Assembly: GCA_963810475.1 (NCBI GenBank)
Contig: CAWENY010000013.1
Location: 76,816 to 140,815 of the forward strand
From: an uncultured beta proteobacterium
Lineage (GTDB): Bacteria > Pseudomonadota > Gammaproteobacteria > Burkholderiales > SG8-39
DNA length: 64,000 nt
Direction: 5' to 3'
Positions 1 through 64,000 of the stretch are shown here, piece by piece. The notes under the pieces were generated by a model, which saw only the letters and a program-made list of their open reading frames with translations, had not been told where the DNA came from and searched no databases. Made by a program: the position numbers and the translations under genes. How positions within the stretch are numbered: the stretch's first letter is position 1; each line of letters opens with the position of its first letter.

Positions 1-9817: not shown

Positions 9818-10142
9818 TCACCTCGGGGGCCGCGTCGCGGGTGGCAAGCGCCATCTTGGCCACGACCTCGTGCGTGACGAGCTCGACGACCGGCGGGGGA
9901 TAGCCAGCTTCCTTCAAGGCCCATTTGACGCGGTTGCCGAAGCGCGCCTTCTGGTACAGGCCAGGCCGATGCTCCGCGGCATAGGCGCCGATGAGCGAAA
10001 GGATTCGCTCGAGGTTCTTCATCGCACGCTGTGCCGACTTCTCCGTCGACAGCTCGATGCCGGTCGGCGGAAAACGCTCCATCAATTCGGCGACGATCGA
10101 GTCCGCGAACTCGTCGATGGCTTTTCCCGAGAACCAGCCCAT
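9818..10142 (-). pseudogene. conserved-looking hypothetical protein (about 107 aa); stop masked by a probable 1-nt insertion
   Basis: Starts at ATG 10140..10142 ([26 protein letters not shown]...). As assembled it runs in frame into pilA. Removing one base from the G5 run at 9825..9829 gives ..ATRDAAPR* with TGA at 9818..9820. Length modulo 3 fits one extra base. Confidence 0.4.
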
Positions 10143-10196
10143 GGCGGGCAGATTATATGCGCGGGACCCGCGCACTCCCGCGCGTAGAATCCGCGC

Positions 10197-12168
10197 GTGT
10201 CGGGCAATGCGGCCGCGGACCAGTTGATTGCCGAGGGCAACCGCGCCGAGAGCGCCGGCGCACTGGCGCAGGCCTGCGAGTTCTATCGCCAGGCGGTGGG
10301 CAGCGCGCCACGCTATGCCAAGGCTCATCTCAACCTCGGCATCGCGCTGGAGGCGCTGGGCGACGACGCCGGCGCCGTCGGCTGCTATGAGAGCGCGCTC
10401 GCGCTCGCCCCCGCCGACCCTTACGCCAGCTATAACCTGGGCAAGCTGCTCTACGCGCGGGCCGAGCTGCCGCGCGCACGGCAGCTGCTCGAGCAGGCGC
10501 TGCGCAGCCGGCCGGACTTCCCCGAAGCGCGCATCGTGCTCGGGTACGCGCTGCAGGCGCAGGGCGAACTAGCGGCGGCAGCCGCGCAGCTGCAAACCGC
10601 CCTGCCGCAGCGGCCCGGGGACTTCGTCGCGCGCGCTGCGCTGTTCCATATCCTCGAGGCGCAAGGCGACTTCGCCGCCGCCGCCGCCCAGCTCGAGACG
10701 GTGCTGCGCGACAAGCCCGACTGGACCGAGGCGCTGTACAACTACGGCCGGACCCTGATGCGCCTGGAGCGCGACGCCGAGGCGGAAACGGCGCTGCGCC
10801 GCGTGCTCGCCCTCGACCCCGGGTTCACCCTTGCCTACCGCATGCTCGGCAACCTGCTGCACCGGCAGGGCCGCGTCAACGAGATACTCGAGCTCTGCGC
10901 CGGCGCGCTCGAGCGCGACCCTGCCCAACTCGAGATCGCGTCCTTCGAGCTCTTCATGCTCAACTTCAGCGACACGATCTCCGCCGAGGCGCTGTTCGAG
11001 CGCCACCGCGCCTTCGGCGAGCGGCTGGAGCGCGCGCGGCCCCCGGCCTTTGCCTTCGCGCGTGCCACCGATGCCGAGCGCCGGCTGCGCATCGGCTACG
11101 TCTCGGGCGACTTGCACTCGCACCCGGTCGCGCTGTTCCTGCAGCCGCTCCTCGAGCGTCACGACCGCGCCGGCTTCGAGATCTGCTGCTATAGCACCAG
11201 CACCCGGGCTGACGACTTCACACGCCATCGTGGCGGCGCACGCCGACCTGTGGCGCGACGCCGCCAGCGCCTCCGAAGCGCAGCTCGCGGAAACGATTCA
11301 TGCCGACCGCGTCGACATCCTGGTCGACCTCTCCGGCCATTCGGGCATCGCGCGGCTCGGCGCATTCGCGCTGCGCCCTGCGCCGGTGCAGGCGGCATGG
11401 CTCGGCTATCTCAATACTACCGGCCTGACGCGCATCGCCTACCGCATCACCGACGCGGTCAGCGACCCGCCCGGGGCCGAGCGGCTGCATACCGAGAAGC
11501 TGCGGCCGCTGCCGCACAGCCAGTGGTGCTACCGGCCCTTCGTGCAGGCCCCGGCGGCCCCCACACCGCCTTGCCTGCGCGACCGGCGCGTCACCTTCGG
11601 TTCGTTCACGCAGATCGCCAAGCTGTCGGCGGCCACCCTCGGGCTGTGGGCGAATATCTTTCGTCAGCTCCCTGACGCGCGCCTCGCGGTGCTGGGCGTG
11701 GCGCCCGGCCAGGCGCGCGATGAGGTGCTGCGCCGCCTCGCCGCCGTCGGCATCGCCGCCAGCCGCGTGACCGTGGCGCCTTTCGTCCCGCTGCGCGAGT
11801 ACTACGAGTGGTTCGCGCGCGTGGACATCGCCCTCGACAGCACCCCCTACAGCGGCGGCACCACGACCTGCGACGCACTGTGGATGGGCGTGCCTGTAGT
11901 CACCCTCGCCGGCTCGCGACCGACCTCGCGCAGCGCCGCCAGCATCCTGACCACGGTCGGGCTCGCCGACTGGATCGCGTCGAGCCCAGACGAGTATGTG
12001 CAGCGTGCCGTTGACGCTTCGAGAAACCCCGCGCTGCTCGCCGAGCTGCGCTCCACGCTACGCTCGAAGATGCAGGCGAGCCCGCTGATGGACGAGGCGC
12101 GCTTCACGAAGGATATGGAGAACCTCTACCGCCAGATGTGGCGCGCGTGGTGCGCGGGTCACGGCTGA
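10197..12168 (+). pseudogene. TPR-repeat / GT41 (O-GlcNAc transferase, SPINDLY-like) protein, one frameshift as assembled
   Basis: The N-terminal TPRs are in ORF 10197..11675. The catalytic part (..ADRVDILVDLSGHSGIARLGAFALRPAPVQAAWLGYLNTTG..TPYSGGTTTCDALWMGVPVVTL..) is in ORF 10831..12168. The junction is near 11219-11223. Length is 3n+1. Confidence 0.75.
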
Positions 12169-14156
12169 TCGTCCGGCAGAGGCTCGACCGAAAACCCGCG
12201 CGGCGGCTCTCCGCGCTGCGACGTTTCCCACATCGCGAGGTACGCAGCTTCTAGGTGACGCCGGAAGCGCTCGAGGTCGAAGAGCGGCGTTGTGGAACGG
12301 TTGCGCTCCAGCCTGGCGCGGATATCGGCGAGCCGGCCTGGGTCTCGCGCGAGCTCGAGCGCGAGCGTCTCATACTCGTGCAAGCTGCGCGTGACGAGCT
12401 CGGGCAGGTCCACGGCGCGCAGCAGGCTGCCAGCGACCCTGCCGGCGAAGGTATTGCCGACGCAGGTCAGCACCGGCAAGCCGGCCCAGAGCGCGTCGCT
12501 CGCGGTCGTGTGGGCGTTATAGGGCAGCGTATCGAGGAACAGGTCCGCCAGGCGATGGCGCGCCAGGTGCTCGGCGGGCGCGACGCGGGCAGCGAACACC
12601 AGCCTTGCCGCATCCACCCCGGCCGCCTGCGCGGCCTGCTGCAAGTGCCGCTTCGCTTCGGCGCTGTCTTCCAGCAGCCACAGCGCGCTTTGCGGAATCT
12701 CGCGCAGCAGCTTCATCCATGCCGCAAACACCGGCGGCATGATCTTGTAGCTGTTGTTGAAGCAGCAGAACACGAACCCGTCTCGCGGCAATCCGGCCCG
12801 CGCTCGGCTCGGCGTCCGCTCGGCGACGCCGCGTGCCGCATCGTTCACCTGATAGCAGTCGGGCAGATACACCACCTGCTCGGTGTAGTGAAGCCGATCT
12901 TCCGCCGGCAGCACGCAGCGGTCGGCGACGATGTAGTCGATGAACGGCGCGGCCATGGTTCCCGGAAAGCCGAGATAGCTCACCTGCACCGGCGCCGGGC
13001 GATACGAGAGGATTTCCGGCCGCGCGCCGGTGGTGTAGCCCTTCAGGTCGATGGCGACGTCGACCTCCATCTCATGCAGCAGGTGCGCGGTTTCCTCGTC
13101 GCCGCGCGACCGCACGTCGACGAATCGATCGAAGGCGCGCATCAGCCGCTGCCGCATCGGGCTGTGATCGTCGGGCCCATAGGAGACGCCGATGACCTCG
13201 AACCTCGAGCGATCGTGCCGCTCAAACAGCCCGGCAGCGAGGTAGGCGGTCGCATGCTCGCTGTAATCGGCCGACAGGTAGGCGAGCCGAACCCGGTCGT
13301 GGCGGTACCGCGATCCTTGCCAAAGAGGCGGGCGCTGCGGCAGCTTCTCGCGCACGTGCCGTTGCGCGCACAGCCGCTGTTCCTCGGGCGAGGGTGACAC
13401 GGCAACGAGAACGAAAGGCTCGGCGGGGATCTCGCCGCGCCGCACCTGGGAGCGCAACGCATCGACGTGCGGCGTCAATCCTTCCCATTTGCAGATCGCG
13501 AGCTCGTTCCAGACCAGGCTGCTCAGCGTATACGCCGCCCGCGGCGCAAGGCGCAGCGCCGCTTCCAGGCTCGTCGCCGCCTGCTCGTGGCGCTTGAGTT
13601 TCTGCAGTAGCATTCCGAGGTTGTGGCGCGCGTCGGCGAGGCCCGGGTTCGCGTCGATGACTTTCTGGAGGTAGGGCAACGCCTCCTCGTTGCGTCCGAG
13701 CTCGCCGAGTACGTTCGCTACGTTGTTGTTCGCCGTGGCGGAGCGCGGATCGAGCCTGGCGGCTTCGAGAAACACCGCCAGGGCATCGTGCGGCCTACCC
13801 TGGTTGATGAGCGCGACGCCCAGCGTGTTGTGCGCGTCGACCAAGTCCGGGTAGGCGGCGATTTCGCGCCGCAGCAGCTGCTCAGCCGACTTGAAGTCGC
13901 CGAGGGCGAGATGGCAGTACCCGAGGCGGTGACCAGCGCCCCTGCGCGGCGCGCGTTGCACCACCTCGCTCAACGGCGCCAGCGCCTCGCCGAACCGGTC
14001 CTGGAAAAGCAGGCTCGATCCGAGCAGGTACAACGATTCGACGTCGCGGGGATCGTCCCGCAGCGCGGCGTGCGCGATTTCCTCCGCCGCATGCAGATCG
14101 TCGCGCTCGATGGCTTGCCAGCCCTCGGCCAGGCGTGGCGGCGGATTCGCTTGCAC
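12159..14156 (-). CDS. TPR-repeat / GT41 (OGT-like) glycosyltransferase, intact
   Basis: 665-aa ORF with a GTG start. TPRs are followed by ..VDVAIDLKGYTTGARPEILSYRPAPVQVSYLGFPGTM..LPYNAHTTASDALWAGLPVLT... It begins 18 nt after the HD-GYP gene stop. Confidence 0.8.
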   Translation of the reverse strand: MQANPPPRLAEGWQAIERDDLHAAEEIAHAALRDDPRDVESLYLLGSSLLFQDRFGEALAPLSEVVQRAPRRGAGHRLGYCHLALGDFKSAEQLLRREIAAYPDLVDAHNTLGVALINQGRPHDALAVFLEAARLDPRSATANNNVANVLGELGRNEEALPYLQKVIDANPGLADARHNLGMLLQKLKRHEQAATSLEAALRLAPRAAYTLSSLVWNELAICKWEGLTPHVDALRSQVRRGEIPAEPFVLVAVSPSPEEQRLCAQRHVREKLPQRPPLWQGSRYRHDRVRLAYLSADYSEHATAYLAAGLFERHDRSRFEVIGVSYGPDDHSPMRQRLMRAFDRFVDVRSRGDEETAHLLHEMEVDVAIDLKGYTTGARPEILSYRPAPVQVSYLGFPGTMAAPFIDYIVADRCVLPAEDRLHYTEQVVYLPDCYQVNDAARGVAERTPSRARAGLPRDGFVFCCFNNSYKIMPPVFAAWMKLLREIPQSALWLLEDSAEAKRHLQQAAQAAGVDAARLVFAARVAPAEHLARHRLADLFLDTLPYNAHTTASDALWAGLPVLTCVGNTFAGRVAGSLLRAVDLPELVTRSLHEYETLALELARDPGRLADIRARLERNRSTTPLFDLERFRRHLEAAYLAMWETSQRGEPPRGFSVEPLPDDQP

Positions 14157-14174
14157 CTGCGGGACGGCGGATGG

Positions 14175-15803
14175 TTAAGGCTGGTAGCCGGGGATGCGCG
14201 CCTCGTCGACCTGGTCGATCTGCTCGGGATCGAGGAACATCTCGGCGTAGCGCCGGTAGACCTTGCGCCGCACGAAGATATCGAACAGGTCCGGGTCGAC
14301 GTGGTTGTTCAGGCGCATGCGGCCGAGGATCTCGAGCGATTCGGACAGCGTCTTACCCTTCTTGTAGGGCCGGTCCTTGGCGGTGAGCGCCTCGAAGATG
14401 TCGGCGATGCCCATGCAGCGGGCCTGCACCGACATCTGTTCGCGCTTCAGGCCCTTCGGGTAGCCCTTGCCGTCCATGCGCTCGTGGTGGCCGCCGGCGT
14501 ACTCGGGCACCTTGGTCAGGTGCTTGGGCCAGGGTAAAGCCTCGAGCATCTTGATGGTGGCGACGATGTGGTGGTTGATCACCTTGCGCTCCTCGTCGGT
14601 GAGGGTGCCGGCGCGGATGGTGAGGTTCGTCACCTCGTCTTCGCTCAGGAAGTTGGCCTCGTGCCCGGCCATGTCGCGCCAGCGGTAGGCGGCTATGCGC
14701 TTCACGCGCGCCACGTCCTCGTCGCGCATGCGCTCGCTGCCGATGTTGCAGGCGTGCAGGAAGCGGCGGTCGTCGTCCAGCGCGCGCAGGCGGTTTCGCA
14801 GCTGCTGCGGATCCAGGTTTCCCCGCAGGCTTTCCAGTTCGAGGTCCCGTTTCAGGATCTCGAAGCGCGTGTCGATCAGGTGGATGCGGTCGTAGATGGT
14901 CTCGAGCTTGGTCGCCTTGTCGACGACGTGAACCGGGGTGGTGACCTTGCCGCAATCGTGCAGCAGGCCGGCGATCTTCAGCTCGTAGCGGTCCTTCTCA
15001 CTCATGTGGAAGTCGGCGAGCGGGCCCTCGCGCGTATCGTTTACCGCCTCCGCCAGCATCATGGTGAGCTGCGGCACGCGCTGGCAGTGGCCACCGGTGT
15101 AGGGCGACTTCTCGTCGATCGCCGAGTTGATCAGGTTGATGAACGACTCGAACAGCTGTTCGAGCTGGTTGATCAGCATGCGGTTGGTGAGCGCGATCGC
15201 CGCCTGCGAGGCGAGCGACTCGGCCAGGCGCTGGTCGGAGTCCGAGAAGGCGGCGATCTCGCCGGTCTTCGGGTCGCGCGCATTGATCAGCTGCAGCACG
15301 CCGATCGCCTCGTGCTCGTGGTCGCGCATCGGCACGGTGAGGAATGATTTGGAGCGGTAGCCGGTCTTCGAGTCGAACGCGCGCGTGCCCGAGAAGTCGA
15401 AGCCGTCGGCGGTGTAGGCGTCAGCGATGTTCACGGTCTTGCCGGTGAGGGCGGCGTGCGCCGCGACCATGCTGTGATTCGGCTTGCCGTCCTTGTAGAG
15501 CTGGATCGGGTAGAACGGCACCGGGTTGCCGCTGGTGCCGCCGAGGTAATACTTGAGCGAGGTGGTGCGCACGATCTCGAAGCGCAGCGTCTTGTCCTCG
15601 GCCAGGCGGTACAGGGTGCCGCCGTCGGCGCCGGTAATGGTCTTGGCCGCGGCGAGGATCGACTCGAGCAGGCGGTTGATGTCGCGCTCGGCGGAGAGGG
15701 AGGCGCCGATCGCATTCAATTGCTCCAGCCGCAGCCCGAGATCGTCCGGGGCGGCCAGCGCGCCGAGGCGCAGGTGCCCGGCGCTCGTATCGTAGACGTT
15801 CAC
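14175..15803 (-). CDS. GAF domain / HD-GYP domain phosphohydrolase (putative c-di-GMP phosphodiesterase)
   Basis: N-terminal GAF-like region, then LLHDCGKV ... GGHHERMDGKGYPKGL. About 157 residues separate HD and HHE, which is an unusually long insert. The GTG start at 15801..15803 overlaps the upstream stop as GTGA. Confidence 0.8.
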   Translation of the reverse strand: MNVYDTSAGHLRLGALAAPDDLGLRLEQLNAIGASLSAERDINRLLESILAAAKTITGADGGTLYRLAEDKTLRFEIVRTTSLKYYLGGTSGNPVPFYPIQLYKDGKPNHSMVAAHAALTGKTVNIADAYTADGFDFSGTRAFDSKTGYRSKSFLTVPMRDHEHEAIGVLQLINARDPKTGEIAAFSDSDQRLAESLASQAAIALTNRMLINQLEQLFESFINLINSAIDEKSPYTGGHCQRVPQLTMMLAEAVNDTREGPLADFHMSEKDRYELKIAGLLHDCGKVTTPVHVVDKATKLETIYDRIHLIDTRFEILKRDLELESLRGNLDPQQLRNRLRALDDDRRFLHACNIGSERMRDEDVARVKRIAAYRWRDMAGHEANFLSEDEVTNLTIRAGTLTDEERKVINHHIVATIKMLEALPWPKHLTKVPEYAGGHHERMDGKGYPKGLKREQMSVQARCMGIADIFEALTAKDRPYKKGKTLSESLEILGRMRLNNHVDPDLFDIFVRRKVYRRYAEMFLDPEQIDQVDEARIPGYQP

Positions 15804-18178
15804 TTCACGCAAACGGCGCGCACCTCTTTCATGTGGGTCACCCCCATCAGGCATTTCTCCATGCCGTCCTGCTTGAGGGTCCGCATGCCTTCTTCCAGGC
15901 AAATCGCGAGCACCTCAGCCACGCGCGCGTGCTCCTGGATCGCCTTCTTCAGCCGGTCGCTCGCGATCAGCAGCTCGTGCAGGCCGCAGCGCCCCTTGAA
16001 GCCCGAGCCGCCGCACTTGTCGCAGCCGACGGTCCGGTAGAAGGTGAGCTGGCCCTTGTCGTTCCCATAGGCCTTGATCCAGTCCTTGTAGACCGCCTCC
16101 ATGGCGCCCTTGGGGTCGGCCTTGAAGCGGGAGGTCGCCATCAGCTCGTCGCAGTACTCGCGCAGGAACGCGGTGAGCTCGGCGCCGTCAGGCGCGTAGG
16201 GCTGCTTGCAGCTGCACATGCGCTTCGCCAGGCGCTGGGCCAGGATGCCGAGCAGCGCGTCGGAAAAGTTGAATGGGTCCATCCCCATGTCGAGCAGGCG
16301 GGTGATGGATTCCGGCGCCGAGTTGGTGTGCAGGGTGGCGAACACCAGGTGGCCGGTGAGCGAGGCTTCGATGCCGGTGCCGGTGGTCTCCTTGTCGCGC
16401 ATCTCGCCGACCATGATGATGTCCGGGTCGGCGCGCAGGAACGCCCTCATGATGACGGCGAAGTCGAGGCCCGCCTTCTTGTTCACCTGCACCTGGCGCA
16501 AGCCCTTCTGCGTAATCTCGACCGGGTCCTCGGCGGTCCAGATCTTGGTGTCGGGCGTGTTCAGAAACTTGAGCACCGAATGCAACGTGGTGGTCTTGCC
16601 CGAGCCGGTCGGACCGCAGACGAAGAACAGGCCATAGGGCTTGGATACCGTGGCCTTCACCTGCGCCAGGTTCTTCTCGGTGAAGCCCATCTTCTCGAGC
16701 GGGATCGGCTCGCCGGCGGCGAGAATCCGCATCACGATGTCCTCGACGCCGCCCGCGGTCGGGATGGTGGCGACGCGCAGCTCGATGTCGAGCGGGCCGA
16801 ATTTCTTGAACTTGATCTTGCCGTCCTGGGGCTTTCTCTTTTCCGAAATGTCCAGGTCGCACATGATCTTCAGGCGCGCGACGATCGCCGCCCGGTAGCT
16901 CGCCGGGATCTCGATGTAGGGCCCGAGCGAGCCGTCCTTGCGGAAGCGGATCTCGGTCTTCGCCTTGCCGGGATAGGGCTCGATGTGGATGTCCGAGGCG
17001 CCCTGGTTGTAGGCGTCGACGATCACCTTGTTCACCAGCTTCACCAGCTCGTTGTCCGCGGCCGCCGACACCTCGTCGGTCGAGATCTCGAGCGCTTCGC
17101 CCGAATCGTCGCCCATGGCGCCGAGCAGGTCCTCGACGTTGCCCAGGTCGCCGCCCGCCGGACCCGTCTCCGCGCCGTAGAACTGGTTGACCGTCTCCTT
17201 GAAATCCTTCCGCGTCGCGACCTTGTAAAGGATGCGGGCCTTCGGGAACACGTTCGAGGCGATGCGCGAGGAGCGGATGCGCTCCGGGTCCAGGCAGAGC
17301 ACGACCAGGCCATCCTTGCCTTCGTCGATCGGAATCCACTGATTGGACTCGACGTACTCGCGCTTAAGGTTCTTCAGCAGCTCCGCCGGCTTGATGCGGT
17401 CGCTTTTGAATGCCTCGTACGGCACGCCGAAGAACTTGGACAGCGCGGCGCCGATCGCCGGGATCTTGACCTGGAACTCGTCGATCAGCACCTGCTCGAT
17501 GTCGATCGCCTTCTTGCGCGCCTGGCGCGCGGCGAGCTCGAACTCGCCTGCGGAAAGCACCGCATCGGCGATCAGGTAGTCGTACTTGGTCTTCGCGACC
17601 TGCGGCTTCTGGCGCTGCTTGAAGGCGATGGCAAGGGTCTGCGACAGCTCCCCGACGCCTTCTTCGGCGAGCGCGCCGAACGGAATACCGGCCTTGTTGT
17701 TGATGATCTGGATCACGCCGATGAGCTCGTTGGAGCCGGCTTCCAGGATCGGCGCCACCAGCATCTGCTTGGTGCGATAGCCGGTGCGCTTGTCGACTTC
17801 CTGCAGGAAACGCAGGTTGCCGTTCAGCGCGCGCAGCTCGTTCTCGTCGTAGACGTCCTTGATGTTGGCGGTCTTCTTGGCGAGCGCGACGTAGCCGGCG
17901 ATCGAATGCTCGGCGATCGGCAGCTTGAGGTCCTTGAACGAATTGAGGCCGGTCTTGACCTTGGAGACGATCGACTGCCGGTCCTCGCCCATGGAGTAGA
18001 TCGTGAGCCGGTCGGCGTTGAACAGCGCGCAGACATCCGCGCTTACCTCCAACATGATTTCGTCGATGTTGTTGGTGGCGTGGATCTTGTTGGTGACCGC
18101 CTGCAGCTGCTTCTGGAACGCGAGGCGCGCGCCAACATCGGTCTGCGCCGGCGACTGCTGGCTCAGGACAGCACTCAT
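15800..18178 (-). CDS. GAF - T2SSE_N - GspE/PilB-family secretion ATPase
   Basis: Intact 792-aa ORF. It has an N-terminal GAF-like domain (residues about 30-185) and Walker A GPTGSGKTTTLH. It also has Asp/His boxes and the tetracysteine CDKCGGSGFKGRCGLHE. Confidence 0.9.
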   Translation of the reverse strand: MSAVLSQQSPAQTDVGARLAFQKQLQAVTNKIHATNNIDEIMLEVSADVCALFNADRLTIYSMGEDRQSIVSKVKTGLNSFKDLKLPIAEHSIAGYVALAKKTANIKDVYDENELRALNGNLRFLQEVDKRTGYRTKQMLVAPILEAGSNELIGVIQIINNKAGIPFGALAEEGVGELSQTLAIAFKQRQKPQVAKTKYDYLIADAVLSAGEFELAARQARKKAIDIEQVLIDEFQVKIPAIGAALSKFFGVPYEAFKSDRIKPAELLKNLKREYVESNQWIPIDEGKDGLVVLCLDPERIRSSRIASNVFPKARILYKVATRKDFKETVNQFYGAETGPAGGDLGNVEDLLGAMGDDSGEALEISTDEVSAAADNELVKLVNKVIVDAYNQGASDIHIEPYPGKAKTEIRFRKDGSLGPYIEIPASYRAAIVARLKIMCDLDISEKRKPQDGKIKFKKFGPLDIELRVATIPTAGGVEDIVMRILAAGEPIPLEKMGFTEKNLAQVKATVSKPYGLFFVCGPTGSGKTTTLHSVLKFLNTPDTKIWTAEDPVEITQKGLRQVQVNKKAGLDFAVIMRAFLRADPDIIMVGEMRDKETTGTGIEASLTGHLVFATLHTNSAPESITRLLDMGMDPFNFSDALLGILAQRLAKRMCSCKQPYAPDGAELTAFLREYCDELMATSRFKADPKGAMEAVYKDWIKAYGNDKGQLTFYRTVGCDKCGGSGFKGRCGLHELLIASDRLKKAIQEHARVAEVLAICLEEGMRTLKQDGMEKCLMGVTHMKEVRAVCVK

Positions 18179-18245
18179 CTCCCAACCCTCCCTGCTTTAC
18201 TGCTTATGACTAGACTTCACATGTTAAGCCTAGGCACCCTGATTT

Positions 18246-19314
18246 TCAACGAATTTCCGGTCTCTCCACAGCTTTTAACCCGCCCTCCAGCAACCGCACT
18301 TTGAAGCCGCGCTGCGCGAACAGAAAAGCCGCCGCCGCGCTGCGCCGGCCGCTCTGGCAGTAGGCAATGTAATCCTTACTACGGTCGAGCACCGCGAACA
18401 TGTTCCTCACTTCGGCGAGCGGCACGTTGATGGCGCCGGGAAGCTTGTCGTACTGGTACTCCGAGGGATAGCGCACGTCGAGCCACAGCGCGCCGCGGCG
18501 CACTTGCTCGGCGGCGTCGCCATAGTCGAGGCGCCGCAGCAGCGGCTCGCGCAGCATCTCGTTGAAGTTGCTGCGATTGAGGCGCAGCAAGTAGCCGCCG
18601 ACGAGCGCGGTGACGCTCGCGTTGCGCTTCGCTTCCGACACCAGTGCTTCCTCGCCGAATGCGTCGCCGCTCTTCAGCTCGGCGAGCACCACTTCCGCGC
18701 CGCCCACCATGCGCCCGACCTGGAAGCGCCCGGACTCGATCACGTAATAGAAGTCGCCTTCGTCGCCTTCGCGGATCACGGTTTCACCGCGCGCAACGTT
18801 TACCCGCTCGAAGCGCCGCAGCAGCTCGTCGATACGGGCCGCCGGGAGCTGGGCAAAGATGCCGGCGCGCAGGCTGCCGAGCGAGAACGGGCCGTTCGAG
18901 CGCAGCGGATCGCCGCGCAGGCGCGCGATGGTCCCTTCCGGATCGGCCGCGGCCACCTGGTCCCAGGTGGCGAGAACGTCGAGCAGGTCGTCGTCGATGA
19001 CCAGCAGCTCGACGTCGGTGATCGCCTTGGCGCGCGCCAGCTTTTCCTTGCGCCGGTTGAGCGCCTGCCGCGTCTCTTCGCTACCGCCCACGACCACCAG
19101 CGTGCCGCCGCCCTGCAAGCTCAGCAGCACCTCGCCGGCGAGGAGGAACACCGAGTGTCCGCCGTGCAGGCGGCCGGCGAGCGGGTCGCTGCCGCGCGGC
19201 GCACGCTCGGTCTGCGAAACCTCAGACAGCTCGGCGAGGCGCTCGGCCGACAACCCGGCCAGGGGCGCGAGCGCGGCGAGCTGGGTGGGCGTGGTTTTCA
19301 GAATTCCAGGACAA
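18246..19314 (-). CDS. tandem cyclic-nucleotide-binding domains + C-terminal rhodanese domain protein (start uncertain)
   Basis: cNMP motif GDFYYVIESG..GDAFGEEAL..RNASV. The rhodanese part is ..WLDVRYPSEYQYDKLPGAINVP..YCQSGRRS... There is no ATG/GTG in frame near the 5' end. I propose TTG 19312..19314 plus a 1-nt insertion in T4 19295..19298 (length 3n+1). Confidence 0.6.
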
Positions 19315-20065
19315 GGTTGTTTTGCAGCATGCGCGGCCGAAAGCTGCCTGCGCACTCCTCGATCTCGAGCATGGTGGGCTCGATCTCGCCGGGCTTGAGG
19401 TGAGTGATGTAGATCTCGGCGTTGCGCTCGAGCTTGGCGAGCTCGTCGGCCAAAGTCTGCGGGCACAGGTGGCGCGAGATCTCGGCCAGCTGGCGCTCCT
19501 TGTTGGAAAAAGCGGTCTCGATGATGAGGAACTTGAGGTTGGCGATGCGGTTGACCACGCGCCACAAGGCGTCGTTCGGGCCGGTGTCGCCGGTGAACAC
19601 CAGGCTCGCGGCGCCGCTGTCGAGGTGATAGCCGACCGCCGGGACGGTGTGCCGCGCCGGCAGCGGCGTGATCTTGCGCCCGCCGAGCGTGGTCGTGTGT
19701 CCGAGCTCGATCTCCTGGTAGCGCAGGAACGGGGCCTCGGGGGTCGGGATCTCGGTGAAGTCCGGCCAGATCGCCCAGTTGAAGAGGTGGTTCTTCAGAA
19801 TCTCGATGGTGGCGCGGGTCGAGTACACCGTGAGCGGCTTGCTGCGCATGCCGCCGACGGTATCGACCAGGAACGGGATCGAGGTGACGTGGTCCAGATG
19901 CGAATGCGTGACGAAAATGTGGTCGATCTGCGACAGCTCCGCCAACGTCAGGTCGCCGACGCCGGTGCCGGCGTCGATCAGGATGTCGCTGTCGAGGAGG
20001 AACGAGGTGGTGCGCAGGTGGCGCCCGCCGATCCCGCCCGAGCATCCGAGCACGCGCAAACGCAT
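19298..20065 (-). CDS. class II 3',5'-cyclic-nucleotide phosphodiesterase (metallo-beta-lactamase fold)
   Basis: MRLRVLGCSGGIGG..LIDAGTG..IFVTHSHLDHV.. (HxHLDH), 255 aa. It sits inside the 989-aa track ORF but has its own ATG at 20063..20065. Confidence 0.8.
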   Translation of the reverse strand: MRLRVLGCSGGIGGRHLRTTSFLLDSDILIDAGTGVGDLTLAELSQIDHIFVTHSHLDHVTSIPFLVDTVGGMRSKPLTVYSTRATIEILKNHLFNWAIWPDFTEIPTPEAPFLRYQEIELGHTTTLGGRKITPLPARHTVPAVGYHLDSGAASLVFTGDTGPNDALWRVVNRIANLKFLIIETAFSNKERQLAEISRHLCPQTLADELAKLERNAEIYITHLKPGEIEPTMLEIEECAGSFRPRMLQNNLVLEF

Positions 20066-20082
20066 GGCGGTGTGGCGTTTTC

Positions 20083-22267
20083 CTATTTTTCGTCGAACAC
20101 GGTGACGCCGTCCCAGTCGGACGGCGGCGGGTTGCGACGCTTTTCCTGGATTCTCTGCATGATAGACGCCGTACAGACCACAGGCCGGGTTCACGGCGAG
20201 CAGGCGCCCCAAGCTCATGCTGGCGGCATCCCAGTCGCGCGCGCGATAGGCATGCAGGGCGAGTTGCCATTCCCGCAGCTCCGCATCCCCGGTCACCGCT
20301 TCCAGAGGCTCGTAGATGTTGATGGCCTCGTCTTTTCCTTTGACCTTGACCCGGTCGATTTCCCTGAATACCACATCTTGGACCTGGCTGCGCGTGGCCT
20401 CCCCGACCAGGATGCCGACGCCGTAGGCTTTTGTCCGCCCCTCCAGCCGCGAGGCGACGTTTACCGCATCCCCCATCGCAGTATAGGCGCGCCGCACTCG
20501 CGAGCCCATGTCGCCGACGCGGACTGTGCCGGAATTCACACCAATGCCGATCTTCAGCGCCGGCCAGCCGCGCGCGGCGAAGCGCGCGTTGAGCGATGCG
20601 CACTCGCGCTGCATCGCGAGCGCCGCCAGCAACGCGCTGCGCGCGTGCTCTGGGTTCTCCACCGGCGCCCCCCAGAACGCCATGATCGCGTCGCCGATGT
20701 ACTTGTCGAGCGTGCCGCGGTAGCGGTCGCGGATGATGCTGCTCATCTCGGTCAGGTATTCGTTGATGTACTCGCGCAGCGCATCCGGCGCGAGCGCCTC
20801 GGAGATGCTGGTGAAACCGCGGATGTCCGAGAACAGGATCGTCAGCTCCGCGCTTTTCGGCTTGTCGTACTTGTCCGGATCGAGCTCCATGCGCTCGACC
20901 ACTTCCGGTGGGACGTACTCGCGAAAGCGACCGGCGAGCCGCCGCTTGGAGCGCGACTCGACGAAGTAGCCGTAGGCCATGTTGAGCACGTAGATCGCGG
21001 CCGCGATCAGCACCGAGGCCGCGAGCGGCAGCACCAGCCCGCCCTGCCACACCATGAAGTTGAACGCGGCGATCGCGACGATGCCGAGCACCGTGGCGAG
21101 CGTCGCCCACAACGCCGACAGGCGCGGAATGAGGATGGCGAACGCGATGCCGCCGATCAGCAGCAGCACCACCTCGGCGCCGACCACGTACAGCGGCCGC
21201 TGCTTGACCTCGCCGTCGAGGATGCCCGCGATCATGTTGGCGTGGACTTCCACCCCGGGATAGGTGTCCGCGATCGGCGTCGGGCGCATGTCCTGAAGCG
21301 TCGGCGCGGTGCTGCCGATGATGGCGATCTTCCCCTGCAGCGCTTCGCGGGCGACGCGGTCGGCCGCCACATCGGCCAGTGAGATGTAGCGGAATGCGCC
21401 GCGCGCACGGTAGGGCACCAGCGCGCCGGCTTCCGCGTCCACCGGGATCTGCAGGCCGCCGACTCTCAGCCACTCGAGGTTGGGGTCGTCGGGCGGAAAG
21501 CCCGGCTCAACCGGCGGCGGCGCCGCGCCGGTCTGGCGCGCGAGCAGCGCGCGCACCACGGCAAGCGACAATGCTTCGTAGTACTCGCCGCCGTACTCGA
21601 CGATCAGCGGCACGCGGCGCAGTACGCCGTCGAAGTCCACGCGCGGATTGATGTGCCCGGCGGCGGTGGCGCTTTCGAGGTACAGCGGCAGATTGCCGGT
21701 GTAGCCGAAGATCTCCGGGAAGAACACGCGCCGGCCGTCGAACGTGCCCTTCGGCAGCACCGGACGGGGGAGCGCGTTTGCCTTGACCGCGCGCTCCTCG
21801 AAGTTGAAGTAGTAGCCGAGCACGACCGGCCTGTCCTTCATGCTCGCGGCAAAGCGGCGGTCGAAATCCAGACCAGGGCGCAGCTTGGCGTAAGCGGATC
21901 GAAACGCGGGAACGTCACGAGCGATCCGGTCCAGCACCTCGATGCCCGAGCTCGAGTCGCGCTCGGCCCAGACCACGTCGAAGCCGAGCACGGCGACGCC
22001 GTAGCGCTCGAACAGCTTGTCGACCAGCTCGGCCATCAGCCGCCGGTTCCATGGCCAGCGGCCGAGCTCGCCCAGGCTCTTCTCGTCGATGTCCAGGATG
22101 ACCAGGCGCGGGTCCACACTGCGCGGCATCGACATGCGAAGCCGCGTGTCGTAGATGATGTGGTCGAGCTGGGAAACCAGGCGCAGCTTGCCGTCGGCGG
22201 TGGGAAACCACTCCGCGGCGTGGGCTACGAAGAACAGCGTGATCGCGAGGCCGAGCGCGACCCTCAA
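20083..22267 (-). pseudogene. CHASE2 sensor / class III adenylate-guanylate cyclase, frameshifted 27 codons before its stop
   Basis: CHASE2-like periplasmic region, 3 TM helices, then the cyclase core ILFSDIRGFTSISE..GDAIMAFWGAP..IGIGVNSGTVRVGDMG. The C-terminal ..IMQRIQEKRRNPPPSDWDGVTVFDEK* (TAG 20083..20085) is in another frame. The junction is near 20160-20166. Length is 3n+1. Confidence 0.8.
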
Positions 22268-23156
22268 CTATGCCTTGAGAAAAAACTCCATCTTGACGCC
22301 GGCCAACTCGATCACGTCGTGGTCCTTGAGGGAGTGCGGCGCGGCGCCGATCGCCTGGCCGTTGACCGTCGGGCGATTGGCGCCCTCGACGTGGGTAATG
22401 AAGTAGCCGGCCGGGCGCCGGGTGAGGACAGCAACCTGCACACCAGGCTTGCCGAGCGTGGTCAGGGGCTTGGTGAGCTCGAGCTCCTTGCCGGCATTGG
22501 CGCCCGAAAGCAGCTGGATCGCGCCCAGCGGCTGGCCTGGCTTGCCCGCCGGCGCTGTGGCGGCGGCAGCGGCCGGAGGCGCAGGCGCCTTCGCCGGCGC
22601 TGCAGCGGACGCGGCAGCGGGCGCAGGCGCTGCTGCCGGGGTGGAACTGACCGGCTTGGTGATCGCATCCTTGTCGGCGATGCCGGCGGCCGTGGCGGTT
22701 GCGCCCACCTGCTGCACCGCGGCCGCGCGCTGCGCGACGGCGGCCTGCGCGCCGCCCGGCGGGGAACCGGGCGCCGCCTTTGCCTGCTCTGTCGGCCGCC
22801 TTCATCTGCGAGGGCCGCAGCACCATGGTCTTCTCGAAATCGGCCTTCTCGCCCGAGGCGGTCGGCGCGGCGTCGCCGACGAACTTCAGCTTGTATTTGC
22901 CGAGCTCGACGACATCGTTGTTCTGCAGGAAATGCTTCTTGACCGGGTTGCCGTTGACCACCGTGCCGTTGGTGCTGCCGAGGTCTTCGAGGAACGAGTC
23001 GTTGAGAATCGTGACGATCACTGCGTGCTCGCCGCTCACCGCGAGGTTGTCGATCTGGATGTCGTTGTGCGGCTTGCGGCCGATGGTGGTGCGCTCCTTC
23101 GTCAAGGGAATCTCCTTGAGCACCAGGCCATCCATGCTGAGTATCAGTTTCGCCAT
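22268..23156 (-). pseudogene. double FHA-domain protein, one frameshift in the Ala/Pro-rich linker as assembled
   Basis: FHA 1: TIGRKPHNDIQIDNLAVSGEHA..STNGTVVNG. FHA 2 (ORF 22268..22717): LTTLGKPGVQVAVL..YFITHVEG.NRPTVNGQ. The junction is around 22750-22800. Length is 3n+1. Confidence 0.75.
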
Positions 23157-23172
23157 AGCGGGTCCGCGGGAG

Positions 23173-24000
23173 TTATTTTAGCCAGCCGAAAACCTTGCCC
23201 ATGACGCCGCGGCGGCCGGGGTACTCCCGTAGGACGCGGACCAGTATAACCGAAACGTTATCGCGCCCCCCGTTGTCGTTGGCCATCTGCACCAGGTGCT
23301 GGGCGGCGAGCTTGAGGTTGCCCTTGCCGAGGGTCTGCAGCGTCATGGCGATGTCTTCGTCTTCCACCATGTCGCACAGACCGTCGGAGCACAGCAGAAA
23401 GATGTCGCCCGACTTCGTCGGGTACTCGTGAATCTCGGGCTCGACCGTCGGATCGATGCCGAGCGCCTTGGTCACGAGGTTCTTGTGCTGCGCCTTCTTC
23501 GCCTGCTCCGGGGTGATGATGCCGGAATCGATCTGCTCCTGCAGCAGCGAATGGTCGCGCGTCACCTGGCTGAACTCGCCGTCGCGCAGCCGGTAGAGGC
23601 GCGAGTCGCCGAGGTGCGCGACCAGCAGGCGATTGTCGTAGAACAGGCAGACGACGAGCGTGGTGCCCATTCCGGCGTACTGCGCCTGGCTTTGCGCCGC
23701 CTGGTAGATCGAGCTGTTGGCCTTCAGCACCTGGTCGCGCACCAGGCGCGCGGCAATTTCCTCGCTCGACCCGCTGTGGACGTCGTAGGGCTTGGTGTTG
23801 GCGAGGATCTGGCGCATCTCGGTGACGATGACCGTGGTCGCCATGCCGCTCGCCACCTCGCCGGCGTTGTATCCGCCCATGCCATCGGCGAGCACCACCA
23901 GCCCGTTCGCGGCATCGGCCGCGATCGAATCCTCGTTGTGCGAGCGCACCATGCCCGGATCGGTGCAGGTGGCAATCTCGAGGTTCTGGCTGAGGTCCAT
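23173..24000 (-). CDS. PP2C-family Ser/Thr protein phosphatase
   Basis: MDLSQNLEIATCTDPGMVRSHNEDS..VLADGMGG..LLCSDGL..DNVSVILV. Start taken at ATG 23998..24000. Confidence 0.85.
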   Translation of the reverse strand: MDLSQNLEIATCTDPGMVRSHNEDSIAADAANGLVVLADGMGGYNAGEVASGMATTVIVTEMRQILANTKPYDVHSGSSEEIAARLVRDQVLKANSSIYQAAQSQAQYAGMGTTLVVCLFYDNRLLVAHLGDSRLYRLRDGEFSQVTRDHSLLQEQIDSGIITPEQAKKAQHKNLVTKALGIDPTVEPEIHEYPTKSGDIFLLCSDGLCDMVEDEDIAMTLQTLGKGNLKLAAQHLVQMANDNGGRDNVSVILVRVLREYPGRRGVMGKVFGWLK

Positions 24001-24039
24001 CAACGAACAACCGCCGTCGGCTTGCAAAAACCGAATTTC

Positions 24040-24072
24040 AAAAAGCGCCCCTCCCGCTTGTCCCTGGGGCGC
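24040..24072 (-). terminator. rho-independent terminator after the formyltransferase-like gene
   Basis: The minus strand reads GCGCCCC-(14 nt loop)-GGGGCGC followed by TTTTT. It lies about 50 nt after the stop at 24125. Confidence 0.6.
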
Positions 24073-24124
24073 ATTGTTGCAGCCTTATGCGAGAAGAGTC
24101 AACGATTTAGCTGACTCAGTCCAC

Positions 24125-25057
24125 TCAGGTTCCGAGGATGGCGCCCGCCTTGATCGCGCCCGCGGCGAGCAATTCAACGGCCGCGAGCTTCTTTCCGTCG
24201 CCGAGCTTCGCGCGCAGTACTTCGATGCGCCCGCCCTGCGCGCTGACCTGGAAGGACTTGTCCGTCACTTCAACCACTTCGCCGATCTTTCCCTTGACCG
24301 CGCCGAAAGTGCGCACCGGATGCTTGCGCGCGTCGAAGATCTGCAGCTCGCTGCCGCCGAGGGTAGTCCACGCACCCGGCGCCGGGTTGCAGCCGCGGAT
24401 CGTGTTGTAGATGAAGTCGACGTGGTTCGCCCAGTTGACCTTCGCCTCGGCCTTGCGGCACCAGCCCTCGTAGGTGGCCTGCGACTCGTCCTGCACCACT
24501 TCATGATGCTTGTTCTTGATCACGAGATCTGCCGCTTCGAGCATCGCCTGCACCCCCATCGGGAACAGGCGGTCGAAGTACACCGTGCCGAGCGTGTCGT
24601 CGGCACTGATCGGCGTTTCCTTCTGCAGCACCACCGGGCCTTCGTCGAGGCCGTCGGTCGGGCGAAAGATGGTGAGGCCGGTCTTGGCGTCGCCGCGGAT
24701 GATCGGCCAGTTGATCGACGACGGCCCGCGATACTTCGGCAGCAGCGACGGGTGGTACTGGATCGTGCCGCGCTTCGGGATGTTGACGAAATCCTGCGGC
24801 GCGAACTGCAGCACGAACGCCATGATGCCCAGCTCGACGTTGAGTTTCTTCAGGGCTTGCTTGGCCTGGTCGCTTTTCAGAGAGGCGAATTGAAACACCG
24901 GCACGCCCTTTTCCTGCGCCGCGACCTTCAGCGCGTCCGGTCTCGCGCCCGTCTTTTCCGGCGCGCAGAACACGCCAGCGACCTCGTCCTTGCGCGCGAG
25001 GAACGCTTCGAGCACCGCTTTGCCGAAATCCTGCTGGCCGATGATGGCAATCTTCAT
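24125..25057 (-). CDS. formyltransferase-family protein resembling the N-terminal (hydrolase) domain of 10-formyl-THF dehydrogenase
   Basis: MKIAIIGQQDFGKAV..IQYHPSLLPKYRGPSSINWPII.GD..TG.TIF..DGLDEGPV. Fmt-like N- and C-terminal domains, 310 aa. Confidence 0.7.
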   Translation of the reverse strand: MKIAIIGQQDFGKAVLEAFLARKDEVAGVFCAPEKTGARPDALKVAAQEKGVPVFQFASLKSDQAKQALKKLNVELGIMAFVLQFAPQDFVNIPKRGTIQYHPSLLPKYRGPSSINWPIIRGDAKTGLTIFRPTDGLDEGPVVLQKETPISADDTLGTVYFDRLFPMGVQAMLEAADLVIKNKHHEVVQDESQATYEGWCRKAEAKVNWANHVDFIYNTIRGCNPAPGAWTTLGGSELQIFDARKHPVRTFGAVKGKIGEVVEVTDKSFQVSAQGGRIEVLRAKLGDGKKLAAVELLAAGAIKAGAILGT

Positions 25058-25079
25058 TTGCTAGATCACTTTCTGATTT

Positions 25080-26351
25080 TCAGGCTGCCTTCTTAGGCGG
25101 CGCGCTCAGGGCGCCTGCGCTTTTCAGCGAGTTGATCTTGCTCTGATCGTAGTTCAGCACTTCACGCAGAATTTCCTCGGTGTGCTCGCCGAGCGTCGGC
25201 GAGCGCTCGATCTTCGCCGGCGAGTCCGACAGCTTGATCGGCATGCCGACGTTCCACCACTTGCCGCGCTGCGGATGGTCGAGCTCGACCCACATGTCGC
25301 GGCCGCGCACGTGCTCGTCGGTGGCCAGGTCCTGCGTGCTCATGATCGGGCCGCACGGCACGTCGAGCGGATTGAGGATCGCCATCAGCTCGCGCTTGGT
25401 GTACTTCTCGGCGAACTTGTTGATCAGCGTCCACATCAGGTTCTGGTTCTTCCGGCGGTCCGAAATCTTCGCGAACCGGGCGTCGCTTGCCATTTCGGGC
25501 ATGCCGACGTCGGGGCCGATGCGCTTGGCGAGGTCTTCCCACACCGCTTCCTGCACCACGACGTAGAGCCAGTCGTTGGGGCCATGCGGCTTGCAGTGGA
25601 TCGCGTTGCCGAGCTGGCCGCCGCCGGAATCGTTGCCGGCGCGCGGCACGTCCCCCATGCCCTTGTAGGTCGGCACCGAAAACTCCGACAGGTCGCCGCG
25701 CGTCAGGCGCTGGTGATCGCGGAACTTGACGCGGCACAGGTTCATCACGCCGTCCATCATCGCGACTTCGACGTATTGGCCTTTTCCGGTGTTTTCGGCT
25801 TGCCGCAAGGCCGCCAGCAGACCGATGGCCAGGTGCAGCCCGGTGCCGCTGTCGCCGATCTGCGCGCCGGTGACGAAAGGCGGACCGTCCGGTACGCCGG
25901 TGGTGCTCATCGCGCCGCCCATCGCCTGCGCCACGTTCTCGTAGGCCTTGAACTCGGCGTACGGCCCGCTCGAGCCGAAGCCCTTGATCGAGCCCATCAC
26001 GATCTTCGGGTTCAGCTCGCGGATCTTCTCCCAGGGGAAGCCGAAGCGGTCGAGCACCCCGGGGCCGAAGTTCTCCATGATGATGTGGCACTTCTTCAGC
26101 AGGTCGACGAACACCTGCTTGCCCTCGTTGGTCTTCATGTTCACGGTGATCGAGCGCTTGTTGCAGTTGAGCATCGTGAAGTAGAGCGAGTCGGCGTTCG
26201 GCACGTCGCGCAGCTGGCCGCGCGTCGCGTCGCCTTGCGGGTTCTCGAACTTGATCACGTCCGCGCCCATCCAGGCGAGCAATTGACTGCAGGTGGGTCC
26301 CGCCTGCACATGGGTCATGTCCAGGATGCGGACGCCTTTGAGTGCTTCCAT
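25080..26351 (-). CDS. frc: formyl-CoA:oxalate CoA-transferase
   Basis: [36 protein letters not shown]...[12 protein letters not shown].. (family III CoA-transferase, Frc-like), 423 aa. ATG at 26349..26351. This is the 3' third of the 1009-aa track ORF. Confidence 0.9.
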
Positions 26352-26365
26352 TTTCCCTCCGGAGA

Positions 26366-28109
26366 TTACTTCTTCTTCGCAGCGCTCGGATTGAGGCTGG
26401 TGATGCGGCCGCTCTCGGTTCCTGCCGTCTCGTCGATCACCGCGTTGATCAGCGTCGGCTTCCTCGAGCGAATCGCCTCTTCCATCGCCTTCCTCAGCTC
26501 GGCCGGGGTGGTGGCGTTCGCGCCCACGCCGCCGAAGGCTTCCATCAGCTTGTCGTAGCGCGCGTTCTTCACGAACACGGTCGGCGCGACATCGGGGCCG
26601 CCGGTCGGGTTGACGTCGGTGCCCTTGTAGACGCCGTTGTTGTTCATGATCACGATGCACACCGGCAGGTTGTAGCGGCAGATGGTCTCGACCTCCATGC
26701 CGGAGAAGCCGAAGGCGCTGTCGCCCTCGATCGCGATCACCTGCTGCTTGCTCACTACGGCGGCGGCGACGCAGTAGCCCATGCCGATGCCCATGATGCC
26801 CCAGGTGCCGACGTCGATGCGCTTGCGTGGCTTGTACATGTCGACGATGCTGCGCGTGAAGTCGAGCGCGTTGGCGCCTTCGTTGACGAACATCGCGTCC
26901 GGGTTCGCCTTCACGATGTCGCGCACCACGTTGAGCGCGCTGTGGAAGTTCATCGGCGACGGGTTCTTGGCCAGCGTCTCGGCCATCTTGGCGACGTTGG
27001 TGGTCTTCTTCTCCTGGATGGCGTTCAGCCACTCGGCCGGGGGTTTTGCCCAATTGCCTCCAATCCCGGCGAGTAATGCGGAAACACAAGAGCCGATGTC
27101 GCCGACCAGGGGCGCGTCGATGCGCACGTTGCTGTCGGCCTCCTGCGGCGAGATGTCGATCTGGATGAATTTCTGGCCGCCCCAATCCTTGTGGCCCTTG
27201 CCGCCCCAGGTCTTGCCCTTGCCGTGCGACAGCAGCCAGTTGAGCCGGGCGCCGATCAGCATCACCACGTCGGCCGCCGGCAGCACGAAGGAGCGCGCCG
27301 CCGACGCGCACTGCTCGTGCGTGTCGGGTAGCAGGCCTTTGGCCATGGACATCGGCAGATAGGGGATGCCGGTCTTTTCGATCAAGCGAACGAATTTCGG
27401 AATCGACCTGCGCATACGCAGCGCCCTTGCCAAGGATGATCAACGGTTTCTTGGAAGAACGAAGTAATTCAAGTGCGCGCTTGACCGCGTCCGGCGCGGG
27501 GATTTGCTTCGGCGCCGGATCGACGACCTTGATGAGCGAGTTCTTTCCGGCCGTTGCGTCGATGCTCTGCGCGAAGAGCTTCGCCGGGAAGTCGAGATAG
27601 ACGCCGCCCGGCCGGCCGGACACCGCGGCGCGAATGGCGCGCGCGATGCCGACGCCGATGTCATCGGCATGCAGCACGCGGAAAGCGGCCTTGGCGACCG
27701 GCTTGGCGATGGCGAGCTGATCCATCTCCTCGTAGTCCCCCTGCTGCAGGTCGACGATCTCGCGCTCGCTCGAGCCGCTGATCAGGATCATCGGGAAGCA
27801 GTTGACGGTGGCATGCGCCAGCGCGTTCAGGCCGTTCAGGAAGCCGGGCGCGGATACGGTGAGGCAGATGCCCGGCTTCTGCGTGAGGAAGCCGGCGATC
27901 GAGGCCGCGTAGCCGGCGTTCTGCTCGTGGCGGAACGACAGCACGCGCAACCCCGAGGCCTGCGCGCGGCGCGTCAGGTCCGTGATCGGGATGCCGGGCA
28001 AACCGTAGATCGTATCGAGGCCGTTGAGCTTGAGGGCATCGATGACCAGTTGGAAGCCGTCGGTGGTTTGCTGCACGTCGGTGGCGATTTGCGGTTCGGC
28101 GGTGCCCAT
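26366..28109 (-). pseudogene. oxc: oxalyl-CoA decarboxylase (ThDP enzyme), single frameshift as assembled
   Basis: The N-terminal 235 aa are in the 25080..28109 frame (..[10 protein letters not shown]..). The rest is in ORF 26366..27433 (..[41 protein letters not shown]..). The junction is an extra base in T3 27395..27397. Length is 3n+1. Confidence 0.9.
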
Positions 28110-28194
28110 GGCTGGCTCCTTGCTCTAAGCGCGGCTTCTCGCGCTACTACTTCTACGGGACCGATATGGTAAAAACCCGTGTCCCCCGGCAGCC

Positions 28195-28208
28195 TTGACT
28201 GCGGTCAA
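28195..28208. promoter_or_regulatory. Crp/Fnr-family type palindromic box TTGAC-TGCG-GTCAA in the oxc / regulator divergent region
   Basis: Perfect 5+5 palindrome, extended as CCTTGAC-N4-GTCAAGG at 28193..28210. It lies 86-99 nt upstream of oxc and 38-51 nt upstream of the Crp/Fnr gene. Three similar boxes occur elsewhere in the window. Confidence 0.6.
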
Positions 28209-28245
28209 GGGTTCAAAAGGGAGCGCCAATAGCCGCGCCTAATGC

Positions 28246-28854
28246 ATGACTTCTCTATCCGCGCACCCGCAACGCAACAGCGTCCGCCTGCAATTGCGCC
28301 AGAACCCGCTTTTGCAGGGGATCAGCAACGCCCAGTGGAGCGAGCTCGAGCCACTGTTGCTCGTGGCCGACTACCGCAAGGGCGACCCGCTGGTGCGCCA
28401 GGGCGACGAGGAGATGGAGCAGTTCTTCATCGTCGAGGGCATGCTCAAGCGCGTGGTGTCGAACCCCGAGGGGCGCGAGATGATCCTGCGCTTCGCGGCC
28501 GAGAACGAGATGGACACCTCCTACGCCGCCTGGCGCCTGCGCACGCCGGTGCCCTACTCCATCGTCGCCGTGACCAAGGTGCGCACCGTCGAGCTGCCGA
28601 TGCCGGTGTGGGCCGAGTATCCTCGAGAAGCACCGCGAGCTCAAGGAGCGCTTCGAGCACGAGGTGATGAAGCTGATGTCGGAGGTGATGGCGCACACCA
28701 TCACGCTGCACCTGCTCGACGCGCCCGGCCGCCTGTCGCGCTTCCAGCGCAAGCACCCGGAGCTCGCCGGGCCGCATCCCGAAAAAGGAGCTGGCGGCCT
28801 ACCTCAACCTCACGCCCGAAACGCTTGTCGCGCCTCAAGCAGAAGCTGGGATGA
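28246..28854 (+). pseudogene. Crp/Fnr-family transcriptional regulator with three single-base insertions (net frame restored)
   Basis: The cNMP-binding-like N-terminus is in frame 1. ..LEKHRELKERFEHEVMKLMSEVMAHTITLHLLDAPGRLSRFQRKHPELAG is in frame 2. RIPKKELAAYLNLTPETL (the HTH) is in frame 3. SRLKQKLG* is back in frame 1. Junctions lie near 28621, 28769-28773 and 28826-28828. Confidence 0.75.
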
Positions 28855-29626
28855 GGATTCCCTACGCCGCGTGCCCCCTCTGCGACGCGCGCGACAGCGT
28901 CGGAAGTGACCGTCGCCGACTGCTCGGGACACGAGCTCTACAAGCCCCCGCTGCCGCGCGACGCAGCGCTGGCTGCGCTGCCGGGCTTGCGACCACATGT
29001 ACGTGGACGGCTATTTTTCCCCCGAAGCGCTGAAAATCCTGTTCTCGGGCACGCAGCCGAGCCAGCGGCCGGGCCACGACATCGAAGGCCAGCGCTTCGC
29101 GTGGGCCAGCGTGCTCGACGCGGTCGGCGCGCTGCGCGCTTCGTTCGGCGGGCGCTGGCTCGATATCGGCTTCGGCAGCGGCGCGCTGCTCACCACGGCG
29201 GCGGAATTCGGCTACGAAGTGGCAGGCATCGACCTGCGCGAGGAGAACGTGCGGCTGATGCGCGAGGCCGGCTTCGATGTGCACGCGGTCGAGCTTGCCG
29301 CGTACCGCGCCGCCGCGCCGTTCGACGTCGTTTCCATGGCCGACGTGCTCGAGCACATGCCGTTTCCAAAGCGCGCGCTGCGCGACGCGCGGCAGCTCCT
29401 GCAACCGGGCGGCCTGCTGTTCCTCTCGATGCCGAACGCCGACGCGTTCGTCTGGCAGGCGTCGACCCGGGCCGGCACCAACCCCTACTGGGGCGAGATC
29501 GAGCACTACCATAACTTCGGCCGCCGGCGCCTGACCGCGCTGCTCGAGGAATGCGGCTTCGCGGTGCTGCGCTACGGCGTGAGCTTCCGCTACCGCATGT
29601 GCATGGAGCTGATCGCGCGGCGCTAG
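28851..29626 (+). pseudogene. Zn-ribbon + class I SAM-dependent methyltransferase, two frameshifts in the N-terminal ribbon
   Basis: MRIPYAACPLCDARDSV / EVTVADCSGHELYKPPLP / ATQRWLRCRACDHMYVDGYF.. lie in three successive frames, with junctions near 28900-28903 and 28956-28960. The methyltransferase core is WLDIGFGSGAL..VVSMADVLEHM. ATG 28851 overlaps the regulator TGA as ATGA. Confidence 0.7.
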
Positions 29627-31131
29627 GCGCGGCGCAGCTTCGCGATCAGCCAGGAGATCAGCGGCCAGAAGAGCAGCAGCAGGGCGAGCGTGGTCATGAA
29701 GCCGACCAGCTTCTTCGAGAACAGGATGCCCATGTCGCCCTGCGACATGAGCATCGCCTGGCGGAACGAGGACTCGGCGTTGTCGCCGAGCACGATCGCC
29801 AGCACGAGCGGCGCCAGCGGGTAGTTCAGCTTCTTGAAGAGATAGCCCAGGATGCCGAACACCACCATCATCCACACGTCGAAGATCGCGTTTTTCACCG
29901 TGAACGAGCCGATGGCGCAGATCACCATGATGATCGGCGCGATCACCGAGAACGGGATGCGCAGGATGGCGGCGAAGAGGGGCACGCAGGTGAGCACCAC
30001 GATCAGGCCGGCGATGTTGCCCAGGTACATCGAGGCGATCAGGCCCCAGACGAAATCCTTCTGCTCGACGAACAGCAGCGGCCCGGGCTGCAGGCCCCAG
30101 ATCATCAGCCCGCCGAGCAGCACCGCCGCGGTGGGCGAGCCCGGCACGCCGAGCGTGATCATCGGCAGCAGCGCCGCGGTGCCGGCGGCGTGCGCCGCGG
30201 TCTCGGGCGCGACCACGCCCTCGACCTTGCCGGTGCCGAACTGGTTGCCGTCGGGCGAGAAGCGCCGCGCCACCCCGTAGCTCATGAACGAGGCCGGCGT
30301 CGCGCCGCCCGGCACGATGCCCATGAAGCAGCCCACCGCGGAGGAGCGCAGCGAGGTCAGCCAGTAGCGCGGCAGCTCCTTCCAGGTCTCGAGCACCACG
30401 CGCACGTTGATCTTCGCCGACGCGCCGCGGAAGGCGAGGCCTTCCTCGAGCGTGAGCAGGATCTCGCCGATGCCGAACAGGCCGATCACCGCCACCAGGA
30501 AGTCGAAGCCGGTGAGCAGATGGGTCGAGCCGAACGTCAGGCGCAGCGTGCCGGTCACGGTGTCGAGGCCGACCGCGGCGAGCGCGAAGCCCAGCATCAT
30601 CGCCGCGATGGTCTTGAACGGCGGCTCCTTGCTGGTGCCGACGAAAGCGCAGAAGGTGAGCAGGTACACGGCAAAGAATTCCGGCGGCCCGAACTCGAGC
30701 GCGAAGCCCGCGACGACCGGCGAGAGAAAGGTGATCACCACCACGGCGACGAAGGCGCCGATGAACGACGAGGTGAAAGCCGCGGTGAGCGCGGCGCCGG
30801 CGCGCCCCTGCTGCGCGAGCGGGTAGCCGTCGAAGGTGGTGGCGACCGACCACGGCTCGCCCGGGATGTTGAACAGGATCGAGGTGATGGCGCCGCCGAA
30901 CAGGGCGCCCCAGTAGATGCACGAGAGCAGGATGATCGCCGAGGTGGCGCCGCCCGGCGTCTGCGCCATGCCGAAGGTGAGCGGCAGCAGGATGGCGACG
31001 CCGTTCGCCCCGCCCAGGCCCGGCAGCACGCCGATGATCACCCCCAGGATCACGCCGGTGAACATCAGCGCGATGTTGGTCGGCGTGAGCGCCACGCCGA
31101 AGCCGTGCATCAGCGACTGGATCTCGTCCAT
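29623..31131 (-). CDS. tctA: tripartite tricarboxylate transporter permease TctA
   Basis: Intact 502-aa polytopic ORF (MDEIQSLMHGFGVALTPTNIALMFTGVILGVIIGVLPGLGGANGVAILLPLTF..), typical of TctA. Confidence 0.9.
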   Translation of the reverse strand: MDEIQSLMHGFGVALTPTNIALMFTGVILGVIIGVLPGLGGANGVAILLPLTFGMAQTPGGATSAIILLSCIYWGALFGGAITSILFNIPGEPWSVATTFDGYPLAQQGRAGAALTAAFTSSFIGAFVAVVVITFLSPVVAGFALEFGPPEFFAVYLLTFCAFVGTSKEPPFKTIAAMMLGFALAAVGLDTVTGTLRLTFGSTHLLTGFDFLVAVIGLFGIGEILLTLEEGLAFRGASAKINVRVVLETWKELPRYWLTSLRSSAVGCFMGIVPGGATPASFMSYGVARRFSPDGNQFGTGKVEGVVAPETAAHAAGTAALLPMITLGVPGSPTAAVLLGGLMIWGLQPGPLLFVEQKDFVWGLIASMYLGNIAGLIVVLTCVPLFAAILRIPFSVIAPIIMVICAIGSFTVKNAIFDVWMMVVFGILGYLFKKLNYPLAPLVLAIVLGDNAESSFRQAMLMSQGDMGILFSKKLVGFMTTLALLLLFWPLISWLIAKLRRA

Positions 31132-31619
31132 TCAGTTCAACCCGACCCAGGACTTCCAGCGGGCCCTTGGGCAGCGGCACCTTGAACCAGATCTCGAAGA
31201 TGACGTAGAACACCACCACCGTGACGACGCTGACCGGCGACCACCTTCCACCACGGATACTTGCCCAGCCAGCGCATGAAGAAGCCGATGAACAGCACCG
31301 ACGAGACGTAGATGCCGATCCAGGTCACGAGCGCGGCGTAGATCGCGGTCGGGATCAGCACCGTGAGCACCATCTTCAGCTGCCCGCGCTCGACAAACGC
31401 CTTGTTCTGCGCCGCCGGCACGCGCAGCGCGAGCACCATGTTGACCAGCGACGCGATGCAGATGATCAGGCCGATGTAGAACGGGAAGTAGCCAGGCCGC
31501 GGCCCGTGCACCTCCTGCCAGCCGATGCCCAGGCGCACGCTGTCGGTGATGACGATGCCGCCCAAAATGAAGAAGAGCGCCGCCACTGCCAGCTCGGCGC
31601 TCTTCCGGTGAAAGCGCAG
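31132..31619 (-). pseudogene. tctB: TctB small membrane subunit, two frame changes; start uncertain
   Basis: ..RFHRKSAELAVAALFFILGGIVI..FMRWLGKYPWWKVV (track ORF 31137..32255 frame) -> VSVVTVVVFYVIFEIWFKVPLPKGPLEVL (28862..31219 frame) -> VGLN* with TGA immediately before the tctA ATG. Junctions lie near 31233-31240 and 31145-31150. The only candidate start I see is CTG 31617..31619. Confidence 0.55.
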
Positions 31620-31636
31620 CGTTTGTCTGGCTATTG

Positions 31637-32638
31637 CTATTGCCCTGCGATGAAGCCGGCGGCCTTCATCAGCTGCACGTGGCGCGCTTCTTCCTTCGCC
31701 ACCCAGTCGGCGTACTGCTGGCCGGCGAGCGCGGTGGTGTTGAACGCGCCCTCTTCCATCAGCTTCTTCCACTCCGGCGTCGCCATCACCTTCTTGAACA
31801 GGCCCGTGTAGTAGGCGACGTGCTCGGGCTTCACGCCGGGCGGCATGAAGATGCCGCGCAGCATCAGGTAGTCGACGTCGAGCCCGGCTTCCTTGCAGGT
31901 CGGGATGTCGCTCCAGCCCATCTTGTCGGTGACCTTCTCCTTGTAGGGCAGGCGCTTCTGCTCGAACACGCACAGCGGGCGCAGGTTGCCGCCGCGCCAC
32001 TGCGCCACCGCCTCGATCGGGTTGTTCACCGTCGAGTCGACGTGGCCGCCGACGAGCTGCGTCGCCACCGCGCCGCCGCCCTTGAAGGGAATGTAGGTGA
32101 ACTTGGCGCCGGTCTTCTGCTCGATCGCCACGGTGATGATCTGGTCTTCCTGCTTGGCACCGGTGCCGCCCATCTTCATCTTGCCGGCGCCGGCCTTCTT
32201 CGCCGCCTCGACGTACTCCTTCGCGTTCTTGTACGGCGTCTTCGCGTTGACCCACAGCACGAAGTTGTCGAGCGCCAGCATCTGCACCGGCGTCAGGTCG
32301 CGCCAGTTGAACGGCACCCCCGTGGCGAGCGGCGTGGTGAACAGGTTGGAAAGCGTGATGATGATCTTGTGCGGATCGCCGGCGGCGTTCTTCACGTCGA
32401 GGAAGCCCTCGGCGCCGGCCCCGCCCGCCTTGTTGATGGGCAGGATGGACTGCTTCATCAGGCTATGCTTGGCGACGATGCCCTGGATGGCGCGTGCCAT
32501 CTGGTCGGCGCCGCCGCCGGTGCCGGCGGGGATGATGAACTCGACGTTCTTGGTCGGCTCCCAGGACTGCGCCTGCGCCGCGAACGGTGCGGCCAGTGCA
32601 ACGCTGAGTACTAGGGTATTGCGCAACGCGTGTTTCAT
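31637..32638 (-). CDS. tctC: TctC / Bug-family periplasmic substrate-binding protein
   Basis: Signal peptide MKHALRNTLVLSVALAAPFAAQA. It has ..FIIPAGTGGGADQMAR.. and a C-terminal ..YADWVAKEEARHVQLMKAAGFIAGQ typical of the family. Confidence 0.85.
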   Translation of the reverse strand: MKHALRNTLVLSVALAAPFAAQAQSWEPTKNVEFIIPAGTGGGADQMARAIQGIVAKHSLMKQSILPINKAGGAGAEGFLDVKNAAGDPHKIIITLSNLFTTPLATGVPFNWRDLTPVQMLALDNFVLWVNAKTPYKNAKEYVEAAKKAGAGKMKMGGTGAKQEDQIITVAIEQKTGAKFTYIPFKGGGAVATQLVGGHVDSTVNNPIEAVAQWRGGNLRPLCVFEQKRLPYKEKVTDKMGWSDIPTCKEAGLDVDYLMLRGIFMPPGVKPEHVAYYTGLFKKVMATPEWKKLMEEGAFNTTALAGQQYADWVAKEEARHVQLMKAAGFIAGQ

Positions 32639-32730
32639 GACTCCTCCTAAAGTTTCACCCTTCGCTGCGCCGCACCATTCTCTGGGGTGCTGGTCGCACG
32701 GATTCTCATGCTCCCCGTCTATGCGCAGCC

Positions 32731-32744
32731 TTGACCACGATCAA
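32731..32744. promoter_or_regulatory. Crp/Fnr-type box TTGAC-CACG-ATCAA upstream of tctC
   Basis: 9 of 10 palindromic positions match. It lies 93-106 nt upstream of the tctC ATG and overlaps the stop of the terC-family gene. Confidence 0.45.
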
Positions 32745-33502
32745 GACTTGGAGCGGTCAACCTCGACAGCCGCTTCATGCACCGCGGCCCTCATGGCCCT
32801 GCGCTTGCCGATCAACGTTCCAGCGGCAATCACGATGACCGCGCCGGCCAGGCCGCAGATGATTTCCAGGCTCAAGCCGCCGACCTTGGGCTTCTCGCCG
32901 TCGAACTCCACGCCGATGCCCGAGAGCCAGCCTTTGAGCGCCGGGTCGGTGACCAGCATCTCGCCGGCGACGAAGCCGAGCAACCCGCCGCCGATGGTGA
33001 TGATGACGGGCCAGCGCTCCATCAGGTGCAGGAGCAGGGTCGAGCCGAAGATGACGAGCGGGATGGAGATCGCCAGGCCGAGCACCAGCAGCGTCATGCT
33101 GCCCTGCGCCGCCGCGGCGACCGCGATCACGTTGTCGATGCTCATCACCAGGTCGGCGATCAGGATGGTCTTGATCGCCGAGATCAGGTTGTCGCTGGCG
33201 TCGATGTTCTCGTCGCCCTCTTCCGGCAGCAGCAGCTTGATGCCGATCCAGAAGAGAAGCAGGCTGCCGACCAGCTTCAGCCACGGCAGCGTGAGCAGCG
33301 CGACGGCGAAGATGGTGAGCACGATGCGCATCGCCACCGCCGCGCCCGAGCCCCACAGCACCGCCGCCTTCTGCTGGCGCTGCGGCAGCGAGCGGGCGGC
33401 GAGCGCGATGACCACCGCGTTGTCGCCCGACAGGATGAGGTTGACGCCGATGATTTTCAGCAGGCCGATCCAGAAGACCTGCGTGTAGAGCTCGTCGAGC
33501 AT
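32741..33502 (-). CDS. TerC/YjbE-family integral membrane protein
   Basis: ..NLILSGDNAVVIALAAR.. and ..DLVMSIDNVIAVAAAA.. are the duplicated TerC-family motif. 253 aa. Confidence 0.8.
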   Translation of the reverse strand: MLDELYTQVFWIGLLKIIGVNLILSGDNAVVIALAARSLPQRQQKAAVLWGSGAAVAMRIVLTIFAVALLTLPWLKLVGSLLLFWIGIKLLLPEEGDENIDASDNLISAIKTILIADLVMSIDNVIAVAAAAQGSMTLLVLGLAISIPLVIFGSTLLLHLMERWPVIITIGGGLLGFVAGEMLVTDPALKGWLSGIGVEFDGEKPKVGGLSLEIICGLAGAVIVIAAGTLIGKRRAMRAAVHEAAVEVDRSKS

Positions 33503-33511
33503 CGACTTATT

Positions 33512-35182
33512 CTAGAACAGGCCCACGACCTTGCCGTCGACAAGATCGATCTTGTTGGCGGAGGGCACCTTCGGCAGGCCGGGCATGGTCATGATGTCGC
33601 CGCAGATCATCACCACGAACTCGGCGCCGGCGGACAGCCGCACCTCGCGAACGTTGACGACGTGGTCGCTGGGCGCGCCGCGCGTCGCCGCGTTGGTGGA
33701 GAACGACGACTGGGTCTTCGCCACACACACCGGGAAGTGCCCGTAGCCGTCGTCCTGCAGCTTCTGAATCTGCGCCCGCACCTTGCCATCGGCGGTGACG
33801 CTGCCCGCGCGGTACACCTTCTTCGCGATCTTCTCCATCTTCTGCCATAGCGGGTCGGCGTCCTCGTACACGAAGGTCGGCTTCGACGGCTTGTCGCAGA
33901 GCTGCACCACGATCTTCGCGAGATCAGCCGCGCCCTTGCCGCCCTCGCCCCAGTGGCTTGCGAGCACCACCTCGACGCCGAGCTTTTTCATCCGCTCGGT
34001 CACCAGCCGGATTTCGGCTTCGGTGTCGAAGGTGAACTTGTTGATCGAGACCACGCACGGGATACCGTAGACCTTGGACACGTTCTCGACGTGGCGCTCG
34101 AGGTTGACCAGGCCCTTCTCCACCGCCGCCAGGTTCTCCTTGCTCACGTCCTTCACCTCGACGCCGCCGTGGTACTTGAGCGCGCGCATCGTCGCGACGA
34201 TCACCGCCGCGCTCGGCATCAGGCCGGTCTTGCGGCACTTGATGTCGAGGAACTTCTCCGCGCCGAGGTCGGCGCCGAACCCGGCTTCGGTGACAACATA
34301 GTCCGCCAATTTCAATGCTGACTGGGTGGCGAGCACCGAATTACAGCCGTGCGCGATGTTGGCGAACGGCCCGCCGTGCACGAAGGCGGGGTTGTTCTCC
34401 AGCGTCTGCACCAGGTTCGGCGCGATCGCGTCCTTGAGGAGCACCGTCATGGCGCCGTGTCCCTGCAGGTCGCTTGCCTTGACCGGCTTCTGGTCGCGCG
34501 TATAGCCGACCACGATATTCCCCAGCCGCTTCTTCAGGTCTTCAAGCGAAGTCGAGAGGCAGAAGATCGCCATCACTTCGGAAGCGACGACGATATCGAA
34601 GCCGTCCTGGCGCGGGTAGCCGTTGGCGGTGCCGCCCAGGCCGACGGTGATGTCGCGCAGCGCGCGGTCGTTCATGTCGAGCACGCGCTTCCACTGGATG
34701 CGGCGCACGTCGATGCCGAGCTCGTTGCCGTGGCTGATGTGGTTGTCGATCAGCGCCGCGAGCAGGTTGTTGGCGAGCTGGATCGCGCCGAAGTCGCCGG
34801 TGAAGTGCAGGTTGATGTCTTCCATCGGCACGATCTGCGCATAGCCGCCGCCGGCGGCGCCGCCCTTCACGCCGAACACCGGCCCGAGCGAGGGCTCGCG
34901 CAGGCAGATGATCGCCTTCTTGCCGATGTAATTGAGCGCGTCGCCCAGCCCCACGGTGGTGGTGGTCTTGCCTTCGCCGGCGGGCGTGGGGCTGATCGCG
35001 GTGACCAGGATCAGCTTGCCGTTCTTCTTGCCTTTCAGGCTGTCGAGGTATTTGAGCGAGACCTTGGCCTTGTAGTGGCCGTAGGGCTCGAGGTGCTCCT
35101 CGGCGATTCCCAGCTTCTCGCGCGCCACGGCGGCGATGCGCTGCATTTTTCCAGCCTGTGCGATTTCGATGTCCGACGGCAT
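33512..35182 (-). CDS. fhs: formate--tetrahydrofolate ligase
   Basis: [36 protein letters not shown]..; 556 aa, collinear with Fhs along its length. Confidence 0.95.
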
Positions 35183-35215
35183 TCCTGGTCTCCCCTGATG
35201 GTGAATCGACCCGAC

Positions 35216-35632
35216 CTACTTGACGAGCAGGACGGGTACGTCCGAGATGTGCAGCACCTTGGTGGCGGTGGAGCCCATCAGCGCTTTGCCGAGCTCGCTC
35301 ATGCCGCGGGTGCCGATGTAGATGAGGTCGCAGCGCTTGTCCTTGGCGTGCTTGACCAGCGTCTCGGCCACCGGGCCGACCAGCGCGCTCGCCTTGTACG
35401 GGATGCCGGCGCGGTCGAGCTCCCTTTTCGCCGCGGCCAGCATGCCTTCGCCTTCCTCCTGGTAATAGCGCTCGAGCTGCGCCTTGTTCAAGCGCCCGAC
35501 CTTCGGCACCGGCAGGTGCACCGCGACCACCTCGACCGACGGAGGAACGCGATACCAGTCGCAATGCTGGACCAGCAGCTGCACCGCCTTGAGCGACGGC
35601 TTGGAGCCGTCCACCGCTACCAGTATTTTCAT
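35216..35632 (-). CDS. universal stress protein (UspA family)
   Basis: MKILVAVDGS..LIYIGTRGMSELGKALMGSTATKVLHISDVPVLLVK. Its ATG overlaps the fdsA stop as ATGA (35629..35632). Confidence 0.85.
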   Translation of the reverse strand: MKILVAVDGSKPSLKAVQLLVQHCDWYRVPPSVEVVAVHLPVPKVGRLNKAQLERYYQEEGEGMLAAAKRELDRAGIPYKASALVGPVAETLVKHAKDKRCDLIYIGTRGMSELGKALMGSTATKVLHISDVPVLLVK

Positions 35633-38433
35633 TTGTAGAGCTCTTCGAGTGTACGTCCCTTGCCGTAGCCGGGATCGCCCGGCTTGGCCCCGCCGCGCGT
35701 CACCTTCACCGCGCAGTACTTGAACTCCGGAATCTTGCCGAACGGGTCGAGCGCCGGATTGGTCAGCAGGTTTGCCGCCGCCTCGTAGTAGCAGAACGGA
35801 ATGAACACCGCGCCGCGCGGCGTGCCGGCGTCCGCCCTCGCGTACAAGGCGATCTTGCCGCGCCTGGACTCTACGGTGAGGAGCTCACCAGGCCTCACTT
35901 TCAATTTGTCCAGATCCAGGGGGTGAAGCGACGCCGTGGGCGCCGGCTCGATGGCGTCGAGCACGCCCGAGCGGCGCGTCATCGCGCCGGTGTGCCAGTG
36001 CTCGAGCTGCCGCCCGGTCATCAGGATCATCGGGTACTGCGCATCGGGCTGCTCGTCGGCCGGGATCAGGTCGGCGGGAACGAACTTGCCGCGCCCGGTG
36101 GGGGTCGGGAAGTGCGTGGTGAACACCACCGGCTGGCCGGCGTCGCCCTCGTTTTCGCACGGGTAGGTCACCGAGGAATCGCGCTCCAGCCGCTCCCAGG
36201 TGATGCCGCGGATCGAGTCCATGCACTGCCGCATTTCATCCCAAACCTCTTTCGGCTTCTCATAAGGCCAGTCGAGGCCAAGACGGCGCGCGAGCTGCAC
36301 GATGATCCAGAGGTCCTCTTTCGCCTCGCCCGGCGGCTGCAGCGCCTTGCGGCCGAGCTGCACCATGCGGTCGGTATTCGTCACCGTGCCGTCCTTCTCG
36401 GGCCAGGCGGTGGCGGGCAGCACCACGTCGGCGAGATAGGCGGTCTCGGTCAGGAAAATGTCCTGCACCACCAGGTGCTGGAGCTTGGCCATCGCGGCGC
36501 GCGCGTGGTCGACATCAGGGTCGGACATCGCCGGGTTCTCGCCCATGATGTACATGCCGCGGATTTTTCCCGCGTACGCCGCGTCCATGATCTCGACCAC
36601 GGTGAGGCCCGGCTTCGGATCGAGCTTCGCGCCCCACAGCTTCTCGAAGCGCTGCTGCGCCTCGGGCGTCGCCACGCGCTGGTAGTCGGGATACATCATC
36701 GGGATCAGCCCGGAGTCGGACGCGCCCTGCACGTTGTTCTGGCCGCGCAGCGGGTGCAGCCCGGTGCCGGGCCGGCCGACCTGGCCGGTCATCAACGTGA
36801 GCGCGATGAGGCAGCGCGCGTTGTCGGTGCCGTGGATGTGCTGCGAGATGCCCATGCCCCACAGGATCATCGAGCCCTTCGAGGTGGCGTAGGCGCGGGC
36901 CACCTCGCGGATGGTCTCGGCCGGGATGCCGCAGATCGGCGCCATCTTCTCCGGCGAGAAGTTCTTCGCGTTTTCCTTCAGCGCCTCGTAGCCGCTGGTG
37001 CGGTCCTTCACGAACGCTTCATTCACCAGGTTCTCGTCGATGATGGCGTGGATCATCGCGTTGAGCAGCGCCACGTCGGTGTCGGGCTTGAACTGCAGCA
37101 TGCGCCACGCGTGGCGCGCGAGCTCGCCGCGCCGCGGGTCGGCGTAGACCAGCTTCACGCCGCGCCTGGCGGCGTTCTTCATCCAGGTCGCCGCCACCGG
37201 ATGGTTGGAGGTCGGGTTCGCGCCGATGAGGAAGATGAGCTCGGCGTTCTCGACGTCGTTCACCTGGTTGGAGACGGCGCCGGAGCCGATGCCCTCGAGC
37301 AGCGCGGCGACCGACGAGGCGTGACACAGGCGCGTGCAATGGTCGACGTTGTTGGTGCCGAAGCCGGTGCGCACCAGCTTCTGGAAGAGATACGCCTCTT
37401 CATTCGAGCCTTTGGCCGAGCCGAAGCCGGCGAGCGCGTTGCGGTCCTGGTCGCGCACCGCCTTCAGCCCTTCGGCGGCCTTCTGCAGCGCGGTTTCCCA
37501 GGAAACCTCCTCGAACACCTCTTTCCAGTTTGCCGGGTCGGCGGTGAACGTGGAGGTCTTCGGGAAGCCGGGCTTTCTGATCAGCGGCTTGGTCAAGCGC
37601 TGCGGATGCGCCGCATAGTCGAAGCCGTAGCGCCCCTTGACGCACAGGCGGCTATGGTTCGACGGGCCGTCCTTGCCGGTGACGAACTGGATCACGTTGC
37701 TCTTCACGTGATAAGTGAGCAGGCAGCCCACGCCGCAGAACGGGCACACCGAGTCCACCGTCTTGTCGATCTTTTTCAGGCCGACCTCGCGCGCCGGCAT
37801 CAGCGCGCCGGTCGGGCAGGCCTGCACGCACTCGCCGCACGCCACGCAGGTCGACTCGCCCATCGGGTCGTCGAGGTCGAACACCGGCACCGAGCGGTCG
37901 CCGCGGTAGGCGTAGCCGATGACGTCGTTCACCTGCACTTCGCGGCAGGCGCGCACGCAGCGCGTGCACTGGATGCACGCATCGAGGTTGACTGCCATCG
38001 CGGGGTGCGACAGGTCCGCCCTGGGCTGCTGCCGGCGGGCGAAGCGGGGCTTCTGCACGCCGATCCTGGTCGCCCACTGCTTCAACTTGTTGTCGAGCGT
38101 GTATTCCTTCTCCGGCATGTCGGAGAGCAGCAGCTCGAGCACCATCTTCTGCGAGCCGAGCGCGCGCGGCGAGTTGGTGGTGACTTCCATGCCGGCCACC
38201 GGGAAGCGGCAGCACGACGGCGCGAGCGTGCGCTCGCCCTTGATCTCGACCACGCAGGCGCGGCAGTTGCCGTCGGAGCGCTGGTTGCCGCCGTGGCACA
38301 GGTGCGGGATGTCGACGCCGTGCTTTTTCGCCGTGGTGATGATCGGCTCGTCGGGCCGGCCGACCACGGTCTCGCCGTTGAGCTTGAACTCGATCGGCAT
38401 CATCGCGAGCTGGCGGTCTTTGATTCTTTCCAT
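35629..38433 (-). CDS. fdsA: NAD-dependent formate dehydrogenase alpha subunit (Mo/W-bis-MGD, FdsA type)
   Basis: N-terminal 2Fe-2S/4Fe-4S Cys clusters (..HLCHGGNQRSDGNCRACVVEI.., CIQCTRCVRACREV, CVACGECVQACPTGAL, CPFCGVGC). These are followed by molybdopterin oxidoreductase domains. ATG 38431..38433 overlaps the fdsB TGA by 1 nt. Confidence 0.9.
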   Translation of the reverse strand: MERIKDRQLAMMPIEFKLNGETVVGRPDEPIITTAKKHGVDIPHLCHGGNQRSDGNCRACVVEIKGERTLAPSCCRFPVAGMEVTTNSPRALGSQKMVLELLLSDMPEKEYTLDNKLKQWATRIGVQKPRFARRQQPRADLSHPAMAVNLDACIQCTRCVRACREVQVNDVIGYAYRGDRSVPVFDLDDPMGESTCVACGECVQACPTGALMPAREVGLKKIDKTVDSVCPFCGVGCLLTYHVKSNVIQFVTGKDGPSNHSRLCVKGRYGFDYAAHPQRLTKPLIRKPGFPKTSTFTADPANWKEVFEEVSWETALQKAAEGLKAVRDQDRNALAGFGSAKGSNEEAYLFQKLVRTGFGTNNVDHCTRLCHASSVAALLEGIGSGAVSNQVNDVENAELIFLIGANPTSNHPVAATWMKNAARRGVKLVYADPRRGELARHAWRMLQFKPDTDVALLNAMIHAIIDENLVNEAFVKDRTSGYEALKENAKNFSPEKMAPICGIPAETIREVARAYATSKGSMILWGMGISQHIHGTDNARCLIALTLMTGQVGRPGTGLHPLRGQNNVQGASDSGLIPMMYPDYQRVATPEAQQRFEKLWGAKLDPKPGLTVVEIMDAAYAGKIRGMYIMGENPAMSDPDVDHARAAMAKLQHLVVQDIFLTETAYLADVVLPATAWPEKDGTVTNTDRMVQLGRKALQPPGEAKEDLWIIVQLARRLGLDWPYEKPKEVWDEMRQCMDSIRGITWERLERDSSVTYPCENEGDAGQPVVFTTHFPTPTGRGKFVPADLIPADEQPDAQYPMILMTGRQLEHWHTGAMTRRSGVLDAIEPAPTASLHPLDLDKLKVRPGELLTVESRRGKIALYARADAGTPRGAVFIPFCYYEAAANLLTNPALDPFGKIPEFKYCAVKVTRGGAKPGDPGYGKGRTLEELYK

Positions 38434-40079
38434 CACTGCACCTCTTGCGGAAAGTATTTCATCACGGTGAGCGCCGGGTTGGGCGCCGCCTGCCCCAAAC
38501 CGCAGATCGACGCGTCCATCATCGTCTGCGACAGCTCGGTGAGCAGCGGCTGGTTCCACTTGCGCTCTTCCATCAGCGTCACCGCCTTGGCGGTGCCGAC
38601 GCGGCAGGGCGTGCACTTGCCGCAGGACTCGTCGTGGAAGAACTTCATCAGATTCACCGCCGCTTTTGCCGCCTTGTCCCGATTGCTCAGGATCACCACG
38701 GCCGCCGAACCGATGAAACAGCCATGCGGCTGCAGCGTGTCGAAGTCGAGCGGGATGTCGCCTTTCGCGGCCGGCAGGATGCCGCCCGACGCGCCTCCGG
38801 GGAGGTAGGCATAGAACTCGTGCCCGTCCAGCATGCCGCCGCAATACTCCTGGATCAATTCGCGCACGGTGATGCCCGCAGGCGCAAGGTGCACTCCAGG
38901 CTTCTTCACCCGTCCCGAGACCGAGAACGAGCGCAGTCCTTTACGGCCGTTGCGCCCTTGCGCGGCGAACCAGGGCGCGCCCTTCTCGACGATCTCGCGC
39001 ACCCAGTACACCGTCTCCATATTGTGCTCGAGGGTCGGGCGGCCGAAGAGGCCGACCTGGGCGACGTAGGGCGGGCGCAGGCGCGGCATGCCGCGCTTGC
39101 CTTCGATCGATTCGATCATCGCCGACTCTTCGCCGCAGATATAGGCTCCGGCGCCTCTCCTGAGATGCATCGGCGGGAGGGCACAGGGCGCCTCACGACG
39201 CAGCTTCGCCAGTTCCGTCTCGAGGATGGCACGACAGCCTGCGTACTCATCGCGCAGGTAGATCCAGATTTCGCCCACGCCGGCGCACCAGGCGGCGACC
39301 AGCATGCCCTCGAGGAACCGGTGCGGGTCGCGCTCGAGGTACCAGCGGTCCTTGAACGTGCCCGGCTCGCCCTCGTCGATGTTGACCGCCATCACGCGCG
39401 GACCGCGCTCCGCCGCCACCAGGCGCCACTTGCGGCCGGCCGGGAAGCCGGCGCCGCCCAGGCCGCGCAGCCCCGAGTCCTCCATGATCTTGGTGAGGTC
39501 CTCGCGCGTGCGCTTGCCGGCGAGGCAATCGGCGATCAGCTTGTAGCCGCCGGCTTTCCGGTACTGCGCGTAGTCGATGTATTTGGTTTCCGCACAGGCG
39601 AGCTTTTTCCCGTCCACTGCGGCCTTGACGCTCTCCACGCTGGCATTGCCGATTGCGTTCTGGTGCACGACGACGCAAGGGGCGACCTCGCAGCGGCCGA
39701 CGCACGGCGCGGGAATCACGCGCACACCGGCGCCGAACGAAAGTTTCTTCAGCAGCTCCTGCGCCCCCGCGAGCTCGCACGAGATGGAGTCGCACACGCG
39801 CACGGTGATCGCGGCGGGTGCCCGCTCGCCTTCCTTCACCACTTCGAAGTGATGGTAGAAGGTCGCGACTTCGTAGACCTCGGTGAGCGCGAGGCGCATC
39901 TCCTGCGCGAGCGCCGCGAGGTGCGCTGCCGCAAGATGCCCGTAGCGGTCATTGATCTTGTGGAGGTGTTCGATCAGCAGGTCGCGCTGGCGTGATTCGT
40001 CGCCCAGCAGCGCCTGCACCTCGGCCAGCGCCTTGGCGTCGACGGCGCGGCCTTTGGGAATCGGGCGGGGTTTTCGCAT
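38433..40079 (-). CDS. fdsB: formate dehydrogenase beta subunit: fused NuoE-like (2Fe-2S) + NuoF-like (FMN/NAD, 4Fe-4S) protein
   Basis: ..VRVCDSISCELAGA.. (NuoE-like), GLRGLGGAGFPAGRKW, ICGEESAMIESIEG, ESCGKCTPCRVG (NuoF-like). 548 aa. Confidence 0.85.
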   Translation of the reverse strand: MRKPRPIPKGRAVDAKALAEVQALLGDESRQRDLLIEHLHKINDRYGHLAAAHLAALAQEMRLALTEVYEVATFYHHFEVVKEGERAPAAITVRVCDSISCELAGAQELLKKLSFGAGVRVIPAPCVGRCEVAPCVVVHQNAIGNASVESVKAAVDGKKLACAETKYIDYAQYRKAGGYKLIADCLAGKRTREDLTKIMEDSGLRGLGGAGFPAGRKWRLVAAERGPRVMAVNIDEGEPGTFKDRWYLERDPHRFLEGMLVAAWCAGVGEIWIYLRDEYAGCRAILETELAKLRREAPCALPPMHLRRGAGAYICGEESAMIESIEGKRGMPRLRPPYVAQVGLFGRPTLEHNMETVYWVREIVEKGAPWFAAQGRNGRKGLRSFSVSGRVKKPGVHLAPAGITVRELIQEYCGGMLDGHEFYAYLPGGASGGILPAAKGDIPLDFDTLQPHGCFIGSAAVVILSNRDKAAKAAVNLMKFFHDESCGKCTPCRVGTAKAVTLMEERKWNQPLLTELSQTMMDASICGLGQAAPNPALTVMKYFPQEVQ

Positions 40080-40118
40080 GCGAAATCCTATTATCGTTCA
40101 ATGGGGCAGCGCGTTTTC

Positions 40119-40132
40119 TTGACGGCGGTCAA
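40119..40132. promoter_or_regulatory. Crp/Fnr-type box TTGAC-GGCG-GTCAA in the fdsB / aldo-keto reductase divergent region
   Basis: Perfect 5+5 palindrome. It lies 40-53 nt upstream of the fdsB ATG and 28-41 nt upstream of the ATG at 40160. Confidence 0.6.
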
Positions 40133-40159
40133 GCTAGAAGGAAGGGTAGACTTCACGCG

Positions 40160-41131
40160 ATGAACTACCGTCCGCTTGGCCGCACCGGCGTGCAGGTTTC
40201 CGAGCTTTGCATGGGCACGATGGCGTTCGGCAGCGATGCCGACGCCGCGGAGGCGGCCCGCATGTTCCGCGCCGCACGCGATGCGGGTATCAACTTTTTC
40301 GATACCGCCGACCAGTACAACGCCGGCAAGTCCGAAGAGATCCTCGGCGAGCTGATCCGCGGCAGCCGGGACGACCTGGTGATCGCGACCAAGTGCTTCA
40401 ACCCCACCGGCAAGGATGCCAATGCCCGCGGCGCGAATCGCCGCCACGTGCGCCGCGCGGTCGAGGCCAGCCTGAAGCGCCTCGGCACCGACCGCATCGA
40501 CGTCCTCTTCCTGCACCACTACGACGCGCTGACGCCGCTCGAGGAGCACATGCGCTCGCTGGAGGACGTGGTGCGCGACGGCAAGGTGCTCTATCCCGCG
40601 GTCAGCAACTACTCGGCGTGGCAGACCCAGGCCGCGCTCGGCTACCAGGAGCGCAACGGCTGGGCGCCGCTGCAGGTGATCCAGCCGATGTACAGCCTGG
40701 TGAAACGACAGGCCGAGGTCGAGCTGCTGCCGATGGCGCAGGCGAACCGCGTCGGGGTGGTGGCCTACAGCCCGTCGGGAGGCGGGCTGCTTTCGGGCCG
40801 CTACGCCCAGCCCGGCGCGCAGGGCCGCCACACCACCAACAAGATGTACAAGGTGCGCTACGGCGACGAATGGATGCACGAGACGGCGGCCAAGTTCGTC
40901 GCCTTCTGCAAGGCGCGCGAATGGCACCCGATCAGCGCCGCGGTCGCCTGGGTCGGTTCACATCCGGCGATCACCGCGCCGATCATCGGCGGGCGCAGCC
41001 TGGAGCAGATGCGCGCTTCGCTCGACGCGGTGAAGATTCCCATGACGCCCGAGGTGCGCGCCGAAATCGCCGCGTTGTCGCGCACTCCGCCGCCGGCGAC
41101 CGACCGGTCCGACGAGGCCGCCAAGGCCTGA
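40160..41131 (+). CDS. aldo/keto reductase
   Basis: MNYRPLGRTGVQVSELCMGTMAFG..INFFDTADQYNAGKSEEILG..IDVLFLHHYD.. Start at ATG 40160, inside track ORF 39992..41131. Confidence 0.85.
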   Translation: MNYRPLGRTGVQVSELCMGTMAFGSDADAAEAARMFRAARDAGINFFDTADQYNAGKSEEILGELIRGSRDDLVIATKCFNPTGKDANARGANRRHVRRAVEASLKRLGTDRIDVLFLHHYDALTPLEEHMRSLEDVVRDGKVLYPAVSNYSAWQTQAALGYQERNGWAPLQVIQPMYSLVKRQAEVELLPMAQANRVGVVAYSPSGGGLLSGRYAQPGAQGRHTTNKMYKVRYGDEWMHETAAKFVAFCKAREWHPISAAVAWVGSHPAITAPIIGGRSLEQMRASLDAVKIPMTPEVRAEIAALSRTPPPATDRSDEAAKA

Positions 41132-41145
41132 GCGACTCGCCGCGC

Positions 41146-42147
41146 GTGGTTTCGGTCGAGGCGCGCTCGGTGCGCGTCACGGCTCGCACGGTCTGGACCT
41201 TCGCCCGCCTGGTCGCGCACGACGGCAGCGAAGGCTGGGGTGAAGCCAGCCTCGAAGGCCGCGCTGCCGAAGTGGAAGCCGCGATCCGCGCTTTCACGCT
41301 GCCGGTCACGCTGGGGGCCGTCCCCGCCGATCTCGTGAAAGCCGCGGCCTATAGCGCCGTAGAGCAGGCGTTGTGGGATCTATCCGCGCGCAACGCTGGC
41401 CGGCCGATCGCCGAGCTCCTCGGCGGCGCGCGGCGCGAACGCGTGCCGCTGTACGCCAACATCAATCGCGGCACCACCGATCGCAGCCCCGCGGGCTTTG
41501 CCGCGCGCGCTGCCGAAGCGGCCGCGCTCGGTTTCGGCGCCATCAAGATCGCTCCGTTCGACAACCTGCAGGAAGGCTATGCGCGCATCGGCGCGGTCGC
41601 GGATGCCATCGGCGGGCGCGCCGAGCTTCAGGTCGATTGCCATTGGCGCTTCGACGAAGCGCGCGCGCACGAGGCGCTCGGCGAGTGCGCACGGCTCGGG
41701 GTGACGTGGTTCGAATGCCCGCTGCCGGAAACGCCCGAGCACTTCGCCGCCATCAAGCGCCTGCGCGGCAAGGCGAACGCCGCCGGCATGCGCCTCGCCG
41801 GCGCCGAGCAGTTCGTCGGCACCGCGGGCTTCCGGCCGCTCCTCGAACAGGGCCTCTATGATGTGGTGATGCCCGACGTGAAATACGCCGGCGGCCTGGC
41901 GGAATGCCTGCGCATCGCCGAGCTCGCCGCGCGCCACGGCGTCGCCTGCTCGCTGCACAATCCGAGCGGCCCGGTGTGCCATGCGCACAGCCTGCATGCC
42001 AGCGCCGCGATGGAAAGCAACGAGCGGCTCGAATACCAGCACGGCGAAACGCCGCGCTTCTATGAGATTGCGCCGGGGCTCGCCGCGCCGGTTGATGGCA
42101 GTGCCGCGCTGCCCGGACCCATATCCATCAGGGAGAACGCCAGATGA
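41146..42147 (+). CDS. enolase-superfamily (mandelate racemase/muconate lactonizing enzyme-like) protein
   Basis: ..EQALWDLSARNAGRPIAELLGG.., KIAPFD, QVDCHWRF, WFECPLP, AGAEQF, MPDVKYAGG. GTG start proposed at 41146. The ORF-track frame extends far upstream only because of GC content. Confidence 0.65.
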   Translation: MVSVEARSVRVTARTVWTFARLVAHDGSEGWGEASLEGRAAEVEAAIRAFTLPVTLGAVPADLVKAAAYSAVEQALWDLSARNAGRPIAELLGGARRERVPLYANINRGTTDRSPAGFAARAAEAAALGFGAIKIAPFDNLQEGYARIGAVADAIGGRAELQVDCHWRFDEARAHEALGECARLGVTWFECPLPETPEHFAAIKRLRGKANAAGMRLAGAEQFVGTAGFRPLLEQGLYDVVMPDVKYAGGLAECLRIAELAARHGVACSLHNPSGPVCHAHSLHASAAMESNERLEYQHGETPRFYEIAPGLAAPVDGSAALPGPISIRENAR

Positions 42148-43100
42148 AATTGATCGCTGTCCTTCTGCTGCTTGCCGTCGCACCGCTGGCGGCAGCGCAA
42201 AGCTTTCCGGCCAAGCCGATCCGCGTGATCGTGCCGAGCCCGCCGGGCGATGGCTCGGACGTCATGGCGCGGCTGATCGGCGAGAAACTCACCGCGGCGT
42301 GGGGCCAGCAGGTGGTGGTCGACAACCGGCCGGGCGCCGGCGGACGCATCGGCACCGAGGCGGCGGCCAAGGCGCCCGCCGACGGCTATACCTGGATCAT
42401 GGCCAACGCCGGCTCGCACGGCATCAACGGCGGCCTGTACCGCAACCTGCCCTACGACCTGGAGAAGGACTTCGCGCCGATCACGCAGATCATGCGCGCG
42501 CCGAACGCGCTGGTGGTGAGCCCGTCGCTCGGCGTGAAGAACGTCGGCGAGCTGATCGCGCTGCTCAAGAAGAACCCCGGCAAGTACAGCTACGGCTCGG
42601 GCGGCAACGGCAGCTCGGCGCATCTCTCGGCCGAGCTCTTCAAGCACATGGCGGGCGTCGACGTGGTGCATATCCCGTACAAGGGCGCCACCATGGCGCT
42701 CACCGACCTGATCGCGGGCAACATCGTGATGTTCATGGGCAACCTGCCACCGGCGATGGGCCACATCAAGGCCGGCCGCATCCAGGCGCTCGCCGTCACC
42801 ACGCTCACGCGCTCCAAGCTGGTGCCGGAGCTGCCGACGGTGGACGAAGCCGGGCTGAAGGGCTTCGAGACCGTCGCCTGGTTCGGGCTGATCGCGCCGG
42901 GCGGTACGCCAGCCGAGATCGTCAACAAGACGCGCGAGGAAGTGGCGCGCATCACGCACACGCCGGAGCTGCGCGCGCGCATCGAGTCGCTCGGCGGCGA
43001 ACCGGTCGGCAATACGCCGCAGGAATTCGCCGCCATCATCCGCGCCGACATCGCCAAGTGGCGCCGCGTGGTCGACGCGGCGAACATCAAAGTCGACTAA
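42144..43100 (+). CDS. Bug-family (TctC-like) periplasmic substrate-binding protein
   Basis: Signal peptide MKLIAVLLLLAVAPLAAAQS. It has PIRVIVPSPPGDGSDVMAR and the C-terminal ..TPQEFAAIIRADIAKWRRVVDAANIKVD. ATGA overlap with the upstream gene. Confidence 0.85.
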   Translation: MKLIAVLLLLAVAPLAAAQSFPAKPIRVIVPSPPGDGSDVMARLIGEKLTAAWGQQVVVDNRPGAGGRIGTEAAAKAPADGYTWIMANAGSHGINGGLYRNLPYDLEKDFAPITQIMRAPNALVVSPSLGVKNVGELIALLKKNPGKYSYGSGGNGSSAHLSAELFKHMAGVDVVHIPYKGATMALTDLIAGNIVMFMGNLPPAMGHIKAGRIQALAVTTLTRSKLVPELPTVDEAGLKGFETVAWFGLIAPGGTPAEIVNKTREEVARITHTPELRARIESLGGEPVGNTPQEFAAIIRADIAKWRRVVDAANIKVD

Positions 43101-44164
43101 CTAAGCGCCTTTTCCGAGAAGCGCATCCCCGTGCCGGCCGTTTCGGTGGGGCGCACATGTCCGTTTACGACTTTTTGCGGCGTCTCGAGATAACGGTCGA
43201 GCGCGAAGGCATGCTTCTCGAGGTAGACCGGGTTGGTGGCGGCGCAGAGCAGGTGCGCGCTCAGCTCGTCGGTGTAGTGGCTGCTCGCCTTCAGCCCCGC
43301 GCGGTTCGCTAGCTCGAGCGCGCGAAGCGACGCCGTGATGCCGCCGTTCGTCACCGGGTCGATCTGCAGCACCTCGACCGCGCGCTCGTCCACATAGCGG
43401 CGGAATTCGTGCACGGAGTGCAAGCTCTCGCCGACCGCAATGGGGACGTCGAGCGCTTCGGCGAGGCGCGCGTGCCCGGCGACGTCCTCCGGAATCGTCG
43501 GCTCCTCGTACCAATACAAGTCGAATTGCTGCAGCCGGCGACCGCGCTCGAGCGCGTCCTCCGCCGTCCATGCCATGTTGGCGTCGAGCATCAGATCAAC
43601 GTCGTCGCCGATCAGCTTGCGCACCGCGGCGACGCGGCTCTCGTCCTCGCGCGCATCGCGTCGTCCGATCTTCACCTTGACGCCTGGCAGGCCGCGCGCC
43701 AGAAAGCCTTCGGTTTGCTTCAAGAGTTCTTTCATCGGCTTCGGCAGATCCACGCCAGAGCCGTAGGCCGGGAGATCGCGCGCCTTGGCGCCGAGCAGCG
43801 CGTAGAGCGGCTTGCGCTCGCGAAGACCCCGCAGATCCCAAAGCGCGATGTCCATCGCGGCGATGGCAAACGACGCCAGACCGCCGCGTCCGACATAAAG
43901 CAGCCGCTGCCACATCAGGTCCCAGAGCGCGGCGATGTCCGTTGCATCGCGCCCGACAAGCAGCGGAATGAGATCGTGCTCGATCAGCGCGTGTACCGCC
44001 CGCCCGCCGCGGCCGATCGTATAAGCGTAGCCGTGGCCCTCGAGGCCGCCGGCGCGCACCTTCACGGTGATGATCTCTTCCGAGTCGATCGCGCCGTGCC
44101 CGGCGTCGCCCATCGCCTCGAGCGGCAGGCGGTAATACGCCGCTTCGATGCCTTCGATCTTCAC
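43097..44164 (-). CDS. enolase-superfamily (MR/MLE) protein
   Basis: VKIEGIEAAYYRLPL.., AMDIALWDLRG, VKVKIG, LMLDANMAW, WYEEP, AVGESL, LQIDP. GTG start at 44162..44164, one base after the cupin gene's TGA stop codon. Confidence 0.8.
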   Translation of the reverse strand: MKIEGIEAAYYRLPLEAMGDAGHGAIDSEEIITVKVRAGGLEGHGYAYTIGRGGRAVHALIEHDLIPLLVGRDATDIAALWDLMWQRLLYVGRGGLASFAIAAMDIALWDLRGLRERKPLYALLGAKARDLPAYGSGVDLPKPMKELLKQTEGFLARGLPGVKVKIGRRDAREDESRVAAVRKLIGDDVDLMLDANMAWTAEDALERGRRLQQFDLYWYEEPTIPEDVAGHARLAEALDVPIAVGESLHSVHEFRRYVDERAVEVLQIDPVTNGGITASLRALELANRAGLKASSHYTDELSAHLLCAATNPVYLEKHAFALDRYLETPQKVVNGHVRPTETAGTGMRFSEKALS

Positions 44165-44165
44165 T

Positions 44166-44651
44166 TCACTTGCGCCAGTGGCCGAAAAGCGGTCCGCTCG
44201 CGCCGTACACCGGATCGCAGGCCGGCAGCGGGACGCGCGTGATCGCCTCCAATTTGTTTTTTCCAGGGCGGCAAGTGTCGGGATGCTGTCCTTCGGGGTA
44301 TGCCCCCACCACGCCGAGCGCGCCCTTGGACGAGAGTTTCTTATGCCCTGTTCCCGCCGGCAGCACGATGACATCACCCGGCTTCGCCGTCACGGTAATG
44401 CCTCGGTCGCCGCCGAACTGCACCGTCACCTCGCCGCTGTAGATGCCGAGCGCCTCATGGCCATTGCTGTGGAAGTGATGGAACGGATGCACGCCGTTAC
44501 GCCACGCCGCCGGCCACTGGTTGCGGGTAAACAATTCTTCGAAAGCTTCCGGAGTGGTGGTCTTCACTGCCGACGGATAGATCAGCAGCGGCCAGGTCGG
44601 ATGATTCGGAATCTCGCCGTCCGGCGCCAGCAGGTGCGCGATGACATTCAC
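44166..44651 (-). CDS. cupin-domain protein
   Basis: ..HPFHHFHSNGHEALGIYSGEVTVQFGG..GDVIVLPAGTGHK.. GTG start 44649..44651 overlaps the upstream stop as GTGA. 161 aa. Confidence 0.7.
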   Translation of the reverse strand: MNVIAHLLAPDGEIPNHPTWPLLIYPSAVKTTTPEAFEELFTRNQWPAAWRNGVHPFHHFHSNGHEALGIYSGEVTVQFGGDRGITVTAKPGDVIVLPAGTGHKKLSSKGALGVVGAYPEGQHPDTCRPGKNKLEAITRVPLPACDPVYGASGPLFGHWRK

Positions 44652-45043
44652 GATCGCTCGAGGGCTTTCTTCATCGCCGCGCAGCCCTGATCCATCATGG
44701 CGGCGATCGGCTTCGCCATTTCGTCCGGCAGCAGGTCGGCGGTCCACACCGCGCGGGTGCGCTTGTCTCCCTCGGCGAAGACCTGCATCGAGGCGTTGTG
44801 GTGCGCGAGCCGCCCACCGGTGGCGGACCAGGCGAGGCGGCGCGCCTTGTCGTCCAGGTCCACGATCAATTCCTTCACCGTCATGCCGTTGCCGAAGGTG
44901 ACGATGCGCGCGCCCTGCTCCAGCTTGCAGCCGGTGACGAACCCTGGCACCAGCCGCGTGTGCAGCGCGCCGACGTCGCGCACCGCGTCCCAGACGTCTT
45001 CGGGACGGGCTTCGATCAGGAATTCGCGACGGATCGACGCCAT
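44648..45043 (-). CDS. SRPBCC (START/polyketide-cyclase-like) family protein
   Basis: 131 aa, MASIRREFLIEARPEDVWDAVRDVGALHTRLVPGF... The pattern is typical of small SRPBCC proteins. Confidence 0.6.
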   Translation of the reverse strand: MASIRREFLIEARPEDVWDAVRDVGALHTRLVPGFVTGCKLEQGARIVTFGNGMTVKELIVDLDDKARRLAWSATGGRLAHHNASMQVFAEGDKRTRAVWTADLLPDEMAKPIAAMMDQGCAAMKKALERS

Positions 45044-45064
45044 CGGTTTGAAGTCTACCGCGCC

Positions 45065-46320
45065 CTACTTCAGAAACATCAAGTTGAAGCGGGTCTTCTG
45101 GTGATGGGGATCGAACAGCAGCGCCGAATGGTATTCGCGCCGCGCATCGTCGGTGCGTCCCGCGAGCTGGTAGGCGTAGCCGAGGTTGTTGTGGGCGCGC
45201 GCATTCCACGGCGCCAGCGCCACGCTGGACTCCCATAGGATGATCTCGCTGCGGTAGTCGAGCTGGCGGGCGATGCTTATCGCGGCAAAAATGATGACCA
45301 TGCCGGCAAAAGCAAAGTTCGGAAGATTGCGTAACTGAATACAAAGCCCGAGAAACAATCCCCAGGACGCCAGGTACAGCTGCCGGTCATTCGCCACGTC
45401 GAGCCGCGGCACAATCGAGTTGGTCGGGACGAGCTGCAGGAAGAACCACAGAATCCCGAACCCGATCCATGGGCGTCGACGCAGGTTGGCCACGCCGAGG
45501 ATCAGTAAAGACAAGAGAAGCGACGCTTGAAAAGCGAGCGCGGGCGTCCACTCGGTGAGCGTCGGCAGCGCAGGGTCGATGTTGTAGCCGTGCAACGAGA
45601 CCAGGCGCAGGATCAGGTAAGAAATGCCGCCCACCTGGGTGAGGAGGTTGTCGGCAAGGCCGCGCTCGCCGTAGCCGTAGGCGATGAGGTCGAAGTAGCG
45701 CTGGTTGAGCAGAAGGAACACGCCGCCGGCGAGCAGCAGCGCCCAGTGCACCCATTGGCGGCGCACGATCTCGCGCCATGCCGGCCGCTCCGCGCGGCAC
45801 AGCTCGCACAGCAGCAGCGCCGCCGGGAACGTAACCGCGGTTTCGCGCGTCGCCACGGCAAGAACGAAGAGCGAAGCCGGAGATGGACCAGTGCGCGCCG
45901 CGCAGGTACGCGAGGAGCGCGCCGAGGTAGAAGAGCGCCATCAGTGACGACGAGCGGCCGCTGATGTAGGTGACGGCTTCGGTCGCGGCCGGGTGGAGGG
46001 CGAAGAGCAGGGCTGCGATCCAATGCGGCCCTACGGTCTCCAAATAGGCGCTCCCCGATAAAGATACAGACAGCGCCGCGTTCATCGCATGGAACGCGAT
46101 GTTGAAGCAGATGGAACCCACCGCCTAAAGTCCAATTCAGCGTGTAGCTCGCCTTCAGCAATGGCCGCACACCGCCGCCGGCGCGCTCGAGCAGCGCTTC
46201 CCACGAATGCACCGTCGGGTAATGGACGATGACGTTGTAGTCGTCGAAGTGGAACACGCCGGCGAGAGACGGCAGGTACGCGATGGCCGCCAGCGCGACG
46301 ACGGCGAGTGCGGGTTTCAC
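45065..46320 (-). pseudogene. TMTC/DUF1736-like membrane protein (PMT-type GT-C N-domain) with C-terminal TPR, two frameshifts as assembled
   Basis: VKPALAVVALAAIAYLPSLAGVFHFDDYNVIVHYP..GGFHLL -> NIAFHAMNAAL..ALHPAATEAVTYISGRSSSLMALFYLGALLAY -> ..LFVLAVATRETAVTFPAALLL..NARAHNNLGYAYQLAGRTDDARREY. Junctions lie near 46104-46108 and 45870-45900. The GTG start overlaps the upstream stop as GTGA. Length is 3n+2. Confidence 0.65.
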
Positions 46321-47100
46321 CGCGCGGCGGAGAACGCGCGGTCGAGCAGGCCGGCCGCGTTCCACCAGCGGTTGGGCGCGTTCAGCAGCACGGCCAGCAC
46401 GCGCACGCCGTCGCGCTCGGCGAGCGCGACCAGGCAATTGCCGGCGACGTCGGTGTAGCCGGTCTTCAGGCCGAGCGCGCCGGGATAGCGACCGAGCAGC
46501 GCGTTGGTGTTGCGCAACGTGAAGCTCCGCTTGCCGTCCAGCGTGCGGATGGTGGCGCGCTCGAGGCGCGCGAGGCGCAGGTACTCGTCGTGGCGCATCA
46601 CCTCCTCGGCGAGGCGCGCAAGGTCCGCGGCGGTGCTGTACTGGCCGTCACGATCGTGGCCGCATGGGTCGACGAAGCGCGTATTCGTGAGGCCGAGAAG
46701 TGCAGCGCGGCCGTTCATGGCCTGCACGAAAGCTTTTCCACCGATGTGGTCGGCCAAGGCGCGGCAAGCGTCATTCGCCGAGCGCACCACCGTCGCCGTG
46801 AGCAGGTCGCCCGCGCTCAGGCGCTCGCCGGGTTTGAGGCCAATGCGCGTGCCGGTGGCCTGCAGCACGCCACGGCCCACGGTCACCGGCTGTTGGAGCC
46901 CGCCGCGCTCGAGGGCGATGAGCGCCGTCATCAGCTTGGCGAGACTGGCCGGGGCAAGCTTGCGCGTCGGGCTGGCCGGCCCAGAGCAGGACGCCATCGC
47001 GCTTGACAAGATAGGCTGCGGCGATCCAGGGATATGGATCCTCGGCGGCCGTTGCCGGGCCTGCGGCTAGGAAAGCGGCCGCGAGGGCGACCTTCCACAT
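46317..47100 (-). pseudogene. D-alanyl-D-alanine carboxypeptidase (peptidase S11) family protein, one frameshift
   Basis: Signal peptide MWKVALAAAFLAAGPATA. The SxxK motif is in ..LAPASLAKLMTAL... The junction is near 46960-46990. Length is 3n+1. Confidence 0.7.
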
Positions 47101-48119
47101 TTATCGGCTGAAAAGGCCTTTCAGCTTGTCGAGGCCTTTGCTGACCCCTTGCTTCACCTGGTCGGTCGTGGTCGGGCGGGGCTTCTCGAAGTCGGCGTTC
47201 GCGAGATAAGCCTCGCAGAATCTGGCCGTACTTGCCGCCCATCTTGGAGGTGTAATCGCGTCCCGCGCAGTGCTGCTGAGCGATGGGTTTTGCTTCGACC
47301 GGGCAGTAGCTGCCGAGGAATGCGAGCGATTCGCTTTGCGCGGCTTTCGGGCATTGCGCCTCCTTGATCGAAGCGGTGGTGACGCCGCACATCTGCGCCG
47401 CGTTCTCGTCGCCCTTCGCCTTGAGGAAGCCTTCCTGCGTCTGGTAGCGCTTGCAGAACTCCACCACCCGGGCATTGCAGCTCTTGGCGATCTCCGGGCT
47501 CATCTGGTTCGAGGCATCCATGCTCGACTTGCAGTTCGCGTCCGCCTTCTTGTAGCACTGGCCGTACATGCCGAGGCCGTTCCATTGCATGTTGTCGACC
47601 GCCGCGGCGCATTGCTTGATCTGCGTCTCGGCATGCTGCTTCTGCGCCGCAGCCCCCGCCGCCATGGCGGCTGGCGTGCTGCTGCTTTATCCCCTCGATC
47701 TTCTCGTCGCGCTCGCGGTTCGCCTGCTGGACGTTGCAGGCGCCGACCTTGCGCCCGGTGCTGCTCATGGTGAACTCGCCATCCTTGCTGTTCATCTTGA
47801 TATTGCTCTTGAACTCGGTGCGGGCGGCGTTGTACTGCTGGTCGATCGTCATCGTGCCCTGCTTGCACTGCATGGTGATGGTGGTGCGCGTCGCGGTCTG
47901 CTTCTTGTCGGTGACCTTGCAGTCCTTCTGGTCCTTGTCGCTCGCCGCCCGGCGCTCCGGGTCATCGCCCTGACAGACGCGCTGGGTCTGGCCCCCCATG
48001 CCGGCCGGCATGCCGGGAATGTTCATCTGCGTGCTGATCTCCCACAGCTCGCCGGTGTTCTGCGCCGAGGCAACCAGCGGCACCGCCAGCAGCATGGCGG
48101 CAAAGAAACGCGATCCCAT
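47101..48119 (-). pseudogene. DUF3617-like lipoprotein with Cys-rich C-terminal extension, two frameshifts
   Basis: MGSRFFAAMLLAVPLVASAQNTGELWEISTQMNIPGMP..CKVTDKKQTATRTTITMQCKQGTMT.. The sequence continues in ORF 46931..47665 (..QIKQCAAAVDNMQWNG..) and then ORF 47101..47475 (..FCEAYLANADFEKPRP..GLFSR*). Junctions lie near 47660-47690 and 47219-47222. Length is 3n+2. Confidence 0.6.
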
Positions 48120-48154
48120 TCGGACTCCCCCTGTTTTGACTTTTACGGCTACGC

Positions 48155-48170
48155 GCGAGTGTACACTCGC
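48155..48170. promoter_or_regulatory. 16-bp perfect palindrome GCGAGTGTACACTCGC, candidate operator
   Basis: It sits in the 64-bp divergent region, 14 nt upstream of the ATG at 48184 and 36 nt from the ATG at 48119 on the other strand. Confidence 0.45.
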
Positions 48171-48183
48171 CGCCGAGTCCGAG

Positions 48184-50973
48184 ATGGCCGCAAACCCCCA
48201 GGAAATCGACGCCAATCGCGTGCTCGGCGTGGTCGCCGCGGTCGCCAAAGAAGCGCGCCCGCACGTCGACGCGTACGTCACGCTCGACAGCTCGCTCGAG
48301 CGCGAGCTCGGCCTCGACAGCCTGGCGCGCGTCGAGCTCGTGCTGCGCCTGGAGCGCGAGTTCGCCACCAGCCTGCCCGAGCAGGCGCTCGCCTCGAGCG
48401 AGACGCCGAGGGATCTCTTGCGCTTCCTGCTCGCCGCGCAGGGCCAGGCGCCGCACACGGCGGACCGCACCGTCGCGAGCCTTGCGCAGTCCGAGGGCGT
48501 GCGCAATCCGGACCACGCGCAGACGCTGATCGAGGCGCTCGAGTACCACGTCGAGCGCCAGCCGGATCGGCTCACGGTTTTTCTTTACGAAGACAAGAAC
48601 GAGGTCGAGATCACGTACCGGATGCTCTGGGAAGGAGCGCTCGCGTACGCCGCCGGCCTCGCCGGCGCAGGCCTGCAGCCCGGGCACACCGTGGCGATCA
48701 TGCTGCCGACGTCGAAGGAGTACCTCTACTGCTTCTACGGCACCTTGATCGCGGGCGGCATCCCGGTGCCGCTCTACCCGCCGGCGCGCCTCTCCACCAT
48801 CGAGGACCACCTCACGCGCCACGTCGGCATCCTCAAGAGCTGCGGCGCGGCGATCATGGTGACCATCCCGGAAGCGAAGGCGATCGCGTGGCTGCTGCGC
48901 GCCCAGGTGGAAACCCTGCGCGCGGTGATGATGCCGACGGATTTTCCGGCGAGCGGGAACGATTTCGTTCCGGTCAAGGCGACCTCAGGCCAGACCGGAT
49001 TTCTGCAATACACCTCGGGAAGCACAGGACAACCCAAAGGCGTCGTGCTGACGCATGCCAACCTGCTCGCCAACGTGCGCGCCATGGGAAAGGCGGCGCG
49101 CGCGACTTCGGCCGACGTGTTCGTGAGCTGGCTGCCGCTCTACCACGACATGGGCTTGATCGGCGGCTGCTTCGCGACCATGTACCTCTCGTTCCCGGTG
49201 GTGCTGATGTCGCCGCTCGCCTTCCTCGCGCGGCCGAGCGCGTGGCTGCGCGCCATCCACCGCCATCGCGGCACGATCTCCGGCGGGCCCAACTTCTCCT
49301 ACGAGCTTTGCCTGCGCCGCATCCCCGAGCACGAGCTCGAGGGTCTCGACCTGTCGAGCTGGCGCTTCGCGTTCAATGGCGCCGAGCCGGTGAGCCCGGA
49401 AACCATGATCGGTTTCAGCCAGAAATTCGGGAAATGGGGCTTCAACCGCAACTCCATGTCGCCGGTCTACGGGCTCGCCGAGTGCTCGGTCGGCCTGGCG
49501 TTCACGCCGCCGGGCGATCCGTGGCAGGTGGACCTCCTCGACCGCCAGACATTCTCGAGCAGCGGCGACGCCGCGCTGGCGCGTGAGCACGATCCGGCGC
49601 CGCTCAAGGTGGTGTGCTGCGGGCGCGCGATTCCGGATCACGAGCTGCGCGTAGTCGACGCCGCCGGCATCGAGCTTCCCGACCGCGCCGAAGGATCGCT
49701 GCAGTTCCGCGGCCCCTCGGCCACCAGCGGCTACTACCGCAATCCCGAAGCGACCAAGGGCCTGTTCGACGGCGAGTGGGTGAACACCGGAGATCGCGCC
49801 TATCTCTCCGACGGCATGCTCTACCTCACCGGCCGCGAGAAGGACATCATCATCCGCGGCGGCCGCAACATCAGCCCCTACGAGCTGGAGGAAGCGGTGG
49901 GCGACATTCCCGGCGTGCGCCGCGGCTGCGTGGCGGTGTTCGGCAGCCAGGATTCGGCGAGCGGAACCGAGCGCATCGTGGTGCTCGCCGAGACCCGCGA
50001 ACGGCACGGCGCCGCAGAAGCCGACATCAAGCAGCGCATCAACGACCTCGCGATGAACCTGATCGGCGCGCCGGTGGACGACATCGTGCTCGCGCCGCCG
50101 CACACCGTGCCGAAGACCTCGAGCGGCAAGATCCGCCGGGTCGCCGCGCGCGATTACTACGAGCGCGGCCCGGACGCGGTGCGGCCGCAGGCAGTCTGGC
50201 TGCAGTTCGTGCGCCTCGCCGCGGCCGGCGTCGCGCCGCAGGTCAAGCGCGGCTGGCGCGTCGTGCGCGGCGTGACCTTCGCCGCCCGCGCCTACGCGGC
50301 CTTCGTTCTGACCGCGACGCCGATCTTCGCCATGGCGATGACGAAGAACGTGCCGCTCACGTGGAAGGTGGGCGGCGTGATGACGCGCCTTTTCATGCGC
50401 CTGTCCGGCATTCCGTTCCTGGTGCGCGGGCGCGACAACATTCCGCCGGGGCCGGTGGTGCTGGCGCCGAATCACACCAGCTACCTGGATGCACTGGTGC
50501 TGATCGCAATCCTCGGACCGCGCCAGTTCTCCTTCATCGCCAAGCGCGAGTTCGTGGACAACTGGGTGATGCGCACGCTGCTCGAAGGCTTCGGCACGGT
50601 ATTCGTCGAGCGCTTCGACGTGCAGAAGAGCGCCGAGCATGCCGACGAGCTCGCGGTGGCGGCGAAGCAAGGCGAGTCGCTCGCCATTTTTCCCGAAGGC
50701 ACGCTGCTGCGCCGGCCGGGCCTGCTTCCTTTCCGCACCGGTGCCTTCCAGGTCGCGGTGCAGGCCGGCATCCCGGTGGTGCCGATGGCGCTGCGCGGCG
50801 TGCGCTCGGTGCTGCGCGACGGCACCTGGTTCCCGCGCCGCTTTCCGATCGCGGTCACCATCGGCGCGCCGATCGCGCCGGACGGCAATGATTGGAATGC
50901 CGCGGTCCGGCTGCGCGACCGCGTGCGCGCCGAAGTCCTGAAGTACTGCGGCGAAGCCGATCTTTCTTCCTAG
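48184..50973 (+). CDS. tri-domain fusion: acyl carrier (PP-binding) domain - fatty acyl-AMP ligase (AMP-binding) - membrane anchor - lysophospholipid acyltransferase (PlsC/LPLAT)
   Basis: The ACP serine is in ..ELGLDSLARVEL... AMP-binding motif: FLQYTSGSTGQPKGVVLTH. A hydrophobic stretch follows. LPLAT motifs: NHTSYLDALV (HX4D) and IFPEGT. Intact 929 aa, starting at ATG 48184. Confidence 0.8.
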   Translation: MAANPQEIDANRVLGVVAAVAKEARPHVDAYVTLDSSLERELGLDSLARVELVLRLEREFATSLPEQALASSETPRDLLRFLLAAQGQAPHTADRTVASLAQSEGVRNPDHAQTLIEALEYHVERQPDRLTVFLYEDKNEVEITYRMLWEGALAYAAGLAGAGLQPGHTVAIMLPTSKEYLYCFYGTLIAGGIPVPLYPPARLSTIEDHLTRHVGILKSCGAAIMVTIPEAKAIAWLLRAQVETLRAVMMPTDFPASGNDFVPVKATSGQTGFLQYTSGSTGQPKGVVLTHANLLANVRAMGKAARATSADVFVSWLPLYHDMGLIGGCFATMYLSFPVVLMSPLAFLARPSAWLRAIHRHRGTISGGPNFSYELCLRRIPEHELEGLDLSSWRFAFNGAEPVSPETMIGFSQKFGKWGFNRNSMSPVYGLAECSVGLAFTPPGDPWQVDLLDRQTFSSSGDAALAREHDPAPLKVVCCGRAIPDHELRVVDAAGIELPDRAEGSLQFRGPSATSGYYRNPEATKGLFDGEWVNTGDRAYLSDGMLYLTGREKDIIIRGGRNISPYELEEAVGDIPGVRRGCVAVFGSQDSASGTERIVVLAETRERHGAAEADIKQRINDLAMNLIGAPVDDIVLAPPHTVPKTSSGKIRRVAARDYYERGPDAVRPQAVWLQFVRLAAAGVAPQVKRGWRVVRGVTFAARAYAAFVLTATPIFAMAMTKNVPLTWKVGGVMTRLFMRLSGIPFLVRGRDNIPPGPVVLAPNHTSYLDALVLIAILGPRQFSFIAKREFVDNWVMRTLLEGFGTVFVERFDVQKSAEHADELAVAAKQGESLAIFPEGTLLRRPGLLPFRTGAFQVAVQAGIPVVPMALRGVRSVLRDGTWFPRRFPIAVTIGAPIAPDGNDWNAAVRLRDRVRAEVLKYCGEADLSS

Positions 50974-52818
50974 GAAACTACGCCTTCGATGAAGCGCTGG
51001 AGCGCATCGAGCGGAGCCCGGTCGCGGTAAAGCCGTTCGCGGCCGGCTTCGATGCGCCGGCGCAGTTCCTGACGGCGCTCGCGATCGGCGGCCAGCGCGA
51101 CGGCGAGCTCGACATAGGCCTCGTCCGATGGCGCCACCAGCTCGTCAAGCCCGAGATGGCGCAGCACGCCGCTCCCCAGGCGTCCGCGCAGGAAGCGGCC
51201 TTCGCGCGCCACGATCGGCAAGCCGCATTCCAGCGCCTGCACCGCGGTGTTGAAGCCGGAAAATCCGACGGTGTCGAGATAAAGGTCGGCGCGCTTGAGC
51301 AGCGCGCGGAACGACGCGCGGCTTTGCCACGGCAGGAAAGTGACCTGGCGCTCGAAGTCCGCGCCGGCGCGCCGGAACGACTCGGCGAGCCGCGCGCGCA
51401 GTTTTTCCGCCAGCGGCTCGGGCCGGCTGCGAAAGAACACCAGCCGCGAGCGCGGAACGCGCTGCGCGATCGCCGCGAGCAGCCGGTCGTGCTGCGGCGC
51501 GTACTTGAACGCATTGCCCGGGCAGAGCAGCACGAGCTCGTCAGCGGCCAGATCGAGTGCAGGCGGCTTGCCCGACTCCTCCTTGGTCGGGACCAGCCAG
51601 CAGCCGAGATTCGGCAGCGCCACCAGCTTTTCGGTGTAATTCGCCTGCGCGTCGGCCGGCTCGAGCGCCTGCGCCGACAGGTAGAAATCGATGGTGGGCA
51701 GGCCGCTGGTTTCGGGATGGCCCCAGCTCGCCGCCTGCACCGGCGCGAGGCGCAGCGAAGCCAGCTTCGCGGTGGTCGCGTCCATGCCGATCTCCGGGTA
51801 GAGAAGAAGGTCGAGCTGCGCCTCGTGGATGACGCGCGCCCACGCGTCAAACGGCACGCGGGCCCGCCTCGAAGCGCGCGGCGCGGCGCCGGGCGAGCTC
51901 GGTCTCGGCATCCTGCATCGCGCCGAGATGGAAGATGTGCAGGTCATTGGCCGCCGCAAGGCCCTCGACCCAGCCGCGCACCAGCGCGGTCCACACCGAA
52001 TGCTCGCGGACGTGGGCGGAGACGATGCCGATGCGCGGCTTGCCGCGCCTGTTGCCGTGCGTGTTACCGGCCTGGCGCCGTGCCGGCAGGGGCAGGCCGG
52101 CGCTCGACTGCCATACGGCCATCTGCCCGGCGCACAGCGCGCCGTACTTGGCGAGCAGCTCCCGGTTCGGCGCCTCCTGGTAGGCGAGGTAGAACGGCTG
52201 ATGCACGCCAACCGCCAGGTACGCGTCCGCCCGTCGGGCGGTCGCGAACCATTTGCACAACGCGTCGAGCTGCGCGGCGAAGGCATGGCGGCGCTCCGCG
52301 GGTTCGGTGCCGAAGGCATAGACCGCGGGCAGCTGCGACATCGCGCGCGCCCAGCGTGCCTCGGCGTAGTCCGGGCGGGCGTCGATCGCCGCCTTGAATT
52401 CGGCGATTGCGGCCTGCCAGTCCCCCAGGCCCATGTGCGCGTTCCCCGCTTCGAAGCGCGCCTCGGCGAGCCGCGGATTCAGCTCGCTCGCACGGCGCAG
52501 GCTTGAAAGGGCCTCCTCATAGCGCCGCTCACCCATCAGCATCAGCCCAACGCCGTAATGCGCCTCGGCGAACTTCGGGTCGAGCTGCGCCGCCTTGCGA
52601 TACGCCGCCAGCGCCGCGACCGCGTCGCCGCGGTCGCGATAGGCACTGCCGAGGTTGTGGTACGCGCCGGCGCCCTGCGGCGCAAGCTCGGTCGCGCGGC
52701 GCAGCAGCGTGATCGCCTGGTCGAGCTCGCCGCGCTGCGCGAGCTCGCTGCCCAGGCGAAAGCACGCATCGGCGGACTCCGGCGCCGCCGTCCTGGCGCC
52801 GAACAGCCGCTTCAGCAC
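50970..52818 (-). pseudogene. TPR-repeat / GT41 (OGT-like) glycosyltransferase, third paralog, one frameshift
   Basis: The TPRs are in ORF 51847..53508 (GTG start 52816..52818). The catalytic half is in ORF 50970..52319 (..IGMDATTAKLASLRLAPVQAASWGHPETSGLP..DTVGFSGFNTAVQALECGLPIV..). The junction is near 51858-51868. Length is 3n+1. Confidence 0.75.
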
Positions 52819-53630
52819 GCCAGCGTGCCGTCCACGCAGGTCACCGCGTGGCCGCCAAGGTAGACGCTGTTCTGCCGCCGGCGAACGAAGACCTGGCCAT
52901 TCCGCCCCATTTGCATCCCCTGCCGCGCAATGTATTCGGCGCCGAAGCGCTGCTCGACGACAGCAGCGACGCTCAGGTTGCCGGTGCCGCACACCGGATC
53001 TTCCGGAATGGCGTGCGCGGGCGCGAACGACCGCACATGGATCGCGCTGGACGATTCGCCGGACGGCGCGAACACCGTGGCGCCGGTCACGCCGAGCGAT
53101 ACGCTCCACTCCGCCAGCGCGGTCATGTCCGGCTTGAGCGCCGCGAGCGCGCGCGCATCGCTCATCTCGCCCACCACCCAGATCGGGCCGACGTCGACCT
53201 TGATGACTTTGCTTGCCGGCAGGAGCGGAATCGAAGGGATCTGCGTCTCCATCTGCTCGAGCTTTGGCGGCGGCCCTTTGAGAAAAATCCTGCCATCCGG
53301 CTCGACGTCGAGCTCGATCAGGCCCGCGCCGCATTCCTGCACCAGCTGCTTTTTGCGGGCGACAAAACCGGACTCCAGCGCCGCGTGCGCCGAGCCGATC
53401 GTTGGATGGCCGGCGAACGGCAGCTCCTGGCGCGGGGTGAAGATCCGCAGCCGGTAGTCCGCCTTGTCGGACTTCAGGAGGAAGGTGGTCTCCGAAAGGT
53501 TGGTCCACCCGGCGATGCGTTGCATCTGCGCGGTGTCGAGCGCCTCGGCGTCGATGACGACCGCCACCGGGTTGCCGAGGAACGGCTTGGCAGTGAAGAC
53601 ATCGACCTGCTTGAAGCGCAGAGTTTTCAT
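52812..53630 (-). CDS. PhzF-family (phenazine-biosynthesis-like) isomerase
   Basis: MKTLRFKQVDVFTAKPFLGNPVAVV..LSETTFL..IFTPRQELPFAGHPTIGS.. 272 aa, intact. Confidence 0.85.
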   Translation of the reverse strand: MKTLRFKQVDVFTAKPFLGNPVAVVIDAEALDTAQMQRIAGWTNLSETTFLLKSDKADYRLRIFTPRQELPFAGHPTIGSAHAALESGFVARKKQLVQECGAGLIELDVEPDGRIFLKGPPPKLEQMETQIPSIPLLPASKVIKVDVGPIWVVGEMSDARALAALKPDMTALAEWSVSLGVTGATVFAPSGESSSAIHVRSFAPAHAIPEDPVCGTGNLSVAAVVEQRFGAEYIARQGMQMGRNGQVFVRRRQNSVYLGGHAVTCVDGTLAC

Positions 53631-53676
53631 GGCGCCATAATCGCGCTGCGGCCGGGGATCTGGCTGGCTACAGGAC

Positions 53677-55730
53677 CTACTTCAGGATTCGCAGCAGATT
53701 GTGGTGCGCGTCGGTGAACACCGGCAGCCCCGGCTTGTCCGCGATTTCCTCCGTCCCCTCGGCGAGCGTCGGCCAGGAAAGCAGCGCGACATCGCGCGTG
53801 ACCACGACCTGGTCGGTCGAGGAGTACCAGTACTCGGCGCCATCGGCGCCTTCGGGTATGTCGGAGACGTTCCTCGCCTGCAGGCCGAACTCGGCCGCCA
53901 GGAGCTTCACCACCGGCAGCAGGTCGATGAAGCGGTTGGTGGCCTGGAACACGATCACGCCGTTGGGCTTGAGGTGCTTGAGATAGATCGCCATCGCCTC
54001 GCGCGTCACCAGGTGCATCGGGATCGAGTCGCCGGAGAAAGCGTCGATGCCGAGCACGTCGTACTGGCGCGGCGGCTCGCGCTCGAGCGAAAGCCGGCCG
54101 TCGCCGAGCACGACGTCGACTTTCGCCGCCGAATCCTGCAAGAAGGTGAATTCGCGCGCCGCGATGTCGATCACGCGCGGGCTGATCTCGTAGAACACGA
54201 GCGAGTCGCCCGGCTTCATCCACGCCGCCACCACGCCCGCGCCCAGGCCGATGATGCCGACCTTGAGCGGCTGCTTCGGCTTCATCTCGCGCAGCGAGGT
54301 GAACACTCGCCCGTAGCCTGAGCCCGGGCCGAAATAATCCGCCGGCGTGTTGCGGAACGAGTCGCCCAGCAGCTGCCCGCCGTGCATGATCGCGCCGTGG
54401 TACATCGAGCGGTAAGGCACCGGGCTGTGATGGTCGGCGGTGCGCACCACGCCGTAGAAGTCGCGCTCCATCACGCGCACGCCCTCGGTGTAGTCGTACA
54501 CGCCGCGCAGCACGAATCCGGCGCTCAGCACCGTCACCGCCACCGCGCCCCAGCGCCAGCCGCGGCGCAGGCTTACCGCCAGCACCGCGCCGAGCGCGAC
54601 CAACGCAATGCCGAGCTCGAAATAGCCAGACAGGGTGAGCGGCGCGACGATCGCGACCAGCACCGCGCCGAGCGCGCCACCGAGCGACAGCATCAGATAA
54701 AAACGCGTGAGGTGGCGCGGATCAGGCTTGAGCCGCGCGAGCTCGCCGTGGCACACCATGCAGGCGGCGAACAGGCCGGCGAAGTAGAGCGGCGCCGCAA
54801 CCCGCAGGTCCAACGACGGGATCGCCCACGCCATGAGCGGCACCAGCAGGCCGAGCGCGCCCATGAACACCGGGCGGATGTACCAGCGCGGGTGGTCGAA
54901 CGCGAGGATGAAGCTCACCAGGTACAGGGCGAGCGGCAGCACCCACAGGAACGGCACGCTGGAGATGTTCTGCGTGATGTGGTTGGTGACCGCGAGCAGC
55001 ATCACCGAGCCCATGGCCGAGAGAAGAAGCCATTGCAACTGCGACTTTGCAGGAACGGCTGAAGTCGCAACGACCTTTTGCTGAACCTCCACCCCGTTCA
55101 TCGACAGCCACGCGGTGGCCGCGCAAAGGACCGCAAACCCGGCGAACAGGAACGACCAGCCCCAGCCCAGCGTGGTGAGGTCGAACGCCGGCTCGAACAG
55201 CACCGGGAAGCCGAGCAAGCGCGAGCAGCGAGGCGAAGTTGGAGAGCGCGAACAGGCGGTACGGCACCGCGCTCTGGAAGCGGCGCCAGTACCACGCCTG
55301 GAGGAGCGGCGTGGTGGTGGAAAGCAGGAAGTACGGCAGGCCGATGGTCGCGAGGAGCAGCAGCAGGATGCGCAGGATCGGCTGTTCGTCGCCCTGCGGC
55401 TTCCAGCCCGTCGAGGCCAGGATCGGCAGGCTGATGAGCGACACGGCGAGCAGCGCGATGTGCAGCATCGCCTGGCGCCGGGCGCCAAGGCGCGTGGTGA
55501 GGTCGGCGTAGGCGTAGCCGGCGAGCAGCACGCTCTGGAAGAACACCAGGCAGGTGGTCCACACCGCCGCCGAGCCGCCGAACCACGGCAGGATCTGCTT
55601 GGCGATGATCGGCTGCACCAGGAAGAGCAGGAACGAGGACAGGAAAATGGTCGCCGCGTACGGCAGGGTGGCGACCAGCGGGGTGCGTGCGGCTAGCGTT
55701 TGAATTTCAAGGCTCGCTTTTCAGATCCAT
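53677..55730 (-). pseudogene. polytopic membrane domain fused to spermidine-synthase-like (class I MTase fold) domain, two frame changes
   Basis: The C-terminal part is ..VGIIGLGAGVVA..VLGIDAFSGDSIPMHL... The membrane part is split between ORFs 54722..55618 and 53677..55488, with a junction near 55216-55220. I propose the N-terminus MDLKASLEIQTLAARTPLVATLPYAATIF.. from ATG 55728..55730, needing one base removed from T4 55718..55721. Length is 3n+2. Confidence 0.6.
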
Positions 55731-55751
55731 GCAACGCGGCAAGCCGCGGGC

Positions 55752-55783
55752 GGTTGACCGGGTGGGTGACCGAGCGGGTGACC
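55752..55783. repeat. three direct repeats GGKTGACC with 12-bp spacing
   Basis: GGTTGACC 55752..55759, GGGTGACC 55764..55771, GGGTGACC 55776..55783. They lie between the sucD stop and the proposed start at 55730 of the next gene. Confidence 0.5.
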
Positions 55784-56657
55784 TATTTCAGCACGGACTT
55801 CAGCGTCTTGCCCATCTCGGCCGGGTTGCGCGTCACCTTGATGCCGCACGCCTCCATCACGGCGAGCTTCTCCTGCGCCGTGCCCTTGCCGCCGGAAATA
55901 ATCGCGCCGGCGTGGCCCATGCGCTTGCCCGGCGGGGCGGTAATGCCGGCGATGAACCCCACCACCGGCTTCTTCATGTGGTTCTTGACCCATTGGGCGG
56001 CGATCTCCTCGTCCGAGCCGCCGATCTCGCCCACCATGATCACCGCCTCGGTCTGCGGGTCGTCGTTGAACATCTTCATCACGTCGATGTGCTTGAGCCC
56101 GTTGACCGGGTCGCCGCCGATACCGACACAGCTCGACTGGCCCAGGCCCAGCTCCGTCAGCTGCCCCACCGCCTCGTAGGTCAGCGTGCCCGAGCGCGAC
56201 ACCACGCCGATCGGTCCTCGCTTATGGATGTGCCCCGGCATGATGCCGATCTTGATCTCGTCCGGCGTGATCACGCCCGGGCAGTTCGGGCCGACCAGCA
56301 GCGTGCGCTTGCCTTTCATGCGGTGCTTGGTGCGGATCATGTCGCGCACCGGGATACCCTCGGTGATGCAGATCACGAGGTCGAGGTCCGCGTCCACCGC
56401 CTCGTCGATCGCCGCGGCCGCGAACGGCGGCGGCACGTAGATCACCGACACGTTGGCGCCGGTCTGCGCCTTCGCGTCCTTCACCGTACCGAAGATCGGA
56501 ATGCCCTCGAAATTCTCGCCCGCCTTCTTCGGATTCACGCCGGCGACGAAGCAGGCCTTGCCGTTGGCATAGGCCCGGCTGGTCTGCGTGTGGAACATGC
56601 CCGTCTTGCCGGTGATGCCCTGCGTCATCACCCGCGTGTTCTTGTCGATGAGGATGC

Positions 56658-56661
<4 letters not shown>
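55783..56661 (-). CDS. sucD: succinate--CoA ligase (ADP-forming) alpha subunit
   Basis: [37 protein letters not shown].. 292 aa. Confidence 0.95.
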
Positions 56662-58055
<1,394 letters not shown>

Positions 58056-58074
58056 TGTCGTTCTATCGTCCGCG

Positions 58075-58665
58075 CTAACGGCTCGCGCCGGCATTGACGC
58101 CGGTCAAGCGCTGCCGGCCGCCGCCTTTCTTGCGATACCACTTCGGATACCACTTGCGCACCGTTTCGCTGCCGGTGTCGAGCGCGTGGCACTGGTCGAG
58201 CTGGAACGGCTTGCGCCCATCCTCGCGCTCTTCCGGCATCTCGCCGGCGAAGGTCTGGATCGCCGCGGTGGGGAAGCCGGCGAGCATTTCGGTGAGGTGG
58301 GTGCAGCCTTTGACGCCCGTAAAAAGTCGCTTGGTGTTCATGCGAAAGTCACGGACCAGGTTGAGGCCGATCAGCCGCTTATAGGCGGGCGCGATGGTTT
58401 CGCAGCCGTCGGGATACGGCACGGCGTCGGAGCTCGCGCTGGCGTCGAGCACGGTGAAGTGCCGGTCGATGGTGAGACGCAGCCACATCTCGTGGATCGG
58501 CTGGCCGGCCCGGCGCACGCCGGCCTTCATCGGGTTGTCGTGGCTCTTGACGTCGGTGAGGTGCGCTTCGATGTCCCAGAGTCCGTCGGCGCGCTTGTAA
58601 CCCTCGTAGCGCACGCGGCGCGTGTGCCGCAGCTCGCGCTCGACGTCGGTGACCGGCAATGGCAT
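58075..58665 (-). CDS. DUF2889-family protein
   Basis: 196 aa: ..[38 protein letters not shown].. This pattern is one I associate with DUF2889. Confidence 0.6.
58094..58107. promoter_or_regulatory. Crp/Fnr-type box TTGAC-GCCG-GTCAA upstream of sucC
   Basis: Perfect 5+5 palindrome. It lies 39-52 nt upstream of the sucC ATG, within the last codons of the DUF2889 gene. Confidence 0.55.
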
Positions 58666-58673
58666 AAGGCGCG

Positions 58674-58694
58674 GATTCTAGCGGAAGTAGAATC
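58674..58694. promoter_or_regulatory. inverted repeat GATTCTA-N7-TAGAATC in the glpK / DUF2889 divergent region
   Basis: Perfect 7-bp arms, ending 5 nt before the glpK GTG start. Confidence 0.35.
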
Positions 58695-58699
58695 GCCCG

Positions 58700-60214
58700 G
58701 TGCGCTACGTCCTCGCTCTCGACCAGGGAACCACCAGCTCGCGCGCGATCCTCTTCGACGAGAACGGCAGGCTGGTGGAAACCGCGCAGCGCGAGTTCCG
58801 CCAGATCTTTCCGCAGCCGGGCTGGGTCGAGCACGACGCCAAGGAGATCTACGAAACGCAACGCGACACGGCGCGCGAGGTGCTGCGCAAGACCGAGGTG
58901 GCGCTGAAGGACGTGATGGGCATCGGCATCACCAATCAGCGCGAGACCACCATCATCTGGGACCGGCAGACCGGCGAGCCGATCCACAACGCCATTGTCT
59001 GGCAGGACCGGCGCACCGCCGCGCAGTGCGCCGAGCTGAAGAAGATGGGCGCGGAAAGCCTGGTGCGCGAACGCACCGGCTTGGTGATCGATCCGTACTT
59101 CAGCGGTACCAAGATCGCCTGGCTGCTCGACAACGTGCGCGGCGCGCGCGGCCGCGCCGAGCGCGGCGAGCTCGCCTTCGGCACGGTGGACACCTGGCTC
59201 ACGTGGCACCTCACCGGCAACCGCACGCACGTCACCGACGTCTCGAATGCGTCGCGCACCCTGCTCTTCAACATTCACACCAACGACTGGGACCACGAGC
59301 TGTTGCAGCTGCTCGACGTGCCGCGCGCAATGCTGCCCGACGTCCATCCCTCGGCGCACGCGTTCGGCATGGTGCCCGCGGGGATGTTCGGCGAGCCGCT
59401 GGTGATCGGCGGCATCGCCGGCGACCAGCAGGCGGCGATGTTCGGCCAGGTTTGCCACCGCGCGGGCATGGCGAAGAACACCTACGGCACCGGCTGCTTC
59501 ATGCTGCTTCACACCGGCGACAAGGTGGTGGAATCGAAAAGCGGCCTGATTTCCACTTCGTGCGCACAAACGCGCGGCAAGGAATTCGCGCTCGAGGGCA
59601 GCGTATTCGTCGGCGGCGCGGTGGTGCAGTGGCTACGGGATGGGTTGGAATTTTTTAGCAGTTCAAAAGAGATAGAGCGCTTGGCGGCGAGCGTGCTCGA
59701 CACCGGTGACGTCTATCTAGTCCCGGCCTTCACCGGCCTGGGCGCGCCCTACTGGGACCCCAACGCTCGCGGCGCGATGGTCGGCCTCACACGGGGAACC
59801 ACAAGAGCGCACATCGCACGCGCCGCGCTCGAATCGATCGCCTTCCAGAGCGCCGAGCTGCTCGAGGCGATGCAGAAGGACTCGGGGCAAAGCCTGATGG
59901 AGCTGCGCGTGGACGGCGGCGCCGCCGCCAACGATCTCCTGATGCAGTTCCAGGCCGACCTGCTCGGCGTGCCGGTGGTGCGGCCGAAAGTGCTGGAGAC
60001 CACCGCGCTCGGCGCCGCCTACCTCGCCGGCCTCACCGTCGATCTATGGAAGTCGCGCGACGAGCTCGCCACGCACTGGAAGGCCGACCGGCGCTTCGAG
60101 CCGCAGATGAATGCTTCCGATAGACAGCAAAGAATGTCCCGCTGGCGCGAAGCCGTCGGGCGCTCGCGAAACTGGGCCCCCGCCTTCGCGGGGGCGACGT
60201 CTTCAGACGCCTAG
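58700..60214 (+). CDS. glpK: glycerol kinase
   Basis: (V)[32 protein letters not shown]..; 504 aa, collinear with GlpK. GTG start. Confidence 0.95.
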
Positions 60215-60471
60215 CGGCGCGGCGGGTGCAGCAGCCAGTCCGGCGATGGCCGGCGCTTCGGCTTCAGCTCGCTCTCCTTGGGATCGGGCTCGCGTTTCGC
60301 TGCCTTGTTCGCCGCGGAGCCGACCGCCACGGGATCGCTCGCCGGAAAGCTTTCCTCGCCGGCGTGATCGACGACATCGTCGGTCGACGGCTTCGGCGGG
60401 AGCTTCGTATCGTTGACCGCGTCGCTCGCGTTGGTGGTCGAGCCGACCGGTTTCTTCGCTTTGTCTCGCAT
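60211..60471 (-). CDS. small hypothetical protein with ESFPASDP motif
   Basis: 86 aa, Lys/Pro/Asp-rich. The motif EESFPASDP recurs in small proteobacterial proteins of unknown function. Confidence 0.5.
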
Positions 60472-60511
60472 GCCAGGCCTGCGAGCAGCTTTCGTGCCGC
60501 GCGCTTTCCTG

Positions 60512-60610
60512 CTATTCGGCTTTCACCCCTGCCGCCCTGACTACGCGCTGCCAGCGCGCATGGTCCTCTCGCATCAGGCGCGCGAAGTCCTCGCTGCTCG
60601 TGACGTGCTG
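60512..60610 (-). pseudogene. C-terminal remnant of a Bug/TctC-family binding-protein gene
   Basis: ..TSSEDFARLMREDHARWQRVVRAAGVKAE* parallels the C-terminus of the intact Bug gene (..TPQEFAAIIRADIAKWRRVVDAANIKVD*). Nothing family-like lies upstream of it. Confidence 0.5.
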
Positions 60611-60717
60611 GTCCAGTGCTCGCCGAGCTCGGGAAGCGGTCCTGGTATCAGGGCGGCTTATCGGCGGATCAGAACATCGCTTTTTTGCCGCGCAGGCGGC
60701 GCCTCTAGAATGGCTTC

Positions 60718-61872
60718 GTGCCCCTGGTCCCACCCCATGGAGGAGCTGGCCTGAAGCCGCTCGCGCTGAGCGGCGAGGCACTGGCTGCCGCAACCGCGCG
60801 CGCGAGGACGCTGCCGGCGCTGCGCATCAGCTCGCGGGAAAAGGGCGATCTCGTGATGCTCGGCATCGGCGGCTTCACGCCGCTCGACGGCTTCATGACG
60901 CGCGCCGATTGGGAAGGCGTATGCAAGGACTTCCGCACCGCCGCGGGTCTTTTCTGGCCGATCCCGATCACCCTGTCTTCCGAAAAAAGCTTTCCCGCCG
61001 GCATCGAGCTCGCACTCGTGGACCCTGACGGCGGCGCTCCGCTCGCCACGATGAGGGTCGCTGAGAGCTACAGAATCGACAAGAAGCGCGAGTGCGAGGC
61101 CGTGTTCCGCACCAGCGACCCGGCGCATCCCGGCGTGGCGATGGTGATGGCGCAGCCGGAATTCAACCTGGCCGGGCCGGTGAAAGTACTGTCGGACGGC
61201 GGGTTCAAGGCCAAGTACGGCCAGCTTTTCATGACGCCGGCCGAGACGCGCGCCGAGTTCGAGCGCCTGGGCTGGTCGCGGGTTGCCGCGTTCCAGACGC
61301 GCAATCCGATGCAGCGCGCGCATGAATACCTCGTCAAGACGGCGATCGAGGTGTGCGACGGCGTGCTCGTGCACTCGCTGCTCGGCGCGCTCAAGGCGGG
61401 CGACATCCCGGCCGAGGTGCGCACGCGCGCCATCGCCGCGCTGATCGAGAACTACTTCAGGCCGGGGACGCTGGTGCAGGCCGGCTATCCGCTCGACATG
61501 CGCTACGCCGGGCCGCGCGAGGCGCTGCTGCACGCGCTTTTCCGCCAGAACTACGGCTGCTCTCACCTCATCGTCGGGCGCGACCACGCCGGGGTCGGCA
61601 AGTACTACGGGCCGTTCGACGCGCACCACATCTTCGATCAGATCCCGCCCGGCTCCCTCGAGACGCGCCCGCTCAAGATGGACGTGACCTTCTGGTGCTA
61701 CCGCTGCCACGGCATGGCCTCCGGACGCACCTGCCCGCACGGCGAGAAGGACCAGCTGCAGGTGTCCGGCACGCAGCTGCGCAAGTGGCTGGAGGAAGGC
61801 GCCGACGTGCCGCCGGAATTTTCACGGCCCGAGGTGCTCGAAATCCTGCGCGCGCACTACTCCGCGAGATAA
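60718..61872 (+). CDS. sat: sulfate adenylyltransferase (homo-oligomeric Sat type)
   Basis: ..LVPPHGG.., [20 protein letters not shown]; 384 aa. GTG start at 60718. An ATG at 60710 is one base out of frame, so the true start could be masked by an indel. Confidence 0.9.
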
Positions 61873-61880
61873 TCCGGGCC

Positions 61881-62126
61881 GTGAATTCCAAGCCTTGGCT
61901 TCCTCTGGTGGTTTCGGGCGCTGCGTCCGCCCTGTGCTACGTGCTGCTCTTCACCTACCAGAAGGAAGTGATGGCGGCCTTTACTCGTACTGACGGCTGG
62001 TATCCGATGCTGCCGGTGGTCACCGCCTTCGTGTTCTCGCTCGCGCACGGCGCCTTCACCGGATATTTCTGGGAGGTGCTTGGCATCACCGCTCGTCAGC
62101 CGGCGAAAGAAGAGGCCCCGGAATGA
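61881..62126 (+). CDS. small (81 aa) two-helix membrane protein
   Basis: (V)NSKPWLPLVVSGAASALCYVLLFTYQ..MLPVVTAFVFSLAHGAFTGYFWEVLG. GTG start 9 nt after the sat stop. The stop overlaps the next ATG as ATGA. Confidence 0.5.
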   Translation: MNSKPWLPLVVSGAASALCYVLLFTYQKEVMAAFTRTDGWYPMLPVVTAFVFSLAHGAFTGYFWEVLGITARQPAKEEAPE

Positions 62127-63163
62127 GTCCCGAGCAGTTCATTACCCTCGAGCCGGCGGGCGTCGCTTTCCTGCTGATCGTCGGGTTCATCGGCGGGCTG
62201 GTGAGCGGCTTCATCGGCAGCGGCGGCGCGTTCGTGCTGACGCCGGGCATGATGAGCCTCGGCGTGCCGGGCGTCGTCGCCGTCGCTTCCAACCTCTGCC
62301 ACAAGTTTCCGAAGGCGCTGGTGGGTGCCTGGAAGCGGCACAAGTACGGCCAGGTCGACATCAAGCTCGGGCTTTGGATGGCGGTGACCGCATCGCTCGG
62401 CATGTGGTGGGGCGCGGGCATCCAGCAAGACATCCGCGCCGTCTACGGCGAGGCGGGCTCCAATCTTTACGTAAGCCTGGCGTTCATGATCGTGCTGACG
62501 ATCGTGGGCTTGTTCGTCGCGCGGGATGCGGCGCGCCTCGCCGGCGGCCAACTGGTCGAAGAAACCTCCCCGCTGGCGAAGTGGGTGCAGTCGGTCGAAA
62601 TCCCGGGAACGATGGTGACCTTCCGCGTGGCGAAGGTGCGCGTCTCGGTGCTGTTCGTGCTGCCGCTGGGGTTCCTGACCGGCCTGCTGGCCTCCACCAT
62701 CGCGGTGGGCGGCTTCATCGGCGTGCCGGGAATGATGTACCTGCTCGGCGCCCCGAGCCTGGTGGCGAGCGCGACCGAGCTGGTGGTCGCGTTCGTCATG
62801 GGGCTCGGCGGGACCTTCAAGTTCGCGCTCGGCGGCCTGGTCGACATCCGCCTCGCGATGCTGATCCTGCTCGGTTCGCTGTTCGGCGTGCAGCTCGGCG
62901 CGATCGGCACCACGTTCGTCCGGCCGCACGTGATCAAGGTAGTGATGGCGACCGTGATGCTGATCGTCGCCGCGAGCCGTGCGCTGGTGATCCCGGTCTA
63001 CCTCGCGCAGCTCGGCAAGATCTCGCTCGGCGCCTCGACCATCGCCCTGCTCAACCGCGCAAGCTTCGCCTTGATGGTGCTCGCGCTGGTGTCGGGCGCC
63101 TTCATCATCATCCGCGCGCTGGTGCGCGGCTACCGCACCGCAAGCCCCCGGCCGGCGCTCTAA
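62123..63163 (+). CDS. TauE/SafE (TSUP, DUF81) family anion permease
   Basis: 346 aa, polytopic, with the duplicated ..GFIGGLVSGFIGSGGAFVLTP.. / ..GGFIGVPGMMYLLG.. motif of the family. Confidence 0.8.
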   Translation: MSPEQFITLEPAGVAFLLIVGFIGGLVSGFIGSGGAFVLTPGMMSLGVPGVVAVASNLCHKFPKALVGAWKRHKYGQVDIKLGLWMAVTASLGMWWGAGIQQDIRAVYGEAGSNLYVSLAFMIVLTIVGLFVARDAARLAGGQLVEETSPLAKWVQSVEIPGTMVTFRVAKVRVSVLFVLPLGFLTGLLASTIAVGGFIGVPGMMYLLGAPSLVASATELVVAFVMGLGGTFKFALGGLVDIRLAMLILLGSLFGVQLGAIGTTFVRPHVIKVVMATVMLIVAASRALVIPVYLAQLGKISLGASTIALLNRASFALMVLALVSGAFIIIRALVRGYRTASPRPAL

Positions 63164-64000
63164 GCCGCCAGGCGCTGCGTGGTGGCGAGCTGCTCCTTCG
63201 CAAAGGCGAGGAAGCCCGCGACCAGCTTGGAGTGAAAGCGCTCCTTCGGGTACACCACCGAAAAATTGCGTAGCAGCCTCGGTTGCAGTGGCACTTGCAC
63301 CAACTGCCCGAGCTGCAGCTCCTTCTCCACGATGACGCGCGACATGATGGCGAAGCCAAGGCCGGTGGCCACCAGGCCTTTCAGCGCTTCGGGACTGCCG
63401 AGCTCGACCACCCGATCCATCGATTCGGGCGAGACGCCGGCCTTCTGCAGATAGCGGTCGATGACTTCGCGCGTGCCCGAGCCCGGCTCGCGCCCGATGT
63501 AGGGATGCTGCGCGAGCGCCGCCGGCGGCGCGAACGGCTCCTTCGCCAGCGGGTGCGACGGCGCGCACACCACCTGCAGCTCGTCCTCGCAGCACAGCTC
63601 GCTTTGCAGGGACGAGAGATGCGAGTCGCCTTCGATGAATCCCAGGTCGAGCGTGCGCTCGGCGACGCGCTCCTGCACCGCCTCCGAATTGCCGACGAAC
63701 AGCGTCGGCATCACGGCCGGGAAGCGCGCTTTGAATTTACCGATCAACTGCGGCAGCACGTACTCGCCGATGGTCATGCTTGCACCGATGAGCAGCGGCC
63801 CCGCCGCCTGGCCGCCCATCTCCTTCATGCGCGTGTCGAGCTCCGCGGACAACGCCAGGATGCGCCCGGCGTACTCGAACGCGAGCTGGCCCGCGGGCGT
63901 GAGCGAGATGCGTCCCTGCGCGCGGTCGAACAGCCGCGTGCTCAGGTGCTCCTCGAGCTGCTTGATCTGGAAGGTGACCGCCGGCTGGGTCATGAACAGC
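63160..64000 (-). CDS. LysR-family transcriptional regulator (5' end beyond the window)
   Basis: It begins mid-HTH (..TQPAVTFQIKQLEEHLSTRLFDR..) and continues into a LysR substrate-binding domain. The ORF is open to position 64000. Confidence 0.85.
   Translation of the reverse strand, partial: LFMTQPAVTFQIKQLEEHLSTRLFDRAQGRISLTPAGQLAFEYAGRILALSAELDTRMKEMGGQAAGPLLIGASMTIGEYVLPQLIGKFKARFPAVMPTLFVGNSEAVQERVAERTLDLGFIEGDSHLSSLQSELCCEDELQVVCAPSHPLAKEPFAPPAALAQHPYIGREPGSGTREVIDRYLQKAGVSPESMDRVVELGSPEALKGLVATGLGFAIMSRVIVEKELQLGQLVQVPLQPRLLRNFSVVYPKERFHSKLVAGFLAFAKEQLATTQRLAA

Follow-up and report, generated by a model that had tools for sequence, protein, structure and literature searches.

Results

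Gene content and organization of the locus

The DNA analysed is a stretch of 64 kb, hereafter the window. Its minus strand carries eight consecutive genes between positions 12159 and 24000, all with coding supported by GC3 frame analysis. They are given below in the order of reading, preceded by an upstream site and followed by two downstream genes.

24073..24102, minus strand: promoter-like site, weak evidence, in the 124-nt gap upstream of the PP2C gene (consensus scan 9/12, extended TG)
23173..24000, minus strand: PP2C Ser/Thr phosphatase (Stp1/IreP type), predicted phospho-Thr eraser (Pfam PP2C_2, E=3.5e-18)
22268..23156, minus strand: FHA - Ala/Pro linker - FHA-like protein, N-terminal FHA canonical (Pfam FHA, E=9e-19)
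20083..22267, minus strand: CHASE2 - transmembrane - class III adenylyl cyclase of the Lys/Thr type (Pfam CHASE2, E=5e-55; Guanylate_cyc, E=1e-22)
19298..20065, minus strand: class-II-like cyclic-nucleotide phosphodiesterase of metallo-beta-lactamase (MBL) fold (Pfam Lactamase_B_2, E=1e-19)
18246..19301, minus strand: one cNMP-binding domain and a C-terminal rhodanese domain with the active-site Cys loop (Pfam cNMP_binding, E=3e-21; Rhodanese, E=5e-15)
15800..18178, minus strand: GAF (cAMP type), PilB/GspE N1 domain and N2/C-terminal ATPase, PilB-like, 792 aa (Pfam T2SSE, E=1.5e-111; MshEN; GAF)
14175..15803, minus strand: GAF and HD-GYP c-di-GMP phosphodiesterase (Pfam HD_5, E=5e-43; GAF, E=7.5e-15)
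12159..14156, minus strand: TPR and GT41 glycosyltransferase, outside the conserved cassette (Pfam Glyco_transf_41, E=6e-87)
10197..12168, plus strand: second TPR and GT41 gene, convergent (TPR in 10197-11000; GT41 in 10831-12168, E=1.4e-43)
9174..9644, minus strand: pilA, type IVa major prepilin with a C-terminal Cys...Cys loop (NCBIfam prepilin N-terminal domain and pilin matches)

The tight packing described in the original prediction was found exactly as claimed: start and stop overlap in the GTGA at 15800-15803, the TAG stop at 22270-22268 abuts the TTG at 22267-22265 with zero gap, and gaps of 16, 17 and 18 nt separate PP2C from FHA, cyclase from phosphodiesterase and HD-GYP from GT41. 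There is in addition a 67-nt gap before the ATPase gene. The number of promoter-like sites found by the consensus scan in the region upstream of PP2C was not above the shuffled expectation. Along the eight genes Pfam detected PP2C; FHA; CHASE2 and Guanylate_cyc; Lactamase_B_2/PDEase_II; cNMP_binding and Rhodanese; GAF, MshEN and T2SSE; GAF and HD/HD_5; and TPR and Glyco_transf_41. The domains originally proposed were therefore recovered, apart from a second cNMP-binding domain and a second intact FHA domain (see below). The other large annotated ORFs of the window are metabolic or transport genes.

A conserved betaproteobacterial cassette

The N-terminal region of the ATPase is encoded, at 65-93% identity, at 80 genome loci that represent one species each and come from Betaproteobacteria without exception (567 stretches confirmed in total). 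Among the 57 complete loci spanning PP2C to HD-GYP, again one per species, the order PP2C, FHA, CHASE2 cyclase, MBL/class-II phosphodiesterase, cNMP-binding/rhodanese protein, GAF-ATPase and GAF-HD-GYP was held almost throughout. PP2C, FHA, ATPase and HD-GYP were kept in 57/57 loci and the phosphodiesterase in 55, and the cNMP-binding/rhodanese gene was missing in about 14. A gene for a CHASE2-Ser/Thr kinase lies directly upstream of PP2C in 48 of the 57 relatives, and the full set of eight, from kinase through HD-GYP, was present in 35. Six loci lacked both cyclase and kinase and kept the remaining cassette, which is a point against the reading favoured below. Because the arrangement recurs in dozens of species it is far beyond chance; as all loci come from one bacterial class, part of the collinearity is inherited.

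The consensus order is thus (1) CHASE2-Ser/Thr kinase, (2) PP2C phosphatase, (3) FHA/FHA-like protein, (4) CHASE2 adenylyl cyclase, (5) MBL-type cNMP phosphodiesterase, (6) cNMP-binding/rhodanese protein, (7) GAF-PilB-like ATPase, (8) GAF-HD-GYP and, in most loci, (9) pilA, directly downstream or a few kb off. The conserved neighbours are signalling genes and pilA only, and the flanks carry sucCD, TerC, Usp or metabolic genes. Co-conservation of the eight genes of the window had been presumed; seven of them were indeed collinear in relatives, and the TPR-GT41 gene fell outside the set, with either no match or just 25-39% identity at varying positions. We found no experimental study of any cassette member in the searchable literature.

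The phospho-Thr genes

The PP2C product scored 252 bits against NCBIfam NF033484 (cut-off 230). In the FHA protein the N-terminal domain carries IGRKPHNDIQIDNLAVSGEHA...STNGT, that is the Gly-Arg, Ser-x-x-His and Asn-Gly loops of FHA phospho-Thr readers, which makes it a predicted reader, and the GR...SxxH motif was kept in 57 loci. The C-terminal FHA-like domain is degenerate: it had no Pfam FHA match, lacked GR/SxxH and gave a weak Pfam match to Yop-YscD_cpl only (E = 0.0014). Of the double-FHA protein proposed earlier, the first domain is therefore canonical and the second is not. As read here, an apparent 1-nt insertion near 22787-22796 puts the two halves of the FHA gene in different frames; they share one frame in 63/64 relatives. 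The reported absence of a Ser/Thr kinase was true of the 64-kb window, but does not extend to the relatives, where the kinase usually adjoins PP2C.

The cyclic-nucleotide and c-di-GMP genes

The closest solved structure to the cyclase is P. aeruginosa CyaB (3r5g, E=1.4e-33). The stretches ILFSDIRGFT, GTLDKYIGDA and YTAMGDAVNVASR contain the two metal-binding Asp, the adenine-specifying Lys and Asp/Thr and the transition-state Asn/Arg, and predict a class III adenylyl cyclase. The pattern GT[LIV]DKY[IMV]GD occurs in 59 loci, and 37 have the stricter R..YT[AV]MG..VN.ASR. In the alignment, the Lys of GTLDKYIGD and the Thr of YT(A/V)MG are as in the adenylyl cyclases CyaC and CyaB, whereas Glu/Gly take their place in the guanylyl cyclase Cya2. 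As read, the final ~25 cyclase codons (ending in ...PPPSDWDGVTVFDEK before the stop) fall in another frame, with a shift near 20148-20158, so that the sequence as read gives a single 989-aa cyclase and phosphodiesterase ORF (19298-22267); in 66/66 relatives these terminal codons are in frame.

The phosphodiesterase carries THSHLDH, a form of the HxHLDH motif, on an MBL fold and scored 49.6 bits against part of the Pfam PDEase_II profile (PF02112, cut-off 23.7), which suggests a class II enzyme. Its H-x-H-x-D-H was kept in 72 loci. It matched yeast PDE1 (4ojv, E=7e-7) and did not belong to the narrower NCBIfam NF041851 (44 bits, cut-off 400); its orthologue in one relative locus (L001) also matched the Apyc1 family. 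The messenger had been left as cAMP or cGMP. Given the cyclase Lys/Thr pair and the GAF contact residues described below, equivalent to Arg291/Thr293 of CyaB2, it is most likely cAMP, and the cGMP option lost ground.

The original prediction gave the rhodanese protein two cNMP-binding domains, which had to be revised to one: residues 165-249 form the sole detectable domain, and the N-terminal 142 aa had no Pfam match at E <= 0.1. Its closest solved matches are PKA/PKG cNMP-binding domains. The motifs FGEEAL...RNA[ST]V and YCQ[ST]GRRS are conserved, and the cNMP phosphate-binding cassette is kept. ATG, GTG and TTG were all absent from the expected start; the one candidate is a CTG that overlaps the phosphodiesterase stop (CTGA), and the start is uncertain.

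The motifs LHDCGK and HHERMDGKGYP, present in 66 loci, identify the product of the 14175-15803 gene as a probable HD-GYP phosphodiesterase, whose HD-GYP domain holds a ~90-aa insertion. The closest solved structures were PmGH (4mcw, E=8e-32) and PDE5 GAF-A (E=2e-13). At the position of CyaB2 Arg291 its GAF domain has Gly, a residue read from sequence only that counts against cAMP binding. Judged by the residues retained across the cassette (Walker A, Asp/His boxes, Zn-cysteines, HD, HHExxDGxGYP and HxHxDH), its enzymes look active.

A PilB-like ATPase linked to a type IVa pilin gene

The ATPase belongs to the T2SSE superfamily by its PF00437 match and by its Walker A, Asp box, Walker B/His box and tetracysteine Zn motif. 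Across 74 ATPase sequences GPTGSGKT, DPD[IV]IMVGEMRD, GHLV[FL]ATLHTN, CxC and CxxC were kept, the bracketed positions alone varying. The best-scoring NCBIfam family was the PilB equivalog TIGR02538, with 473 bits for a cut-off of 675.65, and the GspE equivalog TIGR02533 gave 433.2 bits, also below its cut-off (630.25). M. xanthus PilB, Thermus PilF and Geobacter PilB were the closest solved relatives, ranking above EpsE/GspE.

These canonical type IVa PilB proteins have the same N1/N2/C-terminal layout, catalytic boxes and type IVa pilin neighbour as the cassette ATPase. The latter differs by ~195 extra N-terminal residues bearing the GAF domain, by its place within a signalling cassette with no pilC/pilD following, and by its score under the PilB cut-off. 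PilC, PilD and PilMNOPQ were encoded at no cassette locus, and none had the platform, secretin, prepilin peptidase and alignment proteins of a complete T4aP/T2SS cluster beside the ATPase. The original prediction was staked on the ATPase of relatives not always lying inside a complete T2SS/T4P locus, and in the loci examined it never did. The term orphan ATPase, on the other hand, had to be abandoned, as the cassette usually adjoins a major type IVa pilin gene and the ATPase resembles PilB more closely than it does GspE. In a deltaproteobacterial MAG, by comparison, a distant GAF-GspE relative stood as a true orphan with unrelated genes around it.

The only prepilin motif in the 64-kb window is that of pilA (9174-9644), as had been claimed. 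A type IVa prepilin gene was present at most 6 kb downstream of HD-GYP in 46/62 loci (74%), across several families and mostly on the same strand; in 20 of the 62 it starts less than 600 nt from HD-GYP, on the same strand. No pilin was within reach of the cassette in the other 16. In the lineage of the window both GT41 genes lie between HD-GYP and pilA, and the second one is frameshifted as read (two overlapping ORFs in different frames). The TPR-GT41 gene, originally counted as the eighth member of the string, is more plausibly tied to pilA. Part of the linkage to pilA could also have a positional cause, a common site of insertion between sucCD/TerC and pilA, and not a functional one.

The predicted GAF sensor of the ATPase

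The GAF domain of the ATPase matched the cAMP-binding GAF domains of Anabaena CyaB2 (E=2e-26) and PDE10A. The ligand contacts of CyaB2 include Arg291, Thr293, Asp356 and Ile308, the first two contacting the adenine ring (PMC4411481). Their equivalents R57, T59 and D129 were invariant in 74/74 members of the ATPase family, and position 74 (Ile308) was V, L or I in all 74; the domain thus has the contact residues expected of a cNMP-binding GAF. Of the NKFDE motif, N, K, F and E are kept in the cassette clade, which has A, T or V in place of the Asp, while more distant relatives retain F-x3-D-E; in PDE GAF domains, binding of cGMP is impaired when this Asp is mutated (PMC11977230). A model of residues 13-337 was confident (mean pLDDT 83.7), and its nearest structural matches were dominated by cNMP-type GAF domains (among them PmGH GAF, CyaB2, PDE5, PDE2, PDE10A and the Lcd1 GAF-cAMP complex, 5w10). 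The cNMP-contacting residues of the GAF pocket, which the original prediction had put up for checking, are kept in the alignment.

We also looked for the c-di-GMP motif of MshEN, two tandem 24-residue copies of RLGxx(L/V/I)(L/V/I)xxG(L/V/I)(L/V/I)xxxxLxxxLxxQ (PMC5013675). The motif was found in 0/74 ATPase members, even in the relaxed form [RKPN]hGxxhhxx[GAS]hhxxxxhxxxhxx[QNKRYWST]. The ATPase stretch aligned to it reads KYDYLIADAVLSAGEFELAARQAR, and the Pfam MshEN match covers only residues 250-338, late in the domain. The analogy with MshE, gated by c-di-GMP through its N-domain, which had been drawn at the outset, was consequently dropped.

Discussion

On balance, we lean towards a cassette that is conserved in Betaproteobacteria, is linked to the major type IVa pilin gene and combines signalling with a PilB-like motor gated by cAMP and phospho-Thr. 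The cyclic-nucleotide-gated ATPase module with FHA/PP2C input that was originally envisaged thus keeps its core (co-conservation, loci never including a complete T2SS/T4P cluster, GAF pocket residues) and sheds the orphan status, the analogy with MshE, the GT41 gene and the cGMP option.

In the mechanism that we propose for it, the cyclase would sense an envelope or external cue through its periplasmic CHASE2 domain and set the cAMP level, which the phosphodiesterase would reset. Bound at the N-terminal GAF of the hexameric ATPase, cAMP would alter how active the motor is or how it docks to the pilus platform, and pilus extension would be gated. The HD-GYP enzyme could respond to the same cAMP pool through its own GAF and change c-di-GMP hydrolysis, a crosstalk from cAMP to c-di-GMP. 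As a parallel second gate, a phospho-Thr mark would be written by the kinase, read by the FHA protein and erased by PP2C. What the sequences show is which genes are present, in what order and how conserved, the catalytic and ligand-contact motifs and the linkage to pilA; the identity of the ligand, the sense of the regulation, the phospho-Thr target and a role of the ATPase in type IV pili are inferred. We would give somewhat less than an even chance to the boldest form of this reading, in which cAMP binds the GAF domain of a dedicated motor directly and switches pilus extension on or off, coupled to a CHASE2-kinase/FHA/PP2C gate and to c-di-GMP hydrolysis driven by cAMP. If true, a type IV filament ATPase would be under post-translational control by cAMP, within a three-messenger pilus checkpoint described for no secretion-type ATPase so far. 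In the window itself, the missing kinase and the frameshifts read in the FHA and cyclase genes count against the favoured reading.

The ATPase could instead be the orthologous PilB of the lineage, that is, its sole T4aP extension ATPase with a gained N-terminal GAF and no extra paralogue, which would make the cassette the principal on/off switch for every type IVa pilus of these bacteria. The full N1, N2 and C-terminal ATPase layout downstream of the GAF, the very high conservation (at least 89% identity over 120 clusters), the adjoining pilA and the lack of a second PilB/PilT/GspE-type ATPase gene in the 64-kb window all agree with this. We nevertheless consider it unlikely: the score, far under the PilB cut-off and barely above that for GspE, fits a separate clade, pilC and pilD, the usual followers of pilB, are absent from all loci, and Ramlibacter, a related order member, is reported with three PilB paralogues (PMC3164672). 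Even less probable is a role outside type IVa pili, in a T2SS-like or other export or assembly process or as a regulatory NTPase only, with pilA adjacent by an accident of insertion. Scores under both cut-offs, the absence of platform, secretin and minor pilins from every locus, the 16/62 loci with no nearby pilin and the true orphan in the deltaproteobacterial MAG point that way, but are opposed by the downstream pilin in 74% of loci, in several families and mostly on the same strand, and by the ranking of PilB/PilF above GspE in both profile and solved-structure searches.

The ligand raises a separate question. The GAF domains may have cGMP or some other small molecule as their ligand, or may only dimerise, with cAMP signalling through the cNMP-binding/rhodanese protein only and no direct gating of the ATPase. 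The isolated CyaB2 GAF-B binds cAMP and cGMP alike (PMC4411481), the NKFDE Asp that matters in PDE GAF domains (PMC11977230) is lost in the cassette clade, the top structural match, PmGH GAF, is a domain with no known ligand, and six loci retain the GAF proteins with no local cyclase. The 74/74 invariance of the Arg291/Thr293 equivalents, the adenylyl type of the cyclase and the phosphodiesterase kept in 55/57 loci argue against such a scheme, and we give it a minor share of the probability. An anti-phage defence of the Pycsar type is very improbable. The cyclase domain matched PycC models (best 95 bits), the cNMP-binding domain weakly matched Pycsar effector models and the L001 phosphodiesterase matched Apyc1, yet the first two show only the homology common to class III cyclases and to cNMP-binding domains. 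A Pycsar system would have a pyrimidine cyclase and a cNMP-activated TIR or membrane effector in a mobile island. Here the cyclase has the adenine-specifying Lys/Thr pair, no TIR or pore-forming effector accompanies it, and, unlike mobile defence islands, the string occupies a fixed chromosomal site, from housekeeping sucCD/TerC to pilA, across families.

The cassette as we favour it, with a pilin-linked motor gated by cAMP and phospho-Thr, resembles several known systems in part. ATPases of the MshE and PA14_29490 type are likewise hexameric PilB/GspE-family enzymes whose N-terminal module, added or specialised, reads a nucleotide second messenger, a role predicted here; the cassette sensor differs in being a GAF placed ahead of N1, with cAMP as the predicted ligand and no MshEN motif. 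The GAF domain is alike in sequence and structure to those of CyaB2, human PDE10A GAF-B, Leptospira Lcd1 (GAF-GGDEF) and Tlr0485, and CyaB2 contacts are conserved in it. Its output domain, in contrast to these cAMP-binding proteins, is a secretion-type ATPase, and its NKFDE Asp is replaced. Our literature search found no report of a GAF domain joined to a secretion-type ATPase. The architecture of the cassette GAF-HD-GYP protein is shared with PmGH and with Thermosynechococcus Tlr0485, which is reported to be cAMP-dependent (bioRxiv 10.1101/2021.11.05.467447). Tlr0485 and the solved Lcd1 GAF-cAMP complex are precedents that speak for the favoured reading.

For the phospho-Thr arm the nearest likeness is to type VI secretion, where a kinase, a PP2C and an FHA protein are also encoded beside the machine that they gate. 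Their names there are PpkA, PppA and Fha1. In the cassette, the machine is a PilB-like ATPase, the kinase bears a CHASE2 sensor and is missing in this window, and the FHA protein has a degenerate second FHA-like domain. The threonine-phosphorylation pathway of type VI secretion is summarised in PMC5995506.

For the cAMP arm the comparison is with the CyaB-cAMP-Vfr pathway of P. aeruginosa, in which a membrane-bound class III adenylyl cyclase also supplies the cAMP, and whose CyaB is the closest solved cyclase to that of the cassette. The cAMP made by CyaB is linked to type IV pilus output. It acts there via the transcription factor Vfr, whereas the receptors predicted here are the motor ATPase and the HD-GYP enzyme. 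The sensor of the cyclase also differs, being CHASE2 in the cassette and MASE2 in CyaB.

A minus-strand signalling cassette in the window

Eight genes run on the minus strand from position 24000 down to 12159, a coding assignment backed by third-position GC analysis (G+C is ~67% over the whole window). Domains were assigned with Pfam:

23173-24000, minus: PP2C phosphatase
22268-23156, minus: FHA protein
22267 to ~20083, minus: CHASE2 + class III cyclase
19298-20065, minus: MBL-fold/class II phosphodiesterase (PDE)
18246 to ~19301, minus: cNMP-binding + rhodanese protein
15800-18178, minus: GAF + MshEN + T2SSE ATPase, 792 aa (GAF-ATPase)
14175-15803, minus: GAF + HD-GYP protein
12159-14156, minus: TPR + GT41 protein

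The Pfam results bear out the domain list of the original prediction except in two details: a single cNMP-binding domain was detectable where two had been claimed, and the second domain of the supposed double-FHA protein is degenerate. The junctions are as described before, with a GTGA overlap at 15800-15803, abutting TAG and TTG at 22270-22265 and gaps of 16, 17 and 18 nt; a 67-nt gap precedes the ATPase gene. No ATG, GTG or TTG lies near the expected start of the cNMP-binding gene (19298-19301), where an in-frame CTG overlaps the PDE stop (CTGA). This start looks alike in the closest relative, locus L002, and more distant relatives have an ATG ~10 nt past the PDE stop. An Rfam search over the entire window gave no match to a riboswitch or to any other family of RNAs, and promoter and terminator scans did not rise above shuffled expectation.

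Conservation of the cassette among relatives

The ATPase is represented by more than 120 database clusters at at least 89% identity, all with the GAF, MshEN and T2SSE domains. When its N-terminal 372 residues were searched against 1.84 billion cluster representatives, 268 were recovered at E ≤ 1e-30, including full-length proteins at 30-50% identity and two-GAF versions; the GAF-N1-ATPase architecture thus constitutes a widespread unnamed family. The genome scan (one genome per species) was seeded with a 4-sequence alignment, a 19-sequence alignment of distant N-termini being too diverse, and because of this seed the best 80 of the 567 confirmed matches are all from Betaproteobacteria. Carriers among these 80 are Burkholderiales MAGs, Rhodocyclaceae, Gallionellaceae, Nitrosomonadales, Sulfurisoma, Sulfuritalea, Pelomicrobium and Ca. 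Desulfobacillus.

We then searched the window proteins against the relatives' loci. The order from PP2C to HD-GYP was the same almost everywhere, so that the string proposed earlier is indeed collinear in relatives up to this gene; its proposed last member, the TPR-GT41 gene, is not conserved across the loci. PP2C, FHA, ATPase and HD-GYP were each present in all 57 loci spanning PP2C to HD-GYP, and the phosphodiesterase in 55.

Gene content of the 57 loci
Full set, kinase-PP2C-FHA-cyclase-PDE-cNMP-binding-ATPase-HD-GYP: 35
Without the cNMP-binding/rhodanese gene only: 9
With neither CHASE2 protein (no kinase, no cyclase): 6
Without the kinase, cyclase kept, like the window: 3
Remaining: 4 (three with upstream sequence too short to score the kinase; one without PDE and cNMP-binding gene)

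The kinase in this set is a gene that the window lacks. In Ca. Desulfobacillus an 887-aa CHASE2-Ser/Thr kinase is encoded immediately 5' of PP2C, and a kinase-domain match was found upstream of PP2C in 48/57 loci with enough upstream sequence, all but a few of these matches ending no more than a few hundred nt from where PP2C starts. The six loci without kinase and cyclase (L045, L057, L059, L062, L063 and L079) retain the PP2C, FHA, PDE, ATPase and HD-GYP genes. The two CHASE2 membrane sensors are apparently gained or lost as a pair. In Rhodocyclaceae and Gallionellaceae the upstream flank is sucCD/TerC/Usp. The window retains sucC, sucD and TerC, separated from PP2C by ~30 kb of formate/oxalate genes, and this block occupies the position of the CHASE2-kinase in relatives. 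The genes between 24125 and 58103 include:

56658-58103: sucC
about 55783-56784: sucD
35629-40097: formate dehydrogenase
33512-35215: formate-THF ligase
32741-33511: TerC
25080-28109: oxc (oxalyl-CoA decarboxylase), which with frc and the Tct transporter genes is also part of the block
24125-25057: formyltransferase

Two of the cassette genes are frameshifted as read. The FHA gene lies in two frames, with an apparent 1-nt insertion near 22787-22796 ('MKAADRAG' in the window, 'MKAAAEQA' in relatives). The cyclase C-terminus ('...NPPPSDWDGVTVFDEK', then the stop) is out of frame with the cyclase body, the shift being near 20148-20158, and cyclase and PDE read as a single 989-aa ORF. Among relatives the FHA site is in frame in 63 of 64 cases and the cyclase site in 66 of 66. 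Since oxc and a second TPR-GT41 gene (10197-12168, plus strand) also look frameshifted, giving at least four such genes in the window, assembly indels are likelier than pseudogenes, and the pattern suggests an indel-prone assembly. The sole exception among the 64 relatives is L001 (4896-5824), a contig from an independent metagenome; its ATPase is 90% identical, and its FHA halves too lie in different frames. The shift could come from assembly going wrong repeatedly in this GC-rich Ala/Pro linker, or the sub-lineage may genuinely carry it. The window cassette is a derived form, with the kinase lost, GT41 genes inserted before pilA and two genes frameshifted as read.

A PilB-like ATPase with a cNMP-type GAF domain

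No NCBIfam model claims the GAF-ATPase at or above its own cut-off: PilB scores best, at 473 bits (equivalog cut-off 675.65), followed by GspE at 433 bits (cut-off 630.25). Among solved structures it is best matched by M. xanthus PilB, Thermus PilF and Geobacter PilB, which rank above EpsE/GspE, and the catalytic boxes and Zn-cysteines are invariant in the family alignment. Unlike MshEN-type receptors, its N1 domain is without a c-di-GMP motif; the relaxed MshEN pattern from Wang et al. (PMC5013675) matched 0 of the 74 family members.

The GAF domain is strikingly near the cAMP-binding GAF domains of Anabaena CyaB2 (1ykd, E=2e-26), and likewise to those of PDE10A, PDE2A and PDE5. In CyaB2 the ligand is contacted by Arg291 (N1 of adenine), Thr293 (N6/N7), Ile308 and Asp356 (PMC4411481). 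These residues align with R57, T59, V74 and D129 of the window ATPase. R57, T59 and D129 are invariant in 74/74 members; position 74 takes V, L or I. The NKFDE signature is kept except for its Asp, which is Ala, Thr or Val in this ATPase clade, a caveat on the GAF reading since this Asp is important in the GAF domains of PDEs (PMC11977230). Residues 1-340 were modelled confidently with AlphaFold (mean pLDDT 83.7), and the solved structures nearest to the model are the PmGH GAF, CyaB2, PDE5, PDE2, PDE6, PDE10A and the Lcd1 GAF-cAMP complex. The structural comparison refers to this N-terminal model, the full-length one having a mean pLDDT of 58.5 with a poor ATPase half, where the alignment is shallow.

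The other cassette proteins

The cyclase catalytic domain is closest to that of P. aeruginosa CyaB (3r5g, E=1.4e-33) and has the adenine-specifying Lys (GTLDKYIGD) and Thr (YTAMG), as well as the metal-binding Asp and the Asn/Arg; in the same alignment the guanylyl cyclase Cya2 carries Glu and Gly in place of that Lys and Thr. The Lys motif occurs in 59 loci, and 37 match a stricter pattern that extends over the Thr. The phosphodiesterase retains H-x-H-x-D-H and scores above the threshold of Pfam PDEase_II, and the cNMP-binding protein has an intact phosphate-binding cassette and the rhodanese Cys loop. The PADLOC matches reflect only generic cyclase and cNMP-binding-domain homology, and we rejected an anti-phage defence system on this ground.

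The HD-GYP protein is PmGH-like, with the HD motif and HHERMDGKGYP both retained and a GAF domain similar to that of PDE5; for Tlr0485, of the same GAF-HD-GYP architecture, activity was reported to depend on cAMP at the GAF domain (bioRxiv 10.1101/2021.11.05.467447). Its HD-GYP domain is split (Pfam HD 237-308, HD_5 389-506) by an insertion of ~80-90 aa (residues ~309-388) resembling the GAF-associated HD-GYP insertion of Leptospira LIC_11189 (PMC12943098). PP2C scores above the Stp1-family cut-off, and the first FHA domain has canonical phospho-Thr-binding loops.

A predicted link between cAMP, phospho-Thr and a pilus motor

The structural gene most often adjoining the cassette is that of the major type IVa pilin. 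A prepilin gene lies within 6 kb downstream of HD-GYP in 46/62 loci, and in 20 of those 46 it starts less than 600 nt away on the same strand. In the window the sole prepilin gene is pilA (9174-9644), on the HD-GYP strand and 4.5 kb downstream. PilC, PilD, secretin and PilMNOP genes were found in none of the loci.

Since sensors, readers, erasers and the adjoining pilin gene fit a single picture, we hold it somewhat more probable than an even chance that the cassette is a module gating a pilus motor through cAMP and phospho-Thr, with crosstalk from cAMP to c-di-GMP built in. The two CHASE2 membrane sensors would be its inputs, one making cAMP and the other writing phospho-Thr; the GAF domains of the PilB-like motor and the HD-GYP protein, together with the cNMP-binding/rhodanese protein, would read cAMP; and the phosphodiesterase and PP2C would reset cAMP and phospho-Thr, respectively. 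For the cassette we infer the identity of the ligand, the sign of the regulation and the phospho-Thr target.

Other readings differ on what the motor and its sensor do. The GAF-ATPase could be the lineage's only PilB, the model that scores best against it; that score is sub-threshold, and we therefore prefer to regard the GAF-ATPase as a probable extra PilB paralogue. It might also have a non-pilus function, an alternative to be set beside the PilB-type solved relatives and the recurrent pilin gene. Finally, the GAF domains of the cassette might not bind cAMP; the replaced NKFDE Asp speaks for this reading, the invariant R57 and T59 against it. Two further observations, on distant relatives, are uninformative on function: an ATPase copy in a deltaproteobacterial MAG has unrelated genes around it, and the relative protein P0122 (L083 685-2277, 530 aa), with two GAF domains and a PilB-like N1 domain and without an ATPase domain, adjoins a methyl-accepting chemotaxis gene and may be a stand-alone form of the sensor module. 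An exact-sequence look-up of the window ATPase and the near-identical relative P0001 returned no contig on record.

Second messengers are known to control the motors of type IV pili and type II secretion through c-di-GMP acting on the MshEN domain, through adaptors such as FimX/PilZ, and through cAMP via transcription factors. A PilB-like ATPase with a built-in cAMP-type GAF domain would give such motors a direct cAMP input, and this one is predicted to have a cyclase, a phosphodiesterase and a Thr-phosphorylation switch of its own in the same cassette. The cassette would also provide a compact natural case of crosstalk from cAMP to c-di-GMP. Each component is of a known kind. What is new is a secretion-type ATPase with a cNMP-type GAF domain in a dedicated cAMP/phospho-Thr/c-di-GMP cassette beside pilA, as well as the breadth of its conservation; searches of the full-text literature returned no description of a GAF + PilB/GspE/T2SSE ATPase architecture or of a CHASE2 + FHA + PP2C + cyclase + pilus cassette. 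The carriers are environmentally important Betaproteobacteria (iron oxidisers, denitrifiers, soil and groundwater Burkholderiales), in which pili influence attachment, biofilms and DNA uptake.

Glycosylation-type genes around pilA

Between HD-GYP and pilA the window has the GT41 gene and the convergent second GT41 gene, and further glycosyltransferase genes come after pilA. The surroundings of pilA (284-9158, 10197-14156) comprise two TPR-GT41 genes upstream and, downstream, genes for a GT2, a GT2-GtrA, a DUF2079 membrane protein and a methyltransferase. GT41-like genes also lie beside pilA in several relatives (L010, L026, L027, L072 and L081 among others), which makes a role of GT41 with the pilin more plausible than one in the signalling string. 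This arrangement hints that an O-GlcNAc-transferase-like enzyme may glycosylate the pilin.

Follow-up and report, generated by a model that had tools for sequence, protein, structure and literature searches.

A conserved palindromic box, its neighbouring Crp/Fnr-type regulator and a proposed regulon for oxalate and formate catabolism in uncultured soil Burkholderiales

Dimers of the Crp/Fnr family bind TTGAT/TTGAC-N4-ATCAA/GTCAA palindromes, which are usually centred near -41.5 or further upstream; a box centre near -41.5 is the canonical layout of class II activation. E. coli fnr is autoregulated via a box in its own promoter, as we predict here for another member of the family, and in CprK and NtcA the beta-roll domain holds a small organic ligand. 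A regulator of formate oxidation is known from Cupriavidus necator, where FdsR, a formate-responsive activator of the LysR type that is not known to be linked to oxalate genes, acts on fdsGBACD. Published FNR/DNR sites with TTGAC/GTCAA half-sites are located at -41.5 or -39.5, and such a site can work both ways (PMC5398030). Of transcriptional control over oxalate degradation in bacteria, a recent review states that it "has also been understudied", environmental pH being the sole regulator named there (PMC13409138). Our literature search returned neither a paper linking Fnr to oxc/frc nor an oxalate-responsive bacterial regulator of the Crp/Fnr type.

Almost the same gene set as described below forms one cluster (oxc-frc-acs-sucCD-nuoF-fdhF) on pTT6-2 of Skermanella sp. 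TT6, which independently shows that the genes of our proposed regulon are functionally linked. This cluster differs in having a GntR-family regulator and in being contiguous, not dispersed over four promoters, and its 35.8 kb, used as a control, contain no TTGAC-N4-GTCAA box. The acetate-CoA-ligase-family gene of Skermanella has no counterpart in the window, by which we mean the whole 64-kb stretch of DNA analysed here, or in the related loci. A megablast search of 20 kb against plasmids yielded only alphaproteobacterial relatives at ~76% identity.

The gene map of the window is based on sequence reading, tblastn with annotated Skermanella proteins and Pfam/NCBIfam (Table 1). Adjacent frc and oxc equivalogs, i.e. 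an oxalate catabolic module of the oxc/frc type, are present, with oxc frameshifted in the window. For fmtL, the best NCBIfam match is Fmt, with 162.7 bits under the cut-off of 201.5. A first-pass annotation had reported three perfect TTGACN4GTCAA palindromes and one near-perfect copy in this DNA; all four were confirmed by pattern search, and the distances it gave to fdsB, sucC and tctC are correct (Table 1). Box 1 separates the divergent start codons of oxc (ATG at 28109, minus strand) and of the regulator gene (ATG at 28246, plus strand). No perfect box occurs inside the fdsB-fdsA-usp-fhs-terC operon of the window.

Table 1. Genes, boxes and predicted -10 hexamers in the window, in order of position
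Feature	Position	Strand	Basis or remark
fmtL, Fmt-like formyltransferase	24125-25057	-	third gene of oxc operon; Pfam Formyl_trans_N+C
frc, formyl-CoA transferase	25080-26351	-	TIGR03253, 556 bits (cut-off 504)
oxc, oxalyl-CoA decarboxylase	26366-28109	-	tblastn, two HSPs in different frames, 67-76% identity to annotated Skermanella Oxc
Predicted -10 of P_oxc, TACCAT	28166..28171	-	23 nt after box 1; ATGGTA on plus strand kept across loci
Box 1, CTTGACTGCGGTCAAG	28194..28209		core 28195-28208, TTGACTGCGGTCAA; oxc/regulator divergent intergenic region; orthologous box in 79/79 loci
Crp/Fnr-family regulator gene	28246-28854	+	three-frame translation, PF00027, ETLSR helix; repaired product 201 aa
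Methyltransferase	28997-29626	+	
tctC-tctB-tctA operon, tripartite tricarboxylate-type (TTT) transporter	29623-32638	-	Pfam TctC, TctB, TctA
Predicted -10 of P_tctC, GAGAAT	32702..32707	-	23 nt after box 2
Box 2, TTGACCACGATCAA	32731..32744		minus strand CTTGATCGTGGTCAAG; 93-106 nt upstream of tctC ATG 32638
terC (TerC/YjbE)	32741-33502	-	
fhs, formate-THF ligase	33512-35182	-	
usp (Usp)	35216-35632	-	
fdsA, NAD-type formate dehydrogenase	35629-38436	-	
fdsB, NAD-type formate dehydrogenase	38433-40079	-	
fdsB-fdsA-usp-fhs-terC, whole operon	32741-40079	-	
Predicted -10 of P_fdsB, GATAAT	40090..40095	-	23 nt after box 3, 10 nt before ATG
Box 3, TTGACGGCGGTCAA	40119..40132		40-53 nt upstream of fdsB ATG 40079; kept in 8/8 fdsB loci, 7 independent contigs
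Aldo-keto reductase (AKR)	40160-41131	+	
sucD	55783-56661	-	Pfam; sucC-sucD 55783..58055, ADP-forming succinate-CoA ligase
sucC	56658-58055	-	NF001913, 570 bits (cut-off 370)
Predicted -10 of P_sucC, GACGAT	58065..58070	-	23 nt after box 4, 9 nt before ATG
Box 4, TTGACGCCGGTCAA	58094..58107		39-52 nt upstream of sucC ATG 58055; kept in closest relative L082, ~10/49 sucC loci
DUF2889	58075-58665	-	

We propose, with a probability of roughly 0.8, that the four boxes are operators (CTTGAC-N4-GTCAAG) of the Crp/Fnr regulator encoded next to box 1, acting as a dimer, which the palindromic box implies, by class II activation of its targets and negative autoregulation. The effector-bound regulator would be centred ~41.5 bp ahead of the points where transcription begins in four units, oxc-frc-fmtL, tctCBA, fdsBA-usp-fhs-terC and sucCD, all of which it would activate, and occupancy of box 1 would repress the divergent regulator gene. 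The motif statistics, the conservation, the constant spacing from box to hexamer and the family features of the protein are read directly from the data, whereas we infer that this protein binds the boxes, which way it regulates, where transcription begins and what kind of effector is involved.

The assignment of the local gene to the Crp/Fnr family, made in the first-pass annotation, is borne out by its cNMP domain and by a recognition helix of the FNR/DNR type (E--SR). The cNMP_binding domain (PF00027) covers residues 42-129 (E=5.6e-11, 42.7 bits against a cut-off of 27.5). Pfam HTH_Crp_2 gave no match to the regulator at E<=0.001; the C-terminal helix-turn-helix aligns with its counterparts in CRP, FNR and DNR. 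Its recognition helix, TPETLSRL, is invariant in 26 homologous sequences. In alignments of the family profile this helix falls on PETFSRI of DNR (3dkw, alignment through residue 202) and opposite RETVGRI of CRP (alignment through residue 196), and the regulator helix also aligns with VETISRL of E. coli FNR. FNR/DNR-type DNA specificity is predicted from the E--SR helix. AlphaFold2, run on a shallow alignment of 25 sequences, gave a model of low confidence (mean pLDDT 57) with a predicted helix at residues 130-158, a candidate for the long dimerisation helix between the two domains. There is no cysteine in the repaired 201-aa protein or in the family consensus, and the cAMP contacts E72, R82 and S83 are replaced by S, V and P in a HMMER alignment with 4bh9_A. 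The regulator is therefore not an oxygen sensor of the Fe-S type, nor is it a receptor for cAMP.

With the FNR/ANR/DNR/FixK branch the regulator thus shares the cNMP-like sensor domain, the C-terminal HTH and the E--SR helix (ETLSR here, ETFSR in DNR). Further common features, here predicted from sequence, are the TTGA-N6-TCAA type of box, its class II (-41.5) placement and the use of one box in both directions (PMC5398030). Unlike the members of this branch, the regulator is a short protein of 201 aa whose chain stops directly behind the recognition helix, its box has C at position 5 in 90% of half-sites and conserved outer C/G positions, and the linked genes serve oxalate/formate catabolism, not respiration or denitrification. 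To E. coli FNR it has ~26% identity and lacks the cysteines of an Fe-S oxygen sensor; DNR is a weak PDB match (E=7e-6). E. coli CRP can be aligned with residues 40-196 (E about 1e-5) and has the same class II geometry, but differs in its helix (RETVGR versus PETLSR) and in its box, TGTGA-N6-TCACA instead of the TTGAC type. Among solved structures the best relative is a structural-genomics entry, PDB 3dn7 ("cyclic nucleotide binding regulatory protein"; E=7.5e-12, residues 32-199), which has the same short architecture; its helix reads PEYLSE, not ETLSR. For metabolite sensing by a cysteine-free, cAMP-independent regulator, CprK and NtcA offer a plausible analogy, with no relationship found that is closer than superfamily level. 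FdsR controls a formate dehydrogenase that is likewise soluble and NAD-dependent, also in a bacterium of the Burkholderiales, and differs in protein family and operator.

No NCBIfam family covers the regulator, its sole match being a spurious partial one to an encapsulin cNMP domain. In plasmid and chromid records of cultured organisms, tblastn gave nothing above 31% identity, so that these records contain no close cultured homologue. Among 1.84 billion cluster representatives only 52 were found at E<=1e-30, mostly fragments, indicating that the clade is narrow and without a characterised member; a handful of full-length sister clusters at 36-50% identity carry ETLSR, ETLCR or ETLHR. Relatives in the wider sense are present in several hundred public genome assemblies and in thousands of metagenome protein clusters. 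The 64-kb window contains no second Crp/Fnr paralogue. In five related loci (L165-L169) and on a P0230 contig, a protein of 328-357 aa with cNMP_binding as its only match is encoded a few kb from fdsB, adjoining a PP-binding/AMP-binding/acyltransferase gene.

A contig scan (tblastn, one genome per GTDB species) gave 499 stretches with a regulator relative, of which the best 80, each from a different record, were kept with 10-kb flanks; nearly all are labelled as MAGs of uncultured Burkholderiales or Betaproteobacteria. Among these best 80 of 499, the regulator is divergent from oxc(-frc) with a box in between in 79/79 covered loci, and a box precedes tctC in 33 of 44 and fhs in 30 of 38 covered loci. 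In relatives without usp, fhs has a separate box. The gene fmtL follows frc in every locus reaching that far (at least 53 loci, L002-L081). Genes internal to operons have no box within 250 nt upstream (frc 0/56, fmtL 0/53, tctA 0/57, terC 0/32 and fdhF 0/15). The loci amount to 1.015 Mb and contain 149 boxes against a chance expectation below one, and in this sequence none was found before an unrelated gene. Only six of the 149 lie outside the main classes, in front of oxlT (2), a TerC-like gene (3) and oxc (1). The OxlT assignment is based on TIGR04259, the oxalate/formate antiporter equivalog (646 bits, cut-off 335). Since box-preceded oxlT occurs in loci without tctCBA adjoining the regulator, the data suggest that OxlT and tctCBA fill the same role in the regulon. 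The two box-preceded oxlT genes are located at about 1730-3180 in L007, where no tctCBA is seen, and at 10701-12040 in L033, between the regulator and a more distant tctCBA.

Because fdsB lies just past the 10-kb flanks, eight fdsB-centred loci from seven independent contigs were fetched in addition, and all eight have a CTTGACCGCAGTCAAG-type box followed by CGATAATAG. The picture is different for sucC: in a metagenome scan, 10 of the 49 loci listed have a box, including the closest relative (L082, 91% identity, same position), so that most of the listed sucC orthologues lack one. In one of the box-bearing loci it is a canonical FNR-type box, TTGATCCCCATCAA. The first-pass annotation had put oxc/frc, fdsBA, tctCBA and sucCD under the box; conservation supports the first three (79/79, 8/8 and 33/44 loci), while for sucCD the box of the window and of L082 stands against a sporadic occurrence elsewhere. 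Further predicted members are fhs, the Fmt-like formyltransferase and, in some species, oxlT.

The 149 boxes define the full motif as the 16-bp palindrome CTTGAC-N4-GTCAAG. Its outer C/G, absent from the search pattern, is conserved in 95% of the boxes and thus marks the longer palindrome as the true motif; position 5 of the half-site is C in 90%.

Genes for formate dehydrogenase and the TCA cycle are typically under oxygen control, and one may ask whether the boxes serve a global O2/NO-responsive regulator of the FNR/ANR/DNR type encoded elsewhere, with the local regulator as a mere target or minor competitor. The generic box of the FNR family, TTGA(C/T)-N4-(G/A)TCAA, fits such a regulator (PMC5398030), as do the canonical TTGAT...ATCAA boxes at some sucC loci of other lineages. 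Moreover, our box survey covered the regions flanking the regulator, and paralogues with the same E--SR helix may be encoded elsewhere in the genomes. However, regulator, box and oxc are co-localised in every covered locus (79/79), the local protein bears the matching ETLSR helix, and throughout about 1.15 Mb the boxes stand, without exception, before genes for oxalate, formate or transport, OxlT included. The outer C/G flanks and the C at position 5 (90%) also set the motif apart from TTGAT-ATCAA. Denitrification genes were found neither in the window nor in the loci. Taken together, we consider control by a global regulator improbable, and the neighbouring Crp/Fnr protein remains our candidate for binding the boxes.

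Positions downstream of the boxes are equally regular. On the target strand, an nAnnAT hexamer begins exactly 23 nt after the box end for 82% of the 149 boxes, other offsets reaching 5% at most, and all four boxes of the window obey this spacing. The hexamer reads TACCAT at oxc, GA(C/G)AAT at tctC, A(C/G)AAT or TATAGT at fhs and GATAAT at fdsB. The box centre is 30.5 nt before the hexamer; if the latter is the -10 element, the box would be centred at about -41.5 to -42.5, which is class II activator geometry. In box-anchored alignments, no recognisable -35 element was seen at any target, the six bases at this place being non-consensus. Our proposal of class II activation is based on this combination of a -10 hexamer with a missing -35 element at the target promoters. 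With 9-11 nt between predicted hexamer and ATG, the mRNAs of fdsB, sucC and, in relatives, the regulator would be leaderless or near-leaderless. In the case of fdsB the hexamer assignment could be wrong, because AGGA is found just upstream of the ATG in the window.

On the regulator side of box 1, TAnAAT follows 5-7 nt after the box in 60 of 78 loci, and in 42 of 65 loci having TAnAAT the start codon comes 8-11 nt after it. The box would span about -31 to -18 of this inferred promoter (P_reg) and overlap its -10 region. Autorepression is predicted from this overlap with the core promoter, in line with the earlier proposal that the regulator gene controls itself. That proposal had also treated box 3 as shared between fdsB and the divergent AKR gene. 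The box does lie between both genes, but the AKR start codon at 40160 is only 27 nt from the box end, too close for class II activation, so that we regard AKR as a neighbour and not as a predicted target.

Some of these distances would also suit a regulator that binds the boxes purely as a repressor and is released by an inducer. At fdsB and sucC the box centres are only ~46 nt from the start codon, and at P_reg and towards AKR the boxes reach into core promoter space. A repressor operator, however, needs no fixed phasing over four operons and 80 species, which disfavours this model in view of the rigid 23-nt spacing to the -10-like hexamer; the absence of a recognisable -35 at any target also argues against it, and the two traits are typical of class II promoters that depend on an activator. 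We therefore rate pure repression as unlikely, and class II activation by the local regulator as the reading to be followed.

Two of the boxes touch neighbouring genes. Box 4 coincides with the final codons of the DUF2889 gene, which directly precedes sucCD in many Betaproteobacteria-like metagenome contigs (L082-L130), often without an intergenic gap. The terC stop codon (TGA, 32741-32744 in the window) is situated within box 2, in its promoter-distal half, or lies immediately beside it, a layout kept in several relatives (L037, L047, L057, L071 and L079).

For the pattern TTGACNNNNGTCAA, the 64-kb window has three exact matches, starting at 28195, 40119 and 58094, whereas the average over dinucleotide-shuffled sequences is 0.04, with not one of 100 shuffles having three or more. 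With the relaxed pattern TTGAYN4RTCAA, the fourth match (TTGACCACGATCAA, 32731-32744) is added; 0.01 are expected, and four or more were reached in 0/100 shuffles. At up to two mismatches to the box, 18 sites were found against 12 expected in the window, which is not clearly more than chance. Besides the four boxes, sites with one mismatch occur only at 22293 and 58310, both within coding sequence. The former was dropped, being in coding sequence and without a -10 hexamer at 23-nt spacing. It falls within the final codons of the preceding gene, looks fortuitous, and lies just upstream of the gene at 19298-22267 (minus strand). The product of the latter gene has 989 aa, with an MBL-fold domain (RNase Z-like or phosphodiesterase-like) at the C-terminal end and no annotation over its long N-terminal part. 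Scored with a 22-nt matrix from the 149 orthologous boxes, only the four boxes exceed 12 bits in the window. The earlier estimate that the perfect copies are not due to chance is upheld by these shuffles (~0.01-0.04 expected). That the palindromes are accidental or a non-regulatory repeat (REP-like or a mobile-element remnant), as the G+C-rich genome with palindromic repeats being common and the overlap of boxes 2 and 4 with coding sequence might suggest, is effectively refuted by the shuffles, in which the observed counts were reached in 0/100, by the footprint and spacing, position and orientation likewise being kept over 80 species while the flanks diverge, and by an Rfam scan of the window in which no RNA family matched.

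Not all genes of the proposed regulon are intact in the window. The regulator gene has three +1 frameshifts, at about 28621, 28772 and 28827, in CC, CC and TT runs; its repaired 201-aa product is 95% identical over 100% of the length to intact 201-aa proteins of Burkholderiales MAGs. In oxc there is one +1 frameshift near 27385 in an AA run (an indel relative to the related locus L002), and two frame changes occur in A-rich runs of the Lys-rich SucC tail (56660-56940). The genes frc, fmtL, tctABC, terC, fhs, usp, fdsAB and AKR are intact. Between positions 37004 and 40774 the window and independent JGI contigs with an identical fdsB product (L170, L171) have 98.2% DNA identity and no gaps. As the indels fall in homopolymer or A-rich runs, they are probably sequencing or assembly errors rather than signs of decay, with pseudogenisation of the regulator and oxc as the other possibility. 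The regulator promoter, as judged from its sequence, has diverged in the genome of the window. At 28214-28219 it reads CAAAAG where most relatives have TAaAAT, leaving a degenerate P_reg hexamer, and the regulator ATG is 37 nt from the box, compared with 21-22 nt typical of relatives. Given the three regulator frameshifts and the degenerate predicted -10 (CAAAAG), the regulatory system may be inactive in this genome.

Put together, the conserved regulon is real and well supported, and the neighbouring Crp/Fnr regulator very likely has its operator in the box, as far as sequence comparison can tell. The mechanism is known, being textbook class II Crp/Fnr control; new are the clade, the assignment to oxalate/formate and the question of the effector. 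Physiologically, the TTT transporter, or OxlT in some species, would import oxalate, which Frc and Oxc would convert to formate and CO2. FdsBA would oxidise formate to CO2 with NAD, whereas Fhs, perhaps together with the Fmt-like enzyme, would feed C1 units to folate. SucCD, a variable member, may supply succinyl-CoA as a CoA donor. The position of fmtL after frc, taken with the membership of fhs in the regulon, is a hint that formyl-CoA/formate and the folate C1 pool may be connected in an as yet unexplored way.

As effectors, oxalate or a CoA-thioester intermediate are the obvious candidates. More tentatively, and with somewhat less than even odds in our estimation, the regulator could be the first dedicated oxalate-pathway sensor of the Crp/Fnr type, its cysteine-free, cAMP-independent beta-roll directly binding oxalate, oxalyl-CoA, formyl-CoA or formate, and five promoters switching on uptake, decarboxylation, formate oxidation and C1 assimilation in a widespread lineage of uncultured soil Burkholderiales. 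If this is true, the 16-bp box and the regulator would make an oxalate biosensor and a marker that predicts oxalotrophy in metagenomes; as a short and testable operator, the box could serve in biosensor or reporter work. For oxalate/formate catabolism in this uncultured soil lineage of the Burkholderiales, a conserved regulator, operator and regulon are now proposed, and the regulon predicts accessory genes of the pathway: a TTT transporter that is likely to take up oxalate, an Fmt-like formyltransferase, fhs and sucCD.
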